The notes under the pieces: model-generated
The model's database searches: none
What the model saw: only the letters and a program-made list of their open reading frames with translations
What the model was told of the DNA's origin: nothing
Translations under genes and position numbers: made by a program
Shown here: positions 1 through 64,000 of the stretch, one piece after another
Position numbering within the stretch: the stretch's first letter is position 1
Layout of the letters: each line of letters opens with the position of its first letter
Source of the DNA: Candidatus Omnitrophota bacterium
GTDB taxonomy: Bacteria > Omnitrophota > Gorgyraeia > JABMRG01
NCBI GenBank assembly: GCA_041650035.1
Contig: JBAZLY010000002.1
Span: forward strand, 15,436 to 79,435
Reading direction: 5' to 3'
Length of the DNA stretch: 64,000 nucleotides

Positions 1-146
1 GGGCGATCTGGTAAAATTGCCCGAAGGGACGGTATGCGACTGGCGGGTTTTTGAGAATATCCGCAAGGTTTATACCTTCAGATAAAAATAACGGAATAAT
101 TTTTCCTCTTAAGGGTTGTATCTATAAATGACCATCAGGAGGGAAT

Positions 147-293
147 ATGAAAACGTTATACAAATGCCAGATATGCGGAAATATTGTCCAGGGCCCGGTT
201 GAGGAATGGTGCCGGCAATGCGGGGGCCACAGGGTTATATTCAAACGCATAGTCCTAAACGATGACGAGGCCCTGCTGGCCTCACAGGGGTGA
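147..293 (+). CDS. 48-aa zinc-ribbon mini-protein (CxxC...CxxC), not in ORF track
   Basis: ATG at 147 preceded by AGGAGG (137-142); MKTLYKCQICGN...WCRQCGGH contains two CxxC knuckles; stop at 291-293. Confidence 0.35.
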   Translation: MKTLYKCQICGNIVQGPVEEWCRQCGGHRVIFKRIVLNDDEALLASQG

Positions 294-347
294 GGCCGCT
301 TGGGTTTATCACGGAAATACCCTCAAAAATAGACAAGGAGCACATTT

Positions 348-1040
348 ATGAGAACTGCATTCGGTTTTTTTTGCGTTTCAGTAATGTTATTATCGTTTAT
401 GGCCATACCATGCGTGTTCGCCGATAATACAAGTTTGAACATTAAAATAAGTGAGGCGGATGACCTGATACGCGAAATAATGCAGATGCCCGAACAGAGT
501 ATACCTGCCGACCTCTTATCAAAGGCCGAGGGGATAGCAATATTCCCGTCTGTCCTTAAGGGCGGATTTATATTCGGGGCAAGATACGGAACAGGGGTGG
601 CCCTTCACAGGGATAAAAATACCCGTAAATGGAGCGCGCCTTGTTTTTACAGGATAGCGGGCGGCAGCTGGGGCCTTCAAATCGGCGGGCAAATAATCGA
701 CCTAATACTGGTAATAACGAATGAACGCGGCATGAAGGGCCTATTGCAGAATAATTTTACCCTTGGAGGCGATGCCGCTGTATCGGCAGGCCCCATAGGG
801 CGTAATGCCGAGGCAAGCACAGACCTGTTTCTTAAGGCAGGTATCCTCTCTTACTCAAGAAGCAAGGGGCTTTTCGCGGGTATCGCCCTTGACGGCGCCG
901 TATTATCCCCGATAGCGGATGCCAACGAAAACTATTACAACCAAAAGCTTACATCATACGACATACTCATGGCCAATAAGGTCCAGCCTACCGCTGAAGG
1001 CCGGGCGCTTATCGCGACCATTGATAAATATTCCAAATAA
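348..1040 (+). CDS. secreted SYLF/Ysc84-like (DUF500) domain protein
   Basis: N-terminal signal peptide; Gly-rich GGSWGLQIGGQ repeats typical of the SYLF lipid-binding domain. Confidence 0.5.
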   Translation: MRTAFGFFCVSVMLLSFMAIPCVFADNTSLNIKISEADDLIREIMQMPEQSIPADLLSKAEGIAIFPSVLKGGFIFGARYGTGVALHRDKNTRKWSAPCFYRIAGGSWGLQIGGQIIDLILVITNERGMKGLLQNNFTLGGDAAVSAGPIGRNAEASTDLFLKAGILSYSRSKGLFAGIALDGAVLSPIADANENYYNQKLTSYDILMANKVQPTAEGRALIATIDKYSK

Positions 1041-1155
1041 CCTTTAGCATATTTACAATCCGGGGGCCCTGTTTAAATATGCCTTGTCAAGCACCTAAAG
1101 GGCGCGCGTTTAAACCCGGCGGGGCCGGGGTGTTGACAGGGAAAAGGAATAAGAC

Positions 1156-1338
1156 ATGAGAGCTAAAAAGGAAAAGAGAAAGATAATTTTAAAAAAACTC
1201 CGGCACGACATGGAAAAAGACAAGGCTGACCCGCACAGGCTTTCCAAATGGCTTAAGATAACGGAATCAAAGAAGATGCTCTTTACCCTTGAAGATGAGA
1301 TAGATAGGCTCACCGAGGAATTAGGAAACCGGGAATAA
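1156..1338 (+). CDS. small Lys/Arg-rich hypothetical protein (60 aa)
   Basis: ORF with AAGGAA-like RBS, highly basic N-terminus, coiled-coil-like C-terminus; no family recognised. Confidence 0.3.
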   Translation: MRAKKEKRKIILKKLRHDMEKDKADPHRLSKWLKITESKKMLFTLEDEIDRLTEELGNRE

Positions 1339-1350
1339 CCTCCGTCTGTT

Positions 1351-1989
1351 ATGAGAAACAATAACAGGGCCGGGCTTATCGTAAAAAAACTAAAAGCCTT
1401 CCTTCCGGAAAACAAAACATCGCTAAACTATCGCGACCCGTTTGAACTTTTGACCGCCACCATCTTATCGGCGCAATCAACTGACCAAACCGCCAACAGG
1501 GTTTGCGTTGATATATTCAAGAAATATAAAGGTATAACGGGGATCGCGGAAGCAAATTTACGCGAATTCCAGAAGGACATATATCCATCGGGATTTTACA
1601 GGTTAAAGGCGCGTAATATAATAGCGGCGGCAAATATAATACTAAAAAGATTCAAGGGCCGCGTGCCCCGGGGCATGGATGAACTCCTTAGTCTGCCCGG
1701 GGTTGGACGCAAGACTGCCAATATCATCCTCTCAAGCGTGTTTAAGACCTCTGAAGGCATCGCGGTTGACACACATGTAACGAGAGTATCGCGCCGTTTG
1801 GGGCTAAGCTCTAACACGGACCCCGCAAAAATAGAACAAGACCTTATGCGGGCTGTGCCGCGCGAATACTGGCTTGAGTTTAATTACCTGCTGGTAAATT
1901 TCGGGCGCGCGGTCTGCAGGGCAAGGCATCCCCTGTGCGGTATATGTCCCATAAGAGAGCTATGCCGGTTTGCGGAAAGATATCCATGA
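1351..1989 (+). CDS. nth: endonuclease III (DNA glycosylase/AP lyase)
   Basis: HhH-GPD motif LPGVGRKTANI, catalytic region, C-terminal CX6CX2CX5C [4Fe-4S] cluster; collinear with E. coli Nth. Confidence 0.85.
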   Translation: MRNNNRAGLIVKKLKAFLPENKTSLNYRDPFELLTATILSAQSTDQTANRVCVDIFKKYKGITGIAEANLREFQKDIYPSGFYRLKARNIIAAANIILKRFKGRVPRGMDELLSLPGVGRKTANIILSSVFKTSEGIAVDTHVTRVSRRLGLSSNTDPAKIEQDLMRAVPREYWLEFNYLLVNFGRAVCRARHPLCGICPIRELCRFAERYP

Positions 1990-2855
1990 AACATCAGGCG
2001 ATGTTTTTTAAAAAATACAATAATTACGTCCAATGTTATCTTTGCGCGCATAACTGCAGGATAATACCGGGGGGTTTCGGCATTTGCAAAGTAAGAAAAA
2101 ATATTGACGGTGAACTTTTTACCTTTGCTTATGGCATGGCGGCGGCCGCGCATGTAGACCCCATTGAAAAAAAACCACTGTATCACTTCCTGCCCAAGAC
2201 AAAGACATTTTCAATCGCCGCGGCGGGCTGTAATTTCAGATGCAGATTTTGCCAGAATTGGCAGATATCACAGCAAACCGCGGAAAACGGCGGCACATCT
2301 TCAAGGCTTATGCCTGATGACATAGTTCAGGCGGCCATTAGGTCGGGGTGCGCTTCTATTTCATACACCTACACCGAACCTACGGTATTCTTTGAATATT
2401 CATATGACACAGCCAGGCTCGCCAGACAAAAGGGCTTGCGCAATGTATATGTCACCAACGGATATATGGGTAAAGAGGCCCTGGATACCATAGGCCCATA
2501 TCTCGATGCCGCTAACATAGACCTGAAATCCTTTAATGACGGCTTTTATCGGGACATTTGCAAGGGGCGGCTTAAGCCTGTACTTAAGACCATAGAGCGT
2601 ATGTGGTCTAAAGGTATATGGATAGAGATAACGACCCTTCTTATCGCCGGGGAGAACGATTCTTCCGGCGAGTTGCGAGATATTGCCCGTTTTATCGCGG
2701 ACATTGATAAGAATATACCCTGGCATATAAGCAGGTTCCACCCTGACCATAAAATGCTTAACGCTGATATCACGCCTATGGCGCTTATGGAAAAGGCCGG
2801 AGAGATAGGCGCCGGCGCAGGCCTTAAAAATGTTTATCTTGGAAACATTAAATAA
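1986..2855 (+). CDS. AmmeMemoRadiSam-system radical SAM enzyme (PflA-like activase family)
   Basis: N-terminal Cys-rich C.LC..C....G.C followed by DPIEKKPLYHF and radical SAM CNFRCRFCQNW motif; start ATGA overlaps nth stop. Confidence 0.7.
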   Translation: MKHQAMFFKKYNNYVQCYLCAHNCRIIPGGFGICKVRKNIDGELFTFAYGMAAAAHVDPIEKKPLYHFLPKTKTFSIAAAGCNFRCRFCQNWQISQQTAENGGTSSRLMPDDIVQAAIRSGCASISYTYTEPTVFFEYSYDTARLARQKGLRNVYVTNGYMGKEALDTIGPYLDAANIDLKSFNDGFYRDICKGRLKPVLKTIERMWSKGIWIEITTLLIAGENDSSGELRDIARFIADIDKNIPWHISRFHPDHKMLNADITPMALMEKAGEIGAGAGLKNVYLGNIK

Positions 2856-2923
2856 GGGCGTTGGTCATTTAGCCCCTTAATGCGGGGATCTTTCAAACCT
2901 GCTGACAAGCCCTTTAATTAGAG

Positions 2924-2951
2924 TTGACAAAACCCTGATTTTCTATAGAAT
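2924..2951 (+). promoter_or_regulatory. sigma70-type promoter TTGACA-16-TAGAAT upstream of 2982 gene
   Basis: TTGACA at 2924-2929, TAGAAT at 2946-2951, about 30 nt before the ATG. Confidence 0.35.
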
Positions 2952-2981
2952 ATAGTATCACGTTTAAACACGGGATCACGC

Positions 2982-3521
2982 ATGGATATGATGGACAAAT
3001 GGGAAAAGGCCCTCAAGCAGACAGAGATCATCAGGCCCAGGATCCAGCCGCTTCTTACATTCGCGGCCACCGAGATGCCTTATATATTCCTGGCCGAATC
3101 ATCTGTCAATATAGGGGATACTGTCGTAAGAAAAGGCAAGGTCTACGCCGAAAAACCTTCTATTATACTGCCGGGGGATATGCCTTATTTTGAAGGTTTC
3201 AGATTTGAGGAAGAAATGGATACCACAGAATCTATGGTCACAAATTTCCTCTTCATCAGAGGCATACGCTTTCCCTCATATAGATACAATAATATGGCCC
3301 AATCCCTTGATGTTATGGAAGCAAGCCTCAAGAGGGCTGAAGACAAATTCAGGGGGGCATTACAGAAAAAAGAGGACGTGCATACAGGGCTTATCATGGG
3401 CCCTGAAGACTGCTGGCAGTTTTCTGTCCTTATTTATATATGCAGTATGGCCGCCCGGTCAGCGGACAGGGATATCAGGAATATCCTGGACGAGATTGAC
3501 AGAAAAAGAAGGTCATCATAG
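2982..3521 (+). CDS. hypothetical protein (179 aa)
   Basis: Clean ORF with own promoter-like element; no recognisable domain. Confidence 0.5.
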   Translation: MDMMDKWEKALKQTEIIRPRIQPLLTFAATEMPYIFLAESSVNIGDTVVRKGKVYAEKPSIILPGDMPYFEGFRFEEEMDTTESMVTNFLFIRGIRFPSYRYNNMAQSLDVMEASLKRAEDKFRGALQKKEDVHTGLIMGPEDCWQFSVLIYICSMAARSADRDIRNILDEIDRKRRSS

Positions 3522-3529
3522 GAGGCCTT

Positions 3530-4027
3530 ATGCAGACGTTTCAAGCGATAAAGAAAAGGAAAAGCGTCAGGGAATACGGAAAAAAGCCCCTCTCCCGCAG
3601 GCTCTTGACAAGGCTTATCGACGCGGCCAGACTTGCCCCGACCGCCAGAGGTGTGGAGCCGTGGGATTTTGTGGTCATCCAAAAACAAAAAACACTCGAT
3701 GAGATCTCCCGCCTTGCGCCAAATGGGGTATTTATCAAAAACGCGCGCGCCGCTATCGCCGTATTATCACAAGATACAAAATATTATATTGAGGACTGTT
3801 CCGCAGCCACAGAGAACATATTGCTTATGGCAGCCGACGCCGGCATAGGCGCCTGCTGGATAGCAGGCGATAAAAAAGACTACGCCCGCGATACCGCGCG
3901 GCTTTTGAACTGCCCTAAGGACCACAGACTGGTAAGTATTATAGCGCTTGGTTTCCCTTCTAAGAAAGCCTCCGGCGGAAAAAAGAAAAGGCCGCTTAAT
4001 GATGTCATCCATTGGGAGTCGTTCTGA
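3530..4027 (+). CDS. nitroreductase family protein
   Basis: RKS.R.Y...P.....L..L..AA..APTA and C-terminal nitroreductase fold motifs; strong RBS AGGAGG. Confidence 0.8.
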   Translation: MQTFQAIKKRKSVREYGKKPLSRRLLTRLIDAARLAPTARGVEPWDFVVIQKQKTLDEISRLAPNGVFIKNARAAIAVLSQDTKYYIEDCSAATENILLMAADAGIGACWIAGDKKDYARDTARLLNCPKDHRLVSIIALGFPSKKASGGKKKRPLNDVIHWESF

Positions 4028-4302
4028 TGGAGACGGATGATTACGCCGCGTATCTGGCACTGAAAGAACAAGCATATGAATCATTGTGCCTTAGGTGCGG
4101 CAAATGCTGCGGGACAGCGGATGACCCGTGCGTGCATCTTGAAAAAACCAACAAGAATTTATACACTTGCAGGATATACGCAAACAGGCTCGGCAGGCAT
4201 AAAACCATTTCAGGGAAAAACTTCACGTGCGTGCCTATCAAGGAACTTATAAAAAAAGACGCTCTGCCATATGACTGCGCGTATTCAAGGAGAAGGCAAT
4301 GA
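4027..4302 (+). CDS. YkgJ-family cysteine-cluster protein (CxxCxxCC, PF03692-like)
   Basis: CLRCGKCCG motif; ATG overlaps the nitroreductase stop by 1 nt (TGATG). Confidence 0.55.
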   Translation: METDDYAAYLALKEQAYESLCLRCGKCCGTADDPCVHLEKTNKNLYTCRIYANRLGRHKTISGKNFTCVPIKELIKKDALPYDCAYSRRRQ

Positions 4303-4583
4303 GCTTATTGGCAATAATATCATTGATCGCCGGCATAGCGCTTCCTTTTTGGAACATACCGCTTATCGCGCGCATTATCAAAAGAAGGTCCGCCGAAGAT
4401 ATAAGCCTGCTATGGGGTATAGGGGTATGGACCTCATTATTGTTCATGCTCCCGCACGGGCTTATCACGGATGAGATAGTCCTGCGCTGTTTTACCATAT
4501 CAAATTTCTTGTTGTTTACCATAACATTTATTATCGTGCTAATATATCATAAGCCGCGCGGGAAAGACAAAGACAATGGTTAA
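4299..4583 (+). CDS. small 3-TM membrane protein (PQ-loop/SemiSWEET- or LAB_N-like?)
   Basis: 94 aa, three hydrophobic segments, AGGAGAAGG RBS, ATGA overlap with upstream gene. Confidence 0.45.
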   Translation: MSLLAIISLIAGIALPFWNIPLIARIIKRRSAEDISLLWGIGVWTSLLFMLPHGLITDEIVLRCFTISNFLLFTITFIIVLIYHKPRGKDKDNG

Positions 4584-5025
4584 ATTGATATTATTATCCG
4601 CTGCCCTAATAGGTTTATATCCCGTTGAAGCGTCCGCCGAGACCTCGGGCTCACAGGAGACATGGGAATCCATGCTTACAGGGATAAGGCGCTACAGCTC
4701 CGACAGAAAGCTTAATGAACAATTTGAACAATTGCTTAAAAATCATCCCGTGGCAACGGTAAACGGCAGGGTCCATACGGGAGACGGGCTCTATATGGAT
4801 ATGGATGTGGCCGTGTATAACTCCCCGGGCGGATCAAAGATGACACAACTTGCCCCTGATACAATTGTCATCTTAAGCGGCCAATCACGCGAATATGAAG
4901 GCAATACATGGAAAGAGGTGCAATTTTTATACGTATCCCGGTATACAGAGATGGCTGTGGGGATAGAAAAGGCATGGATATTGGAATCCTGCCTGAAGCA
5001 TAATACCGAAGAGGCCTCCCGATGA
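4576..5025 (+). CDS. secreted bacterial SH3-like domain protein
   Basis: Signal peptide (LYPVEASA); C-terminal segment resembles SH3b (NGRVHTG...W.EVQF). Confidence 0.45.
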   Translation: MVKLILLSAALIGLYPVEASAETSGSQETWESMLTGIRRYSSDRKLNEQFEQLLKNHPVATVNGRVHTGDGLYMDMDVAVYNSPGGSKMTQLAPDTIVILSGQSREYEGNTWKEVQFLYVSRYTEMAVGIEKAWILESCLKHNTEEASR

Positions 5026-5633
5026 AAGCTGTAATACTGGCATCGGGCTCAAAGAAACGCTCTCAAATACTGTCCTCGTGCGGGATAAGGCATAAGGTCT
5101 ATATCACCAATGCCGAAGAGGCGCATCTTCAAAATCGTTCGGCCCGGTGGAACGTGATGGAAAACGCCGGAAGAAAGGCCCTTGCCTGCGCGAAGATATA
5201 CAAAAATAATATCATTATTGCCGCCGATACTCTTGTAGTGCTCGATAAAAAACTTATCGGCAAACCGAAAAACAAAGACGAGGCAAAGAAACTTTTCTAT
5301 AGTTTCAGCGGCAGGAAACTGACCGTCTGCACAGGGCTCTGCGTTATGGACACGGCCGCGGCCAAAAAGGTATGCGGGGCCGAGACAAGTTATCTCTATG
5401 CCCGCCGCCTTCTCCGGCATGAGTTTGGAAGGTATTTCGAATCCTTAAAGCCTTATGATAAGGCGGGGGGCTTCTCCATAGAAGGGATAGGGTCATTTCT
5501 CTATGATGATATCCGCGGTTCGTATTTTAATATATTAGGCCTTCCCATGGGCTGCCTTAAAGACCTCTTCAATAAGGCTGGGCTCGAGATACTTGATATC
5601 TGCAACGCGGCCGCGGAAAGGCCCAGCCTATAA
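5022..5633 (+). CDS. maf: Maf-like nucleoside triphosphate pyrophosphatase
   Basis: ILASGS.RR N-terminus, AADT and GKP motifs, GLP C-terminal motif. Confidence 0.85.
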   Translation: MKAVILASGSKKRSQILSSCGIRHKVYITNAEEAHLQNRSARWNVMENAGRKALACAKIYKNNIIIAADTLVVLDKKLIGKPKNKDEAKKLFYSFSGRKLTVCTGLCVMDTAAAKKVCGAETSYLYARRLLRHEFGRYFESLKPYDKAGGFSIEGIGSFLYDDIRGSYFNILGLPMGCLKDLFNKAGLEILDICNAAAERPSL

Positions 5634-5745
5634 CCAGGCATAACCTCTGCCCCGTGCCGCGGTATTATAAAAAAATTCCCTAATCGGCTGATTTGACTTT
5701 ATTATCCGCCGGTTTTTTTATATAATAATTCCGGAGGTAACATTC

Positions 5746-6891
5746 ATGACCGGCGGGAAAAAACCTAAATTACTTATGCTCTATGCCTCGGCAGGGGCCG
5801 GGCATATGCAGGCGGCAAAGGCGCTAAAGGCCGTCTGCCTCGAAAACGGTTATGCCGACGCGGAGGCCATAGATATCCTTGATTATACGCCATCCTACTT
5901 TAAGCAACTCTATAAAGGCAGTTATCTTCAGATTGTAAAGAGAATACCCGAATTATGGGGATATCTTTATGACCGTTCCTATAAATTCAAAAAACCCACT
6001 ATCACAACCCGTCTGCACCACGCCGTAGGCAATATGCATCTTGCTCCACTGTTAAAATATGTTAAAGAGTTTCGGCCTGACGCTATCGTATTCACGCATT
6101 TCCTGGGATGGGACGCCCTTGGCAGTTTAAAAAGCCTGAAGCTTTTTAATATACCGTTTTTCTGTGTGGTAACCGATTTCGCCGTGCACGCCCTCTGGAT
6201 TAATAAATATGTTAACAAATATTACGTGGCAAGCGAGGGTGAAAAGAGGGTGCTCAAACTGCATAATATCAAAGAGAGCGATATATTGATAACAGGCATA
6301 CCCGTCAATCCTGTATTTGCCGCGGATTTTGATAAGGCGGCCCTGCGTGAAAAATTAGGCATCGAGCAGCTCGCGCCCTGCGTCCTTATGATAAGCGGCA
6401 GGTATAATCTCCAGGGTTATGAACAACTCCTGGAATCATTTAAAGACGTGGAGAATTATTGCCATATAATAGTCCTCGCGGGCAAGAATAAATTGCTTGA
6501 GATAAAGATGAAACAAATTACCAAGGGCTTAAAGAACAAAAAGGTCTCCATATACGGGGTCGTGGATAATATGCATGAGCTCATGGCGGCCTGCGATATC
6601 GTAATATCGAAACCGGGCGGGCTTACCACATCCGAGGTTTTGGCAAGTAAGACATTGATGGCTGTCATAGACCCTATACCGGGACAGGAACAAAGAAACT
6701 CCGACTATCTTTTGGAATCAGGCGTGGCCATAAGGATACACGATATGGAGACAGGCGGCAGGAAGATAGCCGATCTTCTCGCCAGCAAAAGGAGACTGGC
6801 TATAATGCGCAGGCATTTAAGGTATGTCTCAAGACCGCGGGCGGCCTATGATATCGTTAAGGATATCACCGCGGAGCTAGGCCGTTTATGA
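5746..6891 (+). CDS. MGDG synthase/UgtP-family glycolipid glycosyltransferase (GT28)
   Basis: N-terminal ASAGAGHMQAAKAL (MGDG_synth domain) and C-terminal GT28 fold; GGAGGT RBS. Confidence 0.7.
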   Translation: MTGGKKPKLLMLYASAGAGHMQAAKALKAVCLENGYADAEAIDILDYTPSYFKQLYKGSYLQIVKRIPELWGYLYDRSYKFKKPTITTRLHHAVGNMHLAPLLKYVKEFRPDAIVFTHFLGWDALGSLKSLKLFNIPFFCVVTDFAVHALWINKYVNKYYVASEGEKRVLKLHNIKESDILITGIPVNPVFAADFDKAALREKLGIEQLAPCVLMISGRYNLQGYEQLLESFKDVENYCHIIVLAGKNKLLEIKMKQITKGLKNKKVSIYGVVDNMHELMAACDIVISKPGGLTTSEVLASKTLMAVIDPIPGQEQRNSDYLLESGVAIRIHDMETGGRKIADLLASKRRLAIMRRHLRYVSRPRAAYDIVKDITAELGRL

Positions 6892-8108
6892 AAACCTTTT
6901 TGGTGATATGCGCGATAATCATGGCCTGCGCCGTATCCGCGGGTATCTATATTTACGCCAACAGGCAGGAACTGCTTAACGCCAATATAGATAAAATAAT
7001 TCGCGCGGGCATACCTGATTATATCCGGATGCAGGAACTAAAGCTTGACATGCCGTCACGGTCAATAACGGTTAAAGGAATTGGCATAGCAAACCCGCCG
7101 GGGTTTAAGAGGGCTGATTTTATCGAGATAGACAGCGTCAGCTCATCATATGAACAAATAAGCAACTGGAATATACTTCGCGGGGTAAGGCTTAAAGGCA
7201 TCAAGGTCTCCGGGGCGAGGTTTTTTCTTGAAAGGAATAAGTTTGGCCTGGTCAACGCGATGAAGATGGACTCTGTTATCGGCGCCAAAGATGCCCGGGT
7301 TAGCGGCGGTATATGGTCAAGGGTGATCGCCCGCGCAGCGGGCCTTTTTATACCCAGGATCGATTTAGATAATATCCTGCGCGTAAAACCTGTATTTGAC
7401 ATAAGCAATGGCGCCATTATATTTGATGACTATTTTATCGGCAACCAGTATCTGCGGACAAGCATAGATATGATAAACGGGAAAGCTGACGCGGATTTTA
7501 AACGCGGATACCGTGGCATAAATTTCCTGACATTCGACGGCAGGGGCATCGTGAATAACACGCCGGGTCAGGGTTTATCATTGTCAGCAAGGTATGACTT
7601 CTCCAAAGACCGAATAATATTGGACAACACCATAGATATCAATAATACCGACATACCACCCTTCAAGCCATACTACGACAGGTTTTCTCCGTTCATATTC
7701 CATTCCGGCAAAGTAAGCGGCAGGCTTATTATCAATATCGACAACGGCCGTATAGATTCTTCGAACAAACTGTTATTTTCAGCTCTTGAGTTGGAGGCCA
7801 AAAAAGACCATAGCTTCAACAAGTTTTGGCCGTCAGGCGTGGGTGACCTTTATAATTATTTTTCTTCCGAAAGAGGGGATATTCTGTTTGATTTTAATGT
7901 AAAGGGGCCTGTTAACGAGCCCAAATTTTACCCCGGACCAAAGACAAAACAGGCCCTGACATATATGGTCATAGATAAGATCGCGGGCGCTATCTTGGGA
8001 GCGGGTAAAGATAGCGCGGATGCCTCCGGAAAGAGCGCTGAAGAGACGGGGGCCGGAGAAGATAAACCCGCGTTAAGCCGTGTAATCGACATAATAAAGG
8101 GCCTTTAA
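6888..8108 (+). CDS. AsmA-family-like membrane-anchored protein
   Basis: N-terminal TM anchor then GIGIANPPGFKRADFIEIDSV, matching the AsmA/YhdP N-terminal hallmark; overlaps GT28 stop (ATGA). Confidence 0.45.
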   Translation: MKTFLVICAIIMACAVSAGIYIYANRQELLNANIDKIIRAGIPDYIRMQELKLDMPSRSITVKGIGIANPPGFKRADFIEIDSVSSSYEQISNWNILRGVRLKGIKVSGARFFLERNKFGLVNAMKMDSVIGAKDARVSGGIWSRVIARAAGLFIPRIDLDNILRVKPVFDISNGAIIFDDYFIGNQYLRTSIDMINGKADADFKRGYRGINFLTFDGRGIVNNTPGQGLSLSARYDFSKDRIILDNTIDINNTDIPPFKPYYDRFSPFIFHSGKVSGRLIINIDNGRIDSSNKLLFSALELEAKKDHSFNKFWPSGVGDLYNYFSSERGDILFDFNVKGPVNEPKFYPGPKTKQALTYMVIDKIAGAILGAGKDSADASGKSAEETGAGEDKPALSRVIDIIKGL

Positions 8109-8155
8109 CCTCTTGCAGACGATAAGAGCGATCACCTAATCAAGGAGACGTTAAT

Positions 8156-9373
8156 ATGAATCCGGTATTGGTAATCGGGATTATCGTTGTTGTGGGTTTT
8201 ATTTTTGGCGAGTTAGCCCAAAAGGCGGGTCTTCCAAGGGTCACGGGTTTTATATTAGCGGGCATATTTCTAAACCCGGATGTAATGACGTTTATGCCCC
8301 ACGCAGCTGCAAAGGCGGCCAATCTTATCATAAATCTCGCTTTGTGTTTTATAACATTTTCTATCGGCGGGACACTCTCTCTGGCAAACCTTAAAAAACT
8401 CGGCAAGGGCATACTTTGGATAACAATACTGGAGGCGCAGTTCGCTTTTCTTTTCGTCACATTCGGCTTCCTGGCACTGATACACCTATTTTTAAAAGGC
8501 CCCGGTATAGGCTGGTTCAACACATATATACCTTTTAGTATATTGATAGGCTGTATCGCGTCACCGACCGACCCCACGCCCGCGCTTGCCATAACGCATG
8601 AATATAATGCCAAAGGCGATGTCACATCAACCATACTCGGGGTCTCTGCCCTGGATGACGCGGCAGGCATTATGAATTTCTGCATAGCTATGGTCATAGC
8701 GGCAACCTTCGCGATGCACACGAATTTCAGCCTTTACCAATCAATAGCAGTGCCTGCCGGCATTATCGCGGGCTCCGTGGGATTCGGTATAGTCTTCGGG
8801 CTCTGCCTGAATGCCATGTCGGTATTCCTTGATAAAAAATCGGACGGCGCGCTTATCGCCGCGCTCTTAGGGATTTTAACACTGTGTTTCGGCGTCACCG
8901 AATCGTTGAAATTTGACGCCCTGCTGGCGACAATGGTCATGGGTATCGTCGCGGTAAACCTTAACCCGATACAACAAAGGATATTCAGCGTCCTGGAACA
9001 GAGCACGGAAGAGCTTATATTTCTTATGTTTTTTGTCGTCAGCGGCATGCAGTTAAACTTTTCAGTAATACCGACCGCTCTGGTTTTGATAGTATTTTTT
9101 GTCGCCTTCAGGATATTAGGAAAATACGCCGGCACACTGTGCGGTGCCATAGCCGCCGGGACATCTGACAACGTGAAAAAATACACGCCGGCCGGATTGA
9201 TACCATACGGAGGCATTGTTGTAGGCCTCGGGCTTTTAATGAAACAGGAGCCGGCCTTTGCCGGTTTCGCGGACATCATAATAGCCGTGGTGATAGGGGG
9301 CACCATACTATCGGAGATAATCGGTTCAATCTTTGTCAAGTTATCGCTTAAAGCGGCGGGGGAGATATCCTGA
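8156..9373 (+). CDS. cation:proton antiporter (Na+/H+ exchanger, CPA family)
   Basis: About 12 TM segments, N-terminus [20 protein letters not shown] typical of KefB/NapA-like exchangers; no KTN domain. Confidence 0.65.
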   Translation: MNPVLVIGIIVVVGFIFGELAQKAGLPRVTGFILAGIFLNPDVMTFMPHAAAKAANLIINLALCFITFSIGGTLSLANLKKLGKGILWITILEAQFAFLFVTFGFLALIHLFLKGPGIGWFNTYIPFSILIGCIASPTDPTPALAITHEYNAKGDVTSTILGVSALDDAAGIMNFCIAMVIAATFAMHTNFSLYQSIAVPAGIIAGSVGFGIVFGLCLNAMSVFLDKKSDGALIAALLGILTLCFGVTESLKFDALLATMVMGIVAVNLNPIQQRIFSVLEQSTEELIFLMFFVVSGMQLNFSVIPTALVLIVFFVAFRILGKYAGTLCGAIAAGTSDNVKKYTPAGLIPYGGIVVGLGLLMKQEPAFAGFADIIIAVVIGGTILSEIIGSIFVKLSLKAAGEIS

Positions 9374-9375
9374 CA

Positions 9376-10545
9376 ATGGACAACTTCAAATACCACTCTC
9401 CTACAACGGTATATTTTGGAAAAGGCCAGATCGAATCGCTTTCGCGCGAGATCATGGACAAAGGCTTCAAAAATATACTCATTGTAACCGGCATGTCAAG
9501 CGCGAAAAAACACTCCGTATTCGATGAGGCCGTCTCACGGATAAAGGAGGCCGGCGCGCGCTATTTTGAGCTTTCAGGCATACAACCCAATCCAAAGATA
9601 AAAACGGTCTATGAAGGCATACGGATATGCAGGCGCGATAATATAGACCTTGTCCTCGGTATTGGCGGAGGCAGTGTGATAGACACCTCAAAGGCAATCG
9701 CGGCTGGGGCTGTTTATGACGGTGACTGCTGGGATTTTTTTAAAAAAACGGCTGTGTGCCAAAAATCACTTCCAATAGGTTGTGTATTGACCCTTGCGGC
9801 CACAGGCACAGAGACAAACGGGAACGCTGTCATAACTCATGAGGAACATGTAAAAAAAGCGGCATTGTGCGCCAATACACTAAGGCCGGTATTCGCGATA
9901 TTAGACCCGGTATACACGTTTACAGTTGATGAGTTCAATACCGCCGCGGGCATAGTCGATATCATGACCCATGTCTTTGAACAGTATTTCAGCCATACAC
10001 AAGCCTGTGATATCCAGGACAGGCTCTCCGAAGGCATACTCAATGTATGCGTAAAATACGCCCCCATCGTCCTGCGAGAACCGCAAAATTACGATGTTAG
10101 GGCGAATATCATGTGGGCTGGGACGCTGGCATTAAACGGCCTGCTCGGCGTGGGCCGGCGCGGAGATTGGTCTTCTCACGGCATAGGACATGAGATAAGC
10201 GCCTTTTACGATATCAGTCACGGGGCGGGGCTTGCCATTATCGTGCCAAACTGGATGAGGCATGTCCTCAACGAAGAGACGGCCTGCAGATTTGCCGATT
10301 ACGGCAGGAGCATCTGGTCCGCCAACCCGAGAAACAGCTCATTGGATATAGCTAATTACGCCATCGACAAGACAAGGGATTTTTTTAATTCTCTCGGTAT
10401 GCCGTCGGGCTTAAGGCAGATGGGCATAGATGATAGCAGATTTAAGGAAATGGCAGAAGGTGCCGCCGGCAATGGGGTGCATCTGGGATCATTTATCCCT
10501 CTCGATAAAGATGACATACTATCCATACTCATGGCATCATTATAA
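9376..10545 (+). CDS. iron-containing alcohol dehydrogenase (YqhD/BdhA-like)
   Basis: GGGSVID glycine motif, Fe-ADH His-rich C-terminal half; 389 aa. Confidence 0.8.
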   Translation: MDNFKYHSPTTVYFGKGQIESLSREIMDKGFKNILIVTGMSSAKKHSVFDEAVSRIKEAGARYFELSGIQPNPKIKTVYEGIRICRRDNIDLVLGIGGGSVIDTSKAIAAGAVYDGDCWDFFKKTAVCQKSLPIGCVLTLAATGTETNGNAVITHEEHVKKAALCANTLRPVFAILDPVYTFTVDEFNTAAGIVDIMTHVFEQYFSHTQACDIQDRLSEGILNVCVKYAPIVLREPQNYDVRANIMWAGTLALNGLLGVGRRGDWSSHGIGHEISAFYDISHGAGLAIIVPNWMRHVLNEETACRFADYGRSIWSANPRNSSLDIANYAIDKTRDFFNSLGMPSGLRQMGIDDSRFKEMAEGAAGNGVHLGSFIPLDKDDILSILMASL

Positions 10546-10721
10546 AAATATCCGGCATATTTTTTCACCGCAGGCGCTGAAAATCCTTGACATAATACCG
10601 TGGCAGGGATAAACTTGTCAAGTATGAGGGGGTAAAAAGACAATCGGGAAAATTTTGGTTTTCTTTGCCCGGAACCAAAAGAGGGCTTGTTAAAAAATTT
10701 TACAAAAATGGTATTTTTTTA

Positions 10722-10750
10722 TTGACAGATACGCTTAATTGTATTACAAT
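10722..10750 (+). promoter_or_regulatory. sigma70 promoter TTGACA-17-TACAAT, then a ~130-nt cold-shock-type 5-prime UTR
   Basis: TTGACA 10722-10727, TACAAT 10745-10750; long leader is typical of csp genes. Confidence 0.45.
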
Positions 10751-10880
10751 GACAATGAAAGTAAATAAGGCAGTAGAAATGTTTGTAGCCGCAAGGTAAA
10801 GAAACAGCTCGCCTTGCGGATTTTTAATCTGTGCCATTATTTACTAGCATTAAATTCTTAAGAAAGGAGGTTAGTGAGTA

Positions 10881-11081
10881 ATGGCAAAAGGAAAAGTTAA
10901 ATGGTTTAATAACCAAAAAGGCTACGGTTTCATTACTCCTGAAGACGGTAAGGACGTATTCGTTCATTACAGCGCTCTTCAGGGTGAGGGATATAAGTCG
11001 CTTGAGGAAGGCCAGGATGTTGAGTTCGAGATAGAACAGGGCCCTAAAGGCGAACAAGCCAAAAATGTAACAAAGATATAA
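10881..11081 (+). CDS. cspA: cold-shock protein CspA family
   Basis: [19 protein letters not shown]1 and [11 protein letters not shown]2 motifs; AAGGAGG RBS. Confidence 0.9.
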
Positions 11082-11160
11082 CCGGATAAGACGTCTCCGG
11101 CATATAAAGACGGCCGTTTAGCTTAGTAAGTCTAAGTTACGCGGTCGTTTTTATTTTTTA
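11082..11160 (+). terminator. candidate intrinsic terminator region downstream of csp
   Basis: Hairpins CCGGA...TCCGG and CTTAG...CTAAG followed by GTTTTTATTTTTT. Confidence 0.35.
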
Positions 11161-11357
11161 CTTGAAAGAGGGGCGCGATAGCGGTATAGTATCCGAGAAT
11201 AAATAAACTTTGCACATAGCAAGGCCCGCGGGGAAAAACATCCGCAGAAATGGTCTGCCTGCCTCGTGGATTTTGAAAAATATCCTAAATGACAAAAGAG
11301 TTTTTCCGCGCAATAAAATATTAAGGGCGCGGGTAAATCATGCCTTAAGAAGCCTTT

Positions 11358-11723
11358 ATGGTAATCAAGATCACGGGTTGGATCTGGTTTTGCGTTGGTA
11401 TTATACTATTGCTTTTTCCAGGCCTTCTGCGCCAACGCATACTAAGGAAGGGTAATAAGATCATTAGGAAATACCTGTTTGCCGTTATGCTTGTCATTAT
11501 CGCGGCCTTGATGACAACAGGGCTTAAAATCGCCGGCGGTATGCGGGTAAAACTCTTTATAGCAATAGGCATTATTTTAATCGTCAAATTCACATTCACC
11601 GTCAAGTCTAATTTTGCGCGCAAGACCTCTGTTTTTTTGCAGGAACAGCCGCTCTTGTTTTTTAGGGTAGTGGCCCTTGCGCAGGCGGTTACGGGGCTTT
11701 TTATGATATTGTTCGCGAGGTAA
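11358..11723 (+). CDS. hypothetical small membrane protein (121 aa, about 3-4 TM)
   Basis: Hydrophobic ORF; no family recognised. Confidence 0.4.
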   Translation: MVIKITGWIWFCVGIILLLFPGLLRQRILRKGNKIIRKYLFAVMLVIIAALMTTGLKIAGGMRVKLFIAIGIILIVKFTFTVKSNFARKTSVFLQEQPLLFFRVVALAQAVTGLFMILFAR

Positions 11724-11755
11724 TACCGGATGCATCCGGAAAAAAGGCCTTGAGC

Positions 11756-12355
11756 ATGGACACGTATGATACAATATTAAAAAGAAGATCTATCCGCAGT
11801 TTCAGCGATAAGCCGGTCAAGATGAAAAACCTGCGCCGTATGGTAAATGCCGCCAGGCTTGCCCCAAGCGCGGGCAACATGCAGATATTGGAGTTTATCA
11901 TAGTCACATCAAAGCGTTTACGAGGCGGGGTATTCAAATGCCTGCGATGGGCAGGGTATCTCGCGCCAAGATTAAACCCCCGCGCGGGGCATGAACCAAA
12001 AGCGTATATCATTATACTGACCAACTCGTCTAAGCCGGCTTCATCGGATAACAAAGTGCTTACGCCTGATTTGCGGGATATCGGGGCGGCGGCTGAAAAT
12101 ATAATGCTGACAGCCCAGGCAAACAATATAGTCAGCTGCTGGCTGGGCGCTATCGATAAAGAAGGGTTAAGCCGGCTATTCTCGCTTCCCGGACATATAA
12201 CGATAGACTCTGTTATCGCCCTGGGGTATCCTAACGCGTCCTCAAAGGCCGTAAGATTCAAAGGCTCTGTTAAATATTTCCTTGATAAAAATAATACCTT
12301 AAACGTCCCCAAGAGAAGCCTTAATCACATAACACATATTAACGGGTTCTCTTAA
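11756..12355 (+). CDS. nitroreductase family protein (second paralog)
   Basis: ILKRRSIRSF...AARLAPSAGN motif; ATG at 11756 preferred over TTG at 11750. Confidence 0.75.
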   Translation: MDTYDTILKRRSIRSFSDKPVKMKNLRRMVNAARLAPSAGNMQILEFIIVTSKRLRGGVFKCLRWAGYLAPRLNPRAGHEPKAYIIILTNSSKPASSDNKVLTPDLRDIGAAAENIMLTAQANNIVSCWLGAIDKEGLSRLFSLPGHITIDSVIALGYPNASSKAVRFKGSVKYFLDKNNTLNVPKRSLNHITHINGFS

Positions 12356-12434
12356 ATCAGCAGGCATTCACGTCTTCGGCGGCGGTTCCCGGGGCCGTAT
12401 TCATCTTTAAAAAGGATTTTGACCGTGTTTCGTT

Positions 12435-13670
12435 ATGCGCAAAAAAAATCAACCTGAAAAACCTAAAAGGATAGAGCTTTCCGCGCCGGCAGGAAACTGG
12501 TGCGCTTTAAGGACAGCTGTCAAGGCCGGGGCCGACAGTGTCTATTTCGGCATCAGGGGGCTTAATATGAGGCAGGGGGCTGACAATTTTGACATGCTCG
12601 AGCTTGGCAAGATAATGGATTTTCTACGCGGTAAAGACAAAAAAGGGTATCTTGCCTTAAACACCATAATCCTTAACCGCGACATCAAAAAATCCGAGAC
12701 GATACTAATCCAGGCTAAAAAACACGGTGTCCATGCCGTTATATGCTGGGATATGTCACTGTTCTCCATGGCAAGAGACTTAAACCTTGATATACATCTC
12801 TCCACGCAGGCAGGTGTTGCCAACAAAAACGCCTTAAAATATTATGCCCAGTCAGGCGCTAAAAGGGTAGTCATTGCCAGAGAATGCGGCCTTGACGGCA
12901 TAACGGAAACCGCCGAATTCATAAAAAAAGAGCATATCCCGTGCGAGATAGAGGTATTCATACACGGGGCCATGTGCGTAAGCGTATCAGGCAGGTGTTT
13001 TTTATCGCATGAGTCATTTAAAAAATCGGCCAACAAAGGCGAATGTCTTCAACCGTGCAGGCGCATGTTCTTTATACAGGACACTGATAATGAAAGCGGC
13101 TACAGAATAGGGCCTGATTATCTGTTAAGCCCCAAGGACTTATGTGTCATGCCTTTTATCGAAAAGATGATGGAGTCGGGGGCGGATGTGTTCAAGATAG
13201 AGGGCAGGAACCGTTCTCCGGAGTATGTCAAAGAGGTGACCCTTTGTTATCATGAGGCGATGGCTGCCTATTATGGCCGTCGGTTAGACACGCGGCTTAA
13301 AAAGGGACTTCTTAAGCGGCTTGGGTCAACATATAACAGGGGCCTGGACGGCGGATTTTACCTCGAAAAACCCGGTGGGCTGGATAACAGTCCGCGCAAG
13401 GGCGGTGAAAAGATATACGCCGGCAGGATAATGCGCTTTTTTTCAAAGATAAGCGTAGCCGATGTCCTGGTAGAAAAAGGCCCTCTAAAAATAGGGGATA
13501 AAATCCTGGTATCAGGCAAACATACGCCTGCCGAATATTGCCTCATTCGAGAAATGCAGATGGAAAAAAACCCCCTGCAAACAGCCTTAAAAGGCTGGCG
13601 GATAGGTATAAAGATCCCATTCAAGGCGCATGTAAACGATAAGGTCTTTTTCATAAAAGAATCGTGTTAG
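12435..13670 (+). CDS. peptidase U32 family protein (PrtC/YhbU/RlhA-like)
   Basis: Characteristic U32 E.G..R and Cys-rich CVSVSGRCFLS...CLQPCRR segments; 411 aa. Confidence 0.8.
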   Translation: MRKKNQPEKPKRIELSAPAGNWCALRTAVKAGADSVYFGIRGLNMRQGADNFDMLELGKIMDFLRGKDKKGYLALNTIILNRDIKKSETILIQAKKHGVHAVICWDMSLFSMARDLNLDIHLSTQAGVANKNALKYYAQSGAKRVVIARECGLDGITETAEFIKKEHIPCEIEVFIHGAMCVSVSGRCFLSHESFKKSANKGECLQPCRRMFFIQDTDNESGYRIGPDYLLSPKDLCVMPFIEKMMESGADVFKIEGRNRSPEYVKEVTLCYHEAMAAYYGRRLDTRLKKGLLKRLGSTYNRGLDGGFYLEKPGGLDNSPRKGGEKIYAGRIMRFFSKISVADVLVEKGPLKIGDKILVSGKHTPAEYCLIREMQMEKNPLQTALKGWRIGIKIPFKAHVNDKVFFIKESC

Positions 13671-13808
13671 GCAAGGGTTAACTTCAAATCGCCCTTTAAA
13701 TACATGATAAAATCCTTTGAACTATAACCAAATGTCTGACTAAATACCCTTGACAATCGTCACTCAATAATGTAAGCTGATATTTCATTTAACAAAAAGG
13801 AGGCAAAG

Positions 13809-14045
13809 ATGCCGTATGACAGCAGTCTGGACCAGCAGTTATTCACAAAATCGTGCGAAACAGACAATGGAAGGCTAAGCGTAAGCGTGTATTCCTATAA
13901 TAACGGTCCGAAAAAAATACAGATATCAAGAGAGTCCAGGGACCAGCAGGATAATTTAAAATTCGCCAAGTTGGGCAGGGTATCAAAATCCGAGATGCAA
14001 TGCCTTTTGCCTATTATACAAGAGGCCCTTTCCAAAATAGATTGA
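13809..14045 (+). CDS. PC4/p15-like ssDNA-binding protein (YdbC-like)
   Basis: RLSVSVYSYNNGPKKIQISRE...KLGRVSKSEMQCLL resembles the PC4 C-terminal domain; AAGGAGG RBS. Confidence 0.5.
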   Translation: MPYDSSLDQQLFTKSCETDNGRLSVSVYSYNNGPKKIQISRESRDQQDNLKFAKLGRVSKSEMQCLLPIIQEALSKID

Positions 14046-14125
14046 TCTTATTGCCGGCTGAAGGCAGCACACCGCTTATTGGCCTTTGAATAAAGACATA
14101 TAAGCGACAAGGCGAGGTAAGGAAA

Positions 14126-14863
14126 ATGGCCCGCAATAAAACATATATATACGGCAAAAACTCTATCTATGAGCGCTTAAAAGTAAATCCTAAGTCCATT
14201 AGAAGCGTGTATGTGCAGGAAAATTTCAATGCCCCTCACATAATCCAGCTTTTGAAAACAAACAGCATAGCTTACAGGGTCGTGCGTGAAAAAGAGCTGT
14301 TAAGGATCAAGCGCGCGGACAGGCTGCAGGGTATTGTCGCCGAGGTAACAAGTTTTGAATACACGCCTTTTGAGAGCATCCTAAACCCGGATAAAATCAA
14401 CAGGCCATGCGTGCTATTCCTTGATGATATAAACGACCCGCATAATCTCGGTTCCATCTTAAGGATAACCGCCTGTTTCGGCGGTTTTGCCGTTGTCATC
14501 CCGGGACATTCAAGCTGTCAGGTAAACGATACAGTTATCCATGTCGCTTCAGGGGGAGAAAATTTTACACCTGTAGCCCTTGTAAACAACCTGCTAAACG
14601 CTATTACCAAGGCCAAGAAAGCGGGCTACTGGGTAGGGGCCTCGGTCATTGATGGCGGCCATGATATAGCGAATTTCAAATTCCCAGCTCCATTCGCGCT
14701 TGTGCTCGGTTCCGAAGGCAAGGGCATAAAACCAGCCATACTAAAACATATTGACCTGCTCGTAACATTAAATATGAAAGGCGAGCCGCTTTCGCTTAAT
14801 GTGGCTATGGCAGGCGCCATATTTTGCCATGAGATCTCTAAACAGGCAGAAAGCGCGAAATGA
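14126..14863 (+). CDS. rlmB: 23S rRNA (guanosine-2'-O)-methyltransferase, SpoU/TrmH family (RlmB-like)
   Basis: SpoU substrate-binding N-domain plus SPOUT motifs LVLGSEGKG and NVAMAGAI. Confidence 0.8.
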   Translation: MARNKTYIYGKNSIYERLKVNPKSIRSVYVQENFNAPHIIQLLKTNSIAYRVVREKELLRIKRADRLQGIVAEVTSFEYTPFESILNPDKINRPCVLFLDDINDPHNLGSILRITACFGGFAVVIPGHSSCQVNDTVIHVASGGENFTPVALVNNLLNAITKAKKAGYWVGASVIDGGHDIANFKFPAPFALVLGSEGKGIKPAILKHIDLLVTLNMKGEPLSLNVAMAGAIFCHEISKQAESAK

Positions 14864-15762
14864 CCCCTGTTTTTAGAAAATGGCCAGTGATAAAGGCGTC
14901 ATTAATTATCCTGCTTCTCGCGGCCGTGTCGGGCGCAACCTTCCATTTTTTCACGGATTATAAAAAAGAAAGAGCGCGGTGGGCGGGTCTCGAAATGTCT
15001 CTCCGGGAAAAAAGCAACGCATTCCGCGGACTGGCATGTATTGTCATTAAAGATTATAACCGCAACCGGCGTATCGAGATCAATCCTGAAACAAAAGTCG
15101 CCTCCGCCAGTATCGTAAAGATCCCCATTATGGCGGCTTTATTGTGCTCTCAAAAAGAAAAAGGCTTTTCGTTATCCGATAAAATAGAACTCAAACAGAA
15201 AGACATAACCGGAGGCTCCGGAACTCTAAAAAATACCCGGGCAGGGAAGGAATTCAGCATAAAAGAACTCATGGAACTGATGATCTCCATAAGCGATAAT
15301 ACCGCGACAAATATACTAATTAAATTTCTCGGCTTTGATTTCCTTAATTCGTGGATGAAAAAGGCCGGGCTGAAGAACACAAATCTGTCCAGGCTGATGA
15401 TGGATATGGCGGCAAGGAAAAGGGGCGTTGAAAACTACACTACGGCAGACGATATCGCCTTAATACTTGACAAGATATATCTAAACAGCCTGCCTGATAG
15501 AAACGCCTCCGCCGAATGCCTGCGCGTGTTAAAAACACAAAAGACCCGCAACAGGATACCGGCAAAACTGCCGCGGGGCACGGTAATAGCGCATAAGACA
15601 GGCCTTGAAAACGGCGTCTGCCACGACGCGGGCATAGTATTCACGAAAAACGGCAACTTTCTCATATGCGTCCTTACCGCGCATCGAAATACCAATTCTT
15701 ATAAATCGAGGAAATTTATAGCGGCCATAGCGGAGACGGTTTACAAGTATTACGTGCCTTAA
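14860..15762 (+). CDS. class A beta-lactamase-family serine hydrolase
   Basis: SxxK (SIVK), SDN and KTG motifs in canonical order; N-terminal TM/signal; start overlaps rlmB stop. Confidence 0.6.
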   Translation: MTPVFRKWPVIKASLIILLLAAVSGATFHFFTDYKKERARWAGLEMSLREKSNAFRGLACIVIKDYNRNRRIEINPETKVASASIVKIPIMAALLCSQKEKGFSLSDKIELKQKDITGGSGTLKNTRAGKEFSIKELMELMISISDNTATNILIKFLGFDFLNSWMKKAGLKNTNLSRLMMDMAARKRGVENYTTADDIALILDKIYLNSLPDRNASAECLRVLKTQKTRNRIPAKLPRGTVIAHKTGLENGVCHDAGIVFTKNGNFLICVLTAHRNTNSYKSRKFIAAIAETVYKYYVP

Positions 15763-15869
15763 GGGGTCCAGGCATTATTTGTCGTTATATTGTCCGCGTA
15801 ACGGAATTTTCTTGTAATTGGCCAAAGACAAGGGTAAAATATCTTATAAATTTAAACCTGGGAGGATAT

Positions 15870-16688
15870 ATGTTTAAAAAGATCTTTGCTGTTATCGCCG
15901 TGATGTTATTCGGCATCGCTTCTTACGCCTGCGCGCAGAAAGATTACACAGGCGATCTGGAGGCGGCAAAAAAGGAACTCGCGGGGCTTGAAGAAAAAAT
16001 AGCTGACTATAAAAACAAGATCAAGGTATTGACAAAGAAATTCAACGAAGCGGATATTTCCTTAAGGCAAGACCTTATGCTGTGCAAGGCTCATATGGAT
16101 GAAAAGACATTTATCCGCGAATCCAAAAGAAGGCAATCACAGCTTAAGGGGGATTTTCAGGTTAAATACGCCCCTGTAAAATCAGAATATAATAAACTTA
16201 AAGATGCCCATAAAAGATGTTCCAGGCGCATAAAAGCCCTCGATAAAAAAATAGACCGTCTTGCCGGCGATCCCGGATACGAATCATATATCGAAAAGAT
16301 GGACGCGTGCAGGGCGGATGCGCAGGCAGCAAAAGATAAATTACATTCAGGCATTGCCGCGATATACAATGAGGCGGGGGACAAGATAGAGCAGATCACC
16401 GATATGGCGAATAAGAGCAAGATAAAGAACCAGATATTAGCTGACGCTCAAATCAAAGAACACGCCCTAAGAATGGAATATCAAAAGGAAAAACAATTAA
16501 TCGAATCCCACATAGAACAGGTACGGTCAGACTATAAAAAAAGCAAGTCGGAATTCAATTTAAACCGGGCGCAAAAGGCGCCGGAGGCAGAGGGTCAGGC
16601 GAACCTCAAGGCCAAACCGGTTAAATACACGGATAAAAATACCCGGGTAAAAAAACAACCTTCTTCCAATTTTTCTCCAGCTAATTAG
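15870..16688 (+). CDS. coiled-coil lipoprotein, hypothetical
   Basis: Signal peptide with Cys (IASYAC), Lys/Glu-rich heptad-like body; GGGAGG RBS. Confidence 0.45.
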   Translation: MFKKIFAVIAVMLFGIASYACAQKDYTGDLEAAKKELAGLEEKIADYKNKIKVLTKKFNEADISLRQDLMLCKAHMDEKTFIRESKRRQSQLKGDFQVKYAPVKSEYNKLKDAHKRCSRRIKALDKKIDRLAGDPGYESYIEKMDACRADAQAAKDKLHSGIAAIYNEAGDKIEQITDMANKSKIKNQILADAQIKEHALRMEYQKEKQLIESHIEQVRSDYKKSKSEFNLNRAQKAPEAEGQANLKAKPVKYTDKNTRVKKQPSSNFSPAN

Positions 16689-16823
16689 AAAAGTTGTTAT
16701 AAAAGGCAAATTAGATGAAGCTTTTACGGCATAGCCTGTGCAGAAGGCGGTACAGAACGCAGATCAAGATAAGACAATGGTTTGCCGCGGGGATGCGCGC
16801 CATATTAAAAAGGAGGCCCGGAC

Positions 16824-17552
16824 ATGATAAGATCAGGCAACCCCACGCTTAGAGACAACGTATTCAGCCAGTTGTCCAACGCGGGGGCATATAATGCCAT
16901 GACCGTGCAGGGGACCGTGAATAAGTCTTTTCTGATGGCCCTGCTTGTCGTTTTTTCGGCAAGCCTGGTATGGAACAGGCCTTCGGCCGCTGCCGGGCTT
17001 CTACTACCTTCATTGGCCGTCGGTTTTATTATAGCCCTTGTCACGGTATTTAAGAAAGAATACGCCCCTTACACGGCGCCGATATACGCCCTGACACAGG
17101 GCGTCGTATTGGGCGCCGTATCGGCTTTTTTTGAAAAAAGCTATCCTGGGATCGTTATACAGGCCGTTGGGCTTACCATATCAACCTTGATATGCATGTT
17201 AATAGCGTATAAAACAGGCATTATCAATCCTACGCAACGTTTCAGGTTAGGCATAATAGCGGCGACAGGCGGTATAGCGCTTTTTTATCTAACAGGCCTG
17301 ATTATGAGCTTTTTCGGGTTCAATATGGGGATTATCCACAGCAGCACACCCATAGGAATAGCCTTTAGCGCAGTTGTCGTCATTGTAGCGGCGCTTAATC
17401 TTGTTATTGACTTTGATTTTATTGTCAAAGGCGCCGCTTATAATGCGCCGGGATATATGGAGTGGTATGGCGCCTTTGCCCTGATGGTCACCTTGATATG
17501 GCTTTACCTTGAGATCTTAAGGCTGCTGTCAAAAACGCGTAATAGGTGGTAA
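16824..17552 (+). CDS. Bax inhibitor-1/YccA family membrane protein
   Basis: About 240 aa, 7 predicted TM helices, cytosolic N-terminal tail; AAAGGAGG RBS. Confidence 0.55.
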   Translation: MIRSGNPTLRDNVFSQLSNAGAYNAMTVQGTVNKSFLMALLVVFSASLVWNRPSAAAGLLLPSLAVGFIIALVTVFKKEYAPYTAPIYALTQGVVLGAVSAFFEKSYPGIVIQAVGLTISTLICMLIAYKTGIINPTQRFRLGIIAATGGIALFYLTGLIMSFFGFNMGIIHSSTPIGIAFSAVVVIVAALNLVIDFDFIVKGAAYNAPGYMEWYGAFALMVTLIWLYLEILRLLSKTRNRW

Positions 17553-17557
17553 TCGCG

Positions 17558-18034
17558 ATGGAAAAAATATATCTTACGCAGCAAGGTCATGACAAGCTCA
17601 AACATGAACTTGAATATTTAAAGACAAAAAAAAGGCGCCAGCTCTCGGAAGAGATAGGCAAGGCCCGCGCCCTCGGCGATATAAGTGAAAATGCCGAATA
17701 CGACGCGGCAAAGGATGCCCAGGGCCTAAACGAGAAAAGGATATTTGAACTGGAGGACAAGCTGTCCCGTGCCCAGATAATAGATGAATCGCGTATGACC
17801 GCGGACATGGCCCTTATAGGGGCCACGGTAACCGTCAGGGACATTACCGCAGGCGGGGAGGAAGAATCCTATACCCTCGTCTCTGAAGCAGAGTCTGATT
17901 TTTCAAAAGGTATGATATCGGTATCGTCACCCGTAGGCAAGGCCCTTCTCGGCAAAAAAAAAGGCGAGACTGTTGATATTATTGTGCCCGCTGGCACATT
18001 AAGATACGTAATAATCAATATCGAAAGGAGGTGA
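17558..18034 (+). CDS. greA: transcription elongation factor GreA
   Basis: N-terminal coiled coil with acidic tip (LGDISENAEYDAAK), C-terminal FKBP-like domain; AGGTGG RBS. Confidence 0.9.
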   Translation: MEKIYLTQQGHDKLKHELEYLKTKKRRQLSEEIGKARALGDISENAEYDAAKDAQGLNEKRIFELEDKLSRAQIIDESRMTADMALIGATVTVRDITAGGEEESYTLVSEAESDFSKGMISVSSPVGKALLGKKKGETVDIIVPAGTLRYVIINIERR

Positions 18035-18040
18035 ACCTGT

Positions 18041-18394
18041 ATGAGAATCCTGTTGGCATGCGTTGCCATTATGCTGTTTTCCTGCGCCACGTTAGTTCAA
18101 GCTGAAGATATGCCGGGTGAAGAGGCGCAATCTTTTTATTCTTACGGCGAGGTGTTGAGCGTATCAGCTGATCAGATCCTTATCAAGGAATTCGATTATG
18201 TGACAGGGGATGAAAAAGAGGCTGTTTATCATATCGACAAAGAGACGTCTTTTGACTCGGTAGAATCGGCCCAGCAGATTGCCCCCGGCGAGCTCGTGGA
18301 TATTGAGTTCATTGTTTCGGAGGACGGCAGAAACATAGCAAGAGATATATTCGTTGACCGCATTGAGGATTTCGAGAATTTTGAGGAAGACTAA
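18041..18394 (+). CDS. acidic secreted/lipoprotein, hypothetical (117 aa)
   Basis: Signal peptide with LFSC lipobox-like motif; acidic C-terminus; AAGGAGGTGA RBS. Confidence 0.45.
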   Translation: MRILLACVAIMLFSCATLVQAEDMPGEEAQSFYSYGEVLSVSADQILIKEFDYVTGDEKEAVYHIDKETSFDSVESAQQIAPGELVDIEFIVSEDGRNIARDIFVDRIEDFENFEED

Positions 18395-18442
18395 TCTTTA
18401 AGCAACCGTTGTGCGCGCCAAAAATATAAGGAGGGTATTTCT

Positions 18443-18619
18443 GTGTGCTGCGAGTCATGTATACGCTATGAAAAATGTTTAGAAGATGGCCGGACAAAAG
18501 ATGAATGTTGTCCCCGCTGTCCTGAATACAATGAATGTTCAGGCGGCGATAGAGCCAGGGATTGCAGTAACAACAGCTATGACGGCTACAGCAGGGAGGA
18601 TGAGAACTATTATCAATAA
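18443..18619 (+). CDS. 58-aa Cys-rich micro-protein (9 Cys), not in ORF track
   Basis: GTG start 8 nt after consensus AGGAGG (18429-18434); VCCESCIRYEKC...ECCPRCPEYNEC...DC; frame open only from the upstream stop; strong terminator follows. Confidence 0.5.
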   Translation: MCCESCIRYEKCLEDGRTKDECCPRCPEYNECSGGDRARDCSNNSYDGYSREDENYYQ

Positions 18620-18670
18620 AGGCGGGGGTCTTTCCCGCGATTTTAAAGGCTATCGTGGTAACAGATAGGG

Positions 18671-18710
18671 CCGCGCGGATATCCGCAATACGATCCGCGT
18701 GGTTGTTTTT
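18671..18710 (+). terminator. rho-independent terminator
   Basis: 10-bp stem CCGCGCGGAT/ATCCGCGTGG (one G-U), 12-nt loop, followed by TTGTTTTT. Confidence 0.6.
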
Positions 18711-18945
18711 AAATGAACGTTTTTCCCCGTATTCGCGGGCAGCGGGCGGGCCCCGGTAAAGGCATGTTATCCGTCGTTAGACACGCATAGCTTAGGCGGC
18801 ATAGATTGGGTTATGCGATGATAAATATCCCCGCGTCAAACACCGTATGGGGACATTGCTTGTTTGCAGATACGCATTTCACGCTTCTTAACATTTACAC
18901 AATAATAGAAAGGCCCTGTAAAAACAGGCTCTTACACAGGATAAA

Positions 18946-19599
18946 ATGAACGATATAAAAACCAAATCCATAAGGACTATAGAAGAAAAGATGTCACACC
19001 TTGAGGAATCCGATATAAGACGCGGCATACTCGAATCCGCCAAAAGCTTTAAGACCTCATGGATAAGTTTCGGCCAGGCGCTTTACACGGTATGGAAAGA
19101 TAAATTATACAAAGGCTGGGGTTATGATAAATTTGAGGCATATACGGCAAAGGAGATAGGTATACGCAAACAAACGGCCGTGAAGCTATTAAGATCATAC
19201 TGCTTTCTGGAAAAGGAAGACCCCCTTTACCTTAAGAAAGATTATAATGATGAGGCTGATACCGCGCTGGTACCCAGTTATGAATCAGTTGATGTTCTGC
19301 GGTTGGCAAGGGATAAGAAGGACCTAAGTAAAGAGGATTACGCGAAAATAAAGAAATCTGTGCTTGAGATGGGCAAAGACGCGGGATCAGTCAAAAAAGA
19401 CCTGACAGCCCTTATAAGACAGCGCGAGCAGCTGCAGCCGGAAGAGGTATGGCAAAAAAAGCGCCTTACATTGTTAAAAAGATTTTTGACCACGCTAAAA
19501 AGCCTGGTTGACGAGGCAAGGGCGTCAAATATGCTTTCATCGAAAGCCATAGACGATCTTCAAAAGATTATAGACGGGATGGAGACGGAACTTTTATAA
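18946..19599 (+). CDS. hypothetical protein with possible HTH segment (217 aa)
   Basis: Clean ORF; FEAYTAKEIGIRKQTAVKLLRSY resembles a helix-turn-helix; otherwise no family assignment. Confidence 0.45.
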   Translation: MNDIKTKSIRTIEEKMSHLEESDIRRGILESAKSFKTSWISFGQALYTVWKDKLYKGWGYDKFEAYTAKEIGIRKQTAVKLLRSYCFLEKEDPLYLKKDYNDEADTALVPSYESVDVLRLARDKKDLSKEDYAKIKKSVLEMGKDAGSVKKDLTALIRQREQLQPEEVWQKKRLTLLKRFLTTLKSLVDEARASNMLSSKAIDDLQKIIDGMETELL

Positions 19600-19636
19600 T
19601 AAAAGAATTGTAATCTATAAACACACGGGGGATGAA

Positions 19637-19918
19637 ATGGCGAAGGCAAAGGCTAAGCACATTCTGGTTTCAAGCAGGGAAAGGTGCGAGAACCTAAAAA
19701 AACAAATTGAATCCGGTGAAAGTTTTGAAAAAATAGCCGGACTTTATTCGGAATGCCCGTCAGGACAGGACGGCGGAAATCTCGGTGAATTTGAACCCGG
19801 GCAAATGGTAGAGGAATTTGATGAAATCGTCTTCAGCGGGGAAATAGGCAAGGTCCATGGCCCGATTAAAACAGATTTCGGTTATCACCTTATACAGATA
19901 CTTAGCAGAAGCGAATAA
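19637..19918 (+). CDS. ppiC: parvulin-type peptidyl-prolyl cis-trans isomerase (PpiC/Par10-like)
   Basis: AKHILV...CPSG..GG.LG.F..G.MV..F, GPI.T.FGYH.I rotamase motifs; 93 aa. Confidence 0.8.
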   Translation: MAKAKAKHILVSSRERCENLKKQIESGESFEKIAGLYSECPSGQDGGNLGEFEPGQMVEEFDEIVFSGEIGKVHGPIKTDFGYHLIQILSRSE

Positions 19919-19933
19919 CGACAGGAGCGCCTA

Positions 19934-20902
19934 ATGAATCAAGCCAAGGAAATGCGCCTTAAGAAAACGAATATTGATAAATTCATCAAAGAAAAATGCG
20001 CCAATATATCCGCTATTGTAGGCGGCGCGGAGGCGATCAACGCACTTTCCGGCGGAGTAGATAGTGCCGCCGTCACCATGCTCGGCCATAAGGCGATAGG
20101 CAAAAAACTTAAGACATATTTTATAGACAACGGGCTGATGCGCCAGAACGAGGCGCGAATGGTAAAGGATATTTTCAAAAAACTCGGCGTTGAGGTCAAT
20201 GTTATCAACGCCAGAAATATATTTTTAAATGCCCTTCGTGGAATAGAAGACGCGGAAATGAAAAGAGAGGCCATATCGCAGACCTTTTACAAGGATGTAT
20301 TCGGCCGATTGGTAAAAAACAGCCATGCCCGCTTCCTCCTGCAAGGGACAATCCTGACAGACATTGATGAGACTGTCGCTGGGATAAAAAGACAGCATAA
20401 TGTGTTTGAGCAGCTTGGTATTGACCCTGAAAAAAGTTTCGGATACAAGATATTGGAACCTCTTGTCCGGCTTCGCAAGGACAGCGTCAGGTATCTGGCA
20501 AAATCTCTCGGTCTGCCGGAAGACATATATAACCGTCAGCCTTTTCCAGGTCCTGCGCTTGCCGCGCGGATCATTGGCGAGGTAACCGGCGAACGGATAG
20601 AACTGGCCCGGGAATCAACCGGCATTCTTGAACAAGAATGCCGCGGGATAAAGGCTTTTCAGTATATGGCCATACTTCATAACGACAAGGTCACAGGCGT
20701 AAGGGACGGGAAAAGGGCTTTCGGCGCGCAGATAGAAATAAGGTGCTGGGATAGCACGGACGCCAGAAAGGCCAAACCTACAAACCTGCCGTTTAAAATA
20801 CTGCGCAAGATAGCTGACAGGATAACATCCGAGATTGCCGGCGTTGTAAGCGTAACCTATAACATAACCACGAAACCCCCTTCAACCATAGAGGCTGTTT
20901 GA
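19934..20902 (+). CDS. divergent stand-alone GMP-synthase-like ATP pyrophosphatase (GuaA C-terminal domain / archaeal GuaAB-like)
   Basis: SGGVDS PP-loop, C-terminal KPPSTIE dimerisation motif; the XMP-binding [10 protein letters not shown] region is altered to DAEMKREAISQTF; a canonical guaA sits at 37887-39428. Confidence 0.65.
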   Translation: MNQAKEMRLKKTNIDKFIKEKCANISAIVGGAEAINALSGGVDSAAVTMLGHKAIGKKLKTYFIDNGLMRQNEARMVKDIFKKLGVEVNVINARNIFLNALRGIEDAEMKREAISQTFYKDVFGRLVKNSHARFLLQGTILTDIDETVAGIKRQHNVFEQLGIDPEKSFGYKILEPLVRLRKDSVRYLAKSLGLPEDIYNRQPFPGPALAARIIGEVTGERIELARESTGILEQECRGIKAFQYMAILHNDKVTGVRDGKRAFGAQIEIRCWDSTDARKAKPTNLPFKILRKIADRITSEIAGVVSVTYNITTKPPSTIEAV

Positions 20903-21267
20903 TATCAGCGCCTTAAATCCGGGTTCTTTTTCCAAAGAACTGCATCGATTTGTCACGCAGCGAAACCTGAAATACCTATTAAGCGTGCTGAAATTCAACG
21001 CGGAACATGGTATAATGTTTTTCAGGATCGGTTTAAGGACTTGCGCCCTTCGTCTCTCACAAGGCGTGGCTTATAAACTGGCAAAGGGGATTTAAGGCTT
21101 AAGGAGCGAGAAAAGGGGCCCATGCCGTTAGCATATCAGGCCGGGTGTTTTTAAGGATTTTTTGCGGAATAGACAGCCTTACGATTTTGATATAACGCTT
21201 AAGATTAAGGGTAAGGAGAAAAACCCGCTAAAGGCGCTTGAAATAGCGAAACGGGACAAAAGGCTTT

Positions 21268-22293
21268 ATGAAAAAAACTGATGTAAGAAATTTAACTCTT
21301 CAGGAATTGAACAAAATAATAATACAGCTTGGCCATCCCGCCTACAGGGCAAGGCAGATATTTTTGTGGCTTTTTCAAAAAGGCGCCGCATCATTTGACA
21401 TGATGACCAATATTCCGAAACCGCTCATACATAAGCTTAAGGATTTATTTTACATATCATCCCTGCGGCAGGGACAAAAACTTGTAAGCAGGGATTCGAG
21501 CATAAAGGTATCATTCTTGCTTGAAGACGGCCCTTGCGTTGAGACCGTTGTCATACAGTCAAGGTCGAGAAATACAATCTGTCTTTCGACACAGGCCGGA
21601 TGCAAATTCAAATGCGTTTTTTGCGCCAGCGGGATGAAAGGTTTTACAAGAAATTTGTCCCCGTCGGAGATACTGGGCCAGATATTGCATATCCGCGATA
21701 TCCTGCATATCCAGGCTACCAACTATGTGTTTATGGGCATGGGAGAACCCCTTGATAACTATGAAAACCTTGTTCAGGCAATCAGGGTAATGAACGATAA
21801 GGATGCCTTCAACATAGGGGCGAGGAGAATTACTATATCAACCTGCGGCATTGTACCCGGTATAAAAAGGCTTGGCGAATTTGACATGCAGGTCAATCTA
21901 TCATTATCCCTGCATGCCGTGACCGATGAAAAACGCTCAAAGATCATGCCTGTTAACAGGCTCTACCCGCTTAAAAAGGTTATAGATGCCATGGCTGGAT
22001 ATGCCCAACGCTCCGGCAGGCTAATCACCCTGGAATATATATTAATACCCGGGTTAAACGACTCTGCTTCCGACGCGGAGGGCCTTGCCCAGATTGCCAG
22101 ACAACTTAAATCAAAGATCAATCTTATACCCTACAGCGAGGTCACGGGATTAAGGTTCAATGTCCCCACACCGCGCGAGCTTGACATCTTTACCAGCAGG
22201 GTAAAGAAGGGACACAAATATATAACCACAAGACAATCCAGGGGAAAGGATATACAAGCGGCCTGCGGCCAGTTGGCGGCAAGGCGCCCGTAA
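21268..22293 (+). CDS. rlmN: 23S rRNA/tRNA adenine-C2 methyltransferase RlmN (radical SAM)
   Basis: CLSTQAGCKFKCVFCASG radical SAM motif, conserved C-terminal Cys, typical length. Confidence 0.85.
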   Translation: MKKTDVRNLTLQELNKIIIQLGHPAYRARQIFLWLFQKGAASFDMMTNIPKPLIHKLKDLFYISSLRQGQKLVSRDSSIKVSFLLEDGPCVETVVIQSRSRNTICLSTQAGCKFKCVFCASGMKGFTRNLSPSEILGQILHIRDILHIQATNYVFMGMGEPLDNYENLVQAIRVMNDKDAFNIGARRITISTCGIVPGIKRLGEFDMQVNLSLSLHAVTDEKRSKIMPVNRLYPLKKVIDAMAGYAQRSGRLITLEYILIPGLNDSASDAEGLAQIARQLKSKINLIPYSEVTGLRFNVPTPRELDIFTSRVKKGHKYITTRQSRGKDIQAACGQLAARRP

Positions 22294-22299
22294 TACCGC

Positions 22300-22974
22300 A
22301 TGTTCAGAATGATAGCGTTTGACATAGACGGCACCATAACCGAACATATCAGTTCATGGCAAATGATACATGAAAAACTCGGCCTATGGAATGACTTTGC
22401 CAGCCGGTATCAAGAGAGATTTTTGCAGGGGAAAATAAGTTATGATCAATTCTGCCGCCTTGATGCCGCCTGCTGGAAAGGTCTGCCGGAGGCAAGGATA
22501 TCGGACATATTCCACCCGGTCAAATATATAAAAAACGCTAAATCATGTCTAAAAAAACTGAAAAAAAAGGGGTTTAAGCTGGCGGCCCTTTCGACAGGAC
22601 TGCAATATACGGCTGACGCCATAGCAAAGGATGTGGGTTTTGATTTTATCCTGACAAATATCCTAACCGCGCGCGCCGGTGTTATGACAGGCGACGTAAG
22701 AATCAATATCTCGCATGGCGCCAAGAATAGGGCCCTGGGGCAGGTAATAAAGCGGTTTGGGCTTAAGCGAAATGAGGTCATAAGCGTTGGCGACAGCGCG
22801 GGTGATATACCGCTGGTAAAAAATTCCGGCTACTTTATAGCGTTCAATTCATCCAACAAGGCCCTTTCGGATATGGCCGATTACAATTGCAAGAGCGGGG
22901 ATTTTAAGGATGTTTACGATAAGATCATCGAGATAACGCAAGAAGAGATAAAAAAACACAGGAGAACCCCATGA
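22300..22974 (+). CDS. HAD-superfamily hydrolase (SerB-like subfamily IB)
   Basis: Motif I FDIDGTIT, motif IV GDSAGDIP. Confidence 0.7.
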   Translation: MFRMIAFDIDGTITEHISSWQMIHEKLGLWNDFASRYQERFLQGKISYDQFCRLDAACWKGLPEARISDIFHPVKYIKNAKSCLKKLKKKGFKLAALSTGLQYTADAIAKDVGFDFILTNILTARAGVMTGDVRINISHGAKNRALGQVIKRFGLKRNEVISVGDSAGDIPLVKNSGYFIAFNSSNKALSDMADYNCKSGDFKDVYDKIIEITQEEIKKHRRTP

Positions 22975-23753
22975 TAATAAAAACCCCTCTCGTAGTCTTT
23001 GACCTTGAAACAACGGGCACATGGGTGGAAAAAGACAAGATTGTTGAGATCGGCATGGTAAAACTCATGCCTGACGGCACCAAAGAGGAGTATGTAAAAC
23101 GCGTAAACCCCGGCATACCAATACCTGTCAATGTCACACGGATAATCGGTATAACAAACGACGACGTCAGCAATGCTCCGGCCTTTAAGGAAATCGCGGC
23201 GGAGGTTTTGGAATTTATTGGTGACGCCGACCTCGGAGGTTTTAACATATACCGGTTCGACCTGCCGGTCCTTGAGCGTGAATTAATCGAGGCGGGCCTA
23301 AGTTTCCGCTGGAAAGACCGTGGCATATATGACGCTCAAAAGATTTATCACATACACGAAAAAAGGGACCTTATGGCCGCGTACCAACTTTATTGCGAAA
23401 AAGAGCTTACTAACGCCCATACGGCATTAGGCGACGCCGAGGCCACGTTTGAGATACTTAACGCGCAAATAATAAAATACGGTTCAGAGAGGGAGGGCAT
23501 CCGCTCTTTAAGGGATATCGATTACGAGACATCCAGTTATTACTATGACAAAGAAAAGAAATTTTGCTGGTGGAACAGCGACCTTTACCCGTCATTCGGG
23601 AAATACAGGCGGAAAAAACATATAAAGGCTATAGCAAAAAATGACCGTGGTTACCTGGAATGGCTTGCCAGCCAGGATTTTAGTGATGAAGTAAAATTGC
23701 TCGCCCTAAACGCCTTGAATGGAAAATTTCCTAAACCACCAGATAACATTTAA
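22971..23753 (+). CDS. DEDDh 3'-5' exonuclease (DnaQ/epsilon-like) with C-terminal accessory domain
   Basis: Exo I VVFDLETTG, Exo II YRFDLPVL, Exo III HTALGDAEATFE; overlaps HAD stop. Confidence 0.7.
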   Translation: MIIKTPLVVFDLETTGTWVEKDKIVEIGMVKLMPDGTKEEYVKRVNPGIPIPVNVTRIIGITNDDVSNAPAFKEIAAEVLEFIGDADLGGFNIYRFDLPVLERELIEAGLSFRWKDRGIYDAQKIYHIHEKRDLMAAYQLYCEKELTNAHTALGDAEATFEILNAQIIKYGSEREGIRSLRDIDYETSSYYYDKEKKFCWWNSDLYPSFGKYRRKKHIKAIAKNDRGYLEWLASQDFSDEVKLLALNALNGKFPKPPDNI

Positions 23754-23776
23754 TAGTTTTTAAAAAAGGGGTACCG

Positions 23777-24355
23777 ATGAAAAATTTTTTCTTGGCCTTC
23801 ATACCGTTATTCGTTGCTGTTGACGCCATAGGGGTATTACCCATATTTTCATCGCTTACCGAAGGCGCGAGTCAAACCCAAAGGCGCAGGATAATTGTTC
23901 AGTCAATGATAACGGCATGCTGTTTGGCGATAGGTTTCATATTCCTGGGCAAGGCCACATTCAGGCTTCTGAATATCACTATTGCCGACTTTATGATAGC
24001 CGGCGGGATAGTGCTTTTTTCAATTGCCATACTCGACATCCTCAACCCTGAAAAAAAGAGGCGCGCGCCGGGCAGCAGCCTAGGGGCGGTGCCTCTGGGG
24101 ACACCGCTTATATCGGGACCCGCGGTCCTGACTACATCGCTTATTATGCTTGAAAACTATGGGCTTGGAGTCACACTGCTATCGGTTATAGTAAATATAG
24201 CGCTTGCAGGGGCTATTTTCTTTTTTTCAAACATTCTTATAAAAACGCTGGGCGTGGCAGGGTCAAGGGCATTATCCAAGATCATGAGCCTTTTGCTGTC
24301 CGCTATAGCGGTCATGATGATAAGAAAAGGCCTTATGGTTTTTCTGTCTTTATAA
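23777..24355 (+). CDS. marC: MarC-family (UPF0056) integral membrane protein
   Basis: 6-TM, conserved N-terminal F..LF..VD.IG..P.F motif. Confidence 0.75.
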   Translation: MKNFFLAFIPLFVAVDAIGVLPIFSSLTEGASQTQRRRIIVQSMITACCLAIGFIFLGKATFRLLNITIADFMIAGGIVLFSIAILDILNPEKKRRAPGSSLGAVPLGTPLISGPAVLTTSLIMLENYGLGVTLLSVIVNIALAGAIFFFSNILIKTLGVAGSRALSKIMSLLLSAIAVMMIRKGLMVFLSL

Positions 24356-24392
24356 CTTGGGCCGTGAAAATACCGGGATCAAACAAACACGT

Positions 24393-25031
24393 ATGGATAC
24401 TATTGTTCAGAAATTGCCTGACAACTGCAGGCGTAACATACATGAGATTGTTAAGCTTTTCGCGGAGATTGATATGCGGGTAGCTGATTTTGTCAGGATC
24501 ACCGGCATCCACTGCCCCGAGGGATGCGGGTTTTGCTGTAATAGCATAGAGATAGAGACAACCGTATTGGAGATGCTGCCTTTATCCGCCTGGTTGTGGG
24601 CAAACGGCAAGGCCGATGGGGTATTGTCTATGTTATCACGGACAAGCAATAATACTTGCGTTTTTTTTAACAAAGCTCCTAAGACGGGCGGAAACGGCCA
24701 CTGCACCATATATGGACTAAGGCCTTTGATATGCAGGCTTTTTGGTTTTTTTACCAATAAGGATAAAAACGGAAAATACACATACGGGTCGTGCAAGGTC
24801 ATAAAAGAGGTCTACCCGGAAACATACAAAAAATGCTTAAGATTGATAGAGGCAGGATATCACCCATCCAATATGACCGATTTCTCCGTCAGGGTAATCG
24901 CTCAAGGCACGGACTTCGGCCGAAAAATGCTGACTATTAACACGGCGGCAAAAATCGCGATTGAAAAAATCGGGTTTATGCTGTCGCTGATTGAAACCCC
25001 TCCGGAAACGCCAAACCCTCGGGCTGCTTAA
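24393..25031 (+). CDS. YkgJ-family cysteine-cluster protein (second paralog)
   Basis: CPEGCGFCC (CxxCxxCC); alternative TTG start at 24357. Confidence 0.55.
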   Translation: MDTIVQKLPDNCRRNIHEIVKLFAEIDMRVADFVRITGIHCPEGCGFCCNSIEIETTVLEMLPLSAWLWANGKADGVLSMLSRTSNNTCVFFNKAPKTGGNGHCTIYGLRPLICRLFGFFTNKDKNGKYTYGSCKVIKEVYPETYKKCLRLIEAGYHPSNMTDFSVRVIAQGTDFGRKMLTINTAAKIAIEKIGFMLSLIETPPETPNPRAA

Positions 25032-25051
25032 AAAATGAAGCTCATTCCTAA

Positions 25052-25450
25052 ATGAATATTGCCATATATAAAAAGAACATGATCGGGCTTACAGCATTTT
25101 TATTTTTTGGCCTTATTATTTTTTGTTTAATATCCCTGGCACGAAATAACAACAGATCCAACACGATTACCGTTAAAAGCGGCGGCACATTTACCATATC
25201 ACTTGCTTCAAACGCCACTACCGGGTTTACCTGGCAATTTGTCAGGCAAATAGACACAAACCTTTTAGGGCTTGAGGGTTCGCGGTATTTAAGCCCTGGC
25301 ACAGGCCTTGTTGGCGCGGGAGGCAGGCAGGAATGGACATTTAGGGCAAAGAAGCCGGGCAGGGCAGTAATATCTCTTGAATATATCAGGCCATGGGAAA
25401 ACGACAAGGCCTGTGCCAGGGCAAAGAATTTAACAGTTATAATTCGTTAA
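25052..25450 (+). CDS. chagasin/ICP-family (I42) cysteine-protease inhibitor
   Basis: NATTGFTW and GAGG motifs spaced as in the chagasin Ig-like fold; N-terminal TM/signal. Confidence 0.55.
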   Translation: MNIAIYKKNMIGLTAFLFFGLIIFCLISLARNNNRSNTITVKSGGTFTISLASNATTGFTWQFVRQIDTNLLGLEGSRYLSPGTGLVGAGGRQEWTFRAKKPGRAVISLEYIRPWENDKACARAKNLTVIIR

Positions 25451-25628
25451 AAGAGATGGTTGCTTAATGAGCATATGCTAATGAGAGGGTATTAAAAAAG
25501 ATAGAAACAAGCAATCGGACCAAATCTAATCATTCATAAACACGATTTAAGTCCATCAGAAAACCTGTCAGACAAGACTCAACTTCAATCGAGAACCCAT
25601 AAAAAACCCTTTTTCTGCCTCAATCTCT

Positions 25629-25656
25629 ATGTCCTATAATATATCTTATGTTAACT
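25629..25656. other. dif: dif-like XerC/XerD chromosome dimer resolution site
   Basis: ATGTCCTATAATATATCTTATGTTAACT; XerD arm TTATGTTAA identical to E. coli dif; about 23/28 identities to the Bacillus-type dif as I recall it; sits where the plus- and minus-strand gene blocks converge. Confidence 0.5.
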
Positions 25657-25896
25657 ATGCAATGTGAAAAACCCAGCCATAACCCATTATATTACGTAAG
25701 TTATAAAGTTATACATCTCGGTTGTGGATAATACCTAAATAATACCCCTAATGGCGATTAAAACATATCAAGTACTATCAGATATTACCTGCCTTTTATC
25801 ATTGTGGACACGCTAAGGTGATCGTATATTTAAAATTTTAAAATTTTTTTTTGAGCTTGAAACCGGAAAAAATAGCTTATTTTTTGTGGATATTTT

Positions 25897-27204
25897 TTAG
25901 CCGAGGTTTAGAAGCGGGATATTGAGGCGCTGTCTTTTGGTCTCCCCTTTTTGCAGGTTTTTTTGGCGCCAGGAAAGGCTGTTTCTTGGGTGGTTTTTTA
26001 AGCCCTTCCGCAAGGGGTTTTTTGATGATGCCAGATGGATGGTATGCTTGCCGTATTTTTTGGCAATTTCATCAATCATCCTTGAGACCTTTTCTACCTT
26101 TTCTATTCTTATCGCATCATCAAAAAGCGTCCTTTGATACTGCAAGTTTACGGTGATATCTGATAAGACAATGCCCGATGCCCTGTACAGCAGGCCATCT
26201 TTAAAGATATCGTCAAAAAGCCCTGCTAAAATATCTGCGAATTCCATCGTTGATGATGAATGACAGCTCAAGGTTGCCATGAGGCCTGTTGCCTTAAAAT
26301 CCTGCGTTTTTAGATATGCCAGAAGACGTCTCGCGAAAAGGCCGTGACGCCTTAATTTTATGCATGCAGACTCAAGATTTCTTGTAATCTGCGCCTTGAC
26401 AAACAATCTGTTTTTTGATGCCGGCGAAAAGGTCTTTGTCTTGCTTATTGATAAATACTTCTCTTTTCTTAATGTGTTGATTCGATACACATAATGCCCT
26501 CTAAGTTCAAGCCACAATTCCCTGCCTATTTTGCCTAAAATACTCTCCGCAAAATCTAAGGGTTTATTGATATAATCAAAGACATTATTAAGCCCATAAC
26601 GGCGTAAAAGCTCAACCGTATTATGCCCGAAACCGCAGACCTCCTCAAAAGAAGTCTGCTTTAAAAAGCAATGGATCTCATGGCCCGGCAATGCCTTTAT
26701 GCCGGACGGTTTATTACAGCCCGAGCAGAGTTTTGCAAGTGTCTTTGACAGGCTTAGGCCTATTGAGACAGTGATATCCAGCTCTTTTTCGATTCTTTTC
26801 TTTATTAGAAGCGCGATATTCTCATAGCCTGCGTGATAAAGCCTCCTCATACCGGTAATGTCGCAAAATGCCTCATCAATAGAATATTCCTCAACATCGG
26901 GGCTGAATTGCCTTAATATGGAAAACATCCTTTCAGAATAAATACTGTAAAGCTCATAATCACTTGGTATTATAATTGCGTCGGGGATAATCTTCTTAAC
27001 CTCATGCAGGCGTATACCCCTTCCAATGCCTCTGGCCTTTGCCTCATAGCTTGCGCAGGATACTATCCCCCTCTCTTTCCCCGTTATCACGGATTTTCCT
27101 TTTAAAATAGGGCTTCTGGCCTGCTCGCATGAAACGAAAAAGGCATCGCAGTCTACATGCAATATAGCCTTTGGATAGTTTTTAAGGGTTATGAATTGGG
27201 ACAC
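25897..27204 (-). CDS. Y-family DNA polymerase (UmuC/DinB-like translesion polymerase)
   Basis: LHVDCDAFFVSCE and YSIDEAF catalytic motifs; 435 aa; immediately downstream of lexA. Confidence 0.8.
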   Translation of the reverse strand: MSQFITLKNYPKAILHVDCDAFFVSCEQARSPILKGKSVITGKERGIVSCASYEAKARGIGRGIRLHEVKKIIPDAIIIPSDYELYSIYSERMFSILRQFSPDVEEYSIDEAFCDITGMRRLYHAGYENIALLIKKRIEKELDITVSIGLSLSKTLAKLCSGCNKPSGIKALPGHEIHCFLKQTSFEEVCGFGHNTVELLRRYGLNNVFDYINKPLDFAESILGKIGRELWLELRGHYVYRINTLRKEKYLSISKTKTFSPASKNRLFVKAQITRNLESACIKLRRHGLFARRLLAYLKTQDFKATGLMATLSCHSSSTMEFADILAGLFDDIFKDGLLYRASGIVLSDITVNLQYQRTLFDDAIRIEKVEKVSRMIDEIAKKYGKHTIHLASSKNPLRKGLKNHPRNSLSWRQKNLQKGETKRQRLNIPLLNLG

Positions 27205-27208
27205 GTCT

Positions 27209-27790
27209 TTATTTGTATTTTCTTATATTCGCGATAACCACACCGGCTATAATAAGCTCATGCTTAGGTATTATAGTGGGATACTTCTGATTTGCCGCCT
27301 GCAGATAGACCTTTTTGGCCTTTTGCTTAAAATATTTTAATGTCCACTCATTATCAACCCGGGCTATAACAATATCACCGTCTTTTGGGTCAAGGCCTTT
27401 CTGGATAAGGACAAGGTCCCCCTGATGTATGCCAGCCTCTATCATGGAATCGCCCCGGACATTTACAAGGAATGTCGCGTTGGGATTTGACACGAGATAC
27501 TCATCAATGCTTACAACATCCTGAAGCTCTTCTTCAGCGGGACTTGGAAAACCTGCCTGTATTGAGCCCAGTATAGGTACTGCCCTCATTGCCTTTTTAG
27601 GGATAAGCCGGCCTCTGTCATCTTTTTCCAAAAGGCCCGCTTTTATAAGAGCCGATACTCTTTTAAACGCGGCATTCTTTGAGCTTAAACTAAAGATAGA
27701 AAGCATTTCAGAATATGACGGCATTCTTTTTTTCTTAAAGTAAAAACCCTTTATCTTATCTAAGTATAATAAAAGCTTTTCTTTTTTCAT
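27209..27790 (-). CDS. lexA: LexA repressor (S24 peptidase)
   Basis: N-terminal winged HTH, Ala-Gly cleavage site (IQAGFP), Ser (GDSM) and Lys (VIARVDNEWTLKYF) catalytic dyad. Confidence 0.8.
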   Translation of the reverse strand: MKKEKLLLYLDKIKGFYFKKKRMPSYSEMLSIFSLSSKNAAFKRVSALIKAGLLEKDDRGRLIPKKAMRAVPILGSIQAGFPSPAEEELQDVVSIDEYLVSNPNATFLVNVRGDSMIEAGIHQGDLVLIQKGLDPKDGDIVIARVDNEWTLKYFKQKAKKVYLQAANQKYPTIIPKHELIIAGVVIANIRKYK

Positions 27791-27799
27791 GACAGGGAT

Positions 27800-27828
27800 A
27801 TTATAGTGAACGATTGTTCACGTGTCAA
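27800..27828 (-). promoter_or_regulatory. lexA promoter TTGACA-17-TATAAT with an SOS box (GTGAAC-N4-GTTCAC, Cheo-box type) filling the spacer
   Basis: Minus strand reads TTGACAcgtgaacaatcgttcacTATAAT, with the ATG 9 nt downstream; palindrome at 27806-27821. Confidence 0.6.
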
Positions 27829-27875
27829 CAAAAATATGCAAAGGCAACGGCTAAAGGCCCCGGCTACTTAACTCT

Positions 27876-27903
27876 TTGACATTTCTGCCGCTTTTGCTAT
27901 AAT
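27876..27903 (+). promoter_or_regulatory. divergent sigma70 promoter TTGACA-16-TATAAT for dus (leaderless mRNA implied)
   Basis: TTGACA 27876-27881, TATAAT 27898-27903, ATG at 27910. Confidence 0.45.
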
Positions 27904-27909
27904 CATGCC

Positions 27910-28971
27910 ATGCTAAAAATCGGAGACTATACCCTGGAATCAAAACTCATCCTGGCCCCTCTTTCAGGCTGTTCAGACCTGCCATTTAGACTCATATGCA
28001 GGGAGCATGGCTGTAAGTTTGCCTTTTACGAGATGCTTGACGCCCATGGTATAACCTATGGACATAGGCGCACATTGTCAATGCTTGAAACAGACAAAAG
28101 AGACTCCCCCATTGGTGTGCAAATCTTAGGTAATGACCCCGAGAGGGTGCTGGAAGCTGTTCAGATTATATTAAACAATTCTAATTCAAAAATAATTGAT
28201 CTTAATTGTGCCTGCCCGGCTTTAAAAGTCCTTAAGAAAAAATGCGGCGCTTATCTTCTTAAAGAACCGGAACAGGCAGGAAGGATCATTAAAAAACTCT
28301 CCTCCTGCCTCTCTACTCCTATTACAATAAAACTAAGGGCAGGCTGGGGCAGGGAACACCAGAATGAAGGACTATTACTTGCTAAAATAGCCCAGGATAA
28401 TGGCGCAAAAGCAGTGTTTTTCCATGGAAGGAGCTGTTCGCAGGGGTATTCCGGCAAGGCATCATATGAACCCATAAAACAGGCCAAAGAAGCCCTTAAA
28501 ATCCCTGTTATTGGAAGCGGTGATGTATTATCCCCCGAGCTTGCGAAGGATATGCTGGATAGAACTGGCTGTGACGGTGTTTTAATAGCAAGAGGCGCTT
28601 TTGGCGCGCCCTGGATATTTGCGCAGACAGAAAAATATTTAAAAGACGGCCTGCCTTCTTCTCTTGCTTCTTATGAAATAATAGTAAACACTGCCAAACG
28701 CCACATTCAAATCTTTAAAGACTGGAAGGATAGAAAACTTCTTTGCCATAACGAGGAGGCCTCAAATAGGCAACCAAAACAACCAACCTCCCCCGCCCCT
28801 GAAAAATACTATATCGGTCATCTGCGAAAAATAGCTATGTGGTATTCAAAAGGCCTGCCCTACTCTAAAAGAGCCCGCGAGACCATATCATTTGCCAATA
28901 GCTTTGATGAAATCATAGGTATTCTTGACAGGCTTAAGAATGATTATGATATCAAGTGGCTGAAAAGGTAA
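27910..28971 (+). CDS. dus: tRNA-dihydrouridine synthase (DusB-like)
   Basis: LAPLSGCSDLPFR, catalytic Cys region NCACP, TIM-barrel FMN motifs; C-terminal extension with Pro-rich insert. Confidence 0.8.
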   Translation: MLKIGDYTLESKLILAPLSGCSDLPFRLICREHGCKFAFYEMLDAHGITYGHRRTLSMLETDKRDSPIGVQILGNDPERVLEAVQIILNNSNSKIIDLNCACPALKVLKKKCGAYLLKEPEQAGRIIKKLSSCLSTPITIKLRAGWGREHQNEGLLLAKIAQDNGAKAVFFHGRSCSQGYSGKASYEPIKQAKEALKIPVIGSGDVLSPELAKDMLDRTGCDGVLIARGAFGAPWIFAQTEKYLKDGLPSSLASYEIIVNTAKRHIQIFKDWKDRKLLCHNEEASNRQPKQPTSPAPEKYYIGHLRKIAMWYSKGLPYSKRARETISFANSFDEIIGILDRLKNDYDIKWLKR

Positions 28972-29123
28972 AATACGCAGTCAAGGTTAATATAGGGTAC
29001 AGTGCGAAGCTCAATCTTGGGACAGTGGCCCGATTGAATTTCAAAGCGTCTGTATTAAGGTATATTAAGGTATTAAGGCATCAAACTGCTAACGGCAATC
29101 GGGCTGCCTCTTTACATCCTTGC

Positions 29124-30071
29124 CTAAACAGAGGCTTCCACTCTTTTCATGACCAGGATGCCCCGGCGCGACATCTCATTCGCGTTTTTAGAGTTCACGT
29201 CGGCAAGCATATGCCGCAGGAGAAATGCCTTGATGCCTAAACCTTCTTTGGCGGACATCTGCGTTAAACCCGCCATACCCTCAACTATATCATCCTCTCT
29301 ATCGAAATTATTGAATATGTAAAGTGTTAACAACATGCTGATGCCGCCTGGCGAATCCCTGCCGAATTCAACAATGTTATTAAGTTCGAATTCATTGCGC
29401 GTGTTTACAAACATCCTGGCAAAGCGGTCGAGCCTTTCCCCGTCGCATATTATACTGCATAGGACATTAAACATAAATTCTTCTTTTGAATCACTTGCGA
29501 ATAGATTAAAAGACAGATTAAGCTGTCGGGCTACGTATCTGCCGTATCCAGCGTTGTCAAATAATATGCCATCGTCCTTCCGGACAGAGGCAAGCTTACG
29601 TTTGAGGCTGTTTCTTTCAAGCCCATTCAGCTTTTTATAAGGACTATACATGAACGAATACCCTGCGCCATTCAAAGACTTAGAGAGTATGCCCAGTTGT
29701 TCCAATAATCTAAGCGATGTCCTGATATCTTTTATTGTGTATTGCGGCTCTCGCTCGCCGGTATACCAGAATTGCCGGATATCCCGAAGCGTTATGCCGT
29801 CTTTTCTACCATAAAAACGCTCTTCCAATATCCCTAATACCTTTAATAACGGTCTCCGTATCGTAGCGGCATCTGAAGAAGCGGATTCTGCAGGCCAGGT
29901 TGTTACAGCGGTCAAACCCCTGACATCATGCGATAACCCGGCAGATACCGGCCTTAACAATCTGTCATGACCCCAGACACAGGCAGGGTTAATAACGCGC
30001 CGCGCATCCTCTTGCGCGAGGATGGGGCGAAAACATGTTAATAATATATAAAAATATATTATGATCATCAA
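29124..30071 (-). CDS. hypothetical secreted protein (315 aa)
   Basis: N-terminal signal-like segment; no family recognised. Confidence 0.5.
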   Translation of the reverse strand: MMIIIYFYILLTCFRPILAQEDARRVINPACVWGHDRLLRPVSAGLSHDVRGLTAVTTWPAESASSDAATIRRPLLKVLGILEERFYGRKDGITLRDIRQFWYTGEREPQYTIKDIRTSLRLLEQLGILSKSLNGAGYSFMYSPYKKLNGLERNSLKRKLASVRKDDGILFDNAGYGRYVARQLNLSFNLFASDSKEEFMFNVLCSIICDGERLDRFARMFVNTRNEFELNNIVEFGRDSPGGISMLLTLYIFNNFDREDDIVEGMAGLTQMSAKEGLGIKAFLLRHMLADVNSKNANEMSRRGILVMKRVEASV

Positions 30072-30185
30072 ACGTAACCAGTAAACAAGAAATTTTTTTG
30101 CCGGGTTATTTTTCCCTGCCGCTATTATCTCCTATTAAGGATAGCAGGTATAGCTTGAGGGATTTGAGACAAGGCGGTAAAAATG

Positions 30186-32021
30186 TTAATCCGCCTGTGC
30201 CGCGCGGCCGGCTCTTTTGCGGGCGGTTTCAGCAAGATAAAGCTTTCTGATCCTTATAGACTTTGGGGTAATCTCAACTAATTCATCATCCTCGATAAAC
30301 TCAAGGGCAAATTCAAGGGTCATCTGCCTTGGCGGGGTAAGCGCTATAGCCTCATCGCTTCCCGAAGCACGCATATTGGTTAGTTTTTTACCACGCAACG
30401 CATTTACAACCAAATCAACGCCTTTATTGTTGACGCCTACAATCATGCCTTCATAAATCTTGTCTCCCGGGCGTATAAATATCTCGCCACGGTCCTGAAG
30501 ATTAAAAAGGGCGTAAGCTACGGCATTACCTGCCGCCTGGGAAATAAGAACGCCGCTTTGACGCAACGGCAATTCTCCTTTATAGGGCTGATATTCAAAA
30601 AAGTTCTGATACATCACGCCATTGCCGCGTGTCATCATCAAAAAATCACCTCTAAAACCAATCAAGGCCCTTGAGGCTATAAGAAACTCCATACGGCATG
30701 TACCCGCTGACGTTATCTTTATATCCCGTGTCTGCGCTTTGCGGGAGCCGAGGGCCTGCATAACAGCCCCTTGATACTCGCTTTCAACTTCTATGACTAC
30801 CTCCTCCACAGGTTCAAACGGCCGGCTGTCAATCTTTTTTAAAATCACCTGCGGCCTTGATACCTCCATCTCATAGCCTTCGCGGCGCATTGTCTCAATA
30901 AGTATGGCGAGATGAAGCTCTCCCCTGCCGGAGACCTTAAGCCTTTCCGTTCCGGCCACATCTTCTACCTTTATACCAACATTTATCATTGCCTCATGCA
31001 TAAGGCGTTCGCGTATATGCCTTGAGGTCAAAAATCTGCCTCCGTCCGACCCTGCAAGCGGGCTTGTATTATGAGAAAAATTCATGGATATCGTCGGCTC
31101 ATCTATTTTAATTACCGGCAGTCCTTGCGGATTATCCGCGCATGCCAGAGTCTCTCCTACTTCAGCATTTTCAACACCGGATATCAATATAATGTCGCCT
31201 GCTGCAGCCTCTTCCGCCTCAACCCGCGCCAGGCCGCGGTATTTCATGATCCGGGTCACTTTGCCCTTCTCAATAGACCCGTCACGTTTGACAAGTGCTA
31301 TGGTATCATTAATACGGACAGCTCCGCAGAATATCCTGCCTATGGCAATACGCCCTATATAAGAATCATAATCAAGCATTGTGATCAGCATCTGAAAAGG
31401 CAGGTCAGGGTCTGCAATAGGGGGTAATACCCTGTGCAATATTGCCTCTAAAAGAGGCCTCATTGAATCCCTCGGGTCATCAAGGTCAAGCATGGCATAG
31501 CCATCCTTACCGGAGGCATAGATTATGGGAAAATCAAGTTGTTCATCGGTTGCATTTAGCTCGCAGAAAAGATCAAATACCATGTCCGCCACCTCGTCAG
31601 GGCGAACATGCGGGCGGTCAAGTTTGTTTATTACAAGTATGGGTTTTAGATGCAGTTCAAGGGATTTTTTAAGGACAAATTTGGTCTGGGGCATAGGGCC
31701 TTCAAAGGCATCAACGAGCAGGAGTACACCGTCAACCATTTTCAATATACGCTCGACCTCGCTTCCGAAATCAGCGTGGCCGGGCGTATCCACAAGATTG
31801 AATTGAACCCCTTTATACTGCAAAGAGGCGTTCTTGGAGAGGATAGTGATCCCTCTTTCTTTTTCAAGCGGGTTGGAGTCCATTATGGCGGACTCGCCTT
31901 CCTTAAATTTATGAGCGCCCGAATACCTTAATAAGGCGTCAATCAAGGTAGTCTTGCCATGGTCAACATGGGCTATTATAGCAAGATTTCTTATGTCTTT
32001 TCTTCTCTTTTGATGCGGCAT
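30186..32021 (-). CDS. typA: translational GTPase TypA/BipA
   Basis: G1 AHVDHGKTT, G3 DTPGH, G4 NKLD; EF-G-like domain order. Confidence 0.9.
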   Translation of the reverse strand: MPHQKRRKDIRNLAIIAHVDHGKTTLIDALLRYSGAHKFKEGESAIMDSNPLEKERGITILSKNASLQYKGVQFNLVDTPGHADFGSEVERILKMVDGVLLLVDAFEGPMPQTKFVLKKSLELHLKPILVINKLDRPHVRPDEVADMVFDLFCELNATDEQLDFPIIYASGKDGYAMLDLDDPRDSMRPLLEAILHRVLPPIADPDLPFQMLITMLDYDSYIGRIAIGRIFCGAVRINDTIALVKRDGSIEKGKVTRIMKYRGLARVEAEEAAAGDIILISGVENAEVGETLACADNPQGLPVIKIDEPTISMNFSHNTSPLAGSDGGRFLTSRHIRERLMHEAMINVGIKVEDVAGTERLKVSGRGELHLAILIETMRREGYEMEVSRPQVILKKIDSRPFEPVEEVVIEVESEYQGAVMQALGSRKAQTRDIKITSAGTCRMEFLIASRALIGFRGDFLMMTRGNGVMYQNFFEYQPYKGELPLRQSGVLISQAAGNAVAYALFNLQDRGEIFIRPGDKIYEGMIVGVNNKGVDLVVNALRGKKLTNMRASGSDEAIALTPPRQMTLEFALEFIEDDELVEITPKSIRIRKLYLAETARKRAGRAAQAD

Positions 32022-32098
32022 ATTTTTCCCACAAATAAAAAACGCGTGTTTATCGCGCCTTTGATAAGATACGTATTTCTTACTCTATGAATTGCCAT

Positions 32099-32126
32099 AT
32101 TTTAACAAAATAGCATTATTTGTCAA
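32099..32126 (-). promoter_or_regulatory. sigma70 promoter TTGACA-16-TAAAAT upstream of typA
   Basis: Minus strand TTGACAaataatgctattttgtTAAAAT, about 75 nt before the typA ATG. Confidence 0.4.
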
Positions 32127-32367
32127 GCAAAGAACGCATGCCTGCCAGGCCCGGCCCAAAGATACCCACTCTTATATAAGACCTGACACATTTTGGGCTA
32201 TCTCTGCCCCAGGGCCCGGTAACAGGACATAAAAACCACAGAGAGGCAAATATAAACTCTGCCTGTTAATGGCCGAAAGCAATTTTTTCCTGACTGGTTT
32301 TAGGAATACCCCCCGGCAATTGGCTTAAAACATCTCCGGGTTTCACCTTAGGGGTTTAGGCAGGGGG

Positions 32368-32670
32368 TTAAAATTTGTCAAGGGGACAGGATTCCTCAAC
32401 CTCCCATCGCCTGTCAAATTCATTGTATCTTAAAGTGACCCGTTCCTTGACATATTCGTGAGATATATCAACATGCGCGGACACGCGGCCTATCATGGCA
32501 TCGGTTATGGTCAATCCCTCTATATCGTATCCATATTTACGCGAGACATATTCCTTCGCGGCCTGTTCGGGCATATCTATCCCCATATCTGTCTCCTCCG
32601 CCATAATCACACCCTGGCAGGAGAAGAAAAGAAAAACAGTCAGCAAGACAAAGAATATGAATTTCATCAT
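32368..32670 (-). CDS. small secreted hypothetical protein (about 100 aa)
   Basis: Start MMKFIFF preceded by AAGGGGAG RBS; signal peptide; no family. Confidence 0.45.
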   Translation of the reverse strand: MMKFIFFVLLTVFLFFSCQGVIMAEETDMGIDMPEQAAKEYVSRKYGYDIEGLTITDAMIGRVSAHVDISHEYVKERVTLRYNEFDRRWEVEESCPLDKF

Positions 32671-32689
32671 CCCCCATACTCCCCTTTTT

Positions 32690-34210
32690 TTAGGACACAA
32701 ACATGCTGTTTGTTGAGAAATTCGGTTCAGTGGTTAGGTTTATGCCCAATCTGCGAAGCCCTGTCTCATCACCAGTAGTCGGTATATGCGTAATATGCAT
32801 CTCACAGCCGGAAAGATCTTTAAGATGCTTCATGCATATCTTTGATGTCGGATTAGTCGCGGCACTGATACTAAGCGCTATTAAGGCCTCTTCAAGGTCA
32901 AGGCTTGCCGTTTTTTCGTCAGATATGTCTTTTTTTAGCTTGGCAATAGACCTGATTACGCTTGGGGACAATAGGTGCACACCGTCAGGTATACCGGCCA
33001 ACACCTTTATCGTGTTCAATATAAGGCTTGATGTGGCATGCATAAGGGTTGAATTCTTGCCCGTAACGATAGCCCTGTTTTTGAGCTCTATGGCAGCCCC
33101 GCAATAAATACCCTCATTTCCTTTCCCAGACCTCTCCGCCTCTTTTGCCGATTTCTGGGCGGCCGACACAACGCGCCTATCAGATATTTTTATCTTAAGC
33201 TTCTTCATAATAGCCTCAACACGTTCTACCGCGTCTTTTTCTACAAGGCCGAGTATATATTCGCACGAATACCTGAAATAACGCCTTATTATCTCCTGCC
33301 TTGCCGCGCGTTCGACAATCTTATCGTCAATGATACCGAATCCCGCGCGGTTAACGCCCATATCGGTGGGCGATTTATACATCGCTTCGGCACCCGTTAT
33401 CTTCTCAAGTATCCTTTTAAGCACGGGGAATATCTCGATGTCCCGGTTATAATTAATAACGCTTTGGCCATAATGTTTGAGATGGAACGGATCTATCTGG
33501 TTAAAGTCCCCTATATCAGCCGTCGCGGATTCATAAGCGACATTAACAGGGTGCTCAATAGGCAGATTCCATATGGGAAATGTCTCAAACTTCGCGTAAC
33601 CGCTCTTCTTGCCTTTTCTGTAATCATGATAAAGCTGGCTTAGGCATGTGGCAAGTTTACCGCTGCCCGGGCCGGGCGCCGTAACAATAACAATCGGGTT
33701 TTTTGTCTCTATATACCTGTTGGCGCCGTAACCTTCATCGCTTACGATAGTATCCACATCCTTTGGATATCCTTTTATGGCGCGGTGGGTATACACCCTT
33801 ACCCCTCTTCTTTCAAGCTTGTTCTTAAAGATCTTGACGGCAGGCTGATCGTTAAAACGGGTAATCACGACAGCCAGTATACTAATACCCCAGCCTTTCA
33901 GATCATCTATCACTTTAAGTATATCGCTGTCATAGGTAATACCGAAATCCGCCCTTACCTTTCTTCTCTCTATATCGCCCGAATGTATGCAGAGTATAAT
34001 ATCCGCTTTACCTTTAAGCTTATGCAAAAGCCGCATCTTCGCGTTAGGGTCAAAACCGGGCAGGACCCTTGAGGCGTGATAATCAAACAGGAGCTTTCCC
34101 CCAAATTCCAAATATAGTTTGCCATTAAACCTCTCCACGCGCTCCAATATGGCATCTGTCTGTTCACGCAGATACCTTTCATTATCAAAACCAATCCCGC
34201 GCAATGCCAT
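32690..34210 (-). CDS. DUF1846/UPF0371-family protein
   Basis: N-terminus IGFDNERYL...KLYLEFGGKL..D.HASRVLPGF as I recall for UPF0371; P-loop-like TAPGPGSGKLAT; start 1 nt after purF stop. Confidence 0.6.
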   Translation of the reverse strand: MALRGIGFDNERYLREQTDAILERVERFNGKLYLEFGGKLLFDYHASRVLPGFDPNAKMRLLHKLKGKADIILCIHSGDIERRKVRADFGITYDSDILKVIDDLKGWGISILAVVITRFNDQPAVKIFKNKLERRGVRVYTHRAIKGYPKDVDTIVSDEGYGANRYIETKNPIVIVTAPGPGSGKLATCLSQLYHDYRKGKKSGYAKFETFPIWNLPIEHPVNVAYESATADIGDFNQIDPFHLKHYGQSVINYNRDIEIFPVLKRILEKITGAEAMYKSPTDMGVNRAGFGIIDDKIVERAARQEIIRRYFRYSCEYILGLVEKDAVERVEAIMKKLKIKISDRRVVSAAQKSAKEAERSGKGNEGIYCGAAIELKNRAIVTGKNSTLMHATSSLILNTIKVLAGIPDGVHLLSPSVIRSIAKLKKDISDEKTASLDLEEALIALSISAATNPTSKICMKHLKDLSGCEMHITHIPTTGDETGLRRLGINLTTEPNFSTNSMFVS

Positions 34211-34211
34211 A

Positions 34212-35594
34212 CTATCTGCCTTTCTCTAATATATTTTTTGTAAATTTTTTCGGTATTTGTGTCGGGTAATCCCGGTTGAAACAGGCCTTGCAAAAATTAT
34301 CACCCGCAAGGGGCATAGCCTTTAGCATACCCTCGAGGCTAAGGTAGTTCAGGCTGTCAAGGCCTATGAAATCCCTTATCTTATCAACCGTGCGGTTAGA
34401 GGCTATAAGCTCTCTCCTGGTCGGAAAATCTATCCCATAATAGCAAGGTGATATCACGGGTGGACAGCTTATCCGCATATGGACCTCTTTGGCCCCTGCC
34501 TGCCGCAGGCTTTTAACGCGGCTGCGGCTTGTGGTCCCGCGCACTATTGAATCTTCAACTATCACGACCCGTTTCCCCTTAAGCAATTCACTGATCGGAT
34601 TAAGCTTTATCCGTACCCTGAAATCCCTAATCTGTTGTACCGGCTGAATAAAAGTCCTGCCGACATAATGGTTCCTTATCATACCCATCTCAAACGGCAG
34701 ACCTGATTCTACTGCAAAACCCAAAGCCGCGTAATTGCCTGAATCGGGAAACGGCATGACCATATCGGCATCAACCGGCGCCTCTTTCGCCAACTCCGCC
34801 CCAAGACGCTTTCTTGTAAGATACACATTCTTGGTAAAAATATCGCTGTCAGGCCTGGCAAAATATATAAACTCAAAGATACAGTGGGCCCGGGATGCGC
34901 AATCATTGAATACCACGCTTGAAGGCTGGCGTCCATCAATAAAAACAATCTCGCCGGGATTAATATCGCGTATATATTTAGCGCCTATGATATCAAAGGC
35001 GCATGTCTCGCTTGACAGCACATAAGAATTACCAATACTGCCCAGACTTAACGGCCTCATACCTAAGCGGTCGCGCGCGCCTATCAACATCCCATCAACC
35101 AACATTATAACAGAAAAAGCCCCTTCAAACCTGGAAAAAACCTCGGGCAGGCTTTCTTTTAAGGGCTTGCGGCGCAGACGGGCAAGCATATGGATTATGA
35201 GTTCCGAATCCATGGTTGTCCCAAAAACAGAACCACCCTGCTCCATTTCCTCGCGCAGAGAATACGCGTTGGTAAAATTCCCATTATGCGCTACCGCGAT
35301 ATGGCCCTTGCCGTGTCTTGCCAAAAACGGCTGAATATTACTAGCGCTGCTGGAACCCGTAGTGGAATACCGCACATGGCCTAATGCCAAGGTGCCTTTT
35401 AATTTTTGTATGGAATCCCCGTCAAAGACATCACTGACAAGCCCCATACCCTGGCGCTGTATTATCCTGTTTTTACTATAAGATAGTATGCCGGCGCTTT
35501 CTTCGCCTCTGTGCTGCAAGGCATACAACCCCAGATATGTCAATAATGATGCGTCTTTGTTTCCGTATACACCAAATACACCACACATAGTCAT
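34212..35594 (-). CDS. purF: amidophosphoribosyltransferase
   Basis: N-terminal MCGV nucleophile, Ntn-GATase plus PRTase (VEDSIVRGTT) domains. Confidence 0.9.
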   Translation of the reverse strand: MTMCGVFGVYGNKDASLLTYLGLYALQHRGEESAGILSYSKNRIIQRQGMGLVSDVFDGDSIQKLKGTLALGHVRYSTTGSSSASNIQPFLARHGKGHIAVAHNGNFTNAYSLREEMEQGGSVFGTTMDSELIIHMLARLRRKPLKESLPEVFSRFEGAFSVIMLVDGMLIGARDRLGMRPLSLGSIGNSYVLSSETCAFDIIGAKYIRDINPGEIVFIDGRQPSSVVFNDCASRAHCIFEFIYFARPDSDIFTKNVYLTRKRLGAELAKEAPVDADMVMPFPDSGNYAALGFAVESGLPFEMGMIRNHYVGRTFIQPVQQIRDFRVRIKLNPISELLKGKRVVIVEDSIVRGTTSRSRVKSLRQAGAKEVHMRISCPPVISPCYYGIDFPTRRELIASNRTVDKIRDFIGLDSLNYLSLEGMLKAMPLAGDNFCKACFNRDYPTQIPKKFTKNILEKGR

Positions 35595-37823
35595 TTATTC
35601 CAGTCTTGACTTAATAGCATTGCGCCATATTTGGCTAAGTTCGGAAAGCCCTGCATTAATAACTGACCTGCCGCCAACCCTGATGTCCAAAGCATCCGAA
35701 CCGACAACGCCTATTACACTACACCGTGTCTTGTTTTTAGCGGCAATGGCCTGAAGCTTGCCAAGCGCGGCCTTATCCAGACTGACTATTATCCTGGAAG
35801 GGGCCTCGCCGAACAAAAGCTCATCTGTCCTCATACCGCCCTTTTCCAGGTTAACGCAAGCGCCTAACATCCGGGATGGATCGGAGATAGCGGATTCTGT
35901 CAGCGCGACAGCAAGCCCGCCTTCCGAGAGATCATGCGCCGAACGAATTATGCCCGCGTCAATGGCGGAAAGCACTGTTTCATGAAGGCGTTTTTCAGCC
36001 TCTATGTCAATGCTGGGATTGCCTTTCTTCATATCGTGAATAAGATACAGATATTCGCTTCCCGAAAGGTCGCCCCTGCTTTCTCCTAAGAGAACTATCA
36101 CATCCTGCTGTGTTTTGAAATTTTGCGTTACGTATTTGCCCGCGTCCTCTATCAAACCAACCATACCGACCATCGGACTTGGGTCAATAGCGCCTTTCGG
36201 ATTCTCATTGTAAAAACTGACATTACCGCTTACCACTGGCGTGTTCAACACCGCGCAGGCGCGGGAAAGTCCATCTATGCATTTTTCAAACTGCCAGTAA
36301 TTTTCAGGCTTCATGGGGTTTCCAAAGTTGAGCCCGTCGGTTATTGCCAATGGCCTCGCGCCCGCGCATACCACATTCCTGGCGGCCTCCGCCACATTCA
36401 TCATAGCCCCTTGATAGGGGTTAAGGTAACAAAACCTACCGTTACAATCAACGCTTAAGGCAAGGGCCTTTTTAGTCCCCTTGACTCTTATTATAGCCGC
36501 GTCGGATCCGGCATTGAGGATAACATCATCTTTATCAACATAGGCAAACTTGGAATACGCCGATTCCTTGCTGGCAATAGTCGGTGAATCCAACAATTTC
36601 AATAAAACCTTGTTCATGTCTTTCGGTTCGGATACCTTAGACAGATCAAGTTTCTGCGCGGGTTTTAAGTACTTTGGCTGTCTGGAAGGTCTGTCATATA
36701 AGGGGGCCTTTTGGGTGAGCGCGCTTATAGGCACCTGGCAGACTACAACACCCTTTTCTTTAACGCGCATGGTCTTTTCTTTTATAACCTTGCCTATCGC
36801 AACCGCATTGATGCCCCATTTTTTAAGAACAGACATAGCCTTTTTCTCACTGCCGTGATTAAGTATAGCAAGCATCCTTTCCTGTGATTCCGACAAGAGT
36901 ATCTCATAGGCTGTCATGTTCTTTTCACGCTGGGGCACAAGGGCGACATCTATCTCGATCCCGGTCCCGCTTCTTGAGGCTGTTTCACACGAGGAACATG
37001 TAAGCCCGGCGGCACCCATATCCTGCATGCCTGCAACAAGGCCCTTCTCAATAAGCTCAAGACAGGCATGCCTTAAACGCTTTCCGAGCTCGGGATCACC
37101 GATGGCTACCCTGCCCGTGTCAGAGGCGGAATCATCCGTTATCTCCTGCGAGGCGAAACTCGCTCCTCCGACACCATCTCTTCCGGTATCGCCTCCGATA
37201 TAATATACGGGATTTCCTACCCCGCAAGCGGCGCCGCGCATTATATTCTTATGCTTAACGACACCCACGCAAAACGCGTTGACCAGGGGATTGCCTTCAT
37301 AACATTTATCAAAATAAGTGTCCCCGCCTACAGCGCTTACCTCCGATTTACTGGCATAATGGACAAGGCCCCTGACGACCTCTTTAAAGAGATATTTTAC
37401 TTTTTTAGTATCAAGGCTGCCGAATCTTACGGCGCCTAATACCGCGACAGGCCTGGCACCGGTAGTAAAGATGTCTCTAAGGCATCCCCCTATACCCGTC
37501 GCCGATGCCTCAAAGGGCTCAACCGCCGACGGATGGTTATGGGACTCCATCTTAAACGAGACGCCATATCCATCGCCGATATCAACGATGCCTGAATTTT
37601 CCTCTCCGGCGCCAATCAATACCTGCTTTGATCTTTTAGGAAATTTCTTGAATTGTTTTCTTGAATTTTTATAGCTGCAATGCTCCGACCACATTGCCGA
37701 AAAAACGCCCAGCTCGGTAACATTCGGCGTTCTCCCCATTATTTTTTTTATATTAGTAAATTCCTGCCTGCTCAAACCCATCTCCTTTACCAATGCCAAG
37801 TTCACCTTGACCTCTTTTTTCAT
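35595..37823 (-). CDS. purL: phosphoribosylformylglycinamidine synthase subunit PurL (small form)
   Basis: 742 aa, duplicated PurM-like domains, no fused glutaminase; stop abuts purF start. Confidence 0.9.
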   Translation of the reverse strand: MKKEVKVNLALVKEMGLSRQEFTNIKKIMGRTPNVTELGVFSAMWSEHCSYKNSRKQFKKFPKRSKQVLIGAGEENSGIVDIGDGYGVSFKMESHNHPSAVEPFEASATGIGGCLRDIFTTGARPVAVLGAVRFGSLDTKKVKYLFKEVVRGLVHYASKSEVSAVGGDTYFDKCYEGNPLVNAFCVGVVKHKNIMRGAACGVGNPVYYIGGDTGRDGVGGASFASQEITDDSASDTGRVAIGDPELGKRLRHACLELIEKGLVAGMQDMGAAGLTCSSCETASRSGTGIEIDVALVPQREKNMTAYEILLSESQERMLAILNHGSEKKAMSVLKKWGINAVAIGKVIKEKTMRVKEKGVVVCQVPISALTQKAPLYDRPSRQPKYLKPAQKLDLSKVSEPKDMNKVLLKLLDSPTIASKESAYSKFAYVDKDDVILNAGSDAAIIRVKGTKKALALSVDCNGRFCYLNPYQGAMMNVAEAARNVVCAGARPLAITDGLNFGNPMKPENYWQFEKCIDGLSRACAVLNTPVVSGNVSFYNENPKGAIDPSPMVGMVGLIEDAGKYVTQNFKTQQDVIVLLGESRGDLSGSEYLYLIHDMKKGNPSIDIEAEKRLHETVLSAIDAGIIRSAHDLSEGGLAVALTESAISDPSRMLGACVNLEKGGMRTDELLFGEAPSRIIVSLDKAALGKLQAIAAKNKTRCSVIGVVGSDALDIRVGGRSVINAGLSELSQIWRNAIKSRLE

Positions 37824-37886
37824 TTTGTTCTCCTGTATGTTTATCTTTATTCGCTGCTTACCTTATGCCCTGATATTACCAAAAAA

Positions 37887-39428
37887 CTATTCCCACTCTA
37901 TGGTGCTCGGAGGCTTTGAAGATATGTCAAAAACCACCCGGTTTATACCACTGACCTCGTTCATAATACGGTTTGATACCCTTTGCAGAACATCCCCGGG
38001 CAGCCTTGCCCAATCCGCGGTCATAGCATCATTGCTTGTAACGGCGCGCACACATATGACATTTCCGTATGTCCGCTTATCGCCCATAACACCCACCGTA
38101 TTAACAGGCAAAAAAACACAAAACGCCTGCCACAACTTAGAGTAGAGCCCGCAACCTTTTATCTCATCTATTAATATCGCGTCAGCGTCCCTTAATATAT
38201 TGAGCTTCGCCCTTGTGATATCACCTATTATCCTGACGGCAAGTCCGGGGCCCGGGAATGGGTGCCTATAGACCAATTCATCCGGCATCCCGAGCTCTTT
38301 CCCCAGAAGCCTGACCTCGTCCTTAAAAAGCTCCCGGAGCGGCTCTATAAGGCTGAATCTTATCTTGACCGGCAGGCCGCCTACATTGTGATGGGTCTTA
38401 ATAACGGCAGAAGGTCCACCGGCGATTGAACTCGATTCAATAACATCGGGATACAGGGTCCCTTGCGCGAGAAACTTGATATCGCCAAAAGACCTTGCCT
38501 GTTTCTCGAAAACATCAATAAAGACCTTTCCGATGATCTTGCGTTTTTTTTCAGGCTCCATAACACCTTTAAGGGCCTTTAAAAACACCTTTGAAGAATC
38601 AACGCATTTCAGATCTATCCGGTAATTACGCTTGAACCTCTTTTCAACAATAGCCGCTTCATCTTTACGCAACAGGCCGTTATCGATAAATACGGCCTTA
38701 AGATTGGGGCCTATGGCCTTATGCAAAAGCAACGCCAAGACAGAGGAATCAACGCCTCCGCTTAAACCGCATAATACTTTTTCGCCACGGGTTTTTTCGC
38801 GTATGATTTTTACGGCCTCTTCCGCGAATGAACCCATAGACCAACTCCTGCGGCAGGCTGATATATCAAAAATAAAATTTTTTAAAATCTTCGCGCCGCC
38901 GATTGTATGAACTACTTCCGGATGAAACTGCACGGCATAAAACCTTCTTCCGGTATCCTGCATAACCGAGATACCTGCATTGCCGGTCTTTGCTGATACG
39001 CTAAACCCCGCGGGAAGCCGGGTAATTTTATCGCCATGGCTCATCCAGACAATCCCGCAATGCCCCAGACCGCTCAAAAGGCCGTTGTTATCAACAATTC
39101 GCAACTGCGCGCTGCCATATTCCCCGGCAGGCGCTTTGGCAACAGAGCCACCAAGCAGTTTAGCCATCAGCTGCGCGCCGTAACATATACCCAATACGGG
39201 CATGCCGAGAGAAAAAATATTTTTGTCAGGGCGGGGACTCTTTTTTGATATAACACTGGCCGGTCCGCCGGATAGAATTACGCCATTTGGATTTAAGGAC
39301 AGAATCTTTTCGGCAGGTGTATTATAAGGCAATATTTCCGAATACACATGATTTTCCCTTATTCGACGGGCTATCAGATGGGTATATTGGGAACCAAAAT
39401 CAAGAATCGCTATCCAGTCTTTTGCCAT
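37887..39428 (-). CDS. guaA: GMP synthase (glutamine-hydrolysing)
   Basis: GATase Cys (GICYG), SGGVDSS PP-loop, canonical PEKKRKIIG and C-terminal KPPSTIEWE. Confidence 0.9.
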
Positions 39429-39526
39429 AGGAGGCGGTAGAAACCCATATTGTAAGCGTAAGTTAAATAATAGCCTTACCGCGAGTACTTAATTATCGCG
39501 CGAAAAAATCCATCTGCCGTATCATC

Positions 39527-42500
39527 TTAGGCCTTTGCTGGCGCGCCTAAATCTTTGTAATAATCCTGTAGAGACTTCGGGAAGATCTTGCTCTTTTTGG
39601 CCGCGTCTATTCCCTCTATCGCCGCGGTAGCGGCCGCAAGTGTTGTGATATAAGGGACTTTGTATTGTATGGCCTTCATCCTTATATAGCTGTCGTCATA
39701 TTTTCCGGTCCGCCCGACAGGCGTATTAATAATAAAATGTATCTCTTTATTCTTGATCGCGTCGGCAATATTAGGCCGGCCCTCATGGAGCTTTTTTAAT
39801 ACAACCGTGTCAATACCGTTCTCATTCAAAAACTCCGATGTGCCTGACGTGGTCAATATATTAAACCCGATCTTCTTAAGTTTCCTGGCTATCGGCAAAA
39901 GTTTATGTTTATCTTTATCGGCAACCGTTAACAAGACATTGCCCTCAAGGGGCAGCCTTGAACCCGCCGCCTCTTCAGCCTTAAAAAATGCCAAGCCGAA
40001 GGTATCTGCTATACCCATTACCTCGCCTGTGGCGCGCATCTCGGGGCCAAGAACAGGGTCAACCTCGGGAAACATATTGAACGGGAAAACAGCCTCCTTT
40101 ACGCAAAAATAGGGTATATTTGATGACCTTAGGATATCCTTGAAGTCTTTTATGCGTTTGCCAAGCATGACCTGGGTGGCGATATGGGCCAGCGGGACAT
40201 TTTGCACCTTAGAAACAATGGGCACCGTTCTTGAAGCGCGGGGGTTTGCCTCAAGTATATAAACCTTGTCCCGGCATATCGCGTATTGAATATTCATAAG
40301 ACCGACGACCTTCAGAGATCTGCCTATACGGCCTGTGTATTCCCTTATCGTATCAAGGTGGGATTTCTTTATAGTCTTCGTGGGTATAGCGCAGGCGGAA
40401 TCACCGGAATGCACGCCCGCAAGCTCTATATGCTCCATAATCGAGGCGACAAATGTTTCTTCACCGTCACAAACGGCATCAACCTCTGTCTCTACGGCCT
40501 CCTCAAGAAATCTGTCAATAAGCATAGGATGTTCAGGACATACATTAATAGCCTCGAGGGCGTATTTGCGCAGCATTTCTTCATCATAGACAATCTCCAT
40601 GCCGCGGCCGCCAAGCACGAAAGAAGGCCTTATCATAAGCGGATACCCTATCCTTTTGGCAATAACAAGCGCCTCATCAAGGGACATGGCTGTCCCGCTT
40701 TCAGGCTGAGGAATGCCGAGCTCCATTATCTTCTGCCTGAAACTTTCCCTGTCTTCGGCGAATTTGATGCTTTCAGGCGTTGTCCCGGCTATTTTTACGC
40801 CGTTTTCTTTAAGCTGTTGCGCTATATTTAACGGCGTCTGGCCTCCAAACTGGACTATCACACCTTCAGGTTTTTCTTTTTCATAAATGCTAAGCACATC
40901 TTCCACGGTAAGCGGCTCAAAATAAAGTTTATCCGAGGTATCATAGTCGGTTGACACGGTCTCGGGATTGCAGTTAACCATGACCGATTCATATCCGGAT
41001 TCTTTAAGTGCAAAAGCGGCATGAACACAAGTATAGTCAAACTCAATGCCCTGACCTATCCTGTTGGGACCGCCGCCTAATATCATAATCTTTTTTTTGT
41101 TTGACGAGACAGGGGTATTGTCCTTGCCGTTATAAGTTGAATAATAATAATAACAAGCGTTTTCTACGCCGCTGACAGGAATGGCCTCATATGCCTGTCT
41201 TATGCCAAGGGCAATCCTCTTCGCCCTGATTTCCATTTCGCCCGCATTAATGACCCTGGAAAGATACCTATCGGCAAAACCCCATTTTTTGGCCTTTACA
41301 AACTTATCTTTAGGCAGGCTATCCAAGGTATATTTTGATATGTCTTCCTCAAACTCCACCAGCTCTTTGATCTCGTTTAAAAACCATTCATGGATATGCG
41401 TGAGCTTGTTTATATCGTCAACGGAGCAGCCTTTACGTAAAGCTTCATAAATCAAAAAAACGCGTTCACTTGACGGCATAGACAGCATTTCAGTTAATTT
41501 TTCCTTGGATAATTCGTTAAAATTTTTGGCAAAACCCAAACCGTATCTGTTTATTTCAAGAGAGCGTATAGCCTTCTGAAAGGCCTCCTTGAATGTCTTG
41601 CCTATGCTCATCACCTCCCCGACAGCCTTCATTTGGGTACCCAGCACATCCTTGGCCTGGGGAAATTTTTCAAAAGCCCATCTGGCGAATTTGATAACTA
41701 CATAGTCGCCTCCAGGCTTGTATTTGTCAAGACTGCCATGTCTCCAATAGGGTATCTCGTTAAGCGTTAACCCGGAGGCAAGCTTGGTTGATATAAGCGC
41801 TATCGGAAAACCCGTGGCCTTTGAGGCCAGGGCCGAAGAACGCGATGTTCTCGGATTGATCTCTATAACCACTATCCTGCCGTCCTGTCTGTTGTGGGCA
41901 AACTGGACATTTGTGCCGCCTACAACATCAATGGCGTCAACAATTTTATATGCCATATCCTGCATGCGGGTCTGAAGCGGCTTCGGCACTGTAAGCATAG
42001 GGGCGGAACAAAAACTATCTCCCGTGTGAACACCCATTGGGTCTATATTTTCAATAAAACATACAGTTATCTTTTGTCCATTTTTATCGCGCACGACTTC
42101 AAGTTCAAGCTCTTCCCATCCAAGAACTGATTCTTCAATCAGAACCTGGTTTACCAAACTCGCCGCAAGGCCTCTTGCGGCGATCTCCCTTAGCTCCTCA
42201 ACATTATAGGCTATGCCTCCGCCTGTGCCGCCCAATGTATAAGCAGGCCGCAGGACAACGGGGTATTTAAGTCTCTCCGCGATCCTCTCCGCCTCCTCTA
42301 TGGAATAGCACGGTTCAGATTTGGCCATAGGAATACCTATATCATTCATGGCCTGCTTAAAGGCTATCCTGTCCTCACCCCGTTCTATAGCATCAACCTT
42401 AACCCCTATTACCTCAACGGCATATTTATCAAGAATCCCTGACTTATGAAGGCTTGAGGCGAGGTTTAATCCTGTCTGACCCCCGAGATTGGGCAGCAGG

Positions 42501-42754
42501 GCATCGGGTCTTTCTTTTTCAATTATCTTTTCTATTGTCTCAACGGTAAGAGGCTCAATATACGTCTTGTCTGCTGTCGCGGGATCGGTCATTATGGTGG
42601 CAGGATTGGAGTTAACCAGGACAACTTCATAGCCCTGTTCTTTCAAGGCCTTACAGGCCTGCGTCCCTGAATAATCAAATTCGCAAGCCTGGCCTATTAT
42701 TATAGGTCCTGAACCAATTATAAGTATCTTATGCAGATCTTTTCTTTTCGGCAT
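39527..42754 (-). CDS. carB: carbamoyl-phosphate synthase large subunit
   Basis: 1075 aa, duplicated ATP-grasp halves, MGS-like C-terminal domain; no carA adjacent. Confidence 0.9.
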   Translation of the reverse strand: MPKRKDLHKILIIGSGPIIIGQACEFDYSGTQACKALKEQGYEVVLVNSNPATIMTDPATADKTYIEPLTVETIEKIIEKERPDALLPNLGGQTGLNLASSLHKSGILDKYAVEVIGVKVDAIERGEDRIAFKQAMNDIGIPMAKSEPCYSIEEAERIAERLKYPVVLRPAYTLGGTGGGIAYNVEELREIAARGLAASLVNQVLIEESVLGWEELELEVVRDKNGQKITVCFIENIDPMGVHTGDSFCSAPMLTVPKPLQTRMQDMAYKIVDAIDVVGGTNVQFAHNRQDGRIVVIEINPRTSRSSALASKATGFPIALISTKLASGLTLNEIPYWRHGSLDKYKPGGDYVVIKFARWAFEKFPQAKDVLGTQMKAVGEVMSIGKTFKEAFQKAIRSLEINRYGLGFAKNFNELSKEKLTEMLSMPSSERVFLIYEALRKGCSVDDINKLTHIHEWFLNEIKELVEFEEDISKYTLDSLPKDKFVKAKKWGFADRYLSRVINAGEMEIRAKRIALGIRQAYEAIPVSGVENACYYYYSTYNGKDNTPVSSNKKKIMILGGGPNRIGQGIEFDYTCVHAAFALKESGYESVMVNCNPETVSTDYDTSDKLYFEPLTVEDVLSIYEKEKPEGVIVQFGGQTPLNIAQQLKENGVKIAGTTPESIKFAEDRESFRQKIMELGIPQPESGTAMSLDEALVIAKRIGYPLMIRPSFVLGGRGMEIVYDEEMLRKYALEAINVCPEHPMLIDRFLEEAVETEVDAVCDGEETFVASIMEHIELAGVHSGDSACAIPTKTIKKSHLDTIREYTGRIGRSLKVVGLMNIQYAICRDKVYILEANPRASRTVPIVSKVQNVPLAHIATQVMLGKRIKDFKDILRSSNIPYFCVKEAVFPFNMFPEVDPVLGPEMRATGEVMGIADTFGLAFFKAEEAAGSRLPLEGNVLLTVADKDKHKLLPIARKLKKIGFNILTTSGTSEFLNENGIDTVVLKKLHEGRPNIADAIKNKEIHFIINTPVGRTGKYDDSYIRMKAIQYKVPYITTLAAATAAIEGIDAAKKSKIFPKSLQDYYKDLGAPAKA

Positions 42755-42854
42755 AGAAATCCCTGTTCATGTATACTAATCGGTGATTATAACATAGCCA
42801 AAAGTATCTGGCAAATCATTTTATATCTATTTTTGACGTCTATAACAAATACCG

Positions 42855-45645
<2,791 letters not shown>

Positions 45646-45695
45646 TCTATCCGCAGTTGTTTTTTTAATGTCTGATATCCGGTACCGTATATCCG

Positions 45696-46532
45696 CTATC
45701 TACCCAGGCGGCATATATGCTCTTCTTTATCTATATACGCGCGCGATCTGTTAATCAATTCGTCCCAATCCACAAGATGGGCATTAAATTCCGGGCCGTC
45801 AACACAGCTAAATTTGACCTGGCTTCCGATCTTGACCCTGCAACCCCCGCACATACCGGTGGCATCGACCATCAGAGCGTTAAGAGAGACGATAGTCTCC
45901 ACGCCAAAAACTTTGGTAACTTCTGAAACCGATTTCATCATCGGAATAGGTCCAACAGCATAAACCAGAACGGGTTTCGGGCCGGCATCTGCCAAGTTTA
46001 ACACCTCTGACAATATGCCTGTGACAAAACCCTTTCTTCCGTATGAGCCGTCATCCGTGGTAATGTGCAGAATATCGGATACCAACCTAATCTTTTCCTC
46101 TAATAACAAAAGGCCTTTTGTCTTTGCGCCCAGGATAACAGTAATATGATTGCCGGCCTCTTTCATAGCCCTGCCTATAGGATATAATTCGGCTATGCCA
46201 AGACCTCCCCCTACCAATACTACGTTACCATATCTCTTTATCGGGGTAGCATGACCCATAGGTCCGGCTACAGCATACACGGAATCTTCTTGACTCATCG
46301 CTGATAATAGTCGTGTGCTGAAACCTATCTCTTGAATTATCAGCGTAATAGAACCCGACACAGGGTCTTTGTCTACAACAGTAAGAGGTATCCTCTCGCC
46401 CTGTTCTTTTGCCATGACAACAACAAATTGGCCGGGCTTAATCTTTGCCGCTATCAAAGGCGCGTGAATAACAAGTCGGGTTATCTTTGTCCCAAGGCAT
46501 TGTGCTATAGTATTCTTTTCCAATATTTTCAT
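45696..46532 (-). CDS. PyrK-like FAD/[2Fe-2S] electron-transfer subunit (NfnA/SudB-like)
   Basis: FNR-like fold, C-terminal MVDATGMCGGCRV cluster motif; ATG (MKILEKN) preferred over upstream TTG. Confidence 0.65.
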   Translation of the reverse strand: MKILEKNTIAQCLGTKITRLVIHAPLIAAKIKPGQFVVVMAKEQGERIPLTVVDKDPVSGSITLIIQEIGFSTRLLSAMSQEDSVYAVAGPMGHATPIKRYGNVVLVGGGLGIAELYPIGRAMKEAGNHITVILGAKTKGLLLLEEKIRLVSDILHITTDDGSYGRKGFVTGILSEVLNLADAGPKPVLVYAVGPIPMMKSVSEVTKVFGVETIVSLNALMVDATGMCGGCRVKIGSQVKFSCVDGPEFNAHLVDWDELINRSRAYIDKEEHICRLGR

Positions 46533-46663
46533 AGATAGCCTTTTAGAAAGACGTCGGTGCTTGAACACGGGATATAAAAAATAGGTGCCTTTTTCCTCCG
46601 ACAATCATTGTCGAAAAAAGACACCTTTGTCATACATACGATTTAATATAACATAAAACAAAA

Positions 46664-47860
46664 TTATGTCAACATTATTTTGCGCCAAAAATCCTTCAGG
46701 TCCGGCTTATCAATAAGCCTAAGAACGTTTTTTGTAAATTGCTCACCGGTAATTCCGGTGCCCCTTCCGGTAATGAGCATTTTTTTATCGGCGCCGCAAA
46801 CGTCAAGAACCATATCCATTTTTTCAGCCAAAGACGAATAACCAATATGCCTTAGAAGCATAGCTCCCGCGCGGATCATGGAACTGGGATCGGCATATTT
46901 CTGCCTACCCTCTTCAACCATCCGCGGCGCGCTACCGTGTATTGCCTCAAACATTGACCAGTGTGTCCCTATATTAGCACTGCCAGCGGTCCCGACACCA
47001 CCCTGCAGTTGGGCCGCTTCATCCGTAAGTATATCCCCATAGAGGTTAGGCAGGACTATTACCTTGAAATCGCCTCTCCTTGCCGGGTCTATAAGTTTGG
47101 CGGACATTATGTCCACATACCACTCATCTAATTTAATATTTGGGTATTCCTGCGCTATCCGGTAAGCTGTCCTGGAAAACCTGCCGTCCGTTGCCTTGAT
47201 CACATTTGATTTCGTAACCGCCGTAACGCGGTCTATATTATTCTTATCGGCATATTCAAAGGCCATCCTGATAATCCGCTCCGAACCCTGGCGCGTCGCT
47301 ACGCTGAAATCCACACTGATATCATCGGCAATATCAAACCCCCTGGAACCAAGTATATAAGCGCCTTCGGTATTTTCCCGGAAAAAAACCCATTCTATTT
47401 TTTCTTTCGGTATCCTGAACGGGCGCACATTAGCAAACAGGTCAAGCTGGCGTCTCATGGCGACATTAGCGCTTTCTATATTAGGCCATTTGCCGCCCGC
47501 TTGAGGCGTTGTAGTTGGGCCTTTCAGTATTACATGACAACTCTTAAGCTCATCGAGAACATCATCAGGTATGGCCTTATTATGCCTTACCCTGTTCTCT
47601 ATCGTAAGCCCGGTTATGTCCTTAAAAGAGATCTTTCTCGCGGCAATCTTATCGCGTAATACATGCGTTAAGACCTCCCGCGCGTGCTTTGATATCTCAA
47701 GACCTATACCATCGCCGGGGCATATACCGATGATAATAGCCGGCAGGTTGGAATAATCAGTCTCTTCACGGGGCATTTTCATCTTGTCTATCCGTTCCAG
47801 CTGTTCCCTGATTATCGCGCCGAATTTGTCCTTCGCCTTTTCTATGACATCATCATACAT
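46664..47860 (-). CDS. icd: NADP-dependent isocitrate dehydrogenase (IDH/IMDH superfamily)
   Basis: NLYGDILTDEAAQLQGGVG and GSAP motifs; N-terminal extension of about 25 aa. Confidence 0.75.
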   Translation of the reverse strand: MYDDVIEKAKDKFGAIIREQLERIDKMKMPREETDYSNLPAIIIGICPGDGIGLEISKHAREVLTHVLRDKIAARKISFKDITGLTIENRVRHNKAIPDDVLDELKSCHVILKGPTTTPQAGGKWPNIESANVAMRRQLDLFANVRPFRIPKEKIEWVFFRENTEGAYILGSRGFDIADDISVDFSVATRQGSERIIRMAFEYADKNNIDRVTAVTKSNVIKATDGRFSRTAYRIAQEYPNIKLDEWYVDIMSAKLIDPARRGDFKVIVLPNLYGDILTDEAAQLQGGVGTAGSANIGTHWSMFEAIHGSAPRMVEEGRQKYADPSSMIRAGAMLLRHIGYSSLAEKMDMVLDVCGADKKMLITGRGTGITGEQFTKNVLRLIDKPDLKDFWRKIMLT

Positions 47861-47876
47861 AAGAGGGCCTTCCTGC

Positions 47877-49196
47877 TTAAAGGATAGCTAAATAGCGGTC
47901 GAGCTCATGCCTTGTGACCTGTTTCTTATACTCATTCCATTCATCTTTTTTATTTCTTATGAAATATTCAAACACCTTATCGCCGAGGGCCTTCCTGACA
48001 AGAGGGCTGTTTTCGGTTATCCTTATGGCATCATAGAGATCGTCAGGTAAAGACTCTATGCTATGGACATTTCTTTCATCTTCCGTCATATTATAAATAT
48101 TATTGGTGACCTGTTTCGGGAGCTTATATCTTTTCCTTATACCCTCGAGGCCGGCCGCGAGCATGACCGAAAACGCCAAATAAGGATTACACGCCGGGTC
48201 AGGGTTTCTCATCTCAATCCTTGTTGCCATTTCCTTACCCGGCTTATACATAGGCACCCTGACCAGGGCTGACCTATTCCTATGCGCCCATGACACATAG
48301 ACAGGAGCTTCATACCCCGGCACAAGCCTTTTGTAAGAGTTTACCCATTGACAGCATACGGAGCATATCTCCTTGGCATGCATTAACAACCCTGCTATAA
48401 AATACCTGGCCGTATCCGATAGGTGGTATTTATCGTTTTTATCATAAAACGTGTTTCTCCTGCCTTTGAACAATGACATGTGCGTGTGCATGCCACTTCC
48501 ATTAATACCGTAAACAGGCTTTGGCATAAAAGTCGCGTGCATATTCTGCTGCATCGCCACCTCCTTAACGATCATCCGGTATGTCATAACATTATCCGCC
48601 ATGAGAAGCGCCTCGTTATAACGAAGGTCTATTTCGTGCTGGGAAGAGGCCACCTCATGATGCCAGTATTCCACCTCAATACCCATCTTTTCAAGGGCAA
48701 GGACCGTTTTGCGCCGCAGATCCTGGCCTATGTCCATAGGCGTTAAGTCAAAATATCCGCCTTTATCAAGTATCTCCGTGCCCCCGGAATTCCTGAAATA
48801 AAAATACTCGAGTTCAGGTCCGACATTAAAAGTGTAACCCATCTTTTTTGCCTCGGCAATATTCCTTTTTAAGACATAACGCGGGTCTCCCCCAAAGGGT
48901 TTACCGTCGGGCTCGACAACATCACAGAATATCCTTGCCACAGGCCCTTCCTCTGTAGCCCACGGCATAATCTGGAAGGTAGAGATATCAGGCCTTACTA
49001 CCATATCGGATTCTTCGATACGAGAAAAACCCTCTATTGACGATCCGTCAAAACCCATGCCCTCATCCAGGGCATGGGGCAATTCCTGCACCGGGATATC
49101 GAAACTCTTTAAAAAACCCAGGACATCCGTAAACCACAAACGTAAAAAGGCTATCCTTTTCTTTTTGACTGTCTCTAATATCTCTTGTTTGGTCAT
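47877..49196 (-). CDS. glnA: glutamine synthetase type I
   Basis: GS beta-grasp and catalytic domains; 439 aa. Confidence 0.9.
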   Translation of the reverse strand: MTKQEILETVKKKRIAFLRLWFTDVLGFLKSFDIPVQELPHALDEGMGFDGSSIEGFSRIEESDMVVRPDISTFQIMPWATEEGPVARIFCDVVEPDGKPFGGDPRYVLKRNIAEAKKMGYTFNVGPELEYFYFRNSGGTEILDKGGYFDLTPMDIGQDLRRKTVLALEKMGIEVEYWHHEVASSQHEIDLRYNEALLMADNVMTYRMIVKEVAMQQNMHATFMPKPVYGINGSGMHTHMSLFKGRRNTFYDKNDKYHLSDTARYFIAGLLMHAKEICSVCCQWVNSYKRLVPGYEAPVYVSWAHRNRSALVRVPMYKPGKEMATRIEMRNPDPACNPYLAFSVMLAAGLEGIRKRYKLPKQVTNNIYNMTEDERNVHSIESLPDDLYDAIRITENSPLVRKALGDKVFEYFIRNKKDEWNEYKKQVTRHELDRYLAIL

Positions 49197-49295
49197 AATA
49201 CTCTCCTTGATCTTTACGCGTTATACTATAAAAAATTCATATATACCGGCCGCCCCATTTCGGGCAAATCGCCGCGGGCAAGGCCGCGGGACGGA

Positions 49296-50996
49296 TTAGA
49301 ATACCTCCCTCTCTTCACTGTAAGACAAGTCAAGAAAATTACGGAGTTTTTTGCTGCGAATAGGGTGGCGCAATTTACGCAGGGCCTTTGCCTCTATCTG
49401 CCTTACCCTTTCCCTGGTGACATGGAATATGGTCCCTACCTCTTCCAGGGTCCTGGGGTAACCATCACCTATGCCAAACCTTAATTTTAACACCTGCTTT
49501 TCCCTTTCCGTCAATGTATCAAGGACACCGTCCATCTGTTCCTTGAGCATCGAATAGGCGGTGGCGCTGGCAGGCGACATCGCCCTTTTATCCTCTATAA
49601 AATCGCCGAAATGCGTGTCACCTTCATCTCCGACCGGGGTCTGCAGTGATATCGGCTCCTGGGCTATTTTTAATATACCCCTCACCTTCTCGACGGAAAG
49701 GTCCATGTGCCGGGCTATCTCCTCCGGGGTCGGTTCCCTGCCTGTCTCCTGAACAAGCGACCTGGATACCCTGACAAGCCTGTTTATGGTCTCTGTCATA
49801 TGAACAGGTATCCTTATAGTCCTGGCCTGGTCCGCGATCGAGCGGGTAATAGCCTGGCGTATCCACCATGTGGCATATGTGGAAAATTTATAACCTCTCT
49901 TGTATTCAAATTTATCAACGGCCTTCATGAGGCCTATATTGCCTTCCTGTATAAGGTCTAAAAATGAAAGCCCCCTGTTCGTGTATTTTTTAGCAATTGA
50001 GACCACAAGCCTCAAATTCGCCTCAACAAGGATCTTTTTGGTCTTCTGGAAATTTGCCTCTCTCTTCTTTATATTGAATATAAGCTGTCTAATCTTATCC
50101 TGGCCGAAACCGAATTCCTTTTCTATCTTCCTGATATTCTTATTGAGGCCCGCGAGCTGCGAAAACCTTCTTAACCTCTTAAGCCTGTTTACCTCCTTCT
50201 GTATTCTCTCGATCTGTTCGGCATGCATCTTGATCCTAAAACCCATTTCCTCAATAAATGTGGTCACAAGGACGAATTTGCACAAGATCTCTTTTATGGT
50301 CTTTTGACTCTTTGTCCTCTTTAATTTTTTCAAAAGTTTCGCGATACGGGTAACAGGTTTTATCTTGGCGGGGGCCAGGTCCTCTTTTATATAATCCTCT
50401 GGATTCAATTCTTCGTTGACAATCTTTTGGGTAAGTTCCTTGACATACTCAACGCTTAGCCTGCAATCGAATATAACATCCCTAAAACCGTTTTCGGCCT
50501 CTTCTATCCTTTTGGCCAGACTTATCTCATCCTCTCTTGAAAGAAGCGGTATCTGACCCATCTGGCGAAGATACATCCTGACAGGATCATCCATGGGCCC
50601 GTCAGACTTAGGGGAAAGCGCATGTTTAGCAGCTTTGTCTTTTTCGCGGGCCGATTCCGAATCAAGGAGTTCTATATGCTCCCGGTCAAGAGTGGAGAGA
50701 ATCTCATCTATATCCTCGGATGATGTTACGTCTTCCGGTAATATTTGGTTTATCTCGTCAAAAGTAAGATAACCCTTGGCCTTGCCGAGGCTTATCAGCT
50801 CTTTTATCTTGGCCGCGGGAACAGCGCTCTGCGCCCACGCCTGCCCGGATAGCGTTTTACTTGAACAATTTAAGTCCGCGATTTCGGCCGTATCACGATT
50901 CGCGGCCCCGGTGGAAGGTTGCGTCTTTATAGTTTTATTTTTTTTCTTGACCGTGAAACTTTTTTTCTTCTTTACCACTTTTTTCTTGGCCATCAA
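49296..50996 (-). CDS. rpoD: RNA polymerase primary sigma factor RpoD with Lys-rich N-terminal extension
   Basis: Regions 1.1-4.2 conserved ([38 protein letters not shown]); about 60-aa K-rich leader. Confidence 0.9.
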
Positions 50997-52756
50997 ATCC
51001 TCTCGCTGCTTAAGGCGTCGAGCTGTTTTATAAGCTTCATAAGCTTATCATCGTCTCCCGCGGATTCCGCCTGCTTTATCATCGTTGTCAGGGTCTGTTC
51101 TTTGCGCGCGAGACAATCGCGTTTTACGCGGACAACGCAATCGTGAAGCGTCTTACGCCTGTCAACAAGCTTTTCAGATTCCTCAAACGCTTCATATATT
51201 ATACTGCTAAGCCCTTCATCACCTATGCGTTCAATTACCTTGCGTCCGCTGGGTATCTTGTTTTCATCAAGCAGTCGATAGATAACATCCACTATCCTGC
51301 GTATATCAGCGCTGGCAAATTCTTCTATATCAAGGACTGTCCTGACATTGCGGGCTATCGCCTCCTCCTCCATCATAAGGTTTATGATTATCTTTTCAGC
51401 CGGAGGTATCCTGTTGACGGATATCGCGCTTTTTGATTCAGAGATAGAAGAGTAATCGGATTTTATTTTTGACAACTCATCCAGCAGGACATCCTCCTGC
51501 ACAAAAAGAGTTTTTGACAGCCTTTTGATATAATCAGATCTAAGAACGCTGTTCTCTATCCTCTTTATGGTCGGCAGCATTTCCGCTGTTATGCGGGCCT
51601 TATCTTCCGAATGGGCCGGATTATATTTATTAAGAAGCAGCGTTAGCTTATAGTCAAAAAGATTGGGGGCGGAATCTACAATCTTTATCAGCCCTTCAGC
51701 CCCCTGCCGCCGGACATAACTGTCAGGGTCATCCCCTTTGTCGAGAGTAGCAACCCTTACAAAAAGCCCTTCGGAGACAAGCAGGTCGAGACCCCTTAAT
51801 GACGCGGCCTCACCGGCGGCATCCGCATCATATACTATGACCGCGTTCTCCGTGAACCTCTTGATGAGCCTTATCTGTTCAATGGTAAGGGCTGTCCCGA
51901 GCGTGGCCACAATGTTTTTTATGCCGTTTTGAAATGGGAGTATCAGGTCTAAATACCCCTCTACAATAATAACATAATCCTTTTTCCTGATCTCATCTAT
52001 AGCAAGGTTTAAGCCGTAAAGATGCCTGCCTTTGACATAGATCTCGCTCTCGGGAGAATTCATATACTTTGGCAGAGAATCGTCAAGTGTCCTGCCGCCA
52101 AAGGCTACAACCCTTGAACGCATGTCAAATATCGGGAAAATGGCCCTGGCCCTGAACCTGTCATAAAAACCATTATTCTTGCCGGGCATGACCAATCCGG
52201 CCTTTTGGAGAACTGACTCTGAAACACCCTTGGATTTGGCGTATTTCAGCAATCCATCCCATTCGCCGGAGGCATAACCGATTTTAAAAAAACCCACCGA
52301 TTCGGCATTCAGCCCGCGCCGGGCCAGGTATTCTCTGCCTGCGGCGGCCTTTGCGGAGGCCAGCAAAACCGCGTTATAATATTCCACGGCGAGCTGATTA
52401 ACGCGATATAATCCCGCTGAAGACCTGCCCGCCGGTGAACCATGCCTATAATTACCTTTTATGCCGGAAAGAGCTATTCCCGCCTTGTCAGCTAAAAGCC
52501 TTAAAGCCTCCATGAATTCAAGGCCTTCATGCTTCATTACAAAGGATATCATATCGCCGCCGGCGCCACAACCAAAACAATGATATATACCCTTAACAGG
52601 GCTTACCACAAACGATGCCGTTTTTTCATGGTGAAATGGACAGCATGCCTTAAAATTCCTGCCTGCCTGTTTTAACGGTATATAAGCCCCTATTATATCC
52701 GCTATATTAAGCTTTGAATGTATCTGTTCAATAATACCTTCTAAATCATTGGCCAT
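50993..52756 (-). CDS. dnaG: DNA primase
   Basis: Zinc ribbon [11 protein letters not shown]...CFGCG, TOPRIM EGYLD, C-terminal helicase-interaction domain; stop overlaps rpoD start. Confidence 0.9.
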
Positions 52757-52780
52757 CCTAAACCCGGTATCCGCTGTAAG

Positions 52781-53734
52781 CTATCTCTTTACCCTTATAA
52801 AACCTGAACATGGGGTGATTTCCATCTCTTGGCCGCGGGTTATAGAATCAAGGAGTATGTTAAGCCCAAGGCTGTCGCTTGAGATATGGCCCGCGATAAG
52901 GATATTCAATTTGTGTTTCTTGGCCTTTTTAAAATTATCCTCGCTCATATGCATAGAAATTATGGTTTTGACATCGGCCTTTACAAGCTCGGGAAATATT
53001 TTCTTCGAACCGCCTGTGCCGCCTGTCATCTCCACAATAACCTTACCGCAGGGATTTGACAACTTTCCCAGTATAACCCTCGGCCCGGTGCCGGTCTTTA
53101 TGGCATATTTATATTCGGGCTCTTCCGAGATAAGATCAACGATATCCTGAACGGTCTTGGGCCTGTTTTTTGATATCAGCTTTTGCAAATATTCCGACAC
53201 GCAGTTATCGGCAACAGTATGGGCGCACATAAAGGGGATGCCTAAAAGTGCCGCCGCATCCACCGCGCGCATAACATTGGCGGGGTGCGTCCTCCTGCTG
53301 ACCTCTTCTATCCTTTCATCAAGAAGTTTTTTTGCTTTTTTTCTGGAGACACCTGCGTCCTCCAGCAGGTCAAGCTGTATATCCATAACCTTATGCAATG
53401 CAGACAGGGCAGGACCCTCGGGGTGATGTGAAAGCACCATATCTATGCCTTTACCTTTGCCCCTAAGCATCTCGGCAAACATTATCTCCTGGGTCTCCAT
53501 GTCAATACCGGCAAGAATATTTTTTATCTCATGGACATGCTCGCCAAAAAGTATCCTTGTATCCCCATAAGGATTGAAAAGCCTGTCCATGTCGAAATCC
53601 TCCTTACCGGCAGGGTCTAAACCGTCATATTCCTTCTTAACAGACAATAAAAAATCCTTAACACCTTTTTCGCCGCGCGGATCGTGCCTTATGCCTTCGG
53701 CAACAGCACTGTCATAGAAATCCTTTAGCTTCAA
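52781..53734 (-). CDS. Nif3-family (DUF34) dinuclear-metal-centre protein
   Basis: MVLSHHPE metal-binding motif and C-terminal GTGGS...AGHISSD matching the Nif3 pattern. Confidence 0.55.
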   Translation of the reverse strand: MKLKDFYDSAVAEGIRHDPRGEKGVKDFLLSVKKEYDGLDPAGKEDFDMDRLFNPYGDTRILFGEHVHEIKNILAGIDMETQEIMFAEMLRGKGKGIDMVLSHHPEGPALSALHKVMDIQLDLLEDAGVSRKKAKKLLDERIEEVSRRTHPANVMRAVDAAALLGIPFMCAHTVADNCVSEYLQKLISKNRPKTVQDIVDLISEEPEYKYAIKTGTGPRVILGKLSNPCGKVIVEMTGGTGGSKKIFPELVKADVKTIISMHMSEDNFKKAKKHKLNILIAGHISSDSLGLNILLDSITRGQEMEITPCSGFIRVKR

Positions 53735-53770
53735 TTTCTACCTCTCTTTTACTTCAGTTTTCCAATGGGT

Positions 53771-54328
53771 TTATTTATATTTAGTCTTTTTTCCGGCGAG
53801 ATCAAATATAAAGGTGCCAGCGGTCTCTTCAGGCAGCCAAAATGTAAGAGATGTGTACGTACTTTCAACGGCCTTGACCAGAAACCCTCCCGTGCAGGAT
53901 TTTTCCTCAATGGAATCTCTCAAATAATCGCTTGGGATGAGCCCCAGGGCCGTCACAATTATTCCCGATAATATCACTCCCCTGCCAAAACCAATCACCG
54001 CGCCGCCTAATCTTTCAAGCTGGGGTATAAGCTGCACATTCATTATCTTTAGTAATAACGCGAACCCATATTTGAATATCAGCCTGATAAGCTGGATGAT
54101 TACAATAAAGCATAAAAACTGCGAAAGCCAGACAGGCAATTCAAAATTCACGACAAGGACATTCGCCGTGCGGGCATACCATATTACCGCGCAAACAAGG
54201 CTTACCAATATGCCCAAAAAATTAAACAACTCCGCGGTGAGCCCGAGTTTGGCCCCGATATATACAGCCCTCAAGCTTATGATTAGCACTATTACATCAA
54301 GCCAATTAATATTTTTTAAGATTTCCAT
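53771..54328 (-). CDS. cvpA: CvpA-family membrane protein
   Basis: NWLDVIVLIISL N-terminus, 4 TM helices; about 185 aa. Confidence 0.75.
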   Translation of the reverse strand: MEILKNINWLDVIVLIISLRAVYIGAKLGLTAELFNFLGILVSLVCAVIWYARTANVLVVNFELPVWLSQFLCFIVIIQLIRLIFKYGFALLLKIMNVQLIPQLERLGGAVIGFGRGVILSGIIVTALGLIPSDYLRDSIEEKSCTGGFLVKAVESTYTSLTFWLPEETAGTFIFDLAGKKTKYK

Positions 54329-54437
54329 ATAGTTTTATATCAAATAATAGTCAATATATATCATACAAAAAGCCAAAAGTCAAGGGCATTAGATTTTTGG
54401 GGACTCCTGCCTTTGACAAAACCGCAATTAAGCCGTC

Positions 54438-54459
54438 AAAAAATGCTGAAGTCACAGCA
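54438..54459 (-). terminator. candidate intrinsic terminator after the GT39 gene
   Basis: Minus-strand UGCUG-loop-CAGCA hairpin followed by UUUUUU. Confidence 0.3.
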
Positions 54460-54497
54460 AATAATTTTCAATTTATATAACCAACACTCTATTTAGG

Positions 54498-56009
54498 TTA
54501 CTCTTTTATGAACTTGCTCTTATCCGCATATAATGAATATTTAGCAAAAACCTTAATTTTCGAAATTAATTTATTAACTTGAGCAGGAATTTGATCAACA
54601 TCACTATTCATAACCACATAAAAATCTATTTTTTCATCATTCGCATATTTTAATAGTTCATTCTCATCAAATCCATTAAGCATTTTATTTGCTATCCCGC
54701 CACTATAAAAATCTGCCGAATAAGGCACCTGACAAAGATAAATTAATTCAGAGCCATCCTCCTTAGCTTTATCAAACGTCTTGCATATTATTTTATGAGA
54801 TTTCTTTAGCCCTTCATTAGGCGCAATAGTGAATAAGGCAACAGTAAAAAGAAAAGGCATAAAACACACAAAGAAAATAAAGACCTTAAAACTTGTAAAC
54901 CATTTGACTTTAGCAGCAACATTTAAAGCCTGATTATATTCAATCAGATAGACTATCAACACAGCAAATGCTGGTAAACCAGGCAACACATAGGTTATCA
55001 GAATATTCCCTGCTAAAGTAAAAAATAATAAGGGTGACAGAAACCACAACAAAAAATACGAAACCCAACTATCCTTGAATAGGCAATCGATAATTTTCTT
55101 TTTTCTAACAGTATACTGAATATTAAAAATGAAAATACCGAGCCATGGCAAGGCTGCCAAAATAAAAAACAACCAAATCATACCTCGAGGAAAATCATGG
55201 ACACTGCCATACAAATCCCCGCTCCAGGCATGGTAAATAAAGCGCATGAAATGCTCACCTATAAAAAAATATCTTAAGAAACCGGGAGTTTTGATTTCAG
55301 CAGCAATATACCATGGTAAGGATATTGCCAGCATTAAAATAGTTCCCCCAATCCAGGGAAAACTGCGTATCGCCTTAGCCCACTTTTTTTGAAATGATAC
55401 CCATACAATAATAGGAAATAAAGTTAAAACAACACCAACCGGCCCCTTAGATAGCAAGCTTAAACCTATTCCTAAAAAAAATGCATATCCCCAAAGAAGC
55501 TTATGACGACTAACCTTTTCTTCTATCGCTAACAAAAATGCACTCATTGATAAGGTAATTGAAAACGATAACGCAGGATCAGTCATAACTCCACCTGACA
55601 TAATATAAAATAACCCCACCGTTAATAATACTAAGCATGACTTTAATGCAAACACATTATTTCTAAAATTCTTTGCTGATAAAAACAAAAAGATCATATT
55701 GCCTATTGCAAATAACAAAGAAGGCAATCTAGCTGCGGTCTCCGAAACACCGAATAATTTAAAGCTCAATGCCGTTGCCCATATAGAAAGCGGCGGTTTA
55801 GCCCAAAAGGGAATTCCCGGGTCAGTTTGAGGTGTAATCCAATTATTCGTTGCAAGCATCTCACGAGCAATTTCAGCATAACGAGATTCCGTTTTATCCA
55901 TTAAAGGGCATGCTCCTAGTGCAATAAAACGTAAGCAAATAATAGCAAATAACAAAAACAAAAAAAATTTCACTTCTGAAAAATTATGGCTTGCTGTCAG
56001 TTTATTCAT
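54498..56009 (-). CDS. GT-C membrane glycosyltransferase, family 39/83 (ArnT/PMT-like)
   Basis: About 12 TM segments, N-terminal RYAEIAREML...WAKPPL motif, soluble C-terminal domain. Confidence 0.7.
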   Translation of the reverse strand: MNKLTASHNFSEVKFFLFLLFAIICLRFIALGACPLMDKTESRYAEIAREMLATNNWITPQTDPGIPFWAKPPLSIWATALSFKLFGVSETAARLPSLLFAIGNMIFLFLSAKNFRNNVFALKSCLVLLTVGLFYIMSGGVMTDPALSFSITLSMSAFLLAIEEKVSRHKLLWGYAFFLGIGLSLLSKGPVGVVLTLFPIIVWVSFQKKWAKAIRSFPWIGGTILMLAISLPWYIAAEIKTPGFLRYFFIGEHFMRFIYHAWSGDLYGSVHDFPRGMIWLFFILAALPWLGIFIFNIQYTVRKKKIIDCLFKDSWVSYFLLWFLSPLLFFTLAGNILITYVLPGLPAFAVLIVYLIEYNQALNVAAKVKWFTSFKVFIFFVCFMPFLFTVALFTIAPNEGLKKSHKIICKTFDKAKEDGSELIYLCQVPYSADFYSGGIANKMLNGFDENELLKYANDEKIDFYVVMNSDVDQIPAQVNKLISKIKVFAKYSLYADKSKFIKE

Positions 56010-56116
56010 TTTTATTGAAGTTTGTCGGTATTTTTTAGTTTGAAATATCGCTTTTTATGCCTTTTAGATCTTTTGCCTTGACCCGGGGTAAAATACCTGA
56101 TTCGCTTTTGCCGGCA

Positions 56117-58222
56117 TTAGGAATTGGAGGCGTCAAGAAACAACCCGGCATACTCCTGATTCCCATAGGCGGCGATAAAGGCATCGACTACCAAAGGATC
56201 GAAACAGCTTCCCTTTTTTTCTTTAAGCCTTTCGAGAGCCTGCCGCCTGTCGATAGGTTCTCCTTCCAGATGCGTTGAGGTCATAGCGTCAAAGGCATTG
56301 CAAACAGCTATAACGCGCGATGCCATAGGTATGGCGTTACCCTTCAATCCGTCAGGGTAACCCGTGCCGTCAAAATTCTCATGATGATACCGGATAACAT
56401 CAAAACTGTCTCCGATCTCCTTGATAGGCTTTAATATATTCTGGCCTATAATAACATGCTCCTTGAAATGTTCCTTTTCCTCTTCGGTTAAAACAGAATG
56501 TTTTTTTAGTATCCTGTCCGGTATGCCTATTTTGCCTACATCATGCAAAAGCGAGGCCACATGAAGCGTCTCATAAAAAGAATCGCTAAAATTGACGTAA
56601 GGAAGCAGCCTTTCGAGTTCTTTAGCCGTTGCCATCGCGTAATCGCTCAATCTCTGGGTATGGGCATAAGTATATCCGTCCTTTGAATCAATGGCAAAAC
56701 TGAATGCCGATGCCGCGTCTAAAAACAATGCGTGCTCTTCCTTATACAACGCGTCTAATTTGCGTATCCTCTCTTTGAGTTCTTCATACATCCGTGCGTT
56801 CTCAAAAGCAATGGCGGCATTATTGGCCAAGGTGGATAAAAGCGAAAAATCATCGCTCGTGTAGATATTTCCAGATAGTTTCGCTCCAAGCACTATGAAA
56901 CCGATAATCTGGCCCCTTAAAAAACTCGGGACACATAAGGCAGCGCCTGATCTTTCCATAGCCATCCTTATGTGGTCGAGGGTCTTTTTAAGGACGGGCC
57001 TCTGCGGAAAGATCTTGTCACCCTGTATCCAGCTTAAAACACTCTCATAACTTATAGGCTCTTTTTTTTCAACGAGCCATTTAACCAGCGGATTATCCGC
57101 GTCTATCTTATCCAGGGTATCCTGCCCTTTAAAACCCCTGCGCACCTCTCGGATATAGGCATTTGCCGTTTTATTGTAAATATATGCTGAACTTCCGGTG
57201 ATCCTTATCTCTTTTGATATAAATCTTACCATCAGGTTCAGAAGTTTTCTTGTATCGGTTATTAGTGTCATACCTTTGGCAACTTTTTTTAAAACCAGCA
57301 TATAATCATATCCGCGTTGATACAAGAACGCGTCGGTAAATCTGGCAAGAAATTCCTCCAGTGTCCTTATAAAAACGGTAAGGATAAAAACCGCGGCTAT
57401 GGGCAGTATCCATCTGTTCATATTAAAAGTAACGGATAGGTGCCGCTGAAGGATAAAGACAAACGCCACGAAGCTTCCAACGCTTGCCCCGTAAAGTGTT
57501 GAGAATATCAGCGTCCGCCTCTTTATGACCTCAACACCCATAAGACGTACCACGTATGTGGCAATAGCTACAAAAAGATTAGCGAGGGCAACAAAATACA
57601 GGGCCATCGGACCTATAACAGGAACGGAAATACCGTAAATTGTAAAAAACATCAAGCTGCCGCCGCTTAGCCCGCATACCCCCGCTATCGTAACATATTT
57701 CATCTGGCGTTTGCCTATATCGCTAAGCTTGCCAAACGATTTATGCATAAGATAATGCGCGTAAATAGGCAAAGCGGCAAAAAACAGCATAAAAACCGGG
57801 TGAAGTATGCCGGGGTCGTTAAAATTCAGGCCAAGTTTAAATGACACGCTCTTAACAATCAACGGCGTGAAACTTAAACATGAAAAAATCACCGCAATCG
57901 TATAACCCGCGGACAAGGCCTTTCTGCTTTTGCCAGTCAAGCCTAAAAGTTTTACGATAAAATGGAAATAAAATATAGGAACAAAAGAGACCCCGATATA
58001 AGAGACCCTGGCAAAAAATAACGCATAATCCTTATCGTTGAACAGGCAGAATAATAAAGTACATAACGAAAACTCCGCGATAGAAAGCATCAGCAGATAA
58101 TAACTTCTTACGATCTCACCTCTCCTACCGCGAAAATAAATAAGGCTTCCGAGCAAAAGAGTGATAACAAGCGTAAAGACGGAACCTGCCAAATAATGTA
58201 ATCTGTAATAACACATACTCAA
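56117..58222 (-). CDS. 7TM sensor - GAF - HD-GYP c-di-GMP phosphodiesterase (paralog 1)
   Basis: Multi-pass N-terminal domain, central GAF, C-terminal HD-GYP (HDVGKIG...HHENFDGTGYPDGL). Confidence 0.75.
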   Translation of the reverse strand: MSMCYYRLHYLAGSVFTLVITLLLGSLIYFRGRRGEIVRSYYLLMLSIAEFSLCTLLFCLFNDKDYALFFARVSYIGVSFVPIFYFHFIVKLLGLTGKSRKALSAGYTIAVIFSCLSFTPLIVKSVSFKLGLNFNDPGILHPVFMLFFAALPIYAHYLMHKSFGKLSDIGKRQMKYVTIAGVCGLSGGSLMFFTIYGISVPVIGPMALYFVALANLFVAIATYVVRLMGVEVIKRRTLIFSTLYGASVGSFVAFVFILQRHLSVTFNMNRWILPIAAVFILTVFIRTLEEFLARFTDAFLYQRGYDYMLVLKKVAKGMTLITDTRKLLNLMVRFISKEIRITGSSAYIYNKTANAYIREVRRGFKGQDTLDKIDADNPLVKWLVEKKEPISYESVLSWIQGDKIFPQRPVLKKTLDHIRMAMERSGAALCVPSFLRGQIIGFIVLGAKLSGNIYTSDDFSLLSTLANNAAIAFENARMYEELKERIRKLDALYKEEHALFLDAASAFSFAIDSKDGYTYAHTQRLSDYAMATAKELERLLPYVNFSDSFYETLHVASLLHDVGKIGIPDRILKKHSVLTEEEKEHFKEHVIIGQNILKPIKEIGDSFDVIRYHHENFDGTGYPDGLKGNAIPMASRVIAVCNAFDAMTSTHLEGEPIDRRQALERLKEKKGSCFDPLVVDAFIAAYGNQEYAGLFLDASNS

Positions 58223-58285
58223 CCTATATTTGAAGTAAACCGGCAGGACTATGGCCTGTTTAAATATCCATAATGAACCGGCTCG

Positions 58286-60355
58286 CTATTCTATCTTGCC
58301 CTGCTCAAAGGCCTTTAAAAAGGCCGCGACTACATAAGGGTCGAATTGCGCAGACGCGTTTTTTTGGATCTCATCCCTTGCCGTTAAAGGAGGAAGTCCT
58401 TTTCTATACGGTCTATCGGATGTCATAGCGTCATAGGTATCGGCTACGGAGATGATCCTCGCCATAAGCGGTATTTCATCCGATTTGAGACCTTCAGGAT
58501 AACCCTTACCGTCATATCTTTCATGATGATATCTGATGCCACCGACAAGATCCTTTAATCCCGCGATATGCGAGACGATCTCCGCACCCAGCACGGGGTG
58601 TTTCTCTATCTCTTTTCTTTCTTCAGGCGTAAGCTGCGCGGGTTTATGCAATATATCGTCAGGCACGCCTATCTTTCCTATGTCATGCAAGACCCCCGTT
58701 ATCTGCAGTCTGTGCCTGAAAAAGGCATCTTTATCTATTTCATCCATGGCACCCATAAAATCAAGTATCACCAAGCTGATATTAGTGACCCTCTGCGAAT
58801 GGCCGTGCGTATAGGGGTCTCTGGCGTCTATGGCGGCGGCGAATGCCACCGACGAATGCATGAATAGCCTGTGCTCTCTTTTGTAAAGATTTTCAAGCTC
58901 AAACGCCTTTCTGTCTATCTCAAAATATAACTGCGAATTTTTAAGCGCGATAGCCGCCTCGTTGGATAGAGCGCTGAACAGATCCATATCATCCTGCGAG
59001 AAAAAATCACCGTTTTTCTTTTCCCCGAGTATAAGCACGCCTAAAAGATCATCCCTGAAAAAACAGGGCACGCTCAATGCCGCGTGAAGGGTAGACATAG
59101 TGTCTTTTATCTGGAACAGGTCAGACTTAAGCGACCCGGGTATTCGTCTTTGGTTAAAATTATTCATCCACTTCAAGACATCATCCAAAGCGAGCGGTCT
59201 TTTTTTTTCGCTAAGCCACATTATCAGGGCATTTTCAGACCTCAAACTTATCAGGCCATCGCCGATGTCACCCCTTGAGGCCTTCAGAACATACGAAGAG
59301 GATCTGCTATCAAACAGGAATACAGCGGCATTTGCGAGCTTAAGCTTCGCGGATATTATGTGCACAATAAGGTTTAGCAGTTTTTTTGGGTCACGAATCT
59401 TCGACATGCCTTCGGCCGCGTCCTGCAAGGTCTTCTGGTATTCGTACTTCCTGCGAAAAAGGAATCTGCCGGCAACATTATATATAGTTTTTTCAACCGG
59501 ACGGATTACGAGGGTTACAAGCAGAAGTGAAAACGCGGGGACAATCCAACGATTATCGCCTATATAAGGCTTAAGGAATTGTTCACCGGCTATAATCGCG
59601 AGCATAAAAAGTCCTATCGAAAAACCGAATATACCTGCGAATATCGCCGTCTCACGTATAATAATCTCAATATCCATAAGACGATGACGTATTATAGCAT
59701 AGGCAATAATCATAAGCGAAATTGAAATAAAAACAAAACCAGGCGGATATATCTCAAAACCATAATTAACAGCGAAATCAATTCCTGCCAAAAAATATAG
59801 CCCAAAAGCAACTAACACATACTTGAGTTGTTTTTTTAAAAAAAGATTAGTTTCATTATAAAATTTCCCAATTGTTTTATATGAACCTCTACCAGCTAAG
59901 AAAAATAAAAAAATAATATAAAAAATATGCAGAACTCCTGCTTTCGGGTAATACCCCCATATATTTGAATAATGCCCATTAATAAAAATACGTGTCATCC
60001 ATAGAAAATAAATAAAAAACAAGCCAATAACATAAAATATTCTTATCGCTACGTATTCTTTTTTTGCTCCAATAAAAGATATAGCAAAATTAAAATATAC
60101 GATCGGTAAAAATATAATAAACGAATACCCAATTTTAATAACCAAATCAACAGGCAATAAATCAGGAAAACCAAACAATATAAACCATGAAAATTGCCAT
60201 CCAAACGTCGTTAAACTTAATAAAAAAAATAACCGATTCGTATGAAAACGAGAATTTTTTATTATCACAAAAATTCCCATTAGAAGAAACAAAATTGAGC
60301 TTAACAAAGGTGGGTATGAATATAAATTTAAATGCATATTATATATATTGGACAC
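58286..60355 (-). CDS. 7TM sensor - GAF - HD-GYP c-di-GMP phosphodiesterase (paralog 2)
   Basis: Same architecture as paralog 1; HDIGKIG...HHERYDGKGYPEGL; start overlaps thioesterase stop by 17 nt. Confidence 0.75.
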   Translation of the reverse strand: MSNIYNMHLNLYSYPPLLSSILFLLMGIFVIIKNSRFHTNRLFFLLSLTTFGWQFSWFILFGFPDLLPVDLVIKIGYSFIIFLPIVYFNFAISFIGAKKEYVAIRIFYVIGLFFIYFLWMTRIFINGHYSNIWGYYPKAGVLHIFYIIFLFFLAGRGSYKTIGKFYNETNLFLKKQLKYVLVAFGLYFLAGIDFAVNYGFEIYPPGFVFISISLMIIAYAIIRHRLMDIEIIIRETAIFAGIFGFSIGLFMLAIIAGEQFLKPYIGDNRWIVPAFSLLLVTLVIRPVEKTIYNVAGRFLFRRKYEYQKTLQDAAEGMSKIRDPKKLLNLIVHIISAKLKLANAAVFLFDSRSSSYVLKASRGDIGDGLISLRSENALIMWLSEKKRPLALDDVLKWMNNFNQRRIPGSLKSDLFQIKDTMSTLHAALSVPCFFRDDLLGVLILGEKKNGDFFSQDDMDLFSALSNEAAIALKNSQLYFEIDRKAFELENLYKREHRLFMHSSVAFAAAIDARDPYTHGHSQRVTNISLVILDFMGAMDEIDKDAFFRHRLQITGVLHDIGKIGVPDDILHKPAQLTPEERKEIEKHPVLGAEIVSHIAGLKDLVGGIRYHHERYDGKGYPEGLKSDEIPLMARIISVADTYDAMTSDRPYRKGLPPLTARDEIQKNASAQFDPYVVAAFLKAFEQGKIE

Positions 60356-60749
60356 CTCTTATAGCGATCTCGGGAGGAATGGGTATTACTGAACCATTCT
60401 GTCCAACAAAACCAATTTTTTGCCGACCTTCACCGTGTATTTCGTTGGTAACTTTATTAACAAATGTAAAAATAAGTTCAAATGTGGTAATTTTTGGATT
60501 TTTAACCTCTACCTTTATTTCAATATCATCAAACAACAAAGCCTCTTTCTTAAATTTCATACTAGCCTCTATCGTAACCATTTTGATCTTTTTATTTATA
60601 AAAAACATCGGGTCCGGCGTAACCTGCCTAAAAAATTCCTCTCTAGCAACACCTTGCCAATAAAAATAATTTGCGAAATAAACATTGCCAAATAAATTGG
60701 TATCTCGTAAATATACACGGATATTGATTGAGAAATTTTTTTTTGCCAT
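60339..60749 (-). CDS. hotdog-fold acyl-CoA/acyl-ACP thioesterase (YbgC/4HBT-like)
   Basis: 136 aa; N-terminal R.DTNLFGNVYFANY as in 4HBT thioesterases. Confidence 0.6.
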   Translation of the reverse strand: MAKKNFSINIRVYLRDTNLFGNVYFANYFYWQGVAREEFFRQVTPDPMFFINKKIKMVTIEASMKFKKEALLFDDIEIKVEVKNPKITTFELIFTFVNKVTNEIHGEGRQKIGFVGQNGSVIPIPPEIAIRGVQYI

Positions 60750-60752
60750 AGC

Positions 60753-60998
60753 CTATTCCCTTCCAAGGTTATTTTTTATGTAACAAATTAAATCATTCAC
60801 GGTCTTAATACCTTGTGTGTCTTCGGTTGAAATTTCAAAATTAAACTTCTCTTTCACAATAAAGGATAATTCCGCGAAACCAAAAGAATCAATAGCTAAG
60901 TCTTCAATTAATAGCAAATCGTTTTTTATTTTCGCGCAATCAATATCAAGCAACTCTGAAAACATACCTTTAACAGTTTCCTCTATATTAATATTCAC
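60753..60998 (-). CDS. acyl carrier protein (dedicated ACP)
   Basis: DLAIDSFGFAEL phosphopantetheine-attachment motif; GTG start after AGGAGG; the longer ORF-track version would overlap the KAS 3-prime end. Confidence 0.6.
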   Translation of the reverse strand: MNINIEETVKGMFSELLDIDCAKIKNDLLLIEDLAIDSFGFAELSFIVKEKFNFEISTEDTQGIKTVNDLICYIKNNLGRE

Positions 60999-61017
60999 AA
61001 GTCCTCCTAATTTCCTT

Positions 61018-62250
61018 TTACATCTTTGAAAAAAGCAGGCACGCGTTATTATTGCCAAATCCAAATGAATTGGAAAGGGCAATGTCCACGTTGCGTTTAA
61101 GATGCTTTTTCATGATGTGATTAAGCCTACAGTCCTCATCAGGGGTTTCAAGGTTAACCGTAGCGTGCATCTTGCCTGATATTATTGTCAAGGCGCATAC
61201 AGCTGCCTCAATCGCTCCAGCGGCGCCTAAGGTATGGCCTATCATAGACTTAGTGGAACTTACCGGTATATGTTGCGCGTCTTCCTTAAACACATTGACT
61301 ATCGCCTTGGCCTCCGCCTTATCATTCGCGATAGTGGAGGTCCCGTGGGCATTTATATAATCAACGTCTTTTGGCGTAACAGCCGATTCGTTAAGGCATA
61401 ACCTCATAGCCCTTGCCACGTCGATAGCATCAGGCCGCGGCATAACGATATGATAAGCGCCTGATGTCACGGAATAGCCTTTTATCTCGGCATATATGTC
61501 GGCCTTTCGCGCGAGCGCGTGGTCAAAGGATTCCAGTATCAGGACAGCCGCTCCTTCCCCCATCACAAAACCATCTCTATCTTTGTCAAAAGGCCTTGAT
61601 GCGGATTCCGGATTATCATTTCGCCTGCTCATTACACTTAATTTATCAAAACCCAAGAAATTATATCTCATTATAGGCGAGTCTGTCCCACCTGCTATCA
61701 TAATTTTAGCCCTTCCCCGACGTATTGTGTCAAATGCCTGGCCGATACTATGAGTGCCTGACGAACATGCCGTGCAAATGGTTAAATTCGGGCCTTGGGC
61801 ATTATGCACAATGGCAATCTGATTCGCGACGGAATTTGGCATTATTTTGGGGATAGAGACAGGATTGACCGCAGTATTGCCACCATCTATTATATTTACA
61901 ATTTGTGTCTCCGCGAACACCATGCCTCCTAGGCCTGTGCCTACGCATACACCGGTATATTTAGGATCCGGGTTGTTTAAACGGCTGTCTTCCATGGCCA
62001 TAGAGGCGGCGGCAATGGCAAACTGCGCGAATTTATCGGAGCGCCGCGCAATTATCTTATCCATGTATTGAGTGGGGTCAAAATTATCTATTGTGGAGGC
62101 TATCTTGCAGTTATACTCACTGACATCAAAGGCGGTTATTCTCCTGATATTGGATTTTCCGGACAAGCAATTTTCCCAAAAGATATCCTTGCCTATGCCG
62201 ATTGGGGTCACTAATCCGATTCCGGTAATTACAACCCTCTTATCATTCAA
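61018..62250 (-). CDS. beta-ketoacyl-ACP synthase II family (FabF/FabB-like)
   Basis: Active-site Cys (CTACSSG), His (HGTS, GHTLGAAG) triad; 410 aa. Confidence 0.85.
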   Translation of the reverse strand: MNDKRVVITGIGLVTPIGIGKDIFWENCLSGKSNIRRITAFDVSEYNCKIASTIDNFDPTQYMDKIIARRSDKFAQFAIAAASMAMEDSRLNNPDPKYTGVCVGTGLGGMVFAETQIVNIIDGGNTAVNPVSIPKIMPNSVANQIAIVHNAQGPNLTICTACSSGTHSIGQAFDTIRRGRAKIMIAGGTDSPIMRYNFLGFDKLSVMSRRNDNPESASRPFDKDRDGFVMGEGAAVLILESFDHALARKADIYAEIKGYSVTSGAYHIVMPRPDAIDVARAMRLCLNESAVTPKDVDYINAHGTSTIANDKAEAKAIVNVFKEDAQHIPVSSTKSMIGHTLGAAGAIEAAVCALTIISGKMHATVNLETPDEDCRLNHIMKKHLKRNVDIALSNSFGFGNNNACLLFSKM

Positions 62251-62253
62251 GGC

Positions 62254-62964
62254 TTATTCCCCTTTTTGCACCATCCCATCGGCAATATGTATCACCTTAT
62301 CGCCGTATTTGAGCTGGCGGTCATCATGAGTAACAAGAAACACGGTAGCGGATCTTTCCTTGTTTATCTTTGCCAGCAGGTCAAGTATTATCCTGCCGTT
62401 ATCAGAGTCAAGGCTGGCGGTAGGCTCATCACAGAGAAGTATGGCAGGGTTGTTGATAAGACTTCTGGCAACCGCTACCCTCTGTTTCTCACCCTCCGAC
62501 AGATGGGCAGGCCTGTGACGCGTTCTCTCCTTCATCCCGACAAGCTCCAGCATGCCTTCCGCTTTTGCCAAAAGGCTTGATGAATAACCTGCTTTGGCGA
62601 CGGCGGGCAAAAACACGTTCTCCAATGCCGTGAGTTCATCCAGGAGATAATACTTCTGGAAGATAAAACCTATATTGTTCAACCTGAATTCCGCCCTTTT
62701 GACACGGTTAAGTAAAACGGTGTCATGCCCGTCCAGCGCGATCGTGCCACAGGTAGGCACATCTATAAGCCCCAAAAGGTTTAAAAGAGTAGTCTTACCG
62801 CTGCCCGATGGGCCGAATAATATCGAAAACTCGCCGCTTTTTATCTCGAGATTAACGTCCTTTAATGCCCGCACAACGGTACTACCGAGATGATAATCCT
62901 TCTTCAGATTCTTTACGCTTATTATAACCCTATTGTTTTTGGAATTAAATTTAGTCTTAACCAT
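62254..62964 (-). CDS. ABC transporter ATP-binding protein (LolD/MacB/DevA type)
   Basis: Walker A GPSGSGKTT, signature LSEGEKQR, Walker B LLCDEPT. Confidence 0.85.
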   Translation of the reverse strand: MVKTKFNSKNNRVIISVKNLKKDYHLGSTVVRALKDVNLEIKSGEFSILFGPSGSGKTTLLNLLGLIDVPTCGTIALDGHDTVLLNRVKRAEFRLNNIGFIFQKYYLLDELTALENVFLPAVAKAGYSSSLLAKAEGMLELVGMKERTRHRPAHLSEGEKQRVAVARSLINNPAILLCDEPTASLDSDNGRIILDLLAKINKERSATVFLVTHDDRQLKYGDKVIHIADGMVQKGE

Positions 62965-64000
62965 TAGTCGCCTCTTATAACCTTGATTATATTCTCTTTC
63001 CCGCTCTTTACCGCGTAATAAACGCTTGCCATAAAAGACACACCCAGGAAAAGCGCGGTCGCGTAGATATAACTGTTTATCTCAAACATCGGATAAAGAT
63101 CCCCGAAAGGCATTACGATAGGATGGGCTTTAAGATACATCTGCAACAGACAATAAAGACCTGTCCCGGTAACTACTCCTATCACGGCAAACAATATCCC
63201 CTCAATGATAAAGAACGTTAAAAATATCCTGCCTTTTATGCCGATAGCCCTTAGGATACCTGTTGTTCTGCGTTTTTTCTGTGTATTGTAAAACACGATA
63301 AACGCGACCAATATTGCCGCGCAGATAATGCTTACGCCAAAAGTGATAATGCTTATAAGGTTAAAACCGTAAACAAGGTCATCTGTCCCGTAATCATCGC
63401 GGTCCTTCCAGTGTTTCAACTCCACGTCAAGATTGTAAGGCTTATACATGCTGGCGCCTTCCTGATCGATCTTCATATCATCCTTAAGGCGTATGAACAC
63501 ACTTGATGACCTATCCTGCAGTGTCGCAACATTTCTTAAGGTCTGCAAAGGTATAAAGATGCTGTTATTAGCTATGTAATCCCTGAAATCAGCAACACCT
63601 ACTATCTTGACATATTTGTCCTTATAGACATCTTTATTGAACTTGTCTATATTGTATTCTTTGATGAATATGCCCTTCGCGGTGTCTTCAAGCGCGATAT
63701 CCTCATTAATAGGTATCTTTAATTTAAAACGCCTCTTTAAGATCTTTCCCAATATTATCTCTTCCGAAACCGGCCCTGAAAAATATCTGCCCTCAACGAT
63801 ACTATTCTTCAGGTCCATAACCTGTTCGCCGAACTCAAGCCCCCAGGCCATGGTGACTATCCTTGAACCCTTATACTCCAAAACGCAGGGCATCTCAAGC
63901 ACAGGGGTCATCTCGCCTATCGTCGTATTAAGGCCTATAGCGGCCATAACACGCTGTGTGTCATATATATACGATTGCCCCCTTAAAGGCGTAGCGTAGA
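62964..64000 (-). CDS. FtsX/MacB-type ABC permease (LolE/DevC-like), 5-prime end beyond the window
   Basis: Large periplasmic MacB_PCD-like domain and C-terminal 3-TM FtsX domain; frame open to the window edge; stop overlaps the ATPase start. Confidence 0.7.
   Translation of the reverse strand, partial: YATPLRGQSYIYDTQRVMAAIGLNTTIGEMTPVLEMPCVLEYKGSRIVTMAWGLEFGEQVMDLKNSIVEGRYFSGPVSEEIILGKILKRRFKLKIPINEDIALEDTAKGIFIKEYNIDKFNKDVYKDKYVKIVGVADFRDYIANNSIFIPLQTLRNVATLQDRSSSVFIRLKDDMKIDQEGASMYKPYNLDVELKHWKDRDDYGTDDLVYGFNLISIITFGVSIICAAILVAFIVFYNTQKKRRTTGILRAIGIKGRIFLTFFIIEGILFAVIGVVTGTGLYCLLQMYLKAHPIVMPFGDLYPMFEINSYIYATALFLGVSFMASVYYAVKSGKENIIKVIRGD

Follow-up and report, generated by a model that had tools for sequence, protein, structure and literature searches.

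Genes and Features of the Locus

The window, that is, the whole 64-kb stretch of DNA that was analysed, carries a short cysteine-rich gene located behind a gene for an acidic exported protein. The features of this locus are as follows.

18041-18394, plus strand: partner gene, whose product is an acidic secreted protein of 117 aa comprising a Sec signal peptide, a DUF5666-like five-stranded OB/beta-barrel and an acidic tail
18429-18434, plus strand: Shine-Dalgarno sequence AGGAGG, read in the sequence, 8 nt from the GTG start
18443-18619, plus strand: true coding sequence, starting at GTG, of an eight-cysteine micro-protein of 58 aa, absent from the public annotation
18446-18538, plus strand: conserved core, residues 2-32, with two CCxxC(P)xYxxC units, a 9-residue linker and eight conserved Cys (alignments A2 and A3)
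18539-18616, plus strand: variable, disordered acidic tail, residues 33-58, rich in Tyr/Phe and holding the non-conserved C41 (AF2 and tail counts)
18486-18668, plus strand: overlapping 60-aa ORF in the +1 frame, publicly annotated as hypothetical protein WC300_02180, an artefact
18622-18638, plus strand: small GC hairpin directly 3' of the stop codon of the cysteine-rich gene (RNAfold), placed on the minus strand by the terminator scan
18669-18710, plus strand: intrinsic-terminator-like hairpin with U-run (RNAfold), the hairpin being conserved in L001

The initial annotation had described a GTG-initiated reading frame at 18443-18619, 8 nt past a perfect AGGAGG, and both elements can be observed in the sequence. 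The frame comprises 58 codons, from the GTG at 18443 to the TAA stop at 18617-18619, and its product is (M)CCESCIRYEKCLEDGRTKDECCPRCPEYNECSGGDRARDCSNNSYDGYSREDENYYQ. A GGAGG-type Shine-Dalgarno sequence located 5-10 nt from the start was found in essentially all of 19 homologous loci inspected. The nine cysteines, the two CC pairs and the acidic, Tyr-rich tail described at the outset are all present; only eight of the cysteines are conserved, C41 being idiosyncratic.

Downstream of the gene, a stem of 12 bp, including three G-U pairs, was predicted by RNAfold at 18669-18704 (GGCCGCGCGGAU/AUCCGCGUGGUU), directly followed by the U-run GUUUUU at 18705-18710. The 10-bp GC hairpin with U-tract reported previously is contained in this structure, and the same hairpin and U-run are retained at the orthologous locus L001. 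The structure was missed by a simple terminator scan because its apical region exceeds the loop limit of the scan. It likely represents the end of a baxI-greA-DUF5666-peptide transcription unit. An Rfam scan of the region 16000-21000 returned no match at E ≤ 1, indicating that neither a riboswitch nor an sRNA is located at the peptide locus.

Coding Frame of the Cysteine-Rich Gene

The cysteine-rich gene had been considered unannotated, which agrees with the public record, where WC300_02180 is listed in the other frame instead. The exact 60-aa sequence of the +1 frame is found in the sequence collection as MFA5068636.1, and the cysteine-rich peptide of this genome is not there. A second, near-identical JGI call also uses the +1 frame. 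Taken at face value, these two calls favour a situation in which 18443-18619 is a chance open frame rather than a gene, and the 60-aa ORF at 18486-18668 is the real product. However, the comparative evidence points in the opposite direction. The +1 frame carries one to three stops in each of 14 homologous loci tested, and the homologues of its 60-aa product are near-identical copies only. The ORF exists as initially described, overlapping and with no properly spaced Shine-Dalgarno sequence, and Pfam and NCBIfam scans of its product gave no match. Across these 14 loci, only the cysteine frame stays open everywhere, the other five not being consistently open, and substitutions by codon position (928/694/1663) display a third-position excess in this frame. 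At the three closest loci, changed codons are synonymous in 5-11 cases and non-synonymous in 4-6 cases when read in the cysteine frame, as against 0-2 and 8-14, respectively, when read in the +1 frame. Furthermore, PGAP calls the cysteine frame in the orthologue PHV77_01895. A comparison of the two frames had been proposed with the initial annotation, and its outcome is a conserved cysteine pattern on one side and, on the other, a frame broken by stops whose changes alter the product. We are therefore close to certain that a real and conserved gene underlies the cysteine-rich ORF and that the wrong frame was annotated at this locus; a chance open frame is extremely improbable.

Family, Architecture and Predicted Fold of the Peptide

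The peptide belongs to a family of 70 clusters with 96 distinct homologues of 40-61 aa, all of which come from Omnitrophota or from unclassified metagenome contigs. An exhaustive HMMER search among 1.84 billion sequences yielded ten representatives. A syntenic orthologue with 70% identity and the same neighbours is located on a 257-kb Omnitrophica contig. No relatives were found on the viral contigs searched, which indicates that the peptide is not phage-borne. The literature searched on cysteine-rich proteins of Omnitrophota gave incidental table entries, with nothing functional. The family is previously undescribed, uncharacterised and restricted to Omnitrophota.

All homologues begin with MCC or VCC, preceded by a Shine-Dalgarno sequence, and share the cysteine pattern M-CCx2Cx5C-x9-CCx2Cx5C. 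The eight N-terminal cysteines are invariant or nearly so across the 96 homologues, so that the conservation on which the first description could be checked is borne out. Considered in full, the core reads M-[CCx2C(P)xYx2C]-x9-[CCx2CPxYx2C], an internal duplication of CCxxCPxYxxC, in which the eight Cys together with E4, Y9, L18, K19, P27 and Y29 are invariant or at least 90% conserved. The linker between the two units is 9 residues long in 92 of 92 sequences. The duplication is significant, the two units agreeing at 1.89 positions other than Cys, compared with 0.87 ± 0.09 in shuffles. Cysteine makes up 8 of the 31 core residues (26%), and there is almost no hydrophobic core. The ninth cysteine, C41, is not conserved, any Cys being found in only 6 of 92 family tails. 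Of the 92 tails, 85 carry a net negative charge and 70 have an aromatic residue among their last four positions.

The AF2 model of the peptide is of moderate quality (mean pLDDT 62.5). Three short helices are predicted, with pLDDT of approximately 73-81 over residues 1-30, and most of the tail has values below 50. A Foldseek search of this model against the PDB gave no match, and Pfam and NCBIfam scans of the peptide and two homologues at E ≤ 1 returned no family. The only PDB sequence match, obtained with single-sequence and 70-sequence profile queries, was Arp3 (E = 0.45), which was rejected as spurious. No family member contains a hydrophobic stretch, which implies a cytoplasmic location of the peptide.

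The Partner Gene and Its Linkage to the Peptide

At 30 of approximately 47 non-redundant loci, the peptide gene is immediately preceded by a DUF5666-like gene in the same orientation, implying that the two genes form a module. When they are adjacent, the gap is 3-166 nt; the partner is missing at approximately 10 divergent loci. In the window, Pfam DUF5666 matches the partner with E = 9.7e-5, below the curated cut-off, and PF18914 was found in four partner homologues. Nothing functional is reported on DUF5666 in the literature searched, where it appears in incidental table entries. The AF2 model of the partner, made with eight sequences, has five strands and a pLDDT of 82.8. Its best Foldseek match in the PDB is CusF (1zeq, E = 7e-5, TM 0.74 on the target), and SilF (8bwv) and the C-terminal domain of SilB (2l55) are also listed. 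With the periplasmic Cu(I)/Ag(I) chaperones CusF and SilF, the partner shares its small size, its export and an OB-type beta-barrel of five strands, but it is strongly acidic with an acidic tail, and its sequence family is DUF5666-like rather than CusF.

It should be noted that a role in metal handling does not follow from the fold match, because the partner lacks the His, Met and Trp ligands of CusF. The residues concerned, H36, M47, M49 and W44, have no conserved counterpart. In an alignment of 17 partner-family members (A4), no His, Met, Trp or Cys is invariant or near-invariant in the mature domain. Regarding export, the upstream gene had initially been described as encoding an acidic lipoprotein. 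An acidic protein with a signal peptide it is, but the label of lipoprotein is unsupported, since the lipobox ([LVI][ASTVI][GAS]C) is not conserved in the family: the window partner has a lipobox-like LFSC, and the homologues at L006, L009 and L016 have the Cys elsewhere or none. A signal peptidase I site of the ...AQ| type is common to all partner homologues compared.

Gene Neighbourhood and Search for Maturation Enzymes

The first description had allowed for a RiPP-like precursor, and maturation enzymes were looked for around the gene. Within 10 kb on either side, the window contains housekeeping genes only, with no maturase, protease, transporter or metal genes; the sole radical-SAM enzyme in this range is RlmN (RlmN_N domain). 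Moreover, no maturase, protease or exporter family recurs across the approximately 47 related loci. These results bear on the view that the product is a RiPP precursor of the leaderless or follower type, or else a disulfide-rich toxin that is secreted. Its cysteines would be cross-linked as thioethers or disulfides, and the exported product might serve the life as predators or parasites that has been proposed for Omnitrophota. The CC-C-C-CC-C-C framework does resemble that of disulfide-rich peptides, a secreted protein is encoded alongside, and a radical-SAM gene is located directly downstream at the single locus L009 and approximately 2.3 kb upstream at L006. However, all 96 sequences enter the invariant cysteine core at residue 2, which leaves no room for a leader, and it is the C-terminal tail that varies; the peptide has neither a signal peptide nor a double-glycine motif. 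RiPP cores are usually variable, whereas this core is nearly invariant, and the NCBIfam models of RiPP precursors returned no family. A RiPP precursor is accordingly unlikely, and export as a modified peptide or toxin of this kind is given very little weight.

A number of further neighbours were each observed at single loci, namely rubrerythrin with ferredoxin, Hcp with Rrf2, a [NiFe] hydrogenase, GroEL with Hsp20, and a KamA-like radical-SAM protein. They were not used as evidence because they are not recurrent.

The family also shares features with other small cysteine-rich proteins. Cysteine-rich zinc-finger micro-proteins of archaea and bacteria, such as the CPxCG μ-proteins of Haloferax, and the six-Cys SCIFF peptides are likewise multi-Cys, lineage-specific proteins of 45-60 aa that are often missed by gene callers. 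The peptide differs from them in having no CPxCG knuckle, no match to the SCIFF model and no linked radical-SAM maturase.

A Possible Role in Metal Sequestration

A metallothionein-like peptide had also been proposed. As a narrower version of the explanation favoured below, the peptide, induced by metal stress, would sequester an excess of soft metals such as Zn, Cd or Cu(I) in a thiolate cluster, with the exported CusF-fold protein as its periplasmic arm. The cysteine density of the core and its CC and CxxC motifs are consistent with such a sink, as is the best PDB match of the partner, a Cu/Ag chaperone. The bacterial metallothioneins SmtA/BmtA (Pfam Metallothio_Pro) and MymT are similarly small, cytoplasmic and cysteine-rich, with CC and CxxC motifs. 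In addition, at eight or more related loci the cassette begins with a wHTH regulator of the ArsR/SmtB family, comparable with smtA beside smtB, and at one related locus the neighbours include a Zip transporter and a CzcB-like RND efflux system.

Several observations speak against this. No metallothionein model in Pfam or NCBIfam matches the peptide or two homologues at E ≤ 1. The peptide differs from bacterial metallothioneins in lacking His ligands and in its strict spacing, conserved aromatics and predicted helices; the strictness of its non-Cys residues, including two conserved Tyr, is atypical of metallothioneins. Membership in the metallothionein family, as far as the first description implied it, is not supported, given the missing model match, the conserved Tyr and Pro and the predicted helices. 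The partner contributes no conserved Met, His or Cys, and in the window the gene lies behind greA with no metal genes nearby. An ArsR-type neighbour was also considered as proof of metal sensing and rejected: the cassette regulators have a single conserved Cys (ELCE), without the α3N CxC or the α5 DxHx10H site, and their nearest solved relatives are the non-metal proteins HlyU and PagR. The 64-kb window itself lacks any ArsR-like gene. Sequestration of this kind is considered unlikely, while retaining some share of the probability.

A Possible Zinc-Finger-Type Regulator

A second possibility is a small regulator or adaptor of the zinc-finger type, in which the eight Cys would hold two structural Zn ions, as in Gal4 Zn2Cys6 or LIM domains, and the tail would dock to a basic partner and modulate the nucleic-acid or protein binding of that partner. 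Binuclear Zn clusters have a CX2CX6C-linker-CX2CX6C architecture, which the pseudo-symmetric duplicated unit of the peptide resembles. The layout is Gal4-like in its tandem CX2CXnC units, short linker, length of approximately 30 residues and short helix after each CxxC, as predicted by AF2. The candidate partner in other genomes is a basic 46-aa peptide, whose gene is located directly upstream of the cysteine gene in approximately 10 related loci; in P0056 the two peptides are fused as one 106-aa protein, and tandem basic-tailed and acidic-tailed paralogues are found at three loci. The negative charge and the aromatic tips of the family tails fit a docking role, and SSB-type C-terminal tips resemble such tails.

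However, the 64-kb window has no gene for the basic peptide, just one contig, of 694 nt, carries the fusion, and no target emerged from the analysis. Gal4-type Zn2Cys6 is a eukaryotic DNA-binding domain with six Cys and spacing x2/x6/x6/x2/x6, whereas the peptide has eight Cys, spacing x2/x5/x9(+C)/x2/x5 and a surface that is not basic. The pattern of Zn_clus (PF00172; CX2CX6CX5-12CX2CX6-8C) is not found in the peptide, and neither this model nor any other zinc finger of Pfam matched at E ≤ 1. We regard a zinc-finger role as unlikely, to about the same degree as sequestration.

Proposed Function as a Metal-Centre Module

Of the functions considered, a cytoplasmic metal-thiolate or Fe-S micro-protein is the most likely, to judge from the sequence. 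Each half of the peptide contains the spacing CX2CX5C, as C3-x2-C6-x5-C12 and C23-x2-C26-x5-C32, with C2 and C22 adjacent, all at least 90% conserved. As an extra Cys adjoins each copy, four potential ligands are available per half. CX2CX5C binds [4Fe-4S] in NUBP1/Nbp35 (PMC8007109) and an O2-sensitive Fe-S cluster in RseC (PMC11729352). The systems compared were the N-terminal CX13CX2CX5C of NUBP1/Nbp35, the N-domain of RseC/RnfF and the CX2CX5CX3C of SPASM. The same ligand motif is used by WhiB-like proteins and by the cluster loops of EndoIII/MutY. The peptide has this spacing in common with the Fe-S proteins, twice over, and is cytoplasmic in a largely anaerobic host lineage. The pattern would nevertheless be necessary rather than sufficient for membership among Fe-S proteins. 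No homology of the peptide to the Nbp35 N-terminus, RseC, SPASM or Wbl was detected with Pfam, NCBIfam, PDB sequence and Foldseek searches, in which no other known metalloprotein gave a homology or fold match either. A vicinal CC pair is an unusual source of a cluster ligand, and no known cluster-binding domain with eight Cys approaches the small size of this one, approximately 32 residues.

A metal-binding or redox function is plausible, and it fits a module with 8 Cys in 31 residues and almost no hydrophobic core, CX2CX5C occurring twice, and a partner with a CusF-like fold. We infer that the eight-cysteine module folds around a metal centre bound by Cys thiolates, since it has too few hydrophobic residues to fold alone. 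Candidate centres would be one or two Fe-S clusters, suggested by the ligand spacing in each unit, or a thiolate cluster of two or more Zn or Cu ions. The acidic disordered tail of approximately 25 residues, usually aromatic-ended, may serve as a docking or solubilising element. The gene is probably co-transcribed with the upstream exported OB-fold gene, to which it is evolutionarily linked, in a transcript that would end at 18669-18710; in the window, the two-gene module appears to be inserted behind greA. The probable task of the module is to deal with a metal or with redox/thiol stress, its two components being located on opposite sides of the inner membrane. It should be noted that the predicted location of the two products in different compartments complicates a direct interaction. 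Overall, it is reasonably probable that a genuine gene at 18443-18619 is translated into a cytoplasmic micro-protein of an undescribed, Omnitrophota-restricted family, which acts as a metal-centre module together with its linked partner.

A more specific and rather improbable version would make the peptide a minimal metallo-cofactor scaffold, in which the duplicated CCx2Cx5C core of approximately 32 residues, beginning at the extreme N-terminus, carries Fe-S or mixed metal-thiolate clusters and functions as a lineage-specific electron carrier or as a redox/persulfide sensor-adaptor. Its tail would plug into a basic partner, represented in other Omnitrophota by the fused or adjacent 46-aa peptide. 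After removal of Met, the N-terminal Cys2 would offer a thiol together with a free amine.

Significance

In the public record, a conserved micro-protein gene has been replaced by a wrong-frame ORF. This is a correctable mis-call of a small gene, and the same error is found in at least one related assembly. The family that the peptide defines is restricted to one phylum, and its eight-Cys duplication is unusually compact and strictly conserved. An exported CusF-fold protein is genetically linked to the peptide, and other members are also linked to a regulator of the ArsR/HlyU type and to a basic micro-protein. As a new small-protein family it is modestly interesting, given that uncharacterised cysteine-rich micro-proteins are common in metagenomes and that no unexpected mechanism is in evidence here.

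If the peptide does bind an Fe-S or metal-thiolate centre, it would rank with the smallest cluster scaffolds found in nature. Were the di-cluster scaffold described above to prove correct, no smaller natural di-cluster protein would be known, and the peptide would belong to an Omnitrophota-specific stress module together with an exported CusF-fold protein. Omnitrophota are known almost entirely from metagenome-assembled genomes, and cluster binding by this peptide would provide a handle on their metal and redox physiology.

Locus anatomy and genomic context

All the elements described in the initial annotation, namely a Shine-Dalgarno sequence, a GTG-initiated ORF, a hairpin terminator and an overlapping ORF in another frame, were found at the positions it gave. 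They follow three upstream genes:

16824-17552, baxI-like gene
17546-18034, greA
18041-18394 (+), 117-aa signal-peptide protein (the partner), directly before the Cys peptide gene
18429-18434 (+), Shine-Dalgarno AGGAGG, read in the sequence
18443-18619 (+), Cys peptide CDS, 58 codons, start GTG at 18443, stop TAA at 18617-18619, read in the sequence
18486-18668 (+), overlapping 60-aa ORF in the +1 frame, from the mechanical ORF list
18622-18638 (+), small hairpin (RNAfold)
18669-18704 (+), strong 12-bp hairpin followed by GUUUUU (RNAfold)

The Cys peptide reads (M)CCESCIRYEKCLEDGRTKDECCPRCPEYNECSGGDRARDCSNNSYDGYSREDENYYQ. The strong hairpin is absent from the output of the simple terminator scan because its apical region exceeds the permitted loop size. 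The order baxI-like gene, greA, partner, Cys peptide, terminator is identical at L001, the closest orthologous locus, and the gaps of just 7 nt and 48 nt suggest that the Cys peptide is co-transcribed with greA and the 117-aa gene. Beyond the terminator lies a 225-nt gap, within which all promoter-like matches near the next downstream gene are located, followed by genes for a 217-aa unknown protein, a PpiC rotamase and a GMP-synthase-like protein. For the 217-aa protein (18946-19599, +), TelA and bAvd-like hits stayed below threshold and no family was matched; of the loci fetched, L001 alone conserves it. Further along the window, a LexA-like S24 peptidase gene (27209-27790) and a Y-family polymerase gene (25897-27204; IMS, IMS_C), both on the minus strand (25897-27790), look like an SOS-type mutagenesis pair. 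Another Cys-motif protein, of 224 aa (24357-25031, +), carries the putative Zn- or Fe-chelating CxxCxxCC domain PF03692; it lies 6 kb downstream of the Cys peptide with no evident link to it.

Reading frame and public record

A word-indexed search returned two homologues, P0001 and P0002, the former being a 57-aa “hypothetical protein” from a Candidatus Omnitrophica MAG with 70% identity. HMMER, run exhaustively over 1.84 billion representatives, yielded ten homologues of 50-61 aa, a profile search 70 clusters, and scans of genome and metagenome contigs 9 and 33 further loci, giving 96 distinct sequences from all searches combined. Family members begin with exactly MCC or VCC, without exception, and a GGAGG-type Shine-Dalgarno sequence stands 5-10 nt upstream of the start in 19 inspected loci. 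In the family alignments A2 and A3, C3, C6, C12, C22 and C26 are invariant, while C2, C23, C32, M1, E4, Y9, L18, K19, P27 and Y29 are at least 90% conserved.

The initial annotation had proposed weighing conservation of the Cys pattern against that of the alternative frame, and frame openness, stop counts and substitution patterns all favor the Cys frame. Among the six frames, it alone is open in 14 of 14 non-redundant loci tested, whereas the +1 frame contains 1-3 stops in each of them. Substitutions at codon positions 1, 2 and 3 numbered 928, 694 and 1663 over the first 34 codons. In the three closest loci, changed codons were synonymous in 5-11 cases versus non-synonymous in 4-6 when read in the Cys frame, and synonymous in 0-2 versus non-synonymous in 8-14 when read in the +1 frame. 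That ORF 18443-18619 is not a gene is thus extremely improbable. In genome CAZEQA01 the peptide gene occurs a second time (L017 6001-6135), with an in-frame TAG in place of the conserved Glu/Asp that follows CPKC(P/S); this reflects either pseudogenization or a fault in the assembly.

The peptide had been described as unannotated, which holds for the source genome. By exact-sequence look-up, the proteins of the flanking genes are present in the public collection as WC300_02185 and WC300_02175 (“MAG: Candidatus Omnitrophota bacterium”), and the 58-aa Cys protein was not found there. The record between the two is the wrong-frame 60-aa ORF 18486-18668 (+), WC300_02180 / MFA5068636.1, an artefact. 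A near-identical call occurs in a JGI assembly (P0075), and at L001 the annotation pipeline chose the correct frame. The definite outcome is that the source genome is publicly annotated in the wrong reading frame at this locus.

Architecture of the Cys peptide

Residues 2-32 form the core, in which a unit of the common pattern CCxxCPxYxxC is duplicated; the consensus is CCEECPKYEKC in unit 1 and CCPKCPEYYDC in unit 2. The linker measures 9 residues in 92 of 92 sequences, and non-Cys identity between the units amounts to 1.89 positions per sequence, compared with 0.87 ± 0.09 in shuffles. From residue 33 to the end extends a tail of 11-29 aa, variable in sequence, negatively charged in 85/92 members and with an aromatic residue within its last four positions in 70/92. 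All nine Cys reported initially are present in the window peptide; the ninth, C41, is not a family feature, since only 6/92 members have a Cys in the tail. The AF2 model built with a 70-sequence alignment displayed moderate confidence for residues 1-30 (block means 73-81), with predicted helices at 7-14, 19-25 and 27-33 and a disordered tail. With 8 Cys and hardly any hydrophobic side chains, these 31 residues cannot build a conventional core, which in a cytoplasmic protein suggests stabilization by bound metal.

No hydrophobic stretch, signal peptide or leader was observed in any family member. A RiPP-like precursor had been among the initial suggestions. This reading, like that of an exported toxin, is very improbable because a leader is lacking, the N-terminal core does not vary, and maturation enzymes, which the initial annotation had not seen nearby, are absent within ±10 kb and do not recur across loci.

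Neighbors, partner and regulator

The wider neighborhood is not conserved among approximately 47 non-redundant related loci. The one conserved neighbor is a partner homologue directly upstream on the same strand, found in 30 of them, with a gap of 3-166 nt where the genes are adjacent; loci lacking it are mostly truncated contigs or more divergent “MCCEICP” subgroups. In other related loci, an ArsR-family winged-helix regulator comes first in the cassette (at least 8 loci), and a highly basic, conserved peptide of 46 aa (KRLSKGIRKYIRRQK...LIRELLxRFY, also written KRLSKGIRKYIRRQKMIIRRLA...LIRELLxRFY) is encoded between the partner and Cys peptide genes, directly upstream of the latter (about 10 loci). 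Both are absent from the 64-kb window.

Regulator: L004 4960-5331; L011 4671-5042; L015 5007-5381; L016 4986-5360; others
Basic 46-aa peptide: L004 5853-5981; L011 5617-5757; L014 5846-5986; L016 5845-5985; also L012, L017, L024, L026, L029, L042
Tandem eight-Cys paralogues: L032 65-247 and 248-; L039 about 4815 and 5001; L048 about 4821 and 5001

The basic peptide has no Pfam match, and P0056 is a 106-aa in-frame fusion of it with the Cys peptide. In the three loci with tandem paralogues, the tail is basic and rich in Lys/Arg in the first copy and of the usual acidic kind in the second; the paralogues of L039 and L048 adjoin an arginase/agmatinase-like gene and a [NiFe]-hydrogenase pair.

The partner scored just under threshold against Pfam DUF5666, a domain carried by four of its homologues. 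In its AF2 model (pLDDT 82.8), a signal helix precedes a barrel of five strands, and the acidic tail is disordered. The top Foldseek match in the PDB was apo-CusF (1zeq, E=7e-5, TM 0.74 on target), with SilF and the CusF-like C-domain of SilB also present amid generic OB folds. A CusF metal site is ruled out because none of His, Met, Trp or Cys is conserved in the mature part across a 17-sequence alignment. The upstream gene had been called a lipoprotein, but the signal-peptide Cys is not positionally conserved and the ...AQ| cleavage motif is; on these signals, the family appears to be secreted and not lipidated. The partner tail is acidic with Phe/Tyr near its end (…EDFENFEED in the window, …EEIEY and …DIDY in homologues), the same style as that of the Cys peptide, so the two tails may have a docking or ion-binding property in common.

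Among solved structures, the regulator comes closest to HlyU, PagR and the ArsR-family entry 6o8k-o, which corresponds to the persulfide sensor SqrR; SmtB, CzrA, CadC and NmtR match far more weakly. In the five sequences read, one Cys (ELCE) is conserved and neither the alpha3N CxC motif nor the alpha5 DxHx10H motif is present. The regulator was therefore rejected as evidence of metal sensing, being HlyU/PagR-like without canonical metal-sensor residues; the signal it may hint at, if any, is one of redox or thiol type.

Possible function and significance

The Cys peptide probably binds metal. Both units contain CX2CX5C, the [4Fe-4S] ligand spacing in NUBP1/Nbp35 (PMC8007109) and that of the O2-sensitive cluster in RseC/RnfF (PMC11729352); SPASM domains and Dna2 have it too. 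The duplicated short-helix units are reminiscent of binuclear Zn-thiolate modules, and in Cys density the peptide resembles metallothioneins. No match was obtained in Pfam, NCBIfam, PDB sequence search or Foldseek, and membership in none of these three classes is established. One or more Fe-S clusters are a tentative possibility, a structural or regulatory Zn protein is rather doubtful, and a metallothionein-like sink, to which the Cys density would correspond, is unlikely. The favored reading is a cytoplasmic metal-cluster micro-protein, Fe-S or Zn/Cu-thiolate, whose acidic tail may serve as a docking element and which may be expressed as a module together with the exported CusF-fold protein.

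The family has no curated model or structure in Pfam, NCBIfam or PDB, and no literature was found. Its named sources are Omnitrophota, except for one record labelled Atribacteria and some TPA bins labelled Planctomycetia, probably binning or classification noise; relatives are absent from viral contigs. Interest is moderate, because no unexpected mechanism is shown. In biological terms, a micro-protein family is now defined and open to testing; its members are small bacterial proteins, rich in Cys and presumably metal-binding, whose architecture and conserved gene partnership are both new.

Follow-up and report, generated by a model that had tools for sequence, protein, structure and literature searches.

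The non-coding island between two convergent gene arms of an uncultured Candidatus Omnitrophota bacterium contains, at positions 25629-25656 of the 64-kb stretch of DNA analysed here (the window), a 28-bp sequence that is very probably the chromosomal dif site of the organism, located in the replication-terminus region where the oppositely oriented arms meet. A dif site in this position is an expected housekeeping feature and is of the well-known XerCD type. The sequence of the site, its architecture, its conservation across the phylum, its local uniqueness, its chromosomal context and its position at the convergence of gene orientation were established by analysis of the sequence data. Annotation of this dimer-resolution site points to the probable terminus region on the contig of an uncultured phylum, a help in the orientation and scaffolding of MAGs, and supplies a dif consensus for the Omnitrophota, ACTTCCTATAATATAT[C/G]TTATGTTAACT.

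Sequence and architecture of the probable dif site

The 28-mer ATGTCCTATAATATATCTTATGTTAACT is located on the plus strand inside the non-coding island 25451-25896, and the dif-like sequence reported in the preliminary description was confirmed at these positions. It has an 11-6-11 layout comprised of two partly palindromic 11-bp arms and a 6-bp centre (Table 1). Between positions 7-12 and positions 17-22 of the 28-mer there are four Watson-Crick pairs and one G-T pair, an arm complementarity about equal to that of B. subtilis dif when judged by the criterion used in PMC3025954. The experimentally verified dif sequences of E. coli (GGTGCGCATAATGTATATTATGTTAAAT) and B. subtilis (ACTTCCTAGAATATATATTATGTAAACT), both confirmed in Kono et al. 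(2011, PMC3025954), served as references. The 28-mer is identical to B. subtilis dif at 23 of 28 positions and to E. coli dif at 19 of 28, with 10 of 11 identities in the XerD arm in both comparisons. It agrees with the Omnitrophota consensus ACTTCCTATAATATATCTTATGTTAACT at 26 of 28 positions, deviating from it at positions 2-3 in the left arm. In 200 random 64-kb sequences with the composition of either the window or the island, the best match to the consensus was 21-22 of 28, the level taken as chance.

A better dif match elsewhere, named in the preliminary description as a refutation, was not found in the window for the Omnitrophota consensus or for the B. subtilis reference, for both of which the 28-mer is the top match. 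With E. coli dif as the reference, a site at 55593 on the minus strand scores 20 of 28, one above the 19 of 28 scored by the 28-mer. The runner-up to the Omnitrophota consensus in the window, at 34219-34246 inside the 3' end of purF, scores 21 of 28 and is at chance level. The 9-nt sequence TTATGTTAA of the XerD arm was found once in the 64-kb window, and no second dif-like site scoring at least 20 of 28 was found in 340 kb of Omnitrophota loci.

Table 1. Features of the dif region, with coordinates in the window.
Feature	Position	Strand	Remarks
Chagasin-family (I42) peptidase inhibitor gene, last of the plus-strand arm	25052-25450	+	PF09394, E 2e-25
Putative XerC arm	25629-25639	+	ATGTCCTATAA
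Central hexamer	25640-25645	+	TATATC
Putative XerD arm	25646-25656	+	TTATGTTAACT
GTTA block, approximately +72 from the dif start	25700-25703	+	In register in 23 of 48 Omnitrophota loci
TGTGGATAA, DnaA-box-like, +94 from the dif start	25723-25731	+	Reverse complement of the canonical DnaA box TTATCCACA
AAGTACTATCA block	25770-25780	+	Conserved in the window's own lineage only
Second box TGTGGATAT, 8 of 9 to the DnaA-box complement	25885-25893	+	Conserved in relatives
Y-family DNA polymerase (Pol IV/UmuC-like) gene, convergent on dif	25897-27204	-	Pfam IMS and IMS_C
LexA-type S24 repressor gene, first of the lexA-Pol IV operon	27209-27790	-	TIGR00498, 128.8 bits against a cutoff of 110.95
GAACGATTGTTC, Cheo-type SOS box of the form GAAC-N4-GTTC, 18 nt before the start of lexA	27808-27819		Read from the sequence
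Promoter-like TTGACA-16-TGcTATAAT, immediately preceding the dus start codon (ATG, 27910)	27876-27903	+	Read from the sequence
dus, tRNA dihydrouridine synthase gene, the lone gene pointing away from dif	27910-28971	+	

Conservation of the site and its connection to Xer recombinases

The degenerate pattern CCTAKAATATANNTTATGTTAAC was scanned over one genome per species and returned matches in at least 120 contigs, with exactly one match in each contig. Among the matches listed, 42 are labelled Omnitrophota and the remainder are mostly Bacilli and Izemoplasmatales/Mollicutes together with a few others. Positions that had been left free in the pattern were conserved nonetheless, the 5' end reading ACTT and the 3' end T. 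The hexamer in the centre is TATATC (34) or TATATG (6) in 40 of the 42 Omnitrophota matches listed and TATATA in 66 of the 78 non-Omnitrophota matches listed (Bacilli/Mollicutes); the window has the Omnitrophota form. With the loci held in fixed register, the information content is approximately 2 bits within the 28-mer and falls to approximately 0, the background, just past both edges.

In the 42 Omnitrophota genomes listed, the 28-mer sits amid flanks that are otherwise unrelated. Other species (L006, L095 and L135-L146) have the very same 28-mer, with the ATGT variant in its left arm, between unrelated flanks. Sibling contigs L001-L004 belong to the same strain (99.8-100% identity) and are uninformative on conservation. 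The outer left (XerC) arm is quite different in the closest relative, L148, which has the variant TTTGGATATAA. These results bear on the idea that the 28-mer is a functionless chance resemblance in AT-rich intergenic DNA, an idea that could draw on the AT-richness of both the island and dif itself and on the look-alike of 21 of 28 that arises by chance inside purF. The score of 26 of 28 against a random maximum of 21-22, the identical 28-mer found in other species with unrelated flanks and the block-like pattern of conservation effectively refute a chance origin, the probability of which is negligible.

In 14 non-Omnitrophota dif loci (Bacilli/Mollicutes) among the matches listed there are genes for full-length XerD/XerC homologues, which share 36-42% identity with E. 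coli XerD, a result which independently ties this class of site to Xer recombinases. No xer gene was found within 8-10 kb of dif in any Omnitrophota locus examined, and neither xerC, xerD nor ftsK was found in the 84 kb around the site that comprise the window and 10 kb on either side. A large survey (PMC10066038) lists the KEGG orthologues of XerD and XerC (K04763 and K03733) for Omnitrophota genomes in its supplement.

Gene orientation and chromosomal context

The island 25451-25896 lies between the stop codons of convergent genes and is non-coding over its 446 bp, as previously described, with a measured GC content of 31.8%, close to the initial estimate of approximately 33%. Homology with the dif region of related Omnitrophota extends over the entire island. 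The island gave no Rfam match at E values up to 1 and contains no intrinsic terminators or promoters above shuffle expectation. To the left of 25450 every substantial ORF or called gene is on the plus strand, in agreement with the preliminary description, although the genes in the window number approximately 35 and not the 40-plus given there. The 10 kb further to the left on the contig are likewise all plus. To the right of the site all genes are on the minus strand except dus and a 94-aa ORF (28956-29240), which bears out the description of this arm as essentially all minus, and the next 10 kb on the right, for which the sequence of a sibling contig was used, are co-oriented too. The approximately 84 kb thus covered contain one convergent strand switch, located at the 28-mer, with approximately 35 kb all plus on the left and approximately 48 kb nearly all minus on the right.

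The same arrangement was found in the relatives. When the 42 Omnitrophota loci among the matches listed were oriented by the site, 90% of the coding DNA on the left was on the plus strand and 92% of that on the right was on the minus strand. Convergent genes flank the site in 30 of 37 Omnitrophota loci, and the intergenic gap has a median of 307 bp. The 28-mer marks the convergence point of gene orientation throughout the phylum and the window conforms to this pattern; the proposal that a dif site is located at the strand convergence is supported by the same class of 28-mer at the convergence in 42 Omnitrophota genomes among the matches listed. The neighbouring genes are chromosomal housekeeping genes, including those for BipA, PurL/PurF, GuaA, CarB, RlmN, GreA and FabF, with L21/L27/Obg just outside the window. 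The window corresponds to positions 50,993-114,992 of a metagenomic contig of 156.5 kb and is also present in MAG GCA_041653815.1.

Nucleotide skew and KOPS polarity

The raw cumulative GC skew peaks at approximately 25-26 kb, with the raw skew changing sign at approximately 25.5 kb, and the sign change anticipated near 25.6 kb was observed; its value as independent evidence was not sustained. The coding-strand GC1 skew is +0.31 to the left and +0.34 to the right of the site, and the flip of the raw skew is caused by codon positions 1 and 2 combined with the reversal of the coding strand. It therefore restates gene orientation and is not independent evidence for a terminus, and GC skew was dropped as independent proof of a terminus after the codon-position decomposition. 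The results call for caution in method, in that at approximately 90% gene co-orientation a flip of the raw GC skew adds nothing past the strand switch and a decomposition by codon position is needed.

The third codon positions do not flip. On the coding strand, the GC3 skew goes from -0.065 left of the site to +0.082 right of it (gene-level p about 2e-6) and the AT3 skew from +0.072 to -0.127 (gene-level p about 2e-9), so that on the plus strand the third-position skew keeps one sign (C>G, A>T) from one end of the window to the other. This pattern raises the alternative that the dif site is real and that the usual fork-meeting point, where the mutational skew switches, is at least 25-35 kb to the left, with gene orientation converging on dif instead. 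An offset of this kind is consistent with the constant sign of the GC and AT third-position skews across the 64 kb, which show no trend to flip at the left end. It is also consistent with the report of Kono et al. (2011, PMC3025954), who argue for termination near dif and not at dif, and in which the 1-sigma distance between dif and the GC-skew shift point reaches approximately 1.4% of the genome. However, when the same statistic was taken over 8-kb dif loci from Bacilli and from other Omnitrophota, the left/right asymmetries of the third positions were equal or larger and random in sign, with an SD of dGC3 of approximately 0.3. Furthermore, the replication-associated GC3 skew in the phylum, obtained by comparison of co-oriented with anti-oriented genes, is weak at approximately 0.045, and the asymmetry in the window, which is nearly gone within +/-4 kb of the site, may reflect regional heterogeneity in codon usage. 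Since comparable asymmetries are common at other dif loci, the third positions neither support nor refute a terminus at this location, and the asymmetry was likewise dropped as an argument against one. A fork-meeting point displaced by tens of kb, a distance within the range published for dif relative to skew shift points (PMC3025954), is considered unlikely, while retaining some weight.

The octamer polarity expected of KOPS was found in direction and could not be separated from the purine bias of the coding strand. The KOPS sequence GGGNAGGG is directed toward the site in a ratio of 7:1 in the window and 36:7 in the Omnitrophota loci. The polarity of KOPS/SRS words (GGGNAGGG, GAGAAGGG, GAAGAAG and de novo octamers) was no stronger than that of generic purine-rich words of the coding strand and is uninformative about the site.

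Genes adjacent to the site

The first genes to the right of the island are those of a lexA-Pol IV operon (Table 1). The polymerase scores approximately 190 bits with the NCBIfam Pol IV models, which is below the cutoffs, and has the NCBI name DNA polymerase IV [Candidatus Omnitrophota bacterium]. The S24 gene is directly upstream of the polymerase gene in six of six orthologous contexts. The element GAACGATTGTTC conforms to GAAC-N4-GTTC, the established consensus of Cheo-type SOS boxes, and its position suggests a putative autoregulatory operator of lexA. The location of the promoter-like sequence immediately before the start codon of dus suggests that the dus mRNA is leaderless or near-leaderless.

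The lexA-Pol IV cassette is positioned between dif and dus. In six related metagenomic contigs, with Dus 75% identical, dif is followed by 294 nt and then directly by dus, with no cassette. The island aligns over its whole extent to this 294-nt spacer, and the cassette is located exactly at the junction of spacer and dus. The closest relative, L148, with a polymerase 79% identical to that of the window, has the cassette together with both DnaA-box-like elements, at +94 and +246. Among five more distant orthologous lexA-Pol IV operons, one is 4.6 kb from dif and four are without dif within 5 kb. A Y-family polymerase gene convergent on the XerD side was found in 17 loci, the window and 16 others; the polymerases of the 16 others are only approximately 30% identical to that of the window, and an S24 gene is often alongside. 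On the XerC side, a gene for a DUF134 HTH protein ends 20-110 nt to the left of dif in 30 of 51 Omnitrophota loci. A candidate 13-nt direct repeat bounding the lexA-Pol IV cassette was disproved by inspection of the raw sequence.

The absence of the cassette from some relatives, in which dif is followed directly by dus, and the occurrence of the same motif on eight IMG/VR viral contigs could be accommodated if the 28-mer were an attachment or resolution site of a mobile element, either an IMEX-type element using Xer or a plasmid site resembling cer/psi, and not the dif site of the host. However, no second dif-like site, not even a degenerate one, was found beside the cassette or in the 340 kb of Omnitrophota loci. 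The preliminary description had allowed for a contig derived from a plasmid or phage; the 156-kb contig is one of housekeeping genes, there are no genes of integrases, phages or plasmids in the window or its extensions, and 16 kb around the site gave no megablast match in plasmid or phage collections. Moreover, the site is conserved at the gene convergence across the phylum whether the cassette is present or not. A mobile-element origin of the site is thus highly improbable, and the results favour a host dif site beside which a cassette is present in some lineages.

Conserved extension on the XerD side

The conservation around dif in the Omnitrophota extends in phased motifs into the DNA on the XerD side (Table 1). 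Of 48 Omnitrophota loci, 22 have TGTGGA(A/T)AA in ungapped register between +90 and +108, and 25 have it when the pattern is relaxed, such that about half of the loci have a DnaA-box-like motif, typically at a fixed offset of +94/95 on the XerD side. Read on the other strand, the motif is TT(A/T)TCCACA, and it is accompanied by GTTA at approximately +72. The element was also recovered by a de novo 8-mer scan of the Omnitrophota loci and is kept in the closest relatives of the window. It is present in eight loci without a polymerase cassette, and the box therefore goes with dif. In one clade TTACTTAAACTTACC is located at approximately +118. The relatives without the cassette have a box aligned to TGTGGATAT directly before the dus ATG. 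No conserved fold was detected in the extension by RNAalifold, which returned an energy of 0 on both strands with 25 loci, and no literature was found describing a coupling of dif to a DnaA-box-like motif.

Several loci of Mollicutes/Izemoplasmatales contain TGTG(G/A)ATAA at a fixed +66. An association of dif with the box across phyla was judged weak and set aside, the motif not being prominent in the de novo scan of non-Omnitrophota loci.

An origin of replication (oriC) is characterised by clustered DnaA boxes and an AT-rich unwinding element, by divergent genes and usually by dnaA/dnaN nearby. The perfect complement of a DnaA box at 25723-25731, the second box at 25885-25893, both conserved in relatives, and a run of A/T at 25830-25856 are features that an origin-like or DnaA-regulatory region would have, in which case the resemblance to dif would be secondary. 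Against this reading, gene orientation is convergent at the island where that of an origin would be divergent, and there is no dnaA or dnaN nearby. The boxes are only two in number, with no enrichment of DnaA-box-like 9-mers across the window (19 observed and 15.7 expected), and the dominant conserved element is the dif 28-mer. An origin-like function of the island is therefore so improbable that it can be set aside for practical purposes, and the boxes are discussed here as neighbours of a dif site.

A rather doubtful proposal is that over much of the Omnitrophota dif is the central piece of a larger, conserved module at the terminus, comprised of the phased motifs on the XerD side, the DUF134 gene and the cassettes of S24/LexA and Y-family polymerase genes. 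The motifs of the extension could serve as binding sites for an accessory factor with a role in regulating Xer recombination, in arresting forks or FtsK, or in coupling termination to the control of initiation; DnaA, the DUF134 protein or some other terminus protein could be that factor. If functional, the box, the DUF134 neighbour and the SOS polymerase cassettes would suggest an accessory layer on dimer resolution or termination in a phylum without cultured isolates.

Proposed mechanism

A mechanism is proposed by homology with the XerCD/FtsK system of E. coli and the CodV/RipX system of B. subtilis. A tyrosine recombinase of the XerC type would bind the less conserved left arm ATGTCCTATAA and one of the XerD type the highly conserved right arm TTATGTTAACT, with strand exchange expected where the arms border the 6-bp centre TATATC. 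At closure of the septum, an FtsK-type translocase moving toward the site would activate recombination of the two dif copies that a chromosome dimer carries, and the dimer would thereby be converted to monomers. From these model systems we infer the assignment of proteins to the arms, the dependence on FtsK and the recombination activity of the site.

Comparison with known systems

Gene cassettes located directly beside dif-type sites, as found here, are also a property of IMEX elements (CTX-phi and the gonococcal genetic island) and of the pdif modules of Acinetobacter. The IMEX and pdif elements are bounded by two dif-like sites. Unlike these, the lexA-Pol IV cassette is accompanied by one dif site only and has no integration or replication functions.

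The XerS/difSL system of streptococci and lactococci likewise has a dimer-resolution site at the terminus. The difSL site is 31 bp and different in sequence (PMC3025954). A xer gene is linked to the site in the 14 Bacilli/Mollicutes loci among the matches listed, as xerS is linked to difSL; in this respect the Omnitrophota, with no xer gene within 8-10 kb of the site, are unlike difSL.

The plasmid sites cer and psi resemble the present region in having a Xer core site with conserved flanking DNA at a fixed distance. The accessory DNA of cer/psi is approximately 150-180 bp, is located on the XerC side and binds accessory proteins in a plasmid context. The conserved extension reported here is unlike that of cer/psi in being on the XerD side and chromosomal, and its accessory role is putative.

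The E. coli system, in which XerC, XerD and FtsK/KOPS act with dif, has the same architecture and a terminus region between converging arms. The XerD arm is identical over the 9 nt TTATGTTAA and at 10 of 11 positions overall, whereas the XerC arm is identical at only 5 of 11 and the centre at 4 of 6. The dif site of B. subtilis, recombined by CodV/RipX, shares with the 28-mer the length of 28 bp, the 11-6-11 layout and a TATAT-type centre, in addition to the identities given above for the whole site and the XerD-type arm. It is identical to the Omnitrophota consensus ACTTCCTATAATATATCTTATGTTAACT at 25 of 28 positions. The two sites differ in the centre, which is the asymmetric TATATC here and the palindromic TATATA in B. 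subtilis, and at position 24 in the right arm, which is T here (TTATGTTAACT) and A in B. subtilis (TTATGTAAACT); positions 2-3 of the left arm differ too. The host phylum here, the Omnitrophota of the PVC group, is also unlike that of B. subtilis. Kono et al. (2011, PMC3025954) noted that, for many non-proteobacterial phyla, dif is predicted best with the Firmicutes profile.

Genes on the XerD side of dif

The lexA-Pol IV operon lies exactly at the junction of the dif spacer with dus, the tRNA dihydrouridine synthase gene. Six relatives are free of the cassette (L135, L138, L139, L141, L142 and L144), with dif followed by 294 nt and then dus, and the cassette is present in the closest relative, L148, a difference that could reflect either insertion or loss of the operon. 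Since the near-consensus dus promoter ends 6 nt upstream of the dus ATG, the transcript is putatively leaderless or near-leaderless. dus is the sole sizeable gene pointing away from dif and has the same orientation in the relatives.

A second Y-family polymerase, located on the XerD side and convergent on dif, was found in 16 further Omnitrophota loci (including L018, L019, L034, L045, L051, L056, L070, L081, L086, L093, L103, L112 and L121), a cluster of 17 loci with the window. This polymerase of ∼368 aa is different from that of the window, with which it shares ∼30% identity, and is often preceded by an ORF of ∼100 aa with a weak match to DUF6504 and a gene encoding an S24 peptidase. The ∼368-aa type was found on the XerC side of dif in none of 30 loci.

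Features of the window and of the closest relative.
Feature	Position	Description
DnaA-box-like motifs	25723-25731; 25885-25893	
lexA-Pol IV operon	25897-27909	
SOS box	27808-27819	GAACGATTGTTC; part of the lexA-Pol IV operon
dus promoter	27876-27910 region	TTGACA-16-TGcTATAAT; extended -10
Runner-up dif-like sequence	34219-34246	CCTTTCTCTAATATATTTTTTGTAAATT; same orientation as dif
PP-loop + GMP_synt_C protein	19934-20902	left arm; stand-alone, 322 aa
GuaA	37887-39428	right arm; full-length, 513 aa
PMT-family glycosyltransferase gene	54498-56009	in low-GC patch
Tandem paralogous 7TM-GAF-HD-GYP genes	56117-58222; 58286-60355	surrounding region is a low-GC patch
dif of L148		TTTGGATATAATATATCTTATGTTAACT; JGI 3300077319

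A DnaA-box-like element beside dif

The DnaA-box-like motif TGTGGA(A/T)AA was present on the XerD side of dif at a fixed, ungapped spacing in 22 of 48 Omnitrophota loci, or 25 of the 48 with a relaxed version of the pattern. The motif is placed at +95/96 from the start of dif, for example in L026, L050, L062, L076, L081, L095 and L106, and is accompanied by GTTA at approximately +72; in a single clade TTACTTAAACTTACC is also found at approximately +118. No conserved RNA fold was detected in this XerD-side extension of dif among the Omnitrophota loci.

The left flank of dif

The conserved left neighbour of dif is a small gene encoding a DUF134 protein (UPF0251, with a sigma-70 region-4-like HTH), the 3' end of which lies 20-110 nt left of dif in 30 of 51 Omnitrophota loci; the gene is also present in L136, L138, L141-L144, L146 and L148. 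No DUF134 gene was found in the 64-kb window. In L148 the stretch from dif to the chagasin-like gene holds the DUF134 gene along with 107-aa, PDDEXK_1 and FMN_bind genes, an arrangement that suggests a deletion of ∼2 kb in the lineage of the window. L148 and the window have dif positions 7-28 and the right-hand spacer in common, whereas the outer XerC arm and left flank of L148 are completely unlike those of the window, for which the left dif arm and immediate left flank more closely resemble the more distant L135-type relatives. Thus, the pattern across the dif crossover point is mosaic, each side being compared separately.

The two arms of the window

Over the whole window, in which both arms are co-oriented, the coding-strand GC3 skew was -0.065 left of 25.6 kb versus +0.082 right, and the coding-strand AT skew at fourfold-degenerate sites was -0.02 versus -0.27. 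The gap between the arms is strong overall, although none is seen within ±4 kb of dif, and it increases with distance. It could reflect either an offset fork-meeting point or regional differences in codon usage.

Besides the full-length GuaA of the right arm, a stand-alone PP-loop + GMP_synt_C protein is encoded in the left arm. Two low-GC patches (∼34-35% GC) are found between 54000 and 61000. In the same region the sibling contig L126 has HMG-CoA reductase and acyl-carrier-protein genes and a shorter HD-GYP gene, a difference in gene content indicating that 54000-61000 is strain-variable.

Other dif-like sequences and linkage to Xer

The runner-up dif-like sequence of the window is located within the 3' end of purF, 8.6 kb from dif, and was judged fortuitous, since its match to the Omnitrophota consensus (21/28) scores at the top of the range expected by chance. 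The dif-type 28-mer itself also occurs in eight IMG/VR contigs classed as viral (L127-L134), three of which (L127, L128 and L132) have the Omnitrophota-type TATATC centre, with flanks common to L127 and L132. These contigs may represent elements that exploit Xer, or else pieces of chromosome wrongly assigned to viruses. The dif site lies no more than a few kb from a gene for a full-length XerD/XerC homologue in many MAGs of the Bacilli/Mollicutes type as well as in some labelled Muribaculaceae (the Xer-linked non-Omnitrophota loci are L011, L039, L044, L046, L048, L053, L058, L066, L068, L069, L092, L100, L120 and L123), a linkage of xer with dif that recalls xerS-difSL.

Follow-up and report, generated by a model that had tools for sequence, protein, structure and literature searches.

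A DUF1846 protein encoded behind purL and purF in an Omnitrophota bacterium is probably a PyrJ-type, ammonia-dependent CTP synthase

The DUF1846 gene that follows purL and purF in a 64-kb stretch of DNA from a Candidatus Omnitrophota bacterium (the window, by which the whole of this stretch is meant) probably encodes an ortholog of PyrJ, an ammonia-dependent CTP synthase, and would be the last enzyme gene of an operon for nitrogen transfer into nucleotides. We give this reading a probability of roughly three in four. Nitrogen from glutamine or ammonia enters nucleotides in five steps, catalyzed by CarAB, PurF, PurL(QS), GuaA and a CTP synthase, and the usual fifth member of this enzyme set is PyrG. 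The packed operon carB-guaA-purL-purF-pyrJ would gather these nitrogen-entry steps, with PyrJ, which is predicted to aminate UTP to CTP with ATP and free ammonia rather than glutamine, in the slot usual for PyrG. As its last enzyme gene pyrJ would close the operon. Immediately upstream of the operon lies a block of ammonia-assimilation genes, glnA-icd-nfnAB-like-gdhA. The features of the locus are as follows.

42855..49196, minus strand: upstream ammonia-assimilation block (NCBIfam matches), made up of the next five genes
47877-49196, minus strand: glnA (NCBIfam)
46664-47860, minus strand: icd-like gene (NCBIfam)
45696-46604, minus strand: NfnA-like FAD/NAD subunit (NCBIfam)
44215-45645, minus strand: gltA/NfnB-like gene (NCBIfam)
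42855-44231, minus strand: NADP-gdhA (NCBIfam)
42786..42814, minus strand: promoter-like site in the spacer between gdhA and carB, TTGCCA-17-TATAAT with TG (promoter scan)
39527..42754, minus strand: carB, carbamoyl-phosphate synthase large subunit (Pfam CPSase domains)
37887..39428, minus strand: guaA, glutamine-hydrolysing GMP synthase (Pfam GATase and GMP_synt_C)
35595..37823, minus strand: purL, small-type FGAM synthase subunit, 742 aa, without adjacent purS/purQ (NF002290, 901 bits, cut-off 648)
34212..35594, minus strand: purF, amidophosphoribosyltransferase, 460 aa, likely true start 35588 (TIGR01134, 505 bits, cut-off 350)
32690..34210, minus strand: DUF1846/UPF0371, predicted PyrJ-type CTP synthase ortholog, 506 aa (Pfam, NCBIfam and PDB matches, AF2 model)
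33197..34195, minus strand: N-terminal domain, residues 6-338 (PF08903)
33644..33679, minus strand: P-loop-like motif APGPGSGKLATC, residues 178-189 (translation)
32699..33181, minus strand: C-terminal domain, residues 344-504, putative fold of the cytidine-deaminase kind, canonical zinc motifs lacking (PF20921, domain-only AF2 model)
32368..32670, minus strand: conserved ORF of 100 aa, located 19 nt downstream of DUF1846, its N-terminus resembling a signal peptide
32038..32062, minus strand: terminator-like hairpin, 9-bp stem and T-run, before typA (terminator scan)

The tight coupling of purL, purF and DUF1846 described in the initial annotation is borne out by the junctions. At that of purL and purF, which reads GAA TAA ATG ACT ATG TGT GGT, an ATG directly abuts the purL TAA; the second ATG (35588) is the biologically likely start of purF, as it yields MCGVFG with the N-terminal Cys nucleophile. 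This start is used by the public gene call (458 aa) and is consistent with the length of PurF in relatives (458-459 aa); the gap between purL and purF is therefore 0 or 6 nt. DUF1846 follows purF after 1 nt, the junction reading GAGAAAGGCAGA TAG T ATG, and a Shine-Dalgarno-like GAGAAAGG within purF ends 8 nt upstream of the DUF1846 ATG. The 1-nt spacing and the internal ribosome-binding site suggest that purF and pyrJ are co-transcribed and probably translationally coupled. Between guaA and purL the gap is 63 nt. Tight packing is kept in close relatives, with 1-nt overlaps at L166 and L167. ORFs about 40% identical to the 100-aa ORF occupy the equivalent position at L164, L165 and L167; it has no Pfam match and is possibly the final gene of the transcript. 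The promoter-like site as the candidate start of the carB-guaA-purL-purF-pyrJ transcript is only suggestive. The promoter and terminator scans gave site counts not above those of shuffled controls, and their sites therefore serve as positional hints only.

Family membership and architecture were computed from the 506-aa chain, which contains both the N-terminal domain PF08903 (E 8e-167) and the C-terminal domain PF20921 (E 2e-52), each above its gathering score, and reaches 752 bits against the NCBIfam equivalog NF010184 (cut-off 631), a family that NCBIfam still labels "hypothetical protein". The protein matches over its full length the structures 7F00 (SPD_0310 of S. pneumoniae; E 1e-154, residues 6-501, 50% identity) and 3BH1 (E 9e-150, 49% identity), besides which a search of all PDB sequences with the family profile retrieved nothing. 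Structure prediction followed by a fold search, as proposed in the initial annotation, led to the same two proteins: the AF2 model of the whole protein (pLDDT 69.6) matched 7F00 and 3BH1 with TM 0.74-0.81 and E 1e-40 to 2e-42, and in the whole-chain Foldseek search against the PDB only the family's own structures matched meaningfully. Matches to eIF2B, DHQ synthase, TilS and asparagine synthetase (all E > 0.01) were dismissed as noise. The family is unusually uniform: one equivalog model covers it, and mean column identity between phyla amounts to 71%. A divergent PyrG was considered and rejected, as the hhalign probability against the PyrG profile was 0.5% and Pfam revealed no GATase domain.

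The N-terminal domain of the family has been described as P-loop ATPase-like (bioRxiv 10.1101/2024.09.24.614635); the domain is also described in the paper on the 7F00 crystal structure (PMC9238395). The P-loop-like segment pointed out earlier is indeed present, and its residues P179, G180, P181, S183, G184 and K185 are invariant in 31 sequences from many phyla; it is P-loop-like rather than a canonical Walker A motif because Leu, not Ser/Thr, follows the Lys. With an AF2 model of the C-terminal domain alone, Foldseek retrieved the family's own structures first and then mainly proteins of the deaminase fold, among them 5JFY (probability 0.75), guanine, guanosine and cytosine deaminases, TadA and ATIC. 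These deaminase-fold matches are individually non-significant (E at least 0.1, TM 0.35-0.47), and the whole-protein and C-domain models have a pLDDT of about 69. A cytidine-deaminase fold of this domain is also stated in the preprint (bioRxiv 10.1101/2024.09.24.614635). In the DUF1846 alignment neither of the two zinc motifs, H/C-A-E or PCxxC, is conserved, so that a mechanism in which a deaminase is run in reverse is an unproven proposal.

The enzymatic activity of the family is known from the literature on the S. pneumoniae ortholog. Purified SPD_0310 converts UTP to CTP with NH4+ but not with glutamine and was named PyrJ; it is synthetically lethal with pyrG, and in a pyrG-null background only cytidine rescues its depletion (bioRxiv 10.1101/2024.09.24.614635). 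The earlier statement that DUF1846 has no assigned function is thus outdated. The same preprint lists C. difficile and C. diphtheriae as having pyrJ without pyrG, and in C. difficile CRISPRi directed against the DUF1846 gene causes a strong viability defect. The assignment comes from one preprint and one ortholog, 50% identical to the window protein, for which the same activity is predicted by analogy; a literature search found no paper on it later than the 2024 preprint.

SPD_0310 had been interpreted differently in 2022, namely as primarily a cytoplasmic tetramer that binds and shuttles hemin in iron homeostasis. The protein binds hemin with high affinity, forms a tetramer in the 7F00 crystal structure, and its knockout lowers cellular iron and reduces virulence (PMC9238395). 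Arguing against this function are the later genetic and enzymatic study, which gives the same protein CTP synthase activity (bioRxiv 10.1101/2024.09.24.614635), and essentiality in C. difficile, which, listed without pyrG, fits a role in CTP supply. Moreover, the neighbours of DUF1846 in 157 loci are nucleotide and nitrogen genes, and families for heme, iron uptake or iron storage do not recur beside it. The hemin binding seen in vitro may be adventitious, and we regard hemin shuttling as the main function as highly improbable.

Context statistics were computed from these 157 DUF1846 loci, sampled across many phyla (the record titles name Omnitrophota, Planctomycetota, Verrucomicrobiota, Bacteroidales, Aminicenantes and Spirochaetes), and four close Omnitrophota relatives were compared beside them. 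They bear on the main claim of the initial annotation, in which the coupling to purL and purF was taken as a guilt-by-association lead and DUF1846 as a possible component of the purine pathway, either replacing PurS/PurQ beside the small PurL, or regulating PurF/PurL, or serving in purine salvage. The order purL-purF-DUF1846 does recur in all four close relatives (77-86% identity), and, as had been noted, purS and purQ are absent locally: tblastn found neither these nor pyrG or carA in the whole 64-kb window, nor did protein look-ups that extended the contig by about 10 kb past either window end. The tblastn match to CarA within the window was the GATase domain of guaA only. Across the survey, however, the recurring linkage to pur genes, whose absence the initial annotation had named as refuting its reading, did not appear outside one locus and the shallow Omnitrophota clade; a true purF adjoins DUF1846 at 1 of the 157 loci (L101), and purL occurs at no other. 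PurF-like matches beside DUF1846 at L005, L010, L016, L020, L034 and L145 belong to a different protein, a Cys-less PurF-like paralog with 29-31% identity to the window PurF and a score below the TIGR01134 cut-off, and were left out of the pur-linkage count. In two of the close relatives, L165 and L166, the gene order is carB-guaA-purS-purQ-purL-purF-DUF1846; DUF1846 and purS-purQ are thus not mutually exclusive and the former is no replacement for the latter. The protein shows homology neither to PurS or PurQ nor to a regulator domain, nothing in the analysis supports a regulatory or salvage role, and the characterized ortholog uses UTP, its depletion in the pyrG-null background being rescued by cytidine alone (bioRxiv 10.1101/2024.09.24.614635). 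A purine-pathway component is largely refuted and retains hardly any credibility; what stands is the value of the clue, tight coupling to nucleotide enzymes that consume ATP and nitrogen, since the protein itself is probably an ATP-dependent enzyme that incorporates nitrogen into nucleotides.

The neighbours that do recur point to CTP. The commonest is carB, found at 15 loci, on the same strand in all and directly adjacent in 12, followed by pyrG (8 loci), gdhA (5) and glnA (3). pyrG lies immediately beside DUF1846 at L007, L101 and L118, kdsB-DUF1846-kdsA is the order at L003 and L143, and at L115 DUF1846 is located about 1.2 kb upstream of kdsB-pyrG-kdsA; CMP-KDO synthesis uses CTP. The order at L101, carB-carA-carB2-purF-DUF1846-pyrG-(nitroreductase)-icd-guaA-purSL-purQ, is the same nitrogen-transfer grouping as in the window, differently arranged. 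A CTP synthase that uses ammonia is consistent with all of these contexts, carB, pyrG, gdhA/glnA and kdsB/kdsA alike. About 120 of the 157 loci show none of these recurrent neighbours, and many of the positive loci probably belong to related Omnitrophota, so that the counts do not represent independent events.

It is also conceivable that the Omnitrophota protein, although a member of the PyrJ family, performs a different ATP-dependent amination, for example of another pyrimidine nucleotide or of a deoxy or diphosphate form, or that it is one of two redundant CTP synthases and has a specialized role at high ammonia. It shares no more than 50% of its residues with the enzyme that was assayed; most sampled family members, the window protein among them, carry the 9-residue insertion KGNEGIYCG in the C-terminal domain, which is absent from the 7F00 and 3BH1 proteins, the two that are structurally characterized; and the loci with pyrG beside DUF1846 suggest non-redundant roles. 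Against this, the column identity and the single equivalog model argue for one conserved activity, and the carB, pyrG and kdsB contexts all indicate CTP; we consider both variants of this reading unlikely.

A broader proposal, that in this Omnitrophota lineage free ammonia has replaced glutamine as the nitrogen source for a large part of nucleotide synthesis, is speculative and appears rather doubtful. Several observations touch on it. purS-purQ have been lost from the operon and are retained in sister contigs, carB has no carA nearby, and PyrJ would use ammonia only. A gene 12 kb away codes for a GuaA-like ATP-pyrophosphatase that has no GATase domain, and the entire set follows immediately after gdhA and glnA. 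Should pyrG, purQ, purS and carA be missing from the complete genome as well, CTP would be made by PyrJ alone, and PurL and CarB would be ammonia-dependent synthetases. If true, this would be an uncommon way for a nanobacterium, free-living or host-associated, to manage its nitrogen.

The coupling of DUF1846 to purL and purF is real but is largely explained already by the PyrJ assignment, and the claim of an unknown protein that supplies a missing part of the purine pathway fails, the family having been assigned biochemically. The locus adds independent comparative-genomic support to a young assignment made in a single preprint. According to the preprint, the PyrJ family occurs mostly in Firmicutes and Actinobacteria (bioRxiv 10.1101/2024.09.24.614635); the DUF1846 family is widespread far past these groups. 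Public annotation as "hypothetical" or "DUF1846 domain-containing" means that CTP synthesis is under-called in many metabolic reconstructions based on MAGs.

Among known systems, cytidine and cytosine deaminases (5JFY, 1WKQ, yeast cytosine deaminase) may resemble the C-terminal domain in fold, as its model retrieves them almost exclusively after its own family, and they perform the reverse chemistry, deamination at pyrimidine C4. They differ in that the matches are weak, their zinc motifs are not conserved in DUF1846, and no relationship was found at the sequence level. PyrG shares with PyrJ the net reaction, UTP + ATP + nitrogen donor to CTP, and similar genomic company, carB and, as at L115, kdsA/kdsB. 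The two lack detectable homology, and PyrJ has no glutamine amidotransferase domain and, unlike the glutamine-hydrolysing PyrG, is unable to use glutamine (bioRxiv 10.1101/2024.09.24.614635). DIP2346 of Corynebacterium diphtheriae, a UPF0371 protein solved by structural genomics (3BH1), has the same fold as the window protein and nearly half of its residues in common over the full length; it is devoid of the 9-residue insertion. Closest is PyrJ of S. pneumoniae, SPD_0310, with the same two-domain architecture, half of its residues identical over the full length, and an invariant PGPGSGKLATC block along with many other invariant residues; the predicted fold of the window protein superposes on it at TM 0.77-0.81. 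The window protein is distinguished from it by its occurrence in Omnitrophota, the carB-guaA-purL-purF operon, the insertion in the C-terminal domain, and an activity that is predicted.

The DUF1846 gene lies on the minus strand in a run of co-directional genes that extends without interruption from 32.3 to 52.8 kb of the window. Its members are listed here together with typA/bipA.

50993-52756, minus strand: dnaG
49296-50996, minus strand: rpoD
47877-49196, minus strand: glnA
46664-47860, minus strand: isocitrate-dehydrogenase-like gene (icd)
45696-46604, minus strand: FAD/NAD-binding subunit (NfnA-like)
44215-45645, minus strand: TIGR01316 'NADPH-dependent glutamate synthase' (gltA/NfnB-like), paired with the FAD/NAD subunit
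42855-44231, minus strand: gdhA, NADP-glutamate dehydrogenase
39527-42754, minus strand: carB, full-length
37887-39428, minus strand: guaA, full-length
35595-37823, minus strand: purL, small-type
34212-35594, minus strand: purF
32690-34210, minus strand: DUF1846 gene
32368-32670, minus strand: conserved 100-aa ORF
30186-32021, minus strand: typA/bipA

NfnAB-type enzymes, which generate NADPH, typically consist of such a pair of FAD/NAD subunit and TIGR01316 protein. The compact ammonia-assimilation block glnA-icd-(NfnA-like)-(gltA/NfnB-like)-gdhA (42855-49196, minus strand) comes straight after rpoD and ahead of carB. The 100-aa ORF directly downstream of DUF1846 has a signal-peptide-like N-terminus, belongs to no Pfam family and has counterparts of about 40% identity in the same position in three close Omnitrophota relatives (L164, L165, L167). 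Elsewhere, a stand-alone 322-aa GuaA-like protein (19934-20902, plus strand) combines PP-loop ATP-pyrophosphatase and GMP-synthase C-terminal domains, scores 296 bits on TIGR00884 (cut-off 339) and is a GMP-synthase-like paralog, devoid of the glutamine amidotransferase domain, alongside the full-length guaA. Two paralogous genes of about 700 aa stand in tandem (56117-58222 and 58286-60355, minus strand); their C-terminal regions resemble, below cut-off, a NosR-family c-di-GMP phosphodiesterase response-regulator model (HD-GYP-like), and the public call places GAF and 7TM sensor domains in this region.

At the purL/purF junction an ATG immediately follows the purL stop codon TAA. PurF more likely starts 6 nt further downstream, at the second ATG; this start yields MCGVFG with the N-terminal catalytic Cys and is used by the public gene call and by all relatives. 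A single base separates the purF stop codon TAG from the DUF1846 ATG, and GAGAAAGG lies within purF, ending 8 nt upstream of that ATG. The motif APGPGSGKLATC of the DUF1846 protein, found at 33644-33679, resembles a P-loop without being a canonical Walker A. Since junctions and motif match the description in the initial annotation, the observation is confirmed as correct and the genes as real.

The initial annotation also stated that DUF1846 has no assigned function, whereas CTP synthase activity has been reported for the S. pneumoniae DUF1846 protein, SPD_0310. In the Dual Tn-seq preprint of Zik, Price, Arkin, Deutschbauer and Sham (bioRxiv 10.1101/2024.09.24.614635), SPD_0310 and pyrG were synthetically lethal, the double depletion was specifically rescued by cytidine, and a role in uptake was excluded by tests with 5-fluorocytidine. 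The purified protein converted UTP to CTP with NH4+, not with glutamine, and the gene was renamed pyrJ. According to the preprint, about 31% of the genomes with pyrJ, including those of C. difficile, C. tetani and C. diphtheriae, are without pyrG. An independent CRISPRi study counts the C. difficile DUF1846 gene, CDR20291_0828, among the essential genes and records a strong viability defect for it (PMC12157513). In the literature collection searched, there was no paper on PyrJ later than the preprint. Hemin binding by SPD_0310 had been proposed earlier, when its tetrameric structure 7F00 was solved (PMC9238395); in vitro data on the S. pneumoniae protein support a hemin carrier, but the neighbours of DUF1846 in 157 loci give no echo of one and the proposal has been overtaken by the PyrJ enzymology.

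The window protein, which has dozens of Omnitrophota homologs (72-87% identical), aligns over its whole length both with 7F00 (E 1e-154, 50% identity) and with DIP2346 from C. diphtheriae (3BH1; E 9e-150, 49% identity). It scores 752 bits (cut-off 631) on the NCBIfam equivalog model, still named 'hypothetical protein' by NCBI, and its AlphaFold2 model (pLDDT 69.6) reaches TM values of 0.74-0.81 to 7F00 and 3BH1. With only 50% identity to the tested enzyme and a 9-residue C-domain insertion in most non-Firmicute members, the Omnitrophota proteins might have a different substrate specificity. This is argued against by CTP-related gene contexts and by the uniformity of the family, which in an alignment of 31 sequences from many phyla has a mean column identity of 71% and does not vary at all in the P-loop-like block or at about 100 further positions. 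The insertion, KGNEGIYCG (residues 362-370; about 33101-33127, minus strand), occurs in most sampled phyla, and its Cys is invariant in Omnitrophota.

Modelled on its own (pLDDT 68.6), the C-terminal domain matched its own family first in a fold search and then almost exclusively cytidine-deaminase folds: plant cytidine deaminase 5JFY (probability 0.75), guanine, guanosine and cytosine deaminases, TadA and ATIC. Each of these model-based matches is weak; jointly they are in line with the preprint. The 31-sequence alignment shows no conservation of the classical zinc motifs (H/C-A-E, PCxxC), so that PyrJ as a 'deaminase driven backwards by ATP' stays a hypothesis.

The neighbourhood survey comprised 80 loci of species-representative genomes (titled Omnitrophota, Thermodesulfobacteriota, Aminicenantes, Planctomycetota, Verrucomicrobiota, Bacteroidales, Spirochaetes, Clostridia, Actinomycetota and others), 80 metagenome loci and five hand-picked relatives. 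Tblastn with the window proteins and unbiased clustering of ORFs up to three genes from DUF1846 agreed on the neighbours in 157 sampled loci. carB was a neighbour in 15 of these, always on the same strand and directly adjacent in 12; pyrG was found in 8, gdhA in 5, glnA in 3 and a true purF in one. The latter locus, L101, reads carB-carA-carB2-purF-DUF1846-pyrG-nitroreductase-icd-guaA-purS/L-purQ, a full set of nucleotide nitrogen-transfer enzymes. Several Omnitrophota-like contigs (L133, L142, L127, L161) have glnA-nfnAB-like-gdhA directly followed by DUF1846; L133 and L142 carry the same ammonia-assimilation block as the window, and in L144 carA and carB intervene between the nfnAB-like pair with gdhA and DUF1846. 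Full-length carB adjoins DUF1846 or shares its operon, carA not being adjacent, in the window and in L040, L067, L097, L129, L138 and L146; in other lineages (L025, L144, L157) carA and a half-length carB (about 550 aa) adjoin DUF1846 instead.

A PurF-like paralog, 29-31% identical to the window PurF (TIGR01134, 204 bits; cut-off 350), recurs beside DUF1846 in several phyla (L005:11121-12103, L010:3149-4190, and on the minus strand L016:11636-13147, L020:2400-3857, L034:7727-9127 and L145:1741-3141). The four N-termini read (L005, L010, L016, L020) are MSGIFG or MSGIYG, with Ser for the catalytic Cys; the glutaminase site is possibly dead. Two archaeal-labelled contigs, L007 (titled Nanoarchaeota SAG AM-311-I03) and L046 (titled Methanomassiliicoccales UBA280), encode bacterial-type DUF1846 proteins that share 69% and 64% identity, respectively, with the Omnitrophota protein; pyrG follows directly downstream in L007 and after about 370 nt in L046. 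These genes could stem from contamination of the bin or SAG, or have arrived by horizontal transfer.

From the coupling to purL-purF and the local absence of purS and purQ, a missing purine partner had been suggested as one possibility. The absence holds: tblastn detected no purS, purQ, pyrG or carA in the 64-kb window, and none is encoded in about 10 kb past each end. All four of the nearest relatives examined (77-86% identity) keep the order carB-guaA-purL-purF-DUF1846. Between guaA and purL, L165 (5430-6400) and L166 (5435-6411) carry purS and purQ, which are missing from the window (37824-37886, a 63-nt spacer), L164 (290 nt) and L167 (141 nt); their presence varies inside one shallow clade. 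DUF1846 therefore coexists with PurS and PurQ in the same operon, and their absence from the window is a local deletion or relocation. Only one sampled locus has a true purF, and neither testable prediction of the purine-partner proposal holds; linkage to pur genes is shallow.

As a PyrJ enzyme, the window protein would use ATP to activate UTP and add free ammonia to form CTP, as described for SPD_0310. Its gene is presumably co-transcribed with carB, guaA, purL and purF, its translation probably being coupled to purF. The spacer between gdhA and carB contains a promoter-like site (42814-42786), and a hairpin with T-run (32062-32038) comes after the small ORF; neither class is enriched over shuffles. 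Such an operon would co-regulate all glutamine- and ammonia-nitrogen entry steps of purines and pyrimidines, next to genes predicted to make glutamate and glutamine from ammonia through 2-oxoglutarate (icd), NADPH (NfnAB-like), GdhA and GlnA. NADP-GDH is typical of ammonia-replete assimilation, and an ammonia-only CTP synthase behind it is physiologically coherent. Gene content raises the possibility that free ammonia is the main nitrogen source for nucleotide synthesis in this Omnitrophota lineage.

The earlier interpretation of the gene is largely superseded. Its product is a new member, at phylum level, of an enzyme family characterised recently, and the operon around it is informative, not unprecedented. 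Besides possible free-ammonia nucleotide synthesis, the locus retains interest because comparative genomics corroborates the PyrJ assignment and reveals a family that extends to more phyla than the preprint names. The structurally characterised S. pneumoniae and C. diphtheriae proteins differ from the window protein in the deletion of the KGNEGIYCG segment.

No sequence-level homology to any other solved family was detected, and a divergent PyrG was rejected (hhalign probability 0.5%); PyrJ is a CTP synthase analogous to PyrG with no detectable homology. KdsB consumes CTP, and pyrG-kdsA linkage is common in Gram-negative bacteria. kdsB/kdsA accompany DUF1846 in two of the 157 loci, L143 (kdsB-DUF1846-kdsA, 407-3454) and L115 (DUF1846 about 1.2 kb upstream of kdsB-pyrG-kdsA-kdsD, 10001-16971). 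A third case, L003, was hand-picked; this complete Omnitrophota genome of 1.82 Mb has the KDO/LPS cluster kdsB-DUF1846-kdsA-kdsD-kdsC-lptC-lptA-lptB (9199-13990). DUF1846 thus occupies PyrG-like positions, mirroring in these clusters the place of pyrG beside kdsA.

Follow-up and report, generated by a model that had tools for sequence, protein, structure and literature searches.

The 64,000-nucleotide stretch of Candidatus Omnitrophota DNA analysed here (the window) contains two adjacent minus-strand genes, A and B, encoding membrane-bound HD-GYP proteins (Table 1). They raise the question of whether this is a duplicated pair of phosphodiesterases, diverged to read different cues, as an initial annotation proposed, or a pair of another origin and function. 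Both open reading frames have the lengths and coordinates given in that annotation. The true start of A is likely the ATG at 58216 (699 aa, matching the NCBI model P0001), and B, at 683 aa, likely starts with the ATG at 60337, a single base past the stop codon of the upstream thioesterase gene. What the annotation observed was confirmed, and its interpretation is supported in part.

Table 1. Features of the locus, in positions of the window.
Feature	Position	Strand	Basis or remark
cvpA-nif3-dnaG-rpoD housekeeping block	49296..54328	-	Conserved; always after the B-A pair
ArnT-like GT-C glycosyltransferase, PMT family	54498..56009	-	Pfam PMT and PMT_2
Gene A, 7TM-TM8/9-GAF-HD-GYP paralog, variant active site	56117..58222	-	701 aa, TTG start
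THLEGE in place of the DRPY(R/K)K loop, A residues 650-655	56258..56275	-	Alignment
Asn642 codon of A, aligned to PmGH metal ligand D305	56297..56299	-	Alignment
Gene B, 7TM(type X)-TM8/9-GAF-S-helix-HD-GYP	58286..60355	-	689 aa, GTG start
HD-GYP domain of B	58304..58837	-	aa 507-684
Junction motif YAIIRHRLMDIEIIIRETA, end of TM7 of B	59645..59701	-	aa 219-237; DNA/protein comparison, 11 loci
Swappable 7TM sensor bundle, B residues 1-224	59684..60355	-	Identity step; GC3 0.215
Variable low-GC island (ACP, 4HBT, about the first 205 codons of B)	59742..61011		Unaligned with L001
4HBT_2 hotdog thioesterase, YbgC-like	60339..60749	-	Pfam 4HBT_2, E 4e-14; TIGR02799 weak
Stand-alone divergent ACP	60753..61082 (maximal ORF)	-	Pfam PP-binding
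FabF-type beta-ketoacyl-ACP synthase II (KAS)	61018..62250	-	TIGR03150 fabF, 524 bits (cutoff 494)
ABC ATPase resembling LolD, DevA and MacB	62254..62964	-	Pfam ABC_tran
FtsX-family ABC permease, LolC/E-like (weak)	62964..64000	-	Pfam FtsX; cut by the window end

Organisation of the locus

Genes B and A show the same order in 18/18 Omnitrophota loci, with cvpA-nif3-dnaG-rpoD just downstream, and are a conserved two-gene module of a Candidatus Omnitrophota clade. This strict order shows that the pair is old and not a recent duplicate, and the two genes are conserved but unequal, which replaces the proposal of a simple duplicated sensor pair. The neighbours are those initially described. Upstream of B, the FtsX permease gene, whose NCBIfam lolCE score is well under the cutoff, shows 83% DNA identity with the closest relative (L001) and lies in conserved sequence to the left of the variable island; it is followed by the ABC ATPase gene (under the respective NCBIfam cutoffs, at 212 bits for LolD and 202 bits for DevA) and the KAS gene, whose product shows 89% amino acid identity with that of L001 and could alternatively be the housekeeping FabF. 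The ACP, which has the DSF phosphopantetheine-site motif and scores under the cutoff with every NCBIfam ACP model, probably starts near 61010; it shows 34% identity to the ACP of L001 and 52% to that of locus L101. The 4HBT thioesterase has a D-x-N-x-x-G-x-V motif and is 73% identical to the 4HBT preceding the histidine kinase of locus L088 and 59% identical to that of L101.

Downstream of A, the glycosyltransferase gene (ArnT model 153 bits, cutoff 567) is located in a second variable slot of foreign GC (0.345). It is missing in L001, with which positions 54397-56132 do not align, and in other genomes its position holds a non-orthologous PMT_2-TPR gene (26% identity over 174 aa with that of L003) or nothing. 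The proposed link of the pair to this gene is thus weak. The 64-kb window shows no signature of a diguanylate cyclase, of EAL or of PilZ, so c-di-GMP regulation by A and B is drawn here from their family membership; a PilZ protein, a c-di-GMP context, is encoded in the slot upstream of B in loci L005 and L100.

Architecture of A and B

Both proteins share the three-part architecture initially described: Pfam shows HisKA_7TM above the cutoff in A and B (E 3e-11 and 8e-9, respectively), followed in both by GAF/GAF_2/GAF_3 and HD_5/HD. They are 32% identical end to end (BLASTP, E 2e-121), and by domain the identity is 22.6% in the 7TM, 35.0% in the GAF and 36.1% in the HD-GYP. Divergence is thus greatest in the N-termini, which are far from near-identical, and the conservation claimed for the HD-GYP cores holds chiefly at the motif level. 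The HD motif (LHDVGK or LHDIGK) and HHExxDGxGYP are complete in both proteins. Each shows nine predicted transmembrane helices, forming a 7TM bundle and a TM8-9 hairpin to which GAF, an S-helix and HD-GYP are joined in that order, with a predicted N-out/C-in topology and outer loops of 18 aa or less. Neither this topology nor the AF2 model of the B bundle contains a periplasmic domain, so of the membrane or periplasmic cues initially suggested, only sensing in the membrane or at its surface is left. The 7TM bundle of B is modelled with a pLDDT of 96.1 and has a beta-hairpin (aa 125-139) in the outer loop between TM4 and TM5; a PDB structural search with the bundle found no significant relative, and thus gives no structural pointer to a lipid ligand. 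The HD-GYP domain of B contains seven of seven binuclear-type metal ligands, the GYP motif, the DRPYRK loop and a canonical active site (D639, R648, Y650 and R651), and the AF2 model of B (pLDDT 78.8) has PmGH (4mcw, E 4e-18) as its top Foldseek match.

The sensor of B belongs to a laterally exchanged island

Comparison of the window with L001 by blastn leaves positions 59742-61011 unaligned between flanks of 83% and 80% identity, and outside this island the B sequence of the closest relative is 90% identical to that of the window. The base composition of this island is foreign: its GC is 0.294 versus 0.46 and 0.45 in the flanks, and GC3 is 0.215 in the 7TM of B versus 0.530 in the rest of the gene, with normal values in the 7TM of A (0.449) and in CvpA (0.497). 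Identity within the B family steps up from 23-34% in aa 1-220 to about 75% from residue 221 onward; the A family shows no comparable step. Window B and P0089 are 27.9% identical in the 7TM (shuffle baseline 27.2%) and 90.4% in the rest, whereas the 7TM of A follows its backbone (86.5% versus 86.1% with P0002). P0092 and P0110 are 99.1% identical in the C-terminal part and 26.9% in the 7TM, whereas P0110 and P0041 are 92.8% identical in the 7TM and 78% in the C-terminal part. The nearest relatives of the 7TM of window B are histidine-kinase 7TM domains (46-53%). Between loci L006 and L098, dS is 0.144 in the HMG-CoA-reductase-like (HMGR) gene and 0.165 in the 7TM, versus 1.81 in the rest of B. 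B is therefore a chimera, in which the 7TM and the directly upstream gene or genes have been exchanged laterally as one block; its sensor did not diverge gradually in place, as the initial annotation implied. Within a type, the 7TM is under purifying selection (dN/dS 0.19-0.21).

The right-hand recombination anchor is the junction motif (conserved form YAI-RHRLMDIE-IIRETA), which is also a structural module boundary. The breakpoint between L006 and L007 is at the LMDIE codons, their DNA being 97.7% identical from codon ~214-222 on and unalignable upstream; R225 is the first invariant column of the B alignment, and the AF2 pLDDT is 34-46 across aa 224-248. The left bound of the island is the ABC-ATPase or the KAS gene. 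The 3' end of the ABC ATPase gene is the anchor in relatives without KAS-ACP, and homology between L006 and L100 stops 7 nt past this gene.

Association of 7TM types with upstream genes

The 37 B proteins show 18 discrete 7TM types, all exchanged at the one junction motif. The type co-varies with the upstream (slot) gene, being shared in 9/10 locus pairs with the same upstream gene and in 0/81 with different ones, although these pairs are not mutually independent and L003/L099 and L005/L100 fit plain vertical descent; the one discordant pair carries GMC oxidoreductases that are 40% identical, with unrelated 7TM types. The physical linkage of 7TM and upstream gene between a pair of recombination anchors would be expected to produce such co-variation as well. 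Type X is preceded by ACP-4HBT in 5/5 loci and across two output types: the GAF-HD-GYP backbone in the window and L101, and a GAF-histidine kinase followed by REC-REC-GAF-HD-GYP in L088, L096 and L097. This linkage persists even at identities of 30-32% in the 4HBT and 46-50% in the 7TM, which points to long-term co-retention and not to a single shared transfer. Three predictions of gene context were borne out, and a fourth was later, in P0115/L101 (HTH_17-KAS-ACP-4HBT-B-A). The slot genes include a thioesterase, an HMG-CoA-reductase-like gene and a weak match to a thioester-reductase domain, some versions with a GMC oxidoreductase; the 4HBT, HMGR-like and thioester-reductase matches, like those to LolD/DevA and ArnT, are all under the NCBIfam equivalog cutoffs. 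PilZ with a methyltransferase-like gene and a Shikimate_DH-like gene are outside an acyl-release scheme, and L004 has no slot gene. The stop of the slot gene and the start of B are -16 to +22 nt apart, a spacing suggestive of co-expression.

Variant active site of A

PmGH D305 is a metal ligand, and its replacement by alanine markedly lowers but does not abolish activity (PMC4159591). At this position A has Asn642. Asn is found in 29/29 and 37/37 members of the A family (two counts), and Asp in 37/37 and 45/45 members of the B family (two counts), in 79/80 unrelated metagenomic HD-GYPs and in 22/23 other homologs. Of 1.84 billion representatives, the best 150 show Asp in 128/140 domains and Asn only in the A clade and one unrelated protein. 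The change from Asp to Asn at one metal ligand is therefore fixed across the A clade. A of the window has, in addition, lost the guanine-binding loop: the equivalents of PmGH R314, Y316 and K317 are H651, E653 and G654. The only other loop of this type is that of P0002 (TYLEGE), and more distant A orthologs retain RP(Y/H)RK. In PmGH, R314 and K317 form hydrogen bonds with guanine, and R314A and K317A have little effect (PMC4159591).

Proposed function and alternatives

We hold with moderate confidence that the locus may be a cassette of a product and its cognate sensor, in which the upstream enzymes and a matched 7TM bundle would feed c-di-GMP turnover, with A as a regulatory partner. The KAS, the dedicated ACP and a chain-releasing enzyme (the thioesterase in the window; an HMG-CoA-reductase-like or, by a weak match, thioester-reductase-domain-like enzyme elsewhere) would make a membrane-soluble acyl product, possibly exported by the adjoining FtsX/ABC pump. 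The cognate 7TM bundle would detect this product at or inside the membrane and relay the signal through TM8/9, GAF and S-helix to switch the HD-GYP domain of B, which would hydrolyse c-di-GMP or a related cyclic dinucleotide. With its conserved sensor and a presumably weakened active site, A would most likely support B as a partner of low activity or regulatory role, working alongside it or forming a heterodimer with it; this is the least certain part.

For A itself, the chief alternative is a fully competent phosphodiesterase, Asn being tolerated or retuning the metal site, so that the pair would be two enzymes with different inputs. This is quite possible, if tentative. A keeps D308, K225, the GYP motif and six of the seven binuclear ligands invariant, the Asn is strictly conserved without drift, and the partial activity of PmGH D305A with the mild effect of R314A and K317A suggests that A may retain enzymatic activity; inactive HD-GYPs such as the documented DvhD have lost several ligands, whereas in A one of seven is replaced. 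However, Asp is near-universal at this position elsewhere, the loop has turned acidic in the window genome, and A shows faster evolution of its substrate loop and C-terminal helices (54-61% identity versus 75-77%). The wider reading of the initial annotation, two independent and equivalent phosphodiesterases regulating the ArnT-like glycosyltransferase and the lipid operon through c-di-GMP in response to different cues, agrees with the architecture and motifs, with the lipid and ABC genes upstream at many loci, and with a GT-C glycosyltransferase directly 3' of A in 7/18 loci (six of them PMT_2-TPR, at 0-1 nt). We consider it improbable, as the glycosyltransferase of the window is absent from the closest relative and not orthologous to PMT_2-TPR, the active sites differ, neither protein has a periplasmic domain, and the sensor of B was gained en bloc with ACP-4HBT.

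The exchange could also reflect a neutral recombination hot spot, in which the segment from ABC/KAS to TM7 is swapped as one piece because the conserved sequences at its two ends offer the closest homologous anchors; the linkage of 7TM and upstream genes would then be physical only, and the 7TM would sense an unrelated membrane cue or merely anchor the protein. Breakpoints within the two most conserved flanking sequences, the foreign GC of the whole island, the mixed slot genes and their absence from L004 fit this explanation, which is nevertheless rather unlikely: ACP-4HBT-type X is kept in another operon and genomic context with another output domain, the 7TM is constrained within types and its fold is confidently predicted, and the slot-B spacing suggests co-expression. 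Quite improbable is a docking model, in which each 7TM type recognises the protein encoded upstream and not a small-molecule product, by protein-protein contact at the cytoplasmic loops, for example to bring an enzyme or PilZ protein to the membrane. Such docking would account for the slot genes that are not evident lipid enzymes (PilZ and methyltransferase-like), and the tight spacing fits co-translational assembly; yet the slot proteins have unrelated folds while their partner is one homologous 7TM fold, and KAS-ACP with a release enzyme resembles a short biosynthetic pathway. Chimeric contigs joining paralogs at a conserved sequence are barely credible. Every sequence comes from MAGs or metagenomes and the B gene of L088 has a frameshift, but the junction, the intact frames and the combinations of cassette and backbone recur in independent sources (NCBI MAGs, JGI, ENA and Logan), several clusters are present on 2-8 contigs, and the motif is conserved as protein, with differences in the flanking DNA between lineages that speak against misjoins at the k-mer level.

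In the proposed cassette, the wiring of an acyl signal to an HD-GYP protein would recall Rpf/DSF, and the genetic logic is like that of the polymorphic signal/receptor ("pherotype") loci agrBDC and comQXP, for which a hypervariable region (agr) and a variable N-terminal domain (ComP) are described. The pattern of exchange of B and its upstream genes in these Omnitrophota is that of polymorphic quorum-sensing signal/receptor loci.

Architecture and conservation of the gene pair

Genes A and B are two neighbouring ORFs of the minus strand, as the initial annotation had reported, and both show the three-part layout that it described, with Pfam matches to HisKA_7TM, GAF and HD_5/HD. The N-terminal matches to HisKA_7TM (PF16927) are above the gathering cutoff of 28.6 (A, 43.9 bits; B, 36.2 bits) and span profile positions 3-222 of 224. 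The GAF segment is above cutoff for Pfam GAF, GAF_2 and GAF_3, and its model superposes on solved GAF domains and on the GAF domain of PmGH, an HD-GYP protein of Persephonella marina; the segment comprising TM8/9 and GAF shows a weak match to PrsK. Hydropathy and two AlphaFold models predict nine transmembrane helices, a 7-helix bundle followed by a TM8-TM9 hairpin, with an N-out/C-in topology by the positive-inside rule. The AF2 model of the 7TM bundle of B shows seven helices (pLDDT 96 (96.1), pTM 0.91), and a small beta-hairpin is predicted in the TM4-TM5 outer loop. All outer loops have at most 18 residues and neither protein contains a periplasmic domain, which leaves little room for the periplasmic cue that had been suggested as a possible input.

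A and B are 32% identical along their full length (E 2e-121), with 22.6% identity in the 7TM, 35.0% in the GAF and 36.1% in the HD-GYP domain, in agreement with the divergent N-termini noted from the sequence. The pair is not a recent duplicate: the order of the two genes is fixed, with B then A in 18/18 loci with DNA, window included. Orthologs of A (51-87% identity) and of B (49-69%) are found in the same contigs. Wherever the contig reaches, cvpA-nif3-dnaG-rpoD follow the pair, save in the most distant loci, L093-L095, where A is followed by ACP-KAS (L095) or, in L093 and L094, by a 7TM kinase encoded on the other strand. This kinase is a third HisKA_7TM protein, of 7TM-HisKA-HATPase architecture, convergent right after A.

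The ArnT-like GT gene downstream of A is missing from L001, the locus of the closest relative, where the DNA alignment shows an insertion/deletion. It has a GC of 0.345 and a GC3 of 0.304, versus about 0.45 around it, and scores 153 bits against an NCBIfam equivalog cutoff of 567, so that only membership of the PMT/PMT_2 superfamily is supported. Six other loci have a PMT_2-TPR gene there, with its start 0-1 nt past A, and its product is only 26% identical over 174 aa to the GT of the window. A GT-C gene after A thus recurs, as a non-orthologous and optional neighbour; the link to envelope remodelling that had been drawn from the adjacent GT is possible but weak. The presence of two different GT-C enzymes in the same position may mean that A is functionally tied to GT-C.

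Two other features of the surroundings were recorded. An RHS/TcdB-type toxin gene (~2,020 aa) is located a few kb upstream of FtsX-ABC-slot-B-A in L003 and L099, accompanied in L099 by a Y1 transposase. In the window, the cumulative GC skew peaks at ~24-26 kb and genes switch from the plus (1-25 kb) to the minus strand (26-64 kb); convergent co-oriented genes around this point would fit a replication terminus-like region.

Coordinates of the gene pair and associated features (window positions unless a related locus, L, is named)
Feature	Coordinates	Strand	Description
Gene A	56117-58222	-	701 aa; likely true start ATG 58216
Gene B	58286-60355	-	689 aa; likely true start ATG 60337, one base past the thioesterase stop codon
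Unaligned island	59742-61011		ACP, 4HBT and first ~205 B codons; basis, window vs L001 DNA alignment
ArnT-like GT gene	54498-56009		
Insertion/deletion, window vs L001	54397-56132		
GC skew peak and strand switch	~24000-27000		
A ortholog, split	L100:10221-12255		425-aa 7TM ORF and 251-aa HD ORF
A ortholog, short	L099:10318-12126		called at 602 aa; 7TM match absent
Frameshift in B's 7TM	L088:~8640		
PilZ slot gene	L005:6604-7944		~446 aa
PilZ slot gene	L100:6650-7996		~446 aa; weak Methyltransf_20 match
ACP-4HBT-kinase operon	L096:1547-6689		last gene GAF-HD-GYP, 407 aa
ACP-4HBT-kinase operon	L097:5004-10100		last gene GAF-HD-GYP, 407 aa
Third HisKA_7TM protein	L093:12576-14279	-	7TM-HisKA-HATPase
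Third HisKA_7TM protein	L094:6228-7796	-	7TM-HisKA-HATPase
RHS/TcdB-type toxin gene	L003:1-1773		
RHS/TcdB-type toxin gene	L099:1-2699		with Y1 transposase

B is a mosaic with an exchanged 7TM

In matched genome pairs, the 7TM of A is as conserved as the rest of the protein (86.5% vs 86.1% with the closest relative), and the 7TM of B remains at about 28% identity irrespective of backbone identity. Between B and its ortholog in the closest relative the 7TM is 27.9% identical, at the level of the shuffle baseline (27.2 +/- 3.6%), and the remainder 90.4%. Bins of 20 residues along the B family show 23-34% identity through residue 220, and from residue 221 on the value rises to about 75%, a step that A does not show; the first invariant column of the B alignment is R225, with none earlier. 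The 37 full-length B proteins contain 18 discrete 7TM types, whose distribution does not follow the backbone: P0092 and P0110 share 99.1% identity in the C-terminal part and 26.9% in the 7TM, and P0110 and P0041 share 92.8% in the 7TM and 78% in the C-terminal part.

The same boundaries are found at the DNA level. Window and L001 align at 80-83% identity throughout, except for the island comprising the slot genes and the 7TM of B, and for the GT gene. L007 and L006 are 97.7% identical from B codon ~214-222 on, and upstream of this point they are unalignable and their cassettes unrelated. L006 and L100 are 90.8% identical until 7 nt beyond the ABC-ATPase gene; from there, 3.4 kb and 2.0 kb, respectively, of unrelated sequence follow, and homology is back at the junction. 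The right junction corresponds to a conserved motif at the end of TM7, YAI(I/L)RHRLMDIE(I/V)IIRETA. In the full-length AF2 model, aa 224-248 are the sole low-confidence stretch between two confident modules, and the genetic breakpoint is thus also a predicted structural module boundary. Features of site-specific recombination were not seen at the junction, and its conserved coding motif is consistent with homologous recombination. Silent or donor 7TM cassettes, as in a pilS-like variation mechanism, were not found within the 64-kb window. A mosaic of this kind could be produced by chimeric assembly of metagenome reads, but the same junction recurs in independent assemblies from several sources.

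Base composition marks the island as foreign relative to its flanks, with a GC of 0.294 vs 0.461 in the KAS gene and 0.450 in the B backbone, and within B the GC3 is 0.215 in the 7TM part and 0.530 in the rest. Similar GC drops are present in the islands of L001, L006 and L100. Low GC as an effect of encoding transmembrane helices was considered and discarded, because GC3 is normal in the 7TM of A (0.449) and in the transmembrane protein CvpA (0.497). Between L006 and L098, dS is 0.144 in the slot gene, 0.165 in the 7TM of B and 1.81 in the rest of B; the backbones had therefore separated long before the cassette passed from one lineage to another. The low dN/dS of the 7TM within type (0.19-0.21), together with the confident fold prediction, indicates that the cassette modules are maintained by selection.

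Some irregular gene calls were found in the family. The A ortholog of L100 is split in two ORFs, that of L099 is short, and L088 has a frameshift within the 7TM of B; each may reflect decay or sequencing error. The N-terminal truncation of B in L090 and L095 is only apparent, since masked N-runs cover this region.

The 7TM type co-varies with the slot gene

The slot upstream of B shows different contents by genome: ACP-4HBT, a Shikimate_DH-like protein, a PilZ protein, KAS-ACP-HMGR-like genes (in some cases together with a GMC oxidoreductase), a protein of the 3beta-HSD/NAD_binding_4 family that weakly matches a thioester-reductase domain (125 bits, cutoff 213), or nothing. Taking at least 45% identity as a shared 7TM type, comparison among 14 loci, whose pairs are not independent, shows that 9/10 locus pairs with a same-class upstream gene share the 7TM type, and 0/81 pairs with different upstream genes do so (maximum 37% identity). 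The exception among the same-class pairs involves two GMC oxidoreductases with just 40% identity to each other, and L007/L088 shows a similar situation (upstream protein 27%, 7TM 34%, backbone 72%). Identity of the 7TM correlates only weakly with that of the upstream protein (Spearman rho 0.26, p 0.056), since in most pairs the upstream proteins are not homologous; the categorical comparison and directed predictions therefore took the place of this correlation. Three contexts predicted from the 7TM type alone were confirmed: HMGR for P0041, reductase for P0096 and PilZ for P0105.

The closest relatives of the 7TM of the window's B, type X, are not B orthologs but the 7TM domains of Omnitrophota 7TM-GAF histidine kinases (46-53% identity), each located directly after ACP-4HBT_2 (L088, L096, L097). 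L096 and L097 contain the full operon HTH_17-ACP-4HBT-kinase-REC-REC-GAF-HD-GYP, also present in L022, which resembles the window's fused B split into a two-component system; similar 7TM-kinase/REC/GAF-HD-GYP operons are found in L014, L018, L066 and L087. Such operons recur in a metagenome scan made from the full-length B alignment, which relied on generic HD-GYP motifs, retrieved mostly distant GAF-HD-GYP genes and one B ortholog and was used as a background set. Among the full-length proteins of the B family, P0115 alone has a 7TM resembling type X (49%); an ACP-4HBT context was predicted for it and confirmed, and its locus, L101, reads HTH_17-KAS-ACP-4HBT_2-B-A. Type X thus follows ACP-4HBT in 5/5 loci, with two output domains and in different genomic contexts, even where the 4HBT identity is only 30-32%. 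It is mainly because type X and ACP-4HBT have been retained together in the long term that the link appears functional and not merely physical. Pair conservation, the Asp-to-Asn change of A described below, the mosaic with its boundaries, and this linkage are, as descriptions of the sequences, very probably correct.

One further type-X-like 7TM (62% to the window's B) is present in P0130, a protein of 423 aa from a 1.7-kb ENA contig with a Sigma70_r4 match at aa 380-411. This fusion is probably a gene-call or assembly artefact of the short contig.

HD-GYP active sites of A and B

The A and B families were aligned to PmGH (PDB 4MCW), with residue numbering verified against Bellini et al. (PMC4159591). 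Across 29 proteins of the A family and 37 of the B family, no variation is seen at H189, H221, D222, K225, H250, H276, H277, E278, D281, G284, Y285, P286 and D308. The conservation of the catalytic core assumed in the initial annotation is borne out for the HD dyad (H221/D222) with K225, LHDVGK in A and LHDIGK in B, and for the GYP motif HHExxDGxGYP, HHENFDGTGYP in A and HHERYDGKGYP in B. Both proteins show a Tyr at the position of E185, the eighth ligand, belonging to the trinuclear E/D-T-G motif, and are therefore assigned to the Y/F subfamily and predicted to be binuclear (PMC4159591).

B contains the seven shared metal ligands (H189, H221, D222, H250, H276, H277, D305), with D639 at the D305 position. 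A contains six of the seven, and its set is incomplete, with Asn642 at the position of D305, a metal ligand on helix alpha10 of PmGH (PMC4159591). In the PmGH alignment this position is Asn in 29/29 A proteins and Asp in 37/37 B proteins, and a separate alignment-based count gives Asn in 37/37 and Asp in 45/45, respectively; the most distant B-A pairs (L093-L095, L101) likewise show Asn in A and Asp in B. Asp is present in 79/80 unrelated metagenomic HD-GYP domains and in 22/23 other retrieved homologs. An exhaustive HMMER search with A as query against 1.84 billion representatives shows, among the best 150, Asp in 128/140 domains; apart from a single unrelated protein, all those with Asn are A-clade members, with identities down to 42%. 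These counts make Asn a derived trait that is fixed in the A lineage.

A is a member of the HD-GYP family by homology (HD_5, E 4e-33), and its active site is probably a weakened variant. The D305A mutant of PmGH shows a markedly lower, not abolished, activity (PMC4159591), and DvhD, a degenerate HD-GYP, has lost several ligands, so A is regarded as having a variant site and not as a proven dead enzyme. The guanine-contacting loop (R314/K317, DRPY[KR]) is DRPYRK in B and THLEGE in the window's A. The substitution of T(H/Y)LEGE for DRPY(K/R)K is found in the window's A and in its 87% relative P0002, and most other A orthologs keep RP(Y/H)RK; Ala at the R314/K317 positions has little effect in PmGH (PMC4159591). 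The C-terminal part of the HD-GYP domain evolves faster in A, with a mean identity of 54-61% vs 75-77% in B.

Against the PDB, the best sequence match of the HD-GYP domain of B is the 3'3'-cGAMP-specific V-cGAP3 (5z7c, E 4e-36), ahead of the c-di-GMP-specific PmGH (E 6e-32), so that the substrate of B may be c-di-GMP or cGAMP; for A the order is reversed. Judging from the sequences, substrate specificity could differ between A and B.

With its altered ligand set, A could be a regulatory or low-activity partner of B, perhaps within a heterodimer, which is possible because the solved HD-GYPs are dimers. It is just as possible that A works on its own, as an enzyme whose metal site has been retuned; any specific role of A is put forward with considerable reserve.

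Comparison with known systems

PmGH shows the GAF-S-helix-HD-GYP arrangement of the cytoplasmic half of A and B, and is matched by both in sequence (A, E 6e-33; B, E 6e-32) and, for B, as the best fold match in Foldseek (E 4e-18). Ligands H189, H221, D222, H250, H276 and H277, as well as K225, D308 and the GYP motif, are common to PmGH and to A and B. However, PmGH is soluble and trinuclear (E185), whereas A and B carry a 9-TM N-terminal half and Tyr at that position, and A has Asn for D305. DvhD, HnoD, ECA3548 and Bd1817 are degenerate or non-catalytic HD-GYPs that bind nucleotide or partners and do not turn over c-di-GMP, with HD changed to SQ and HH to MN in DvhD, and HD to SE in HnoD. A resembles this group in its weakened ligand set and, in this genome, in its degenerate substrate loop, but it keeps HD, HH and GYP; A need not be inactive, because only one ligand is changed, to a residue still able to coordinate metal.

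HisKA_7TM kinases and PrsK, the XrtA/PEP-CTERM kinase (TIGR02916), have a kinase output, whereas that of A and B is HD-GYP. The HD-GYP census of Galperin and Chou does not mention an architecture containing HisKA_7TM; this combination is present in 42 of the best 150 representative clusters, and therefore the architecture itself is not rare. In the literature HisKA_7TM was found in domain censuses only, with no ligand reported, a PDB structural search with the 7TM bundle gave no significant relative, and a search for Omnitrophota together with c-di-GMP gave nothing relevant.

The B locus is similar to agrBDC of Staphylococcus and comQXP of Bacillus. The hypervariable region of agr is agrB-agrD-agrC (PMC10482373), and in comQXP the membrane domain of ComP is variable and its cytoplasmic part conserved (PMC4008528). 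In the three systems a hypervariable block spans the signal-production genes, candidates in the case of B, and the N-terminal sensor of the receptor; all show conserved flanks, discrete types and exchange among closely related strains. At the B locus both boundaries of the block are mapped, and different types occur in near-identical strains (L007/L006). The agr and comQXP systems have peptide signals, histidine-kinase receptors and Firmicutes hosts, whereas the B locus shows acyl-ACP enzymes as candidate signal genes and an HD-GYP output, with a kinase in the sister operons.

The Rpf/DSF system of Xanthomonas contains the fatty-acid signal synthase RpfF, the membrane sensor kinase RpfC and the REC-HD-GYP protein RpfG. 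The B locus resembles it in having a candidate fatty-acid-type pathway beside a membrane sensor with HD-GYP output, and the ACP-4HBT-7TM kinase-REC-REC-GAF-HD-GYP operons of L096 and L097 share its three-tier logic. However, hotdog 4HBT, ACP and KAS take the place of RpfF, HisKA_7TM that of the RpfC input domain, and in the window sensor and HD-GYP are fused in one protein, without phosphorelay. Pfam scans of the neighbouring genes show no crotonase/ECH domain and, without a crotonase-type synthase, the locus is not a member of the Rpf/DSF family; the likeness is in the wiring at most.

Proposed mechanism and significance

The KAS passes the fabF cutoff, the ACP is divergent and below every ACP cutoff, and the 4HBT, which retains the catalytic motif, is a hotdog thioesterase of YbgC-like type; curated cutoffs are not reached for several family assignments, and all data are metagenome-derived sequence. 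KAS, ACP and thioesterase look like a short pathway that would release an acyl product, and in other cassettes the head group would differ, the releasing enzyme being an HMGR-like protein or a candidate thioester reductase. Most loci have, upstream, an FtsX/ABC pair that resembles LolD and DevA. The 7TM bundle would detect what its own cassette makes, within the membrane or at its surface, and TM8/9, GAF and S-helix would relay the signal to the HD-GYP domain of B. Sensing of the cognate product by the 7TM is offered tentatively, as a possibility somewhat short of an even chance.

The sole direct nearby hint of c-di-GMP biology is the PilZ protein that L005 and L100 carry as slot gene product, a would-be c-di-GMP receptor gene just upstream of, and co-varying with, the phosphodiesterase sensor module. 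A motif search showed no GGDEF, EAL or PilZ signatures within the 64-kb window, an Rfam scan gave no matches to c-di-GMP riboswitches or other RNAs, and a promoter/terminator scan gave promoter-like sites at chance level and nothing usable.

Two HD-GYP paralogs are ordinary; what is new is the laterally exchanged sensor-plus-enzyme cassette and the Asn-variant partner, variations on known themes. The boldest joint reading is a lipid-based polymorphic pherotype system, in which exchangeable acyl-ACP cassettes are matched to GPCR-like HisKA_7TM receptors. The chain-release enzyme would set the head group of the KAS-ACP product, and a single conserved junction would allow the cassette to be joined to either output, histidine kinase or HD-GYP phosphodiesterase. 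Lipid signals would differ from strain to strain, in production as in perception, and would control the c-di-GMP level, and A, the permanently paired Asn-variant HD-GYP, would be the regulatory partner. Read from sequence, this combination as a whole is considered rather unlikely. If true, the HisKA_7TM family would have its first assigned ligand, and a pherotype-like polymorphism would for the first time be known beyond peptide quorum sensing.

To our knowledge, most of the sensor domains that lie within the membrane, in bacterial kinases as well as in cyclic-dinucleotide enzymes, are orphans. The locus provides natural experiments, with discrete receptor types, each tied to a neighbouring enzyme, one junction and a constant backbone. 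Candidate ligand/receptor pairs are the thioesterase product with type X and the HMGR-like product with another type, and the single junction offers a design rule for chimeric sensors. The A/B pair is also a clean case, in which one metal ligand of an HD-GYP paralog has changed from Asp to Asn and become fixed; it is useful for learning the part of that ligand in metal choice and catalysis. For the Omnitrophota, an uncultivated and often ultra-small phylum, the locus suggests that signals derived from lipids may have the genetic architecture known from agr and comQXP, the pherotypes of peptide type.
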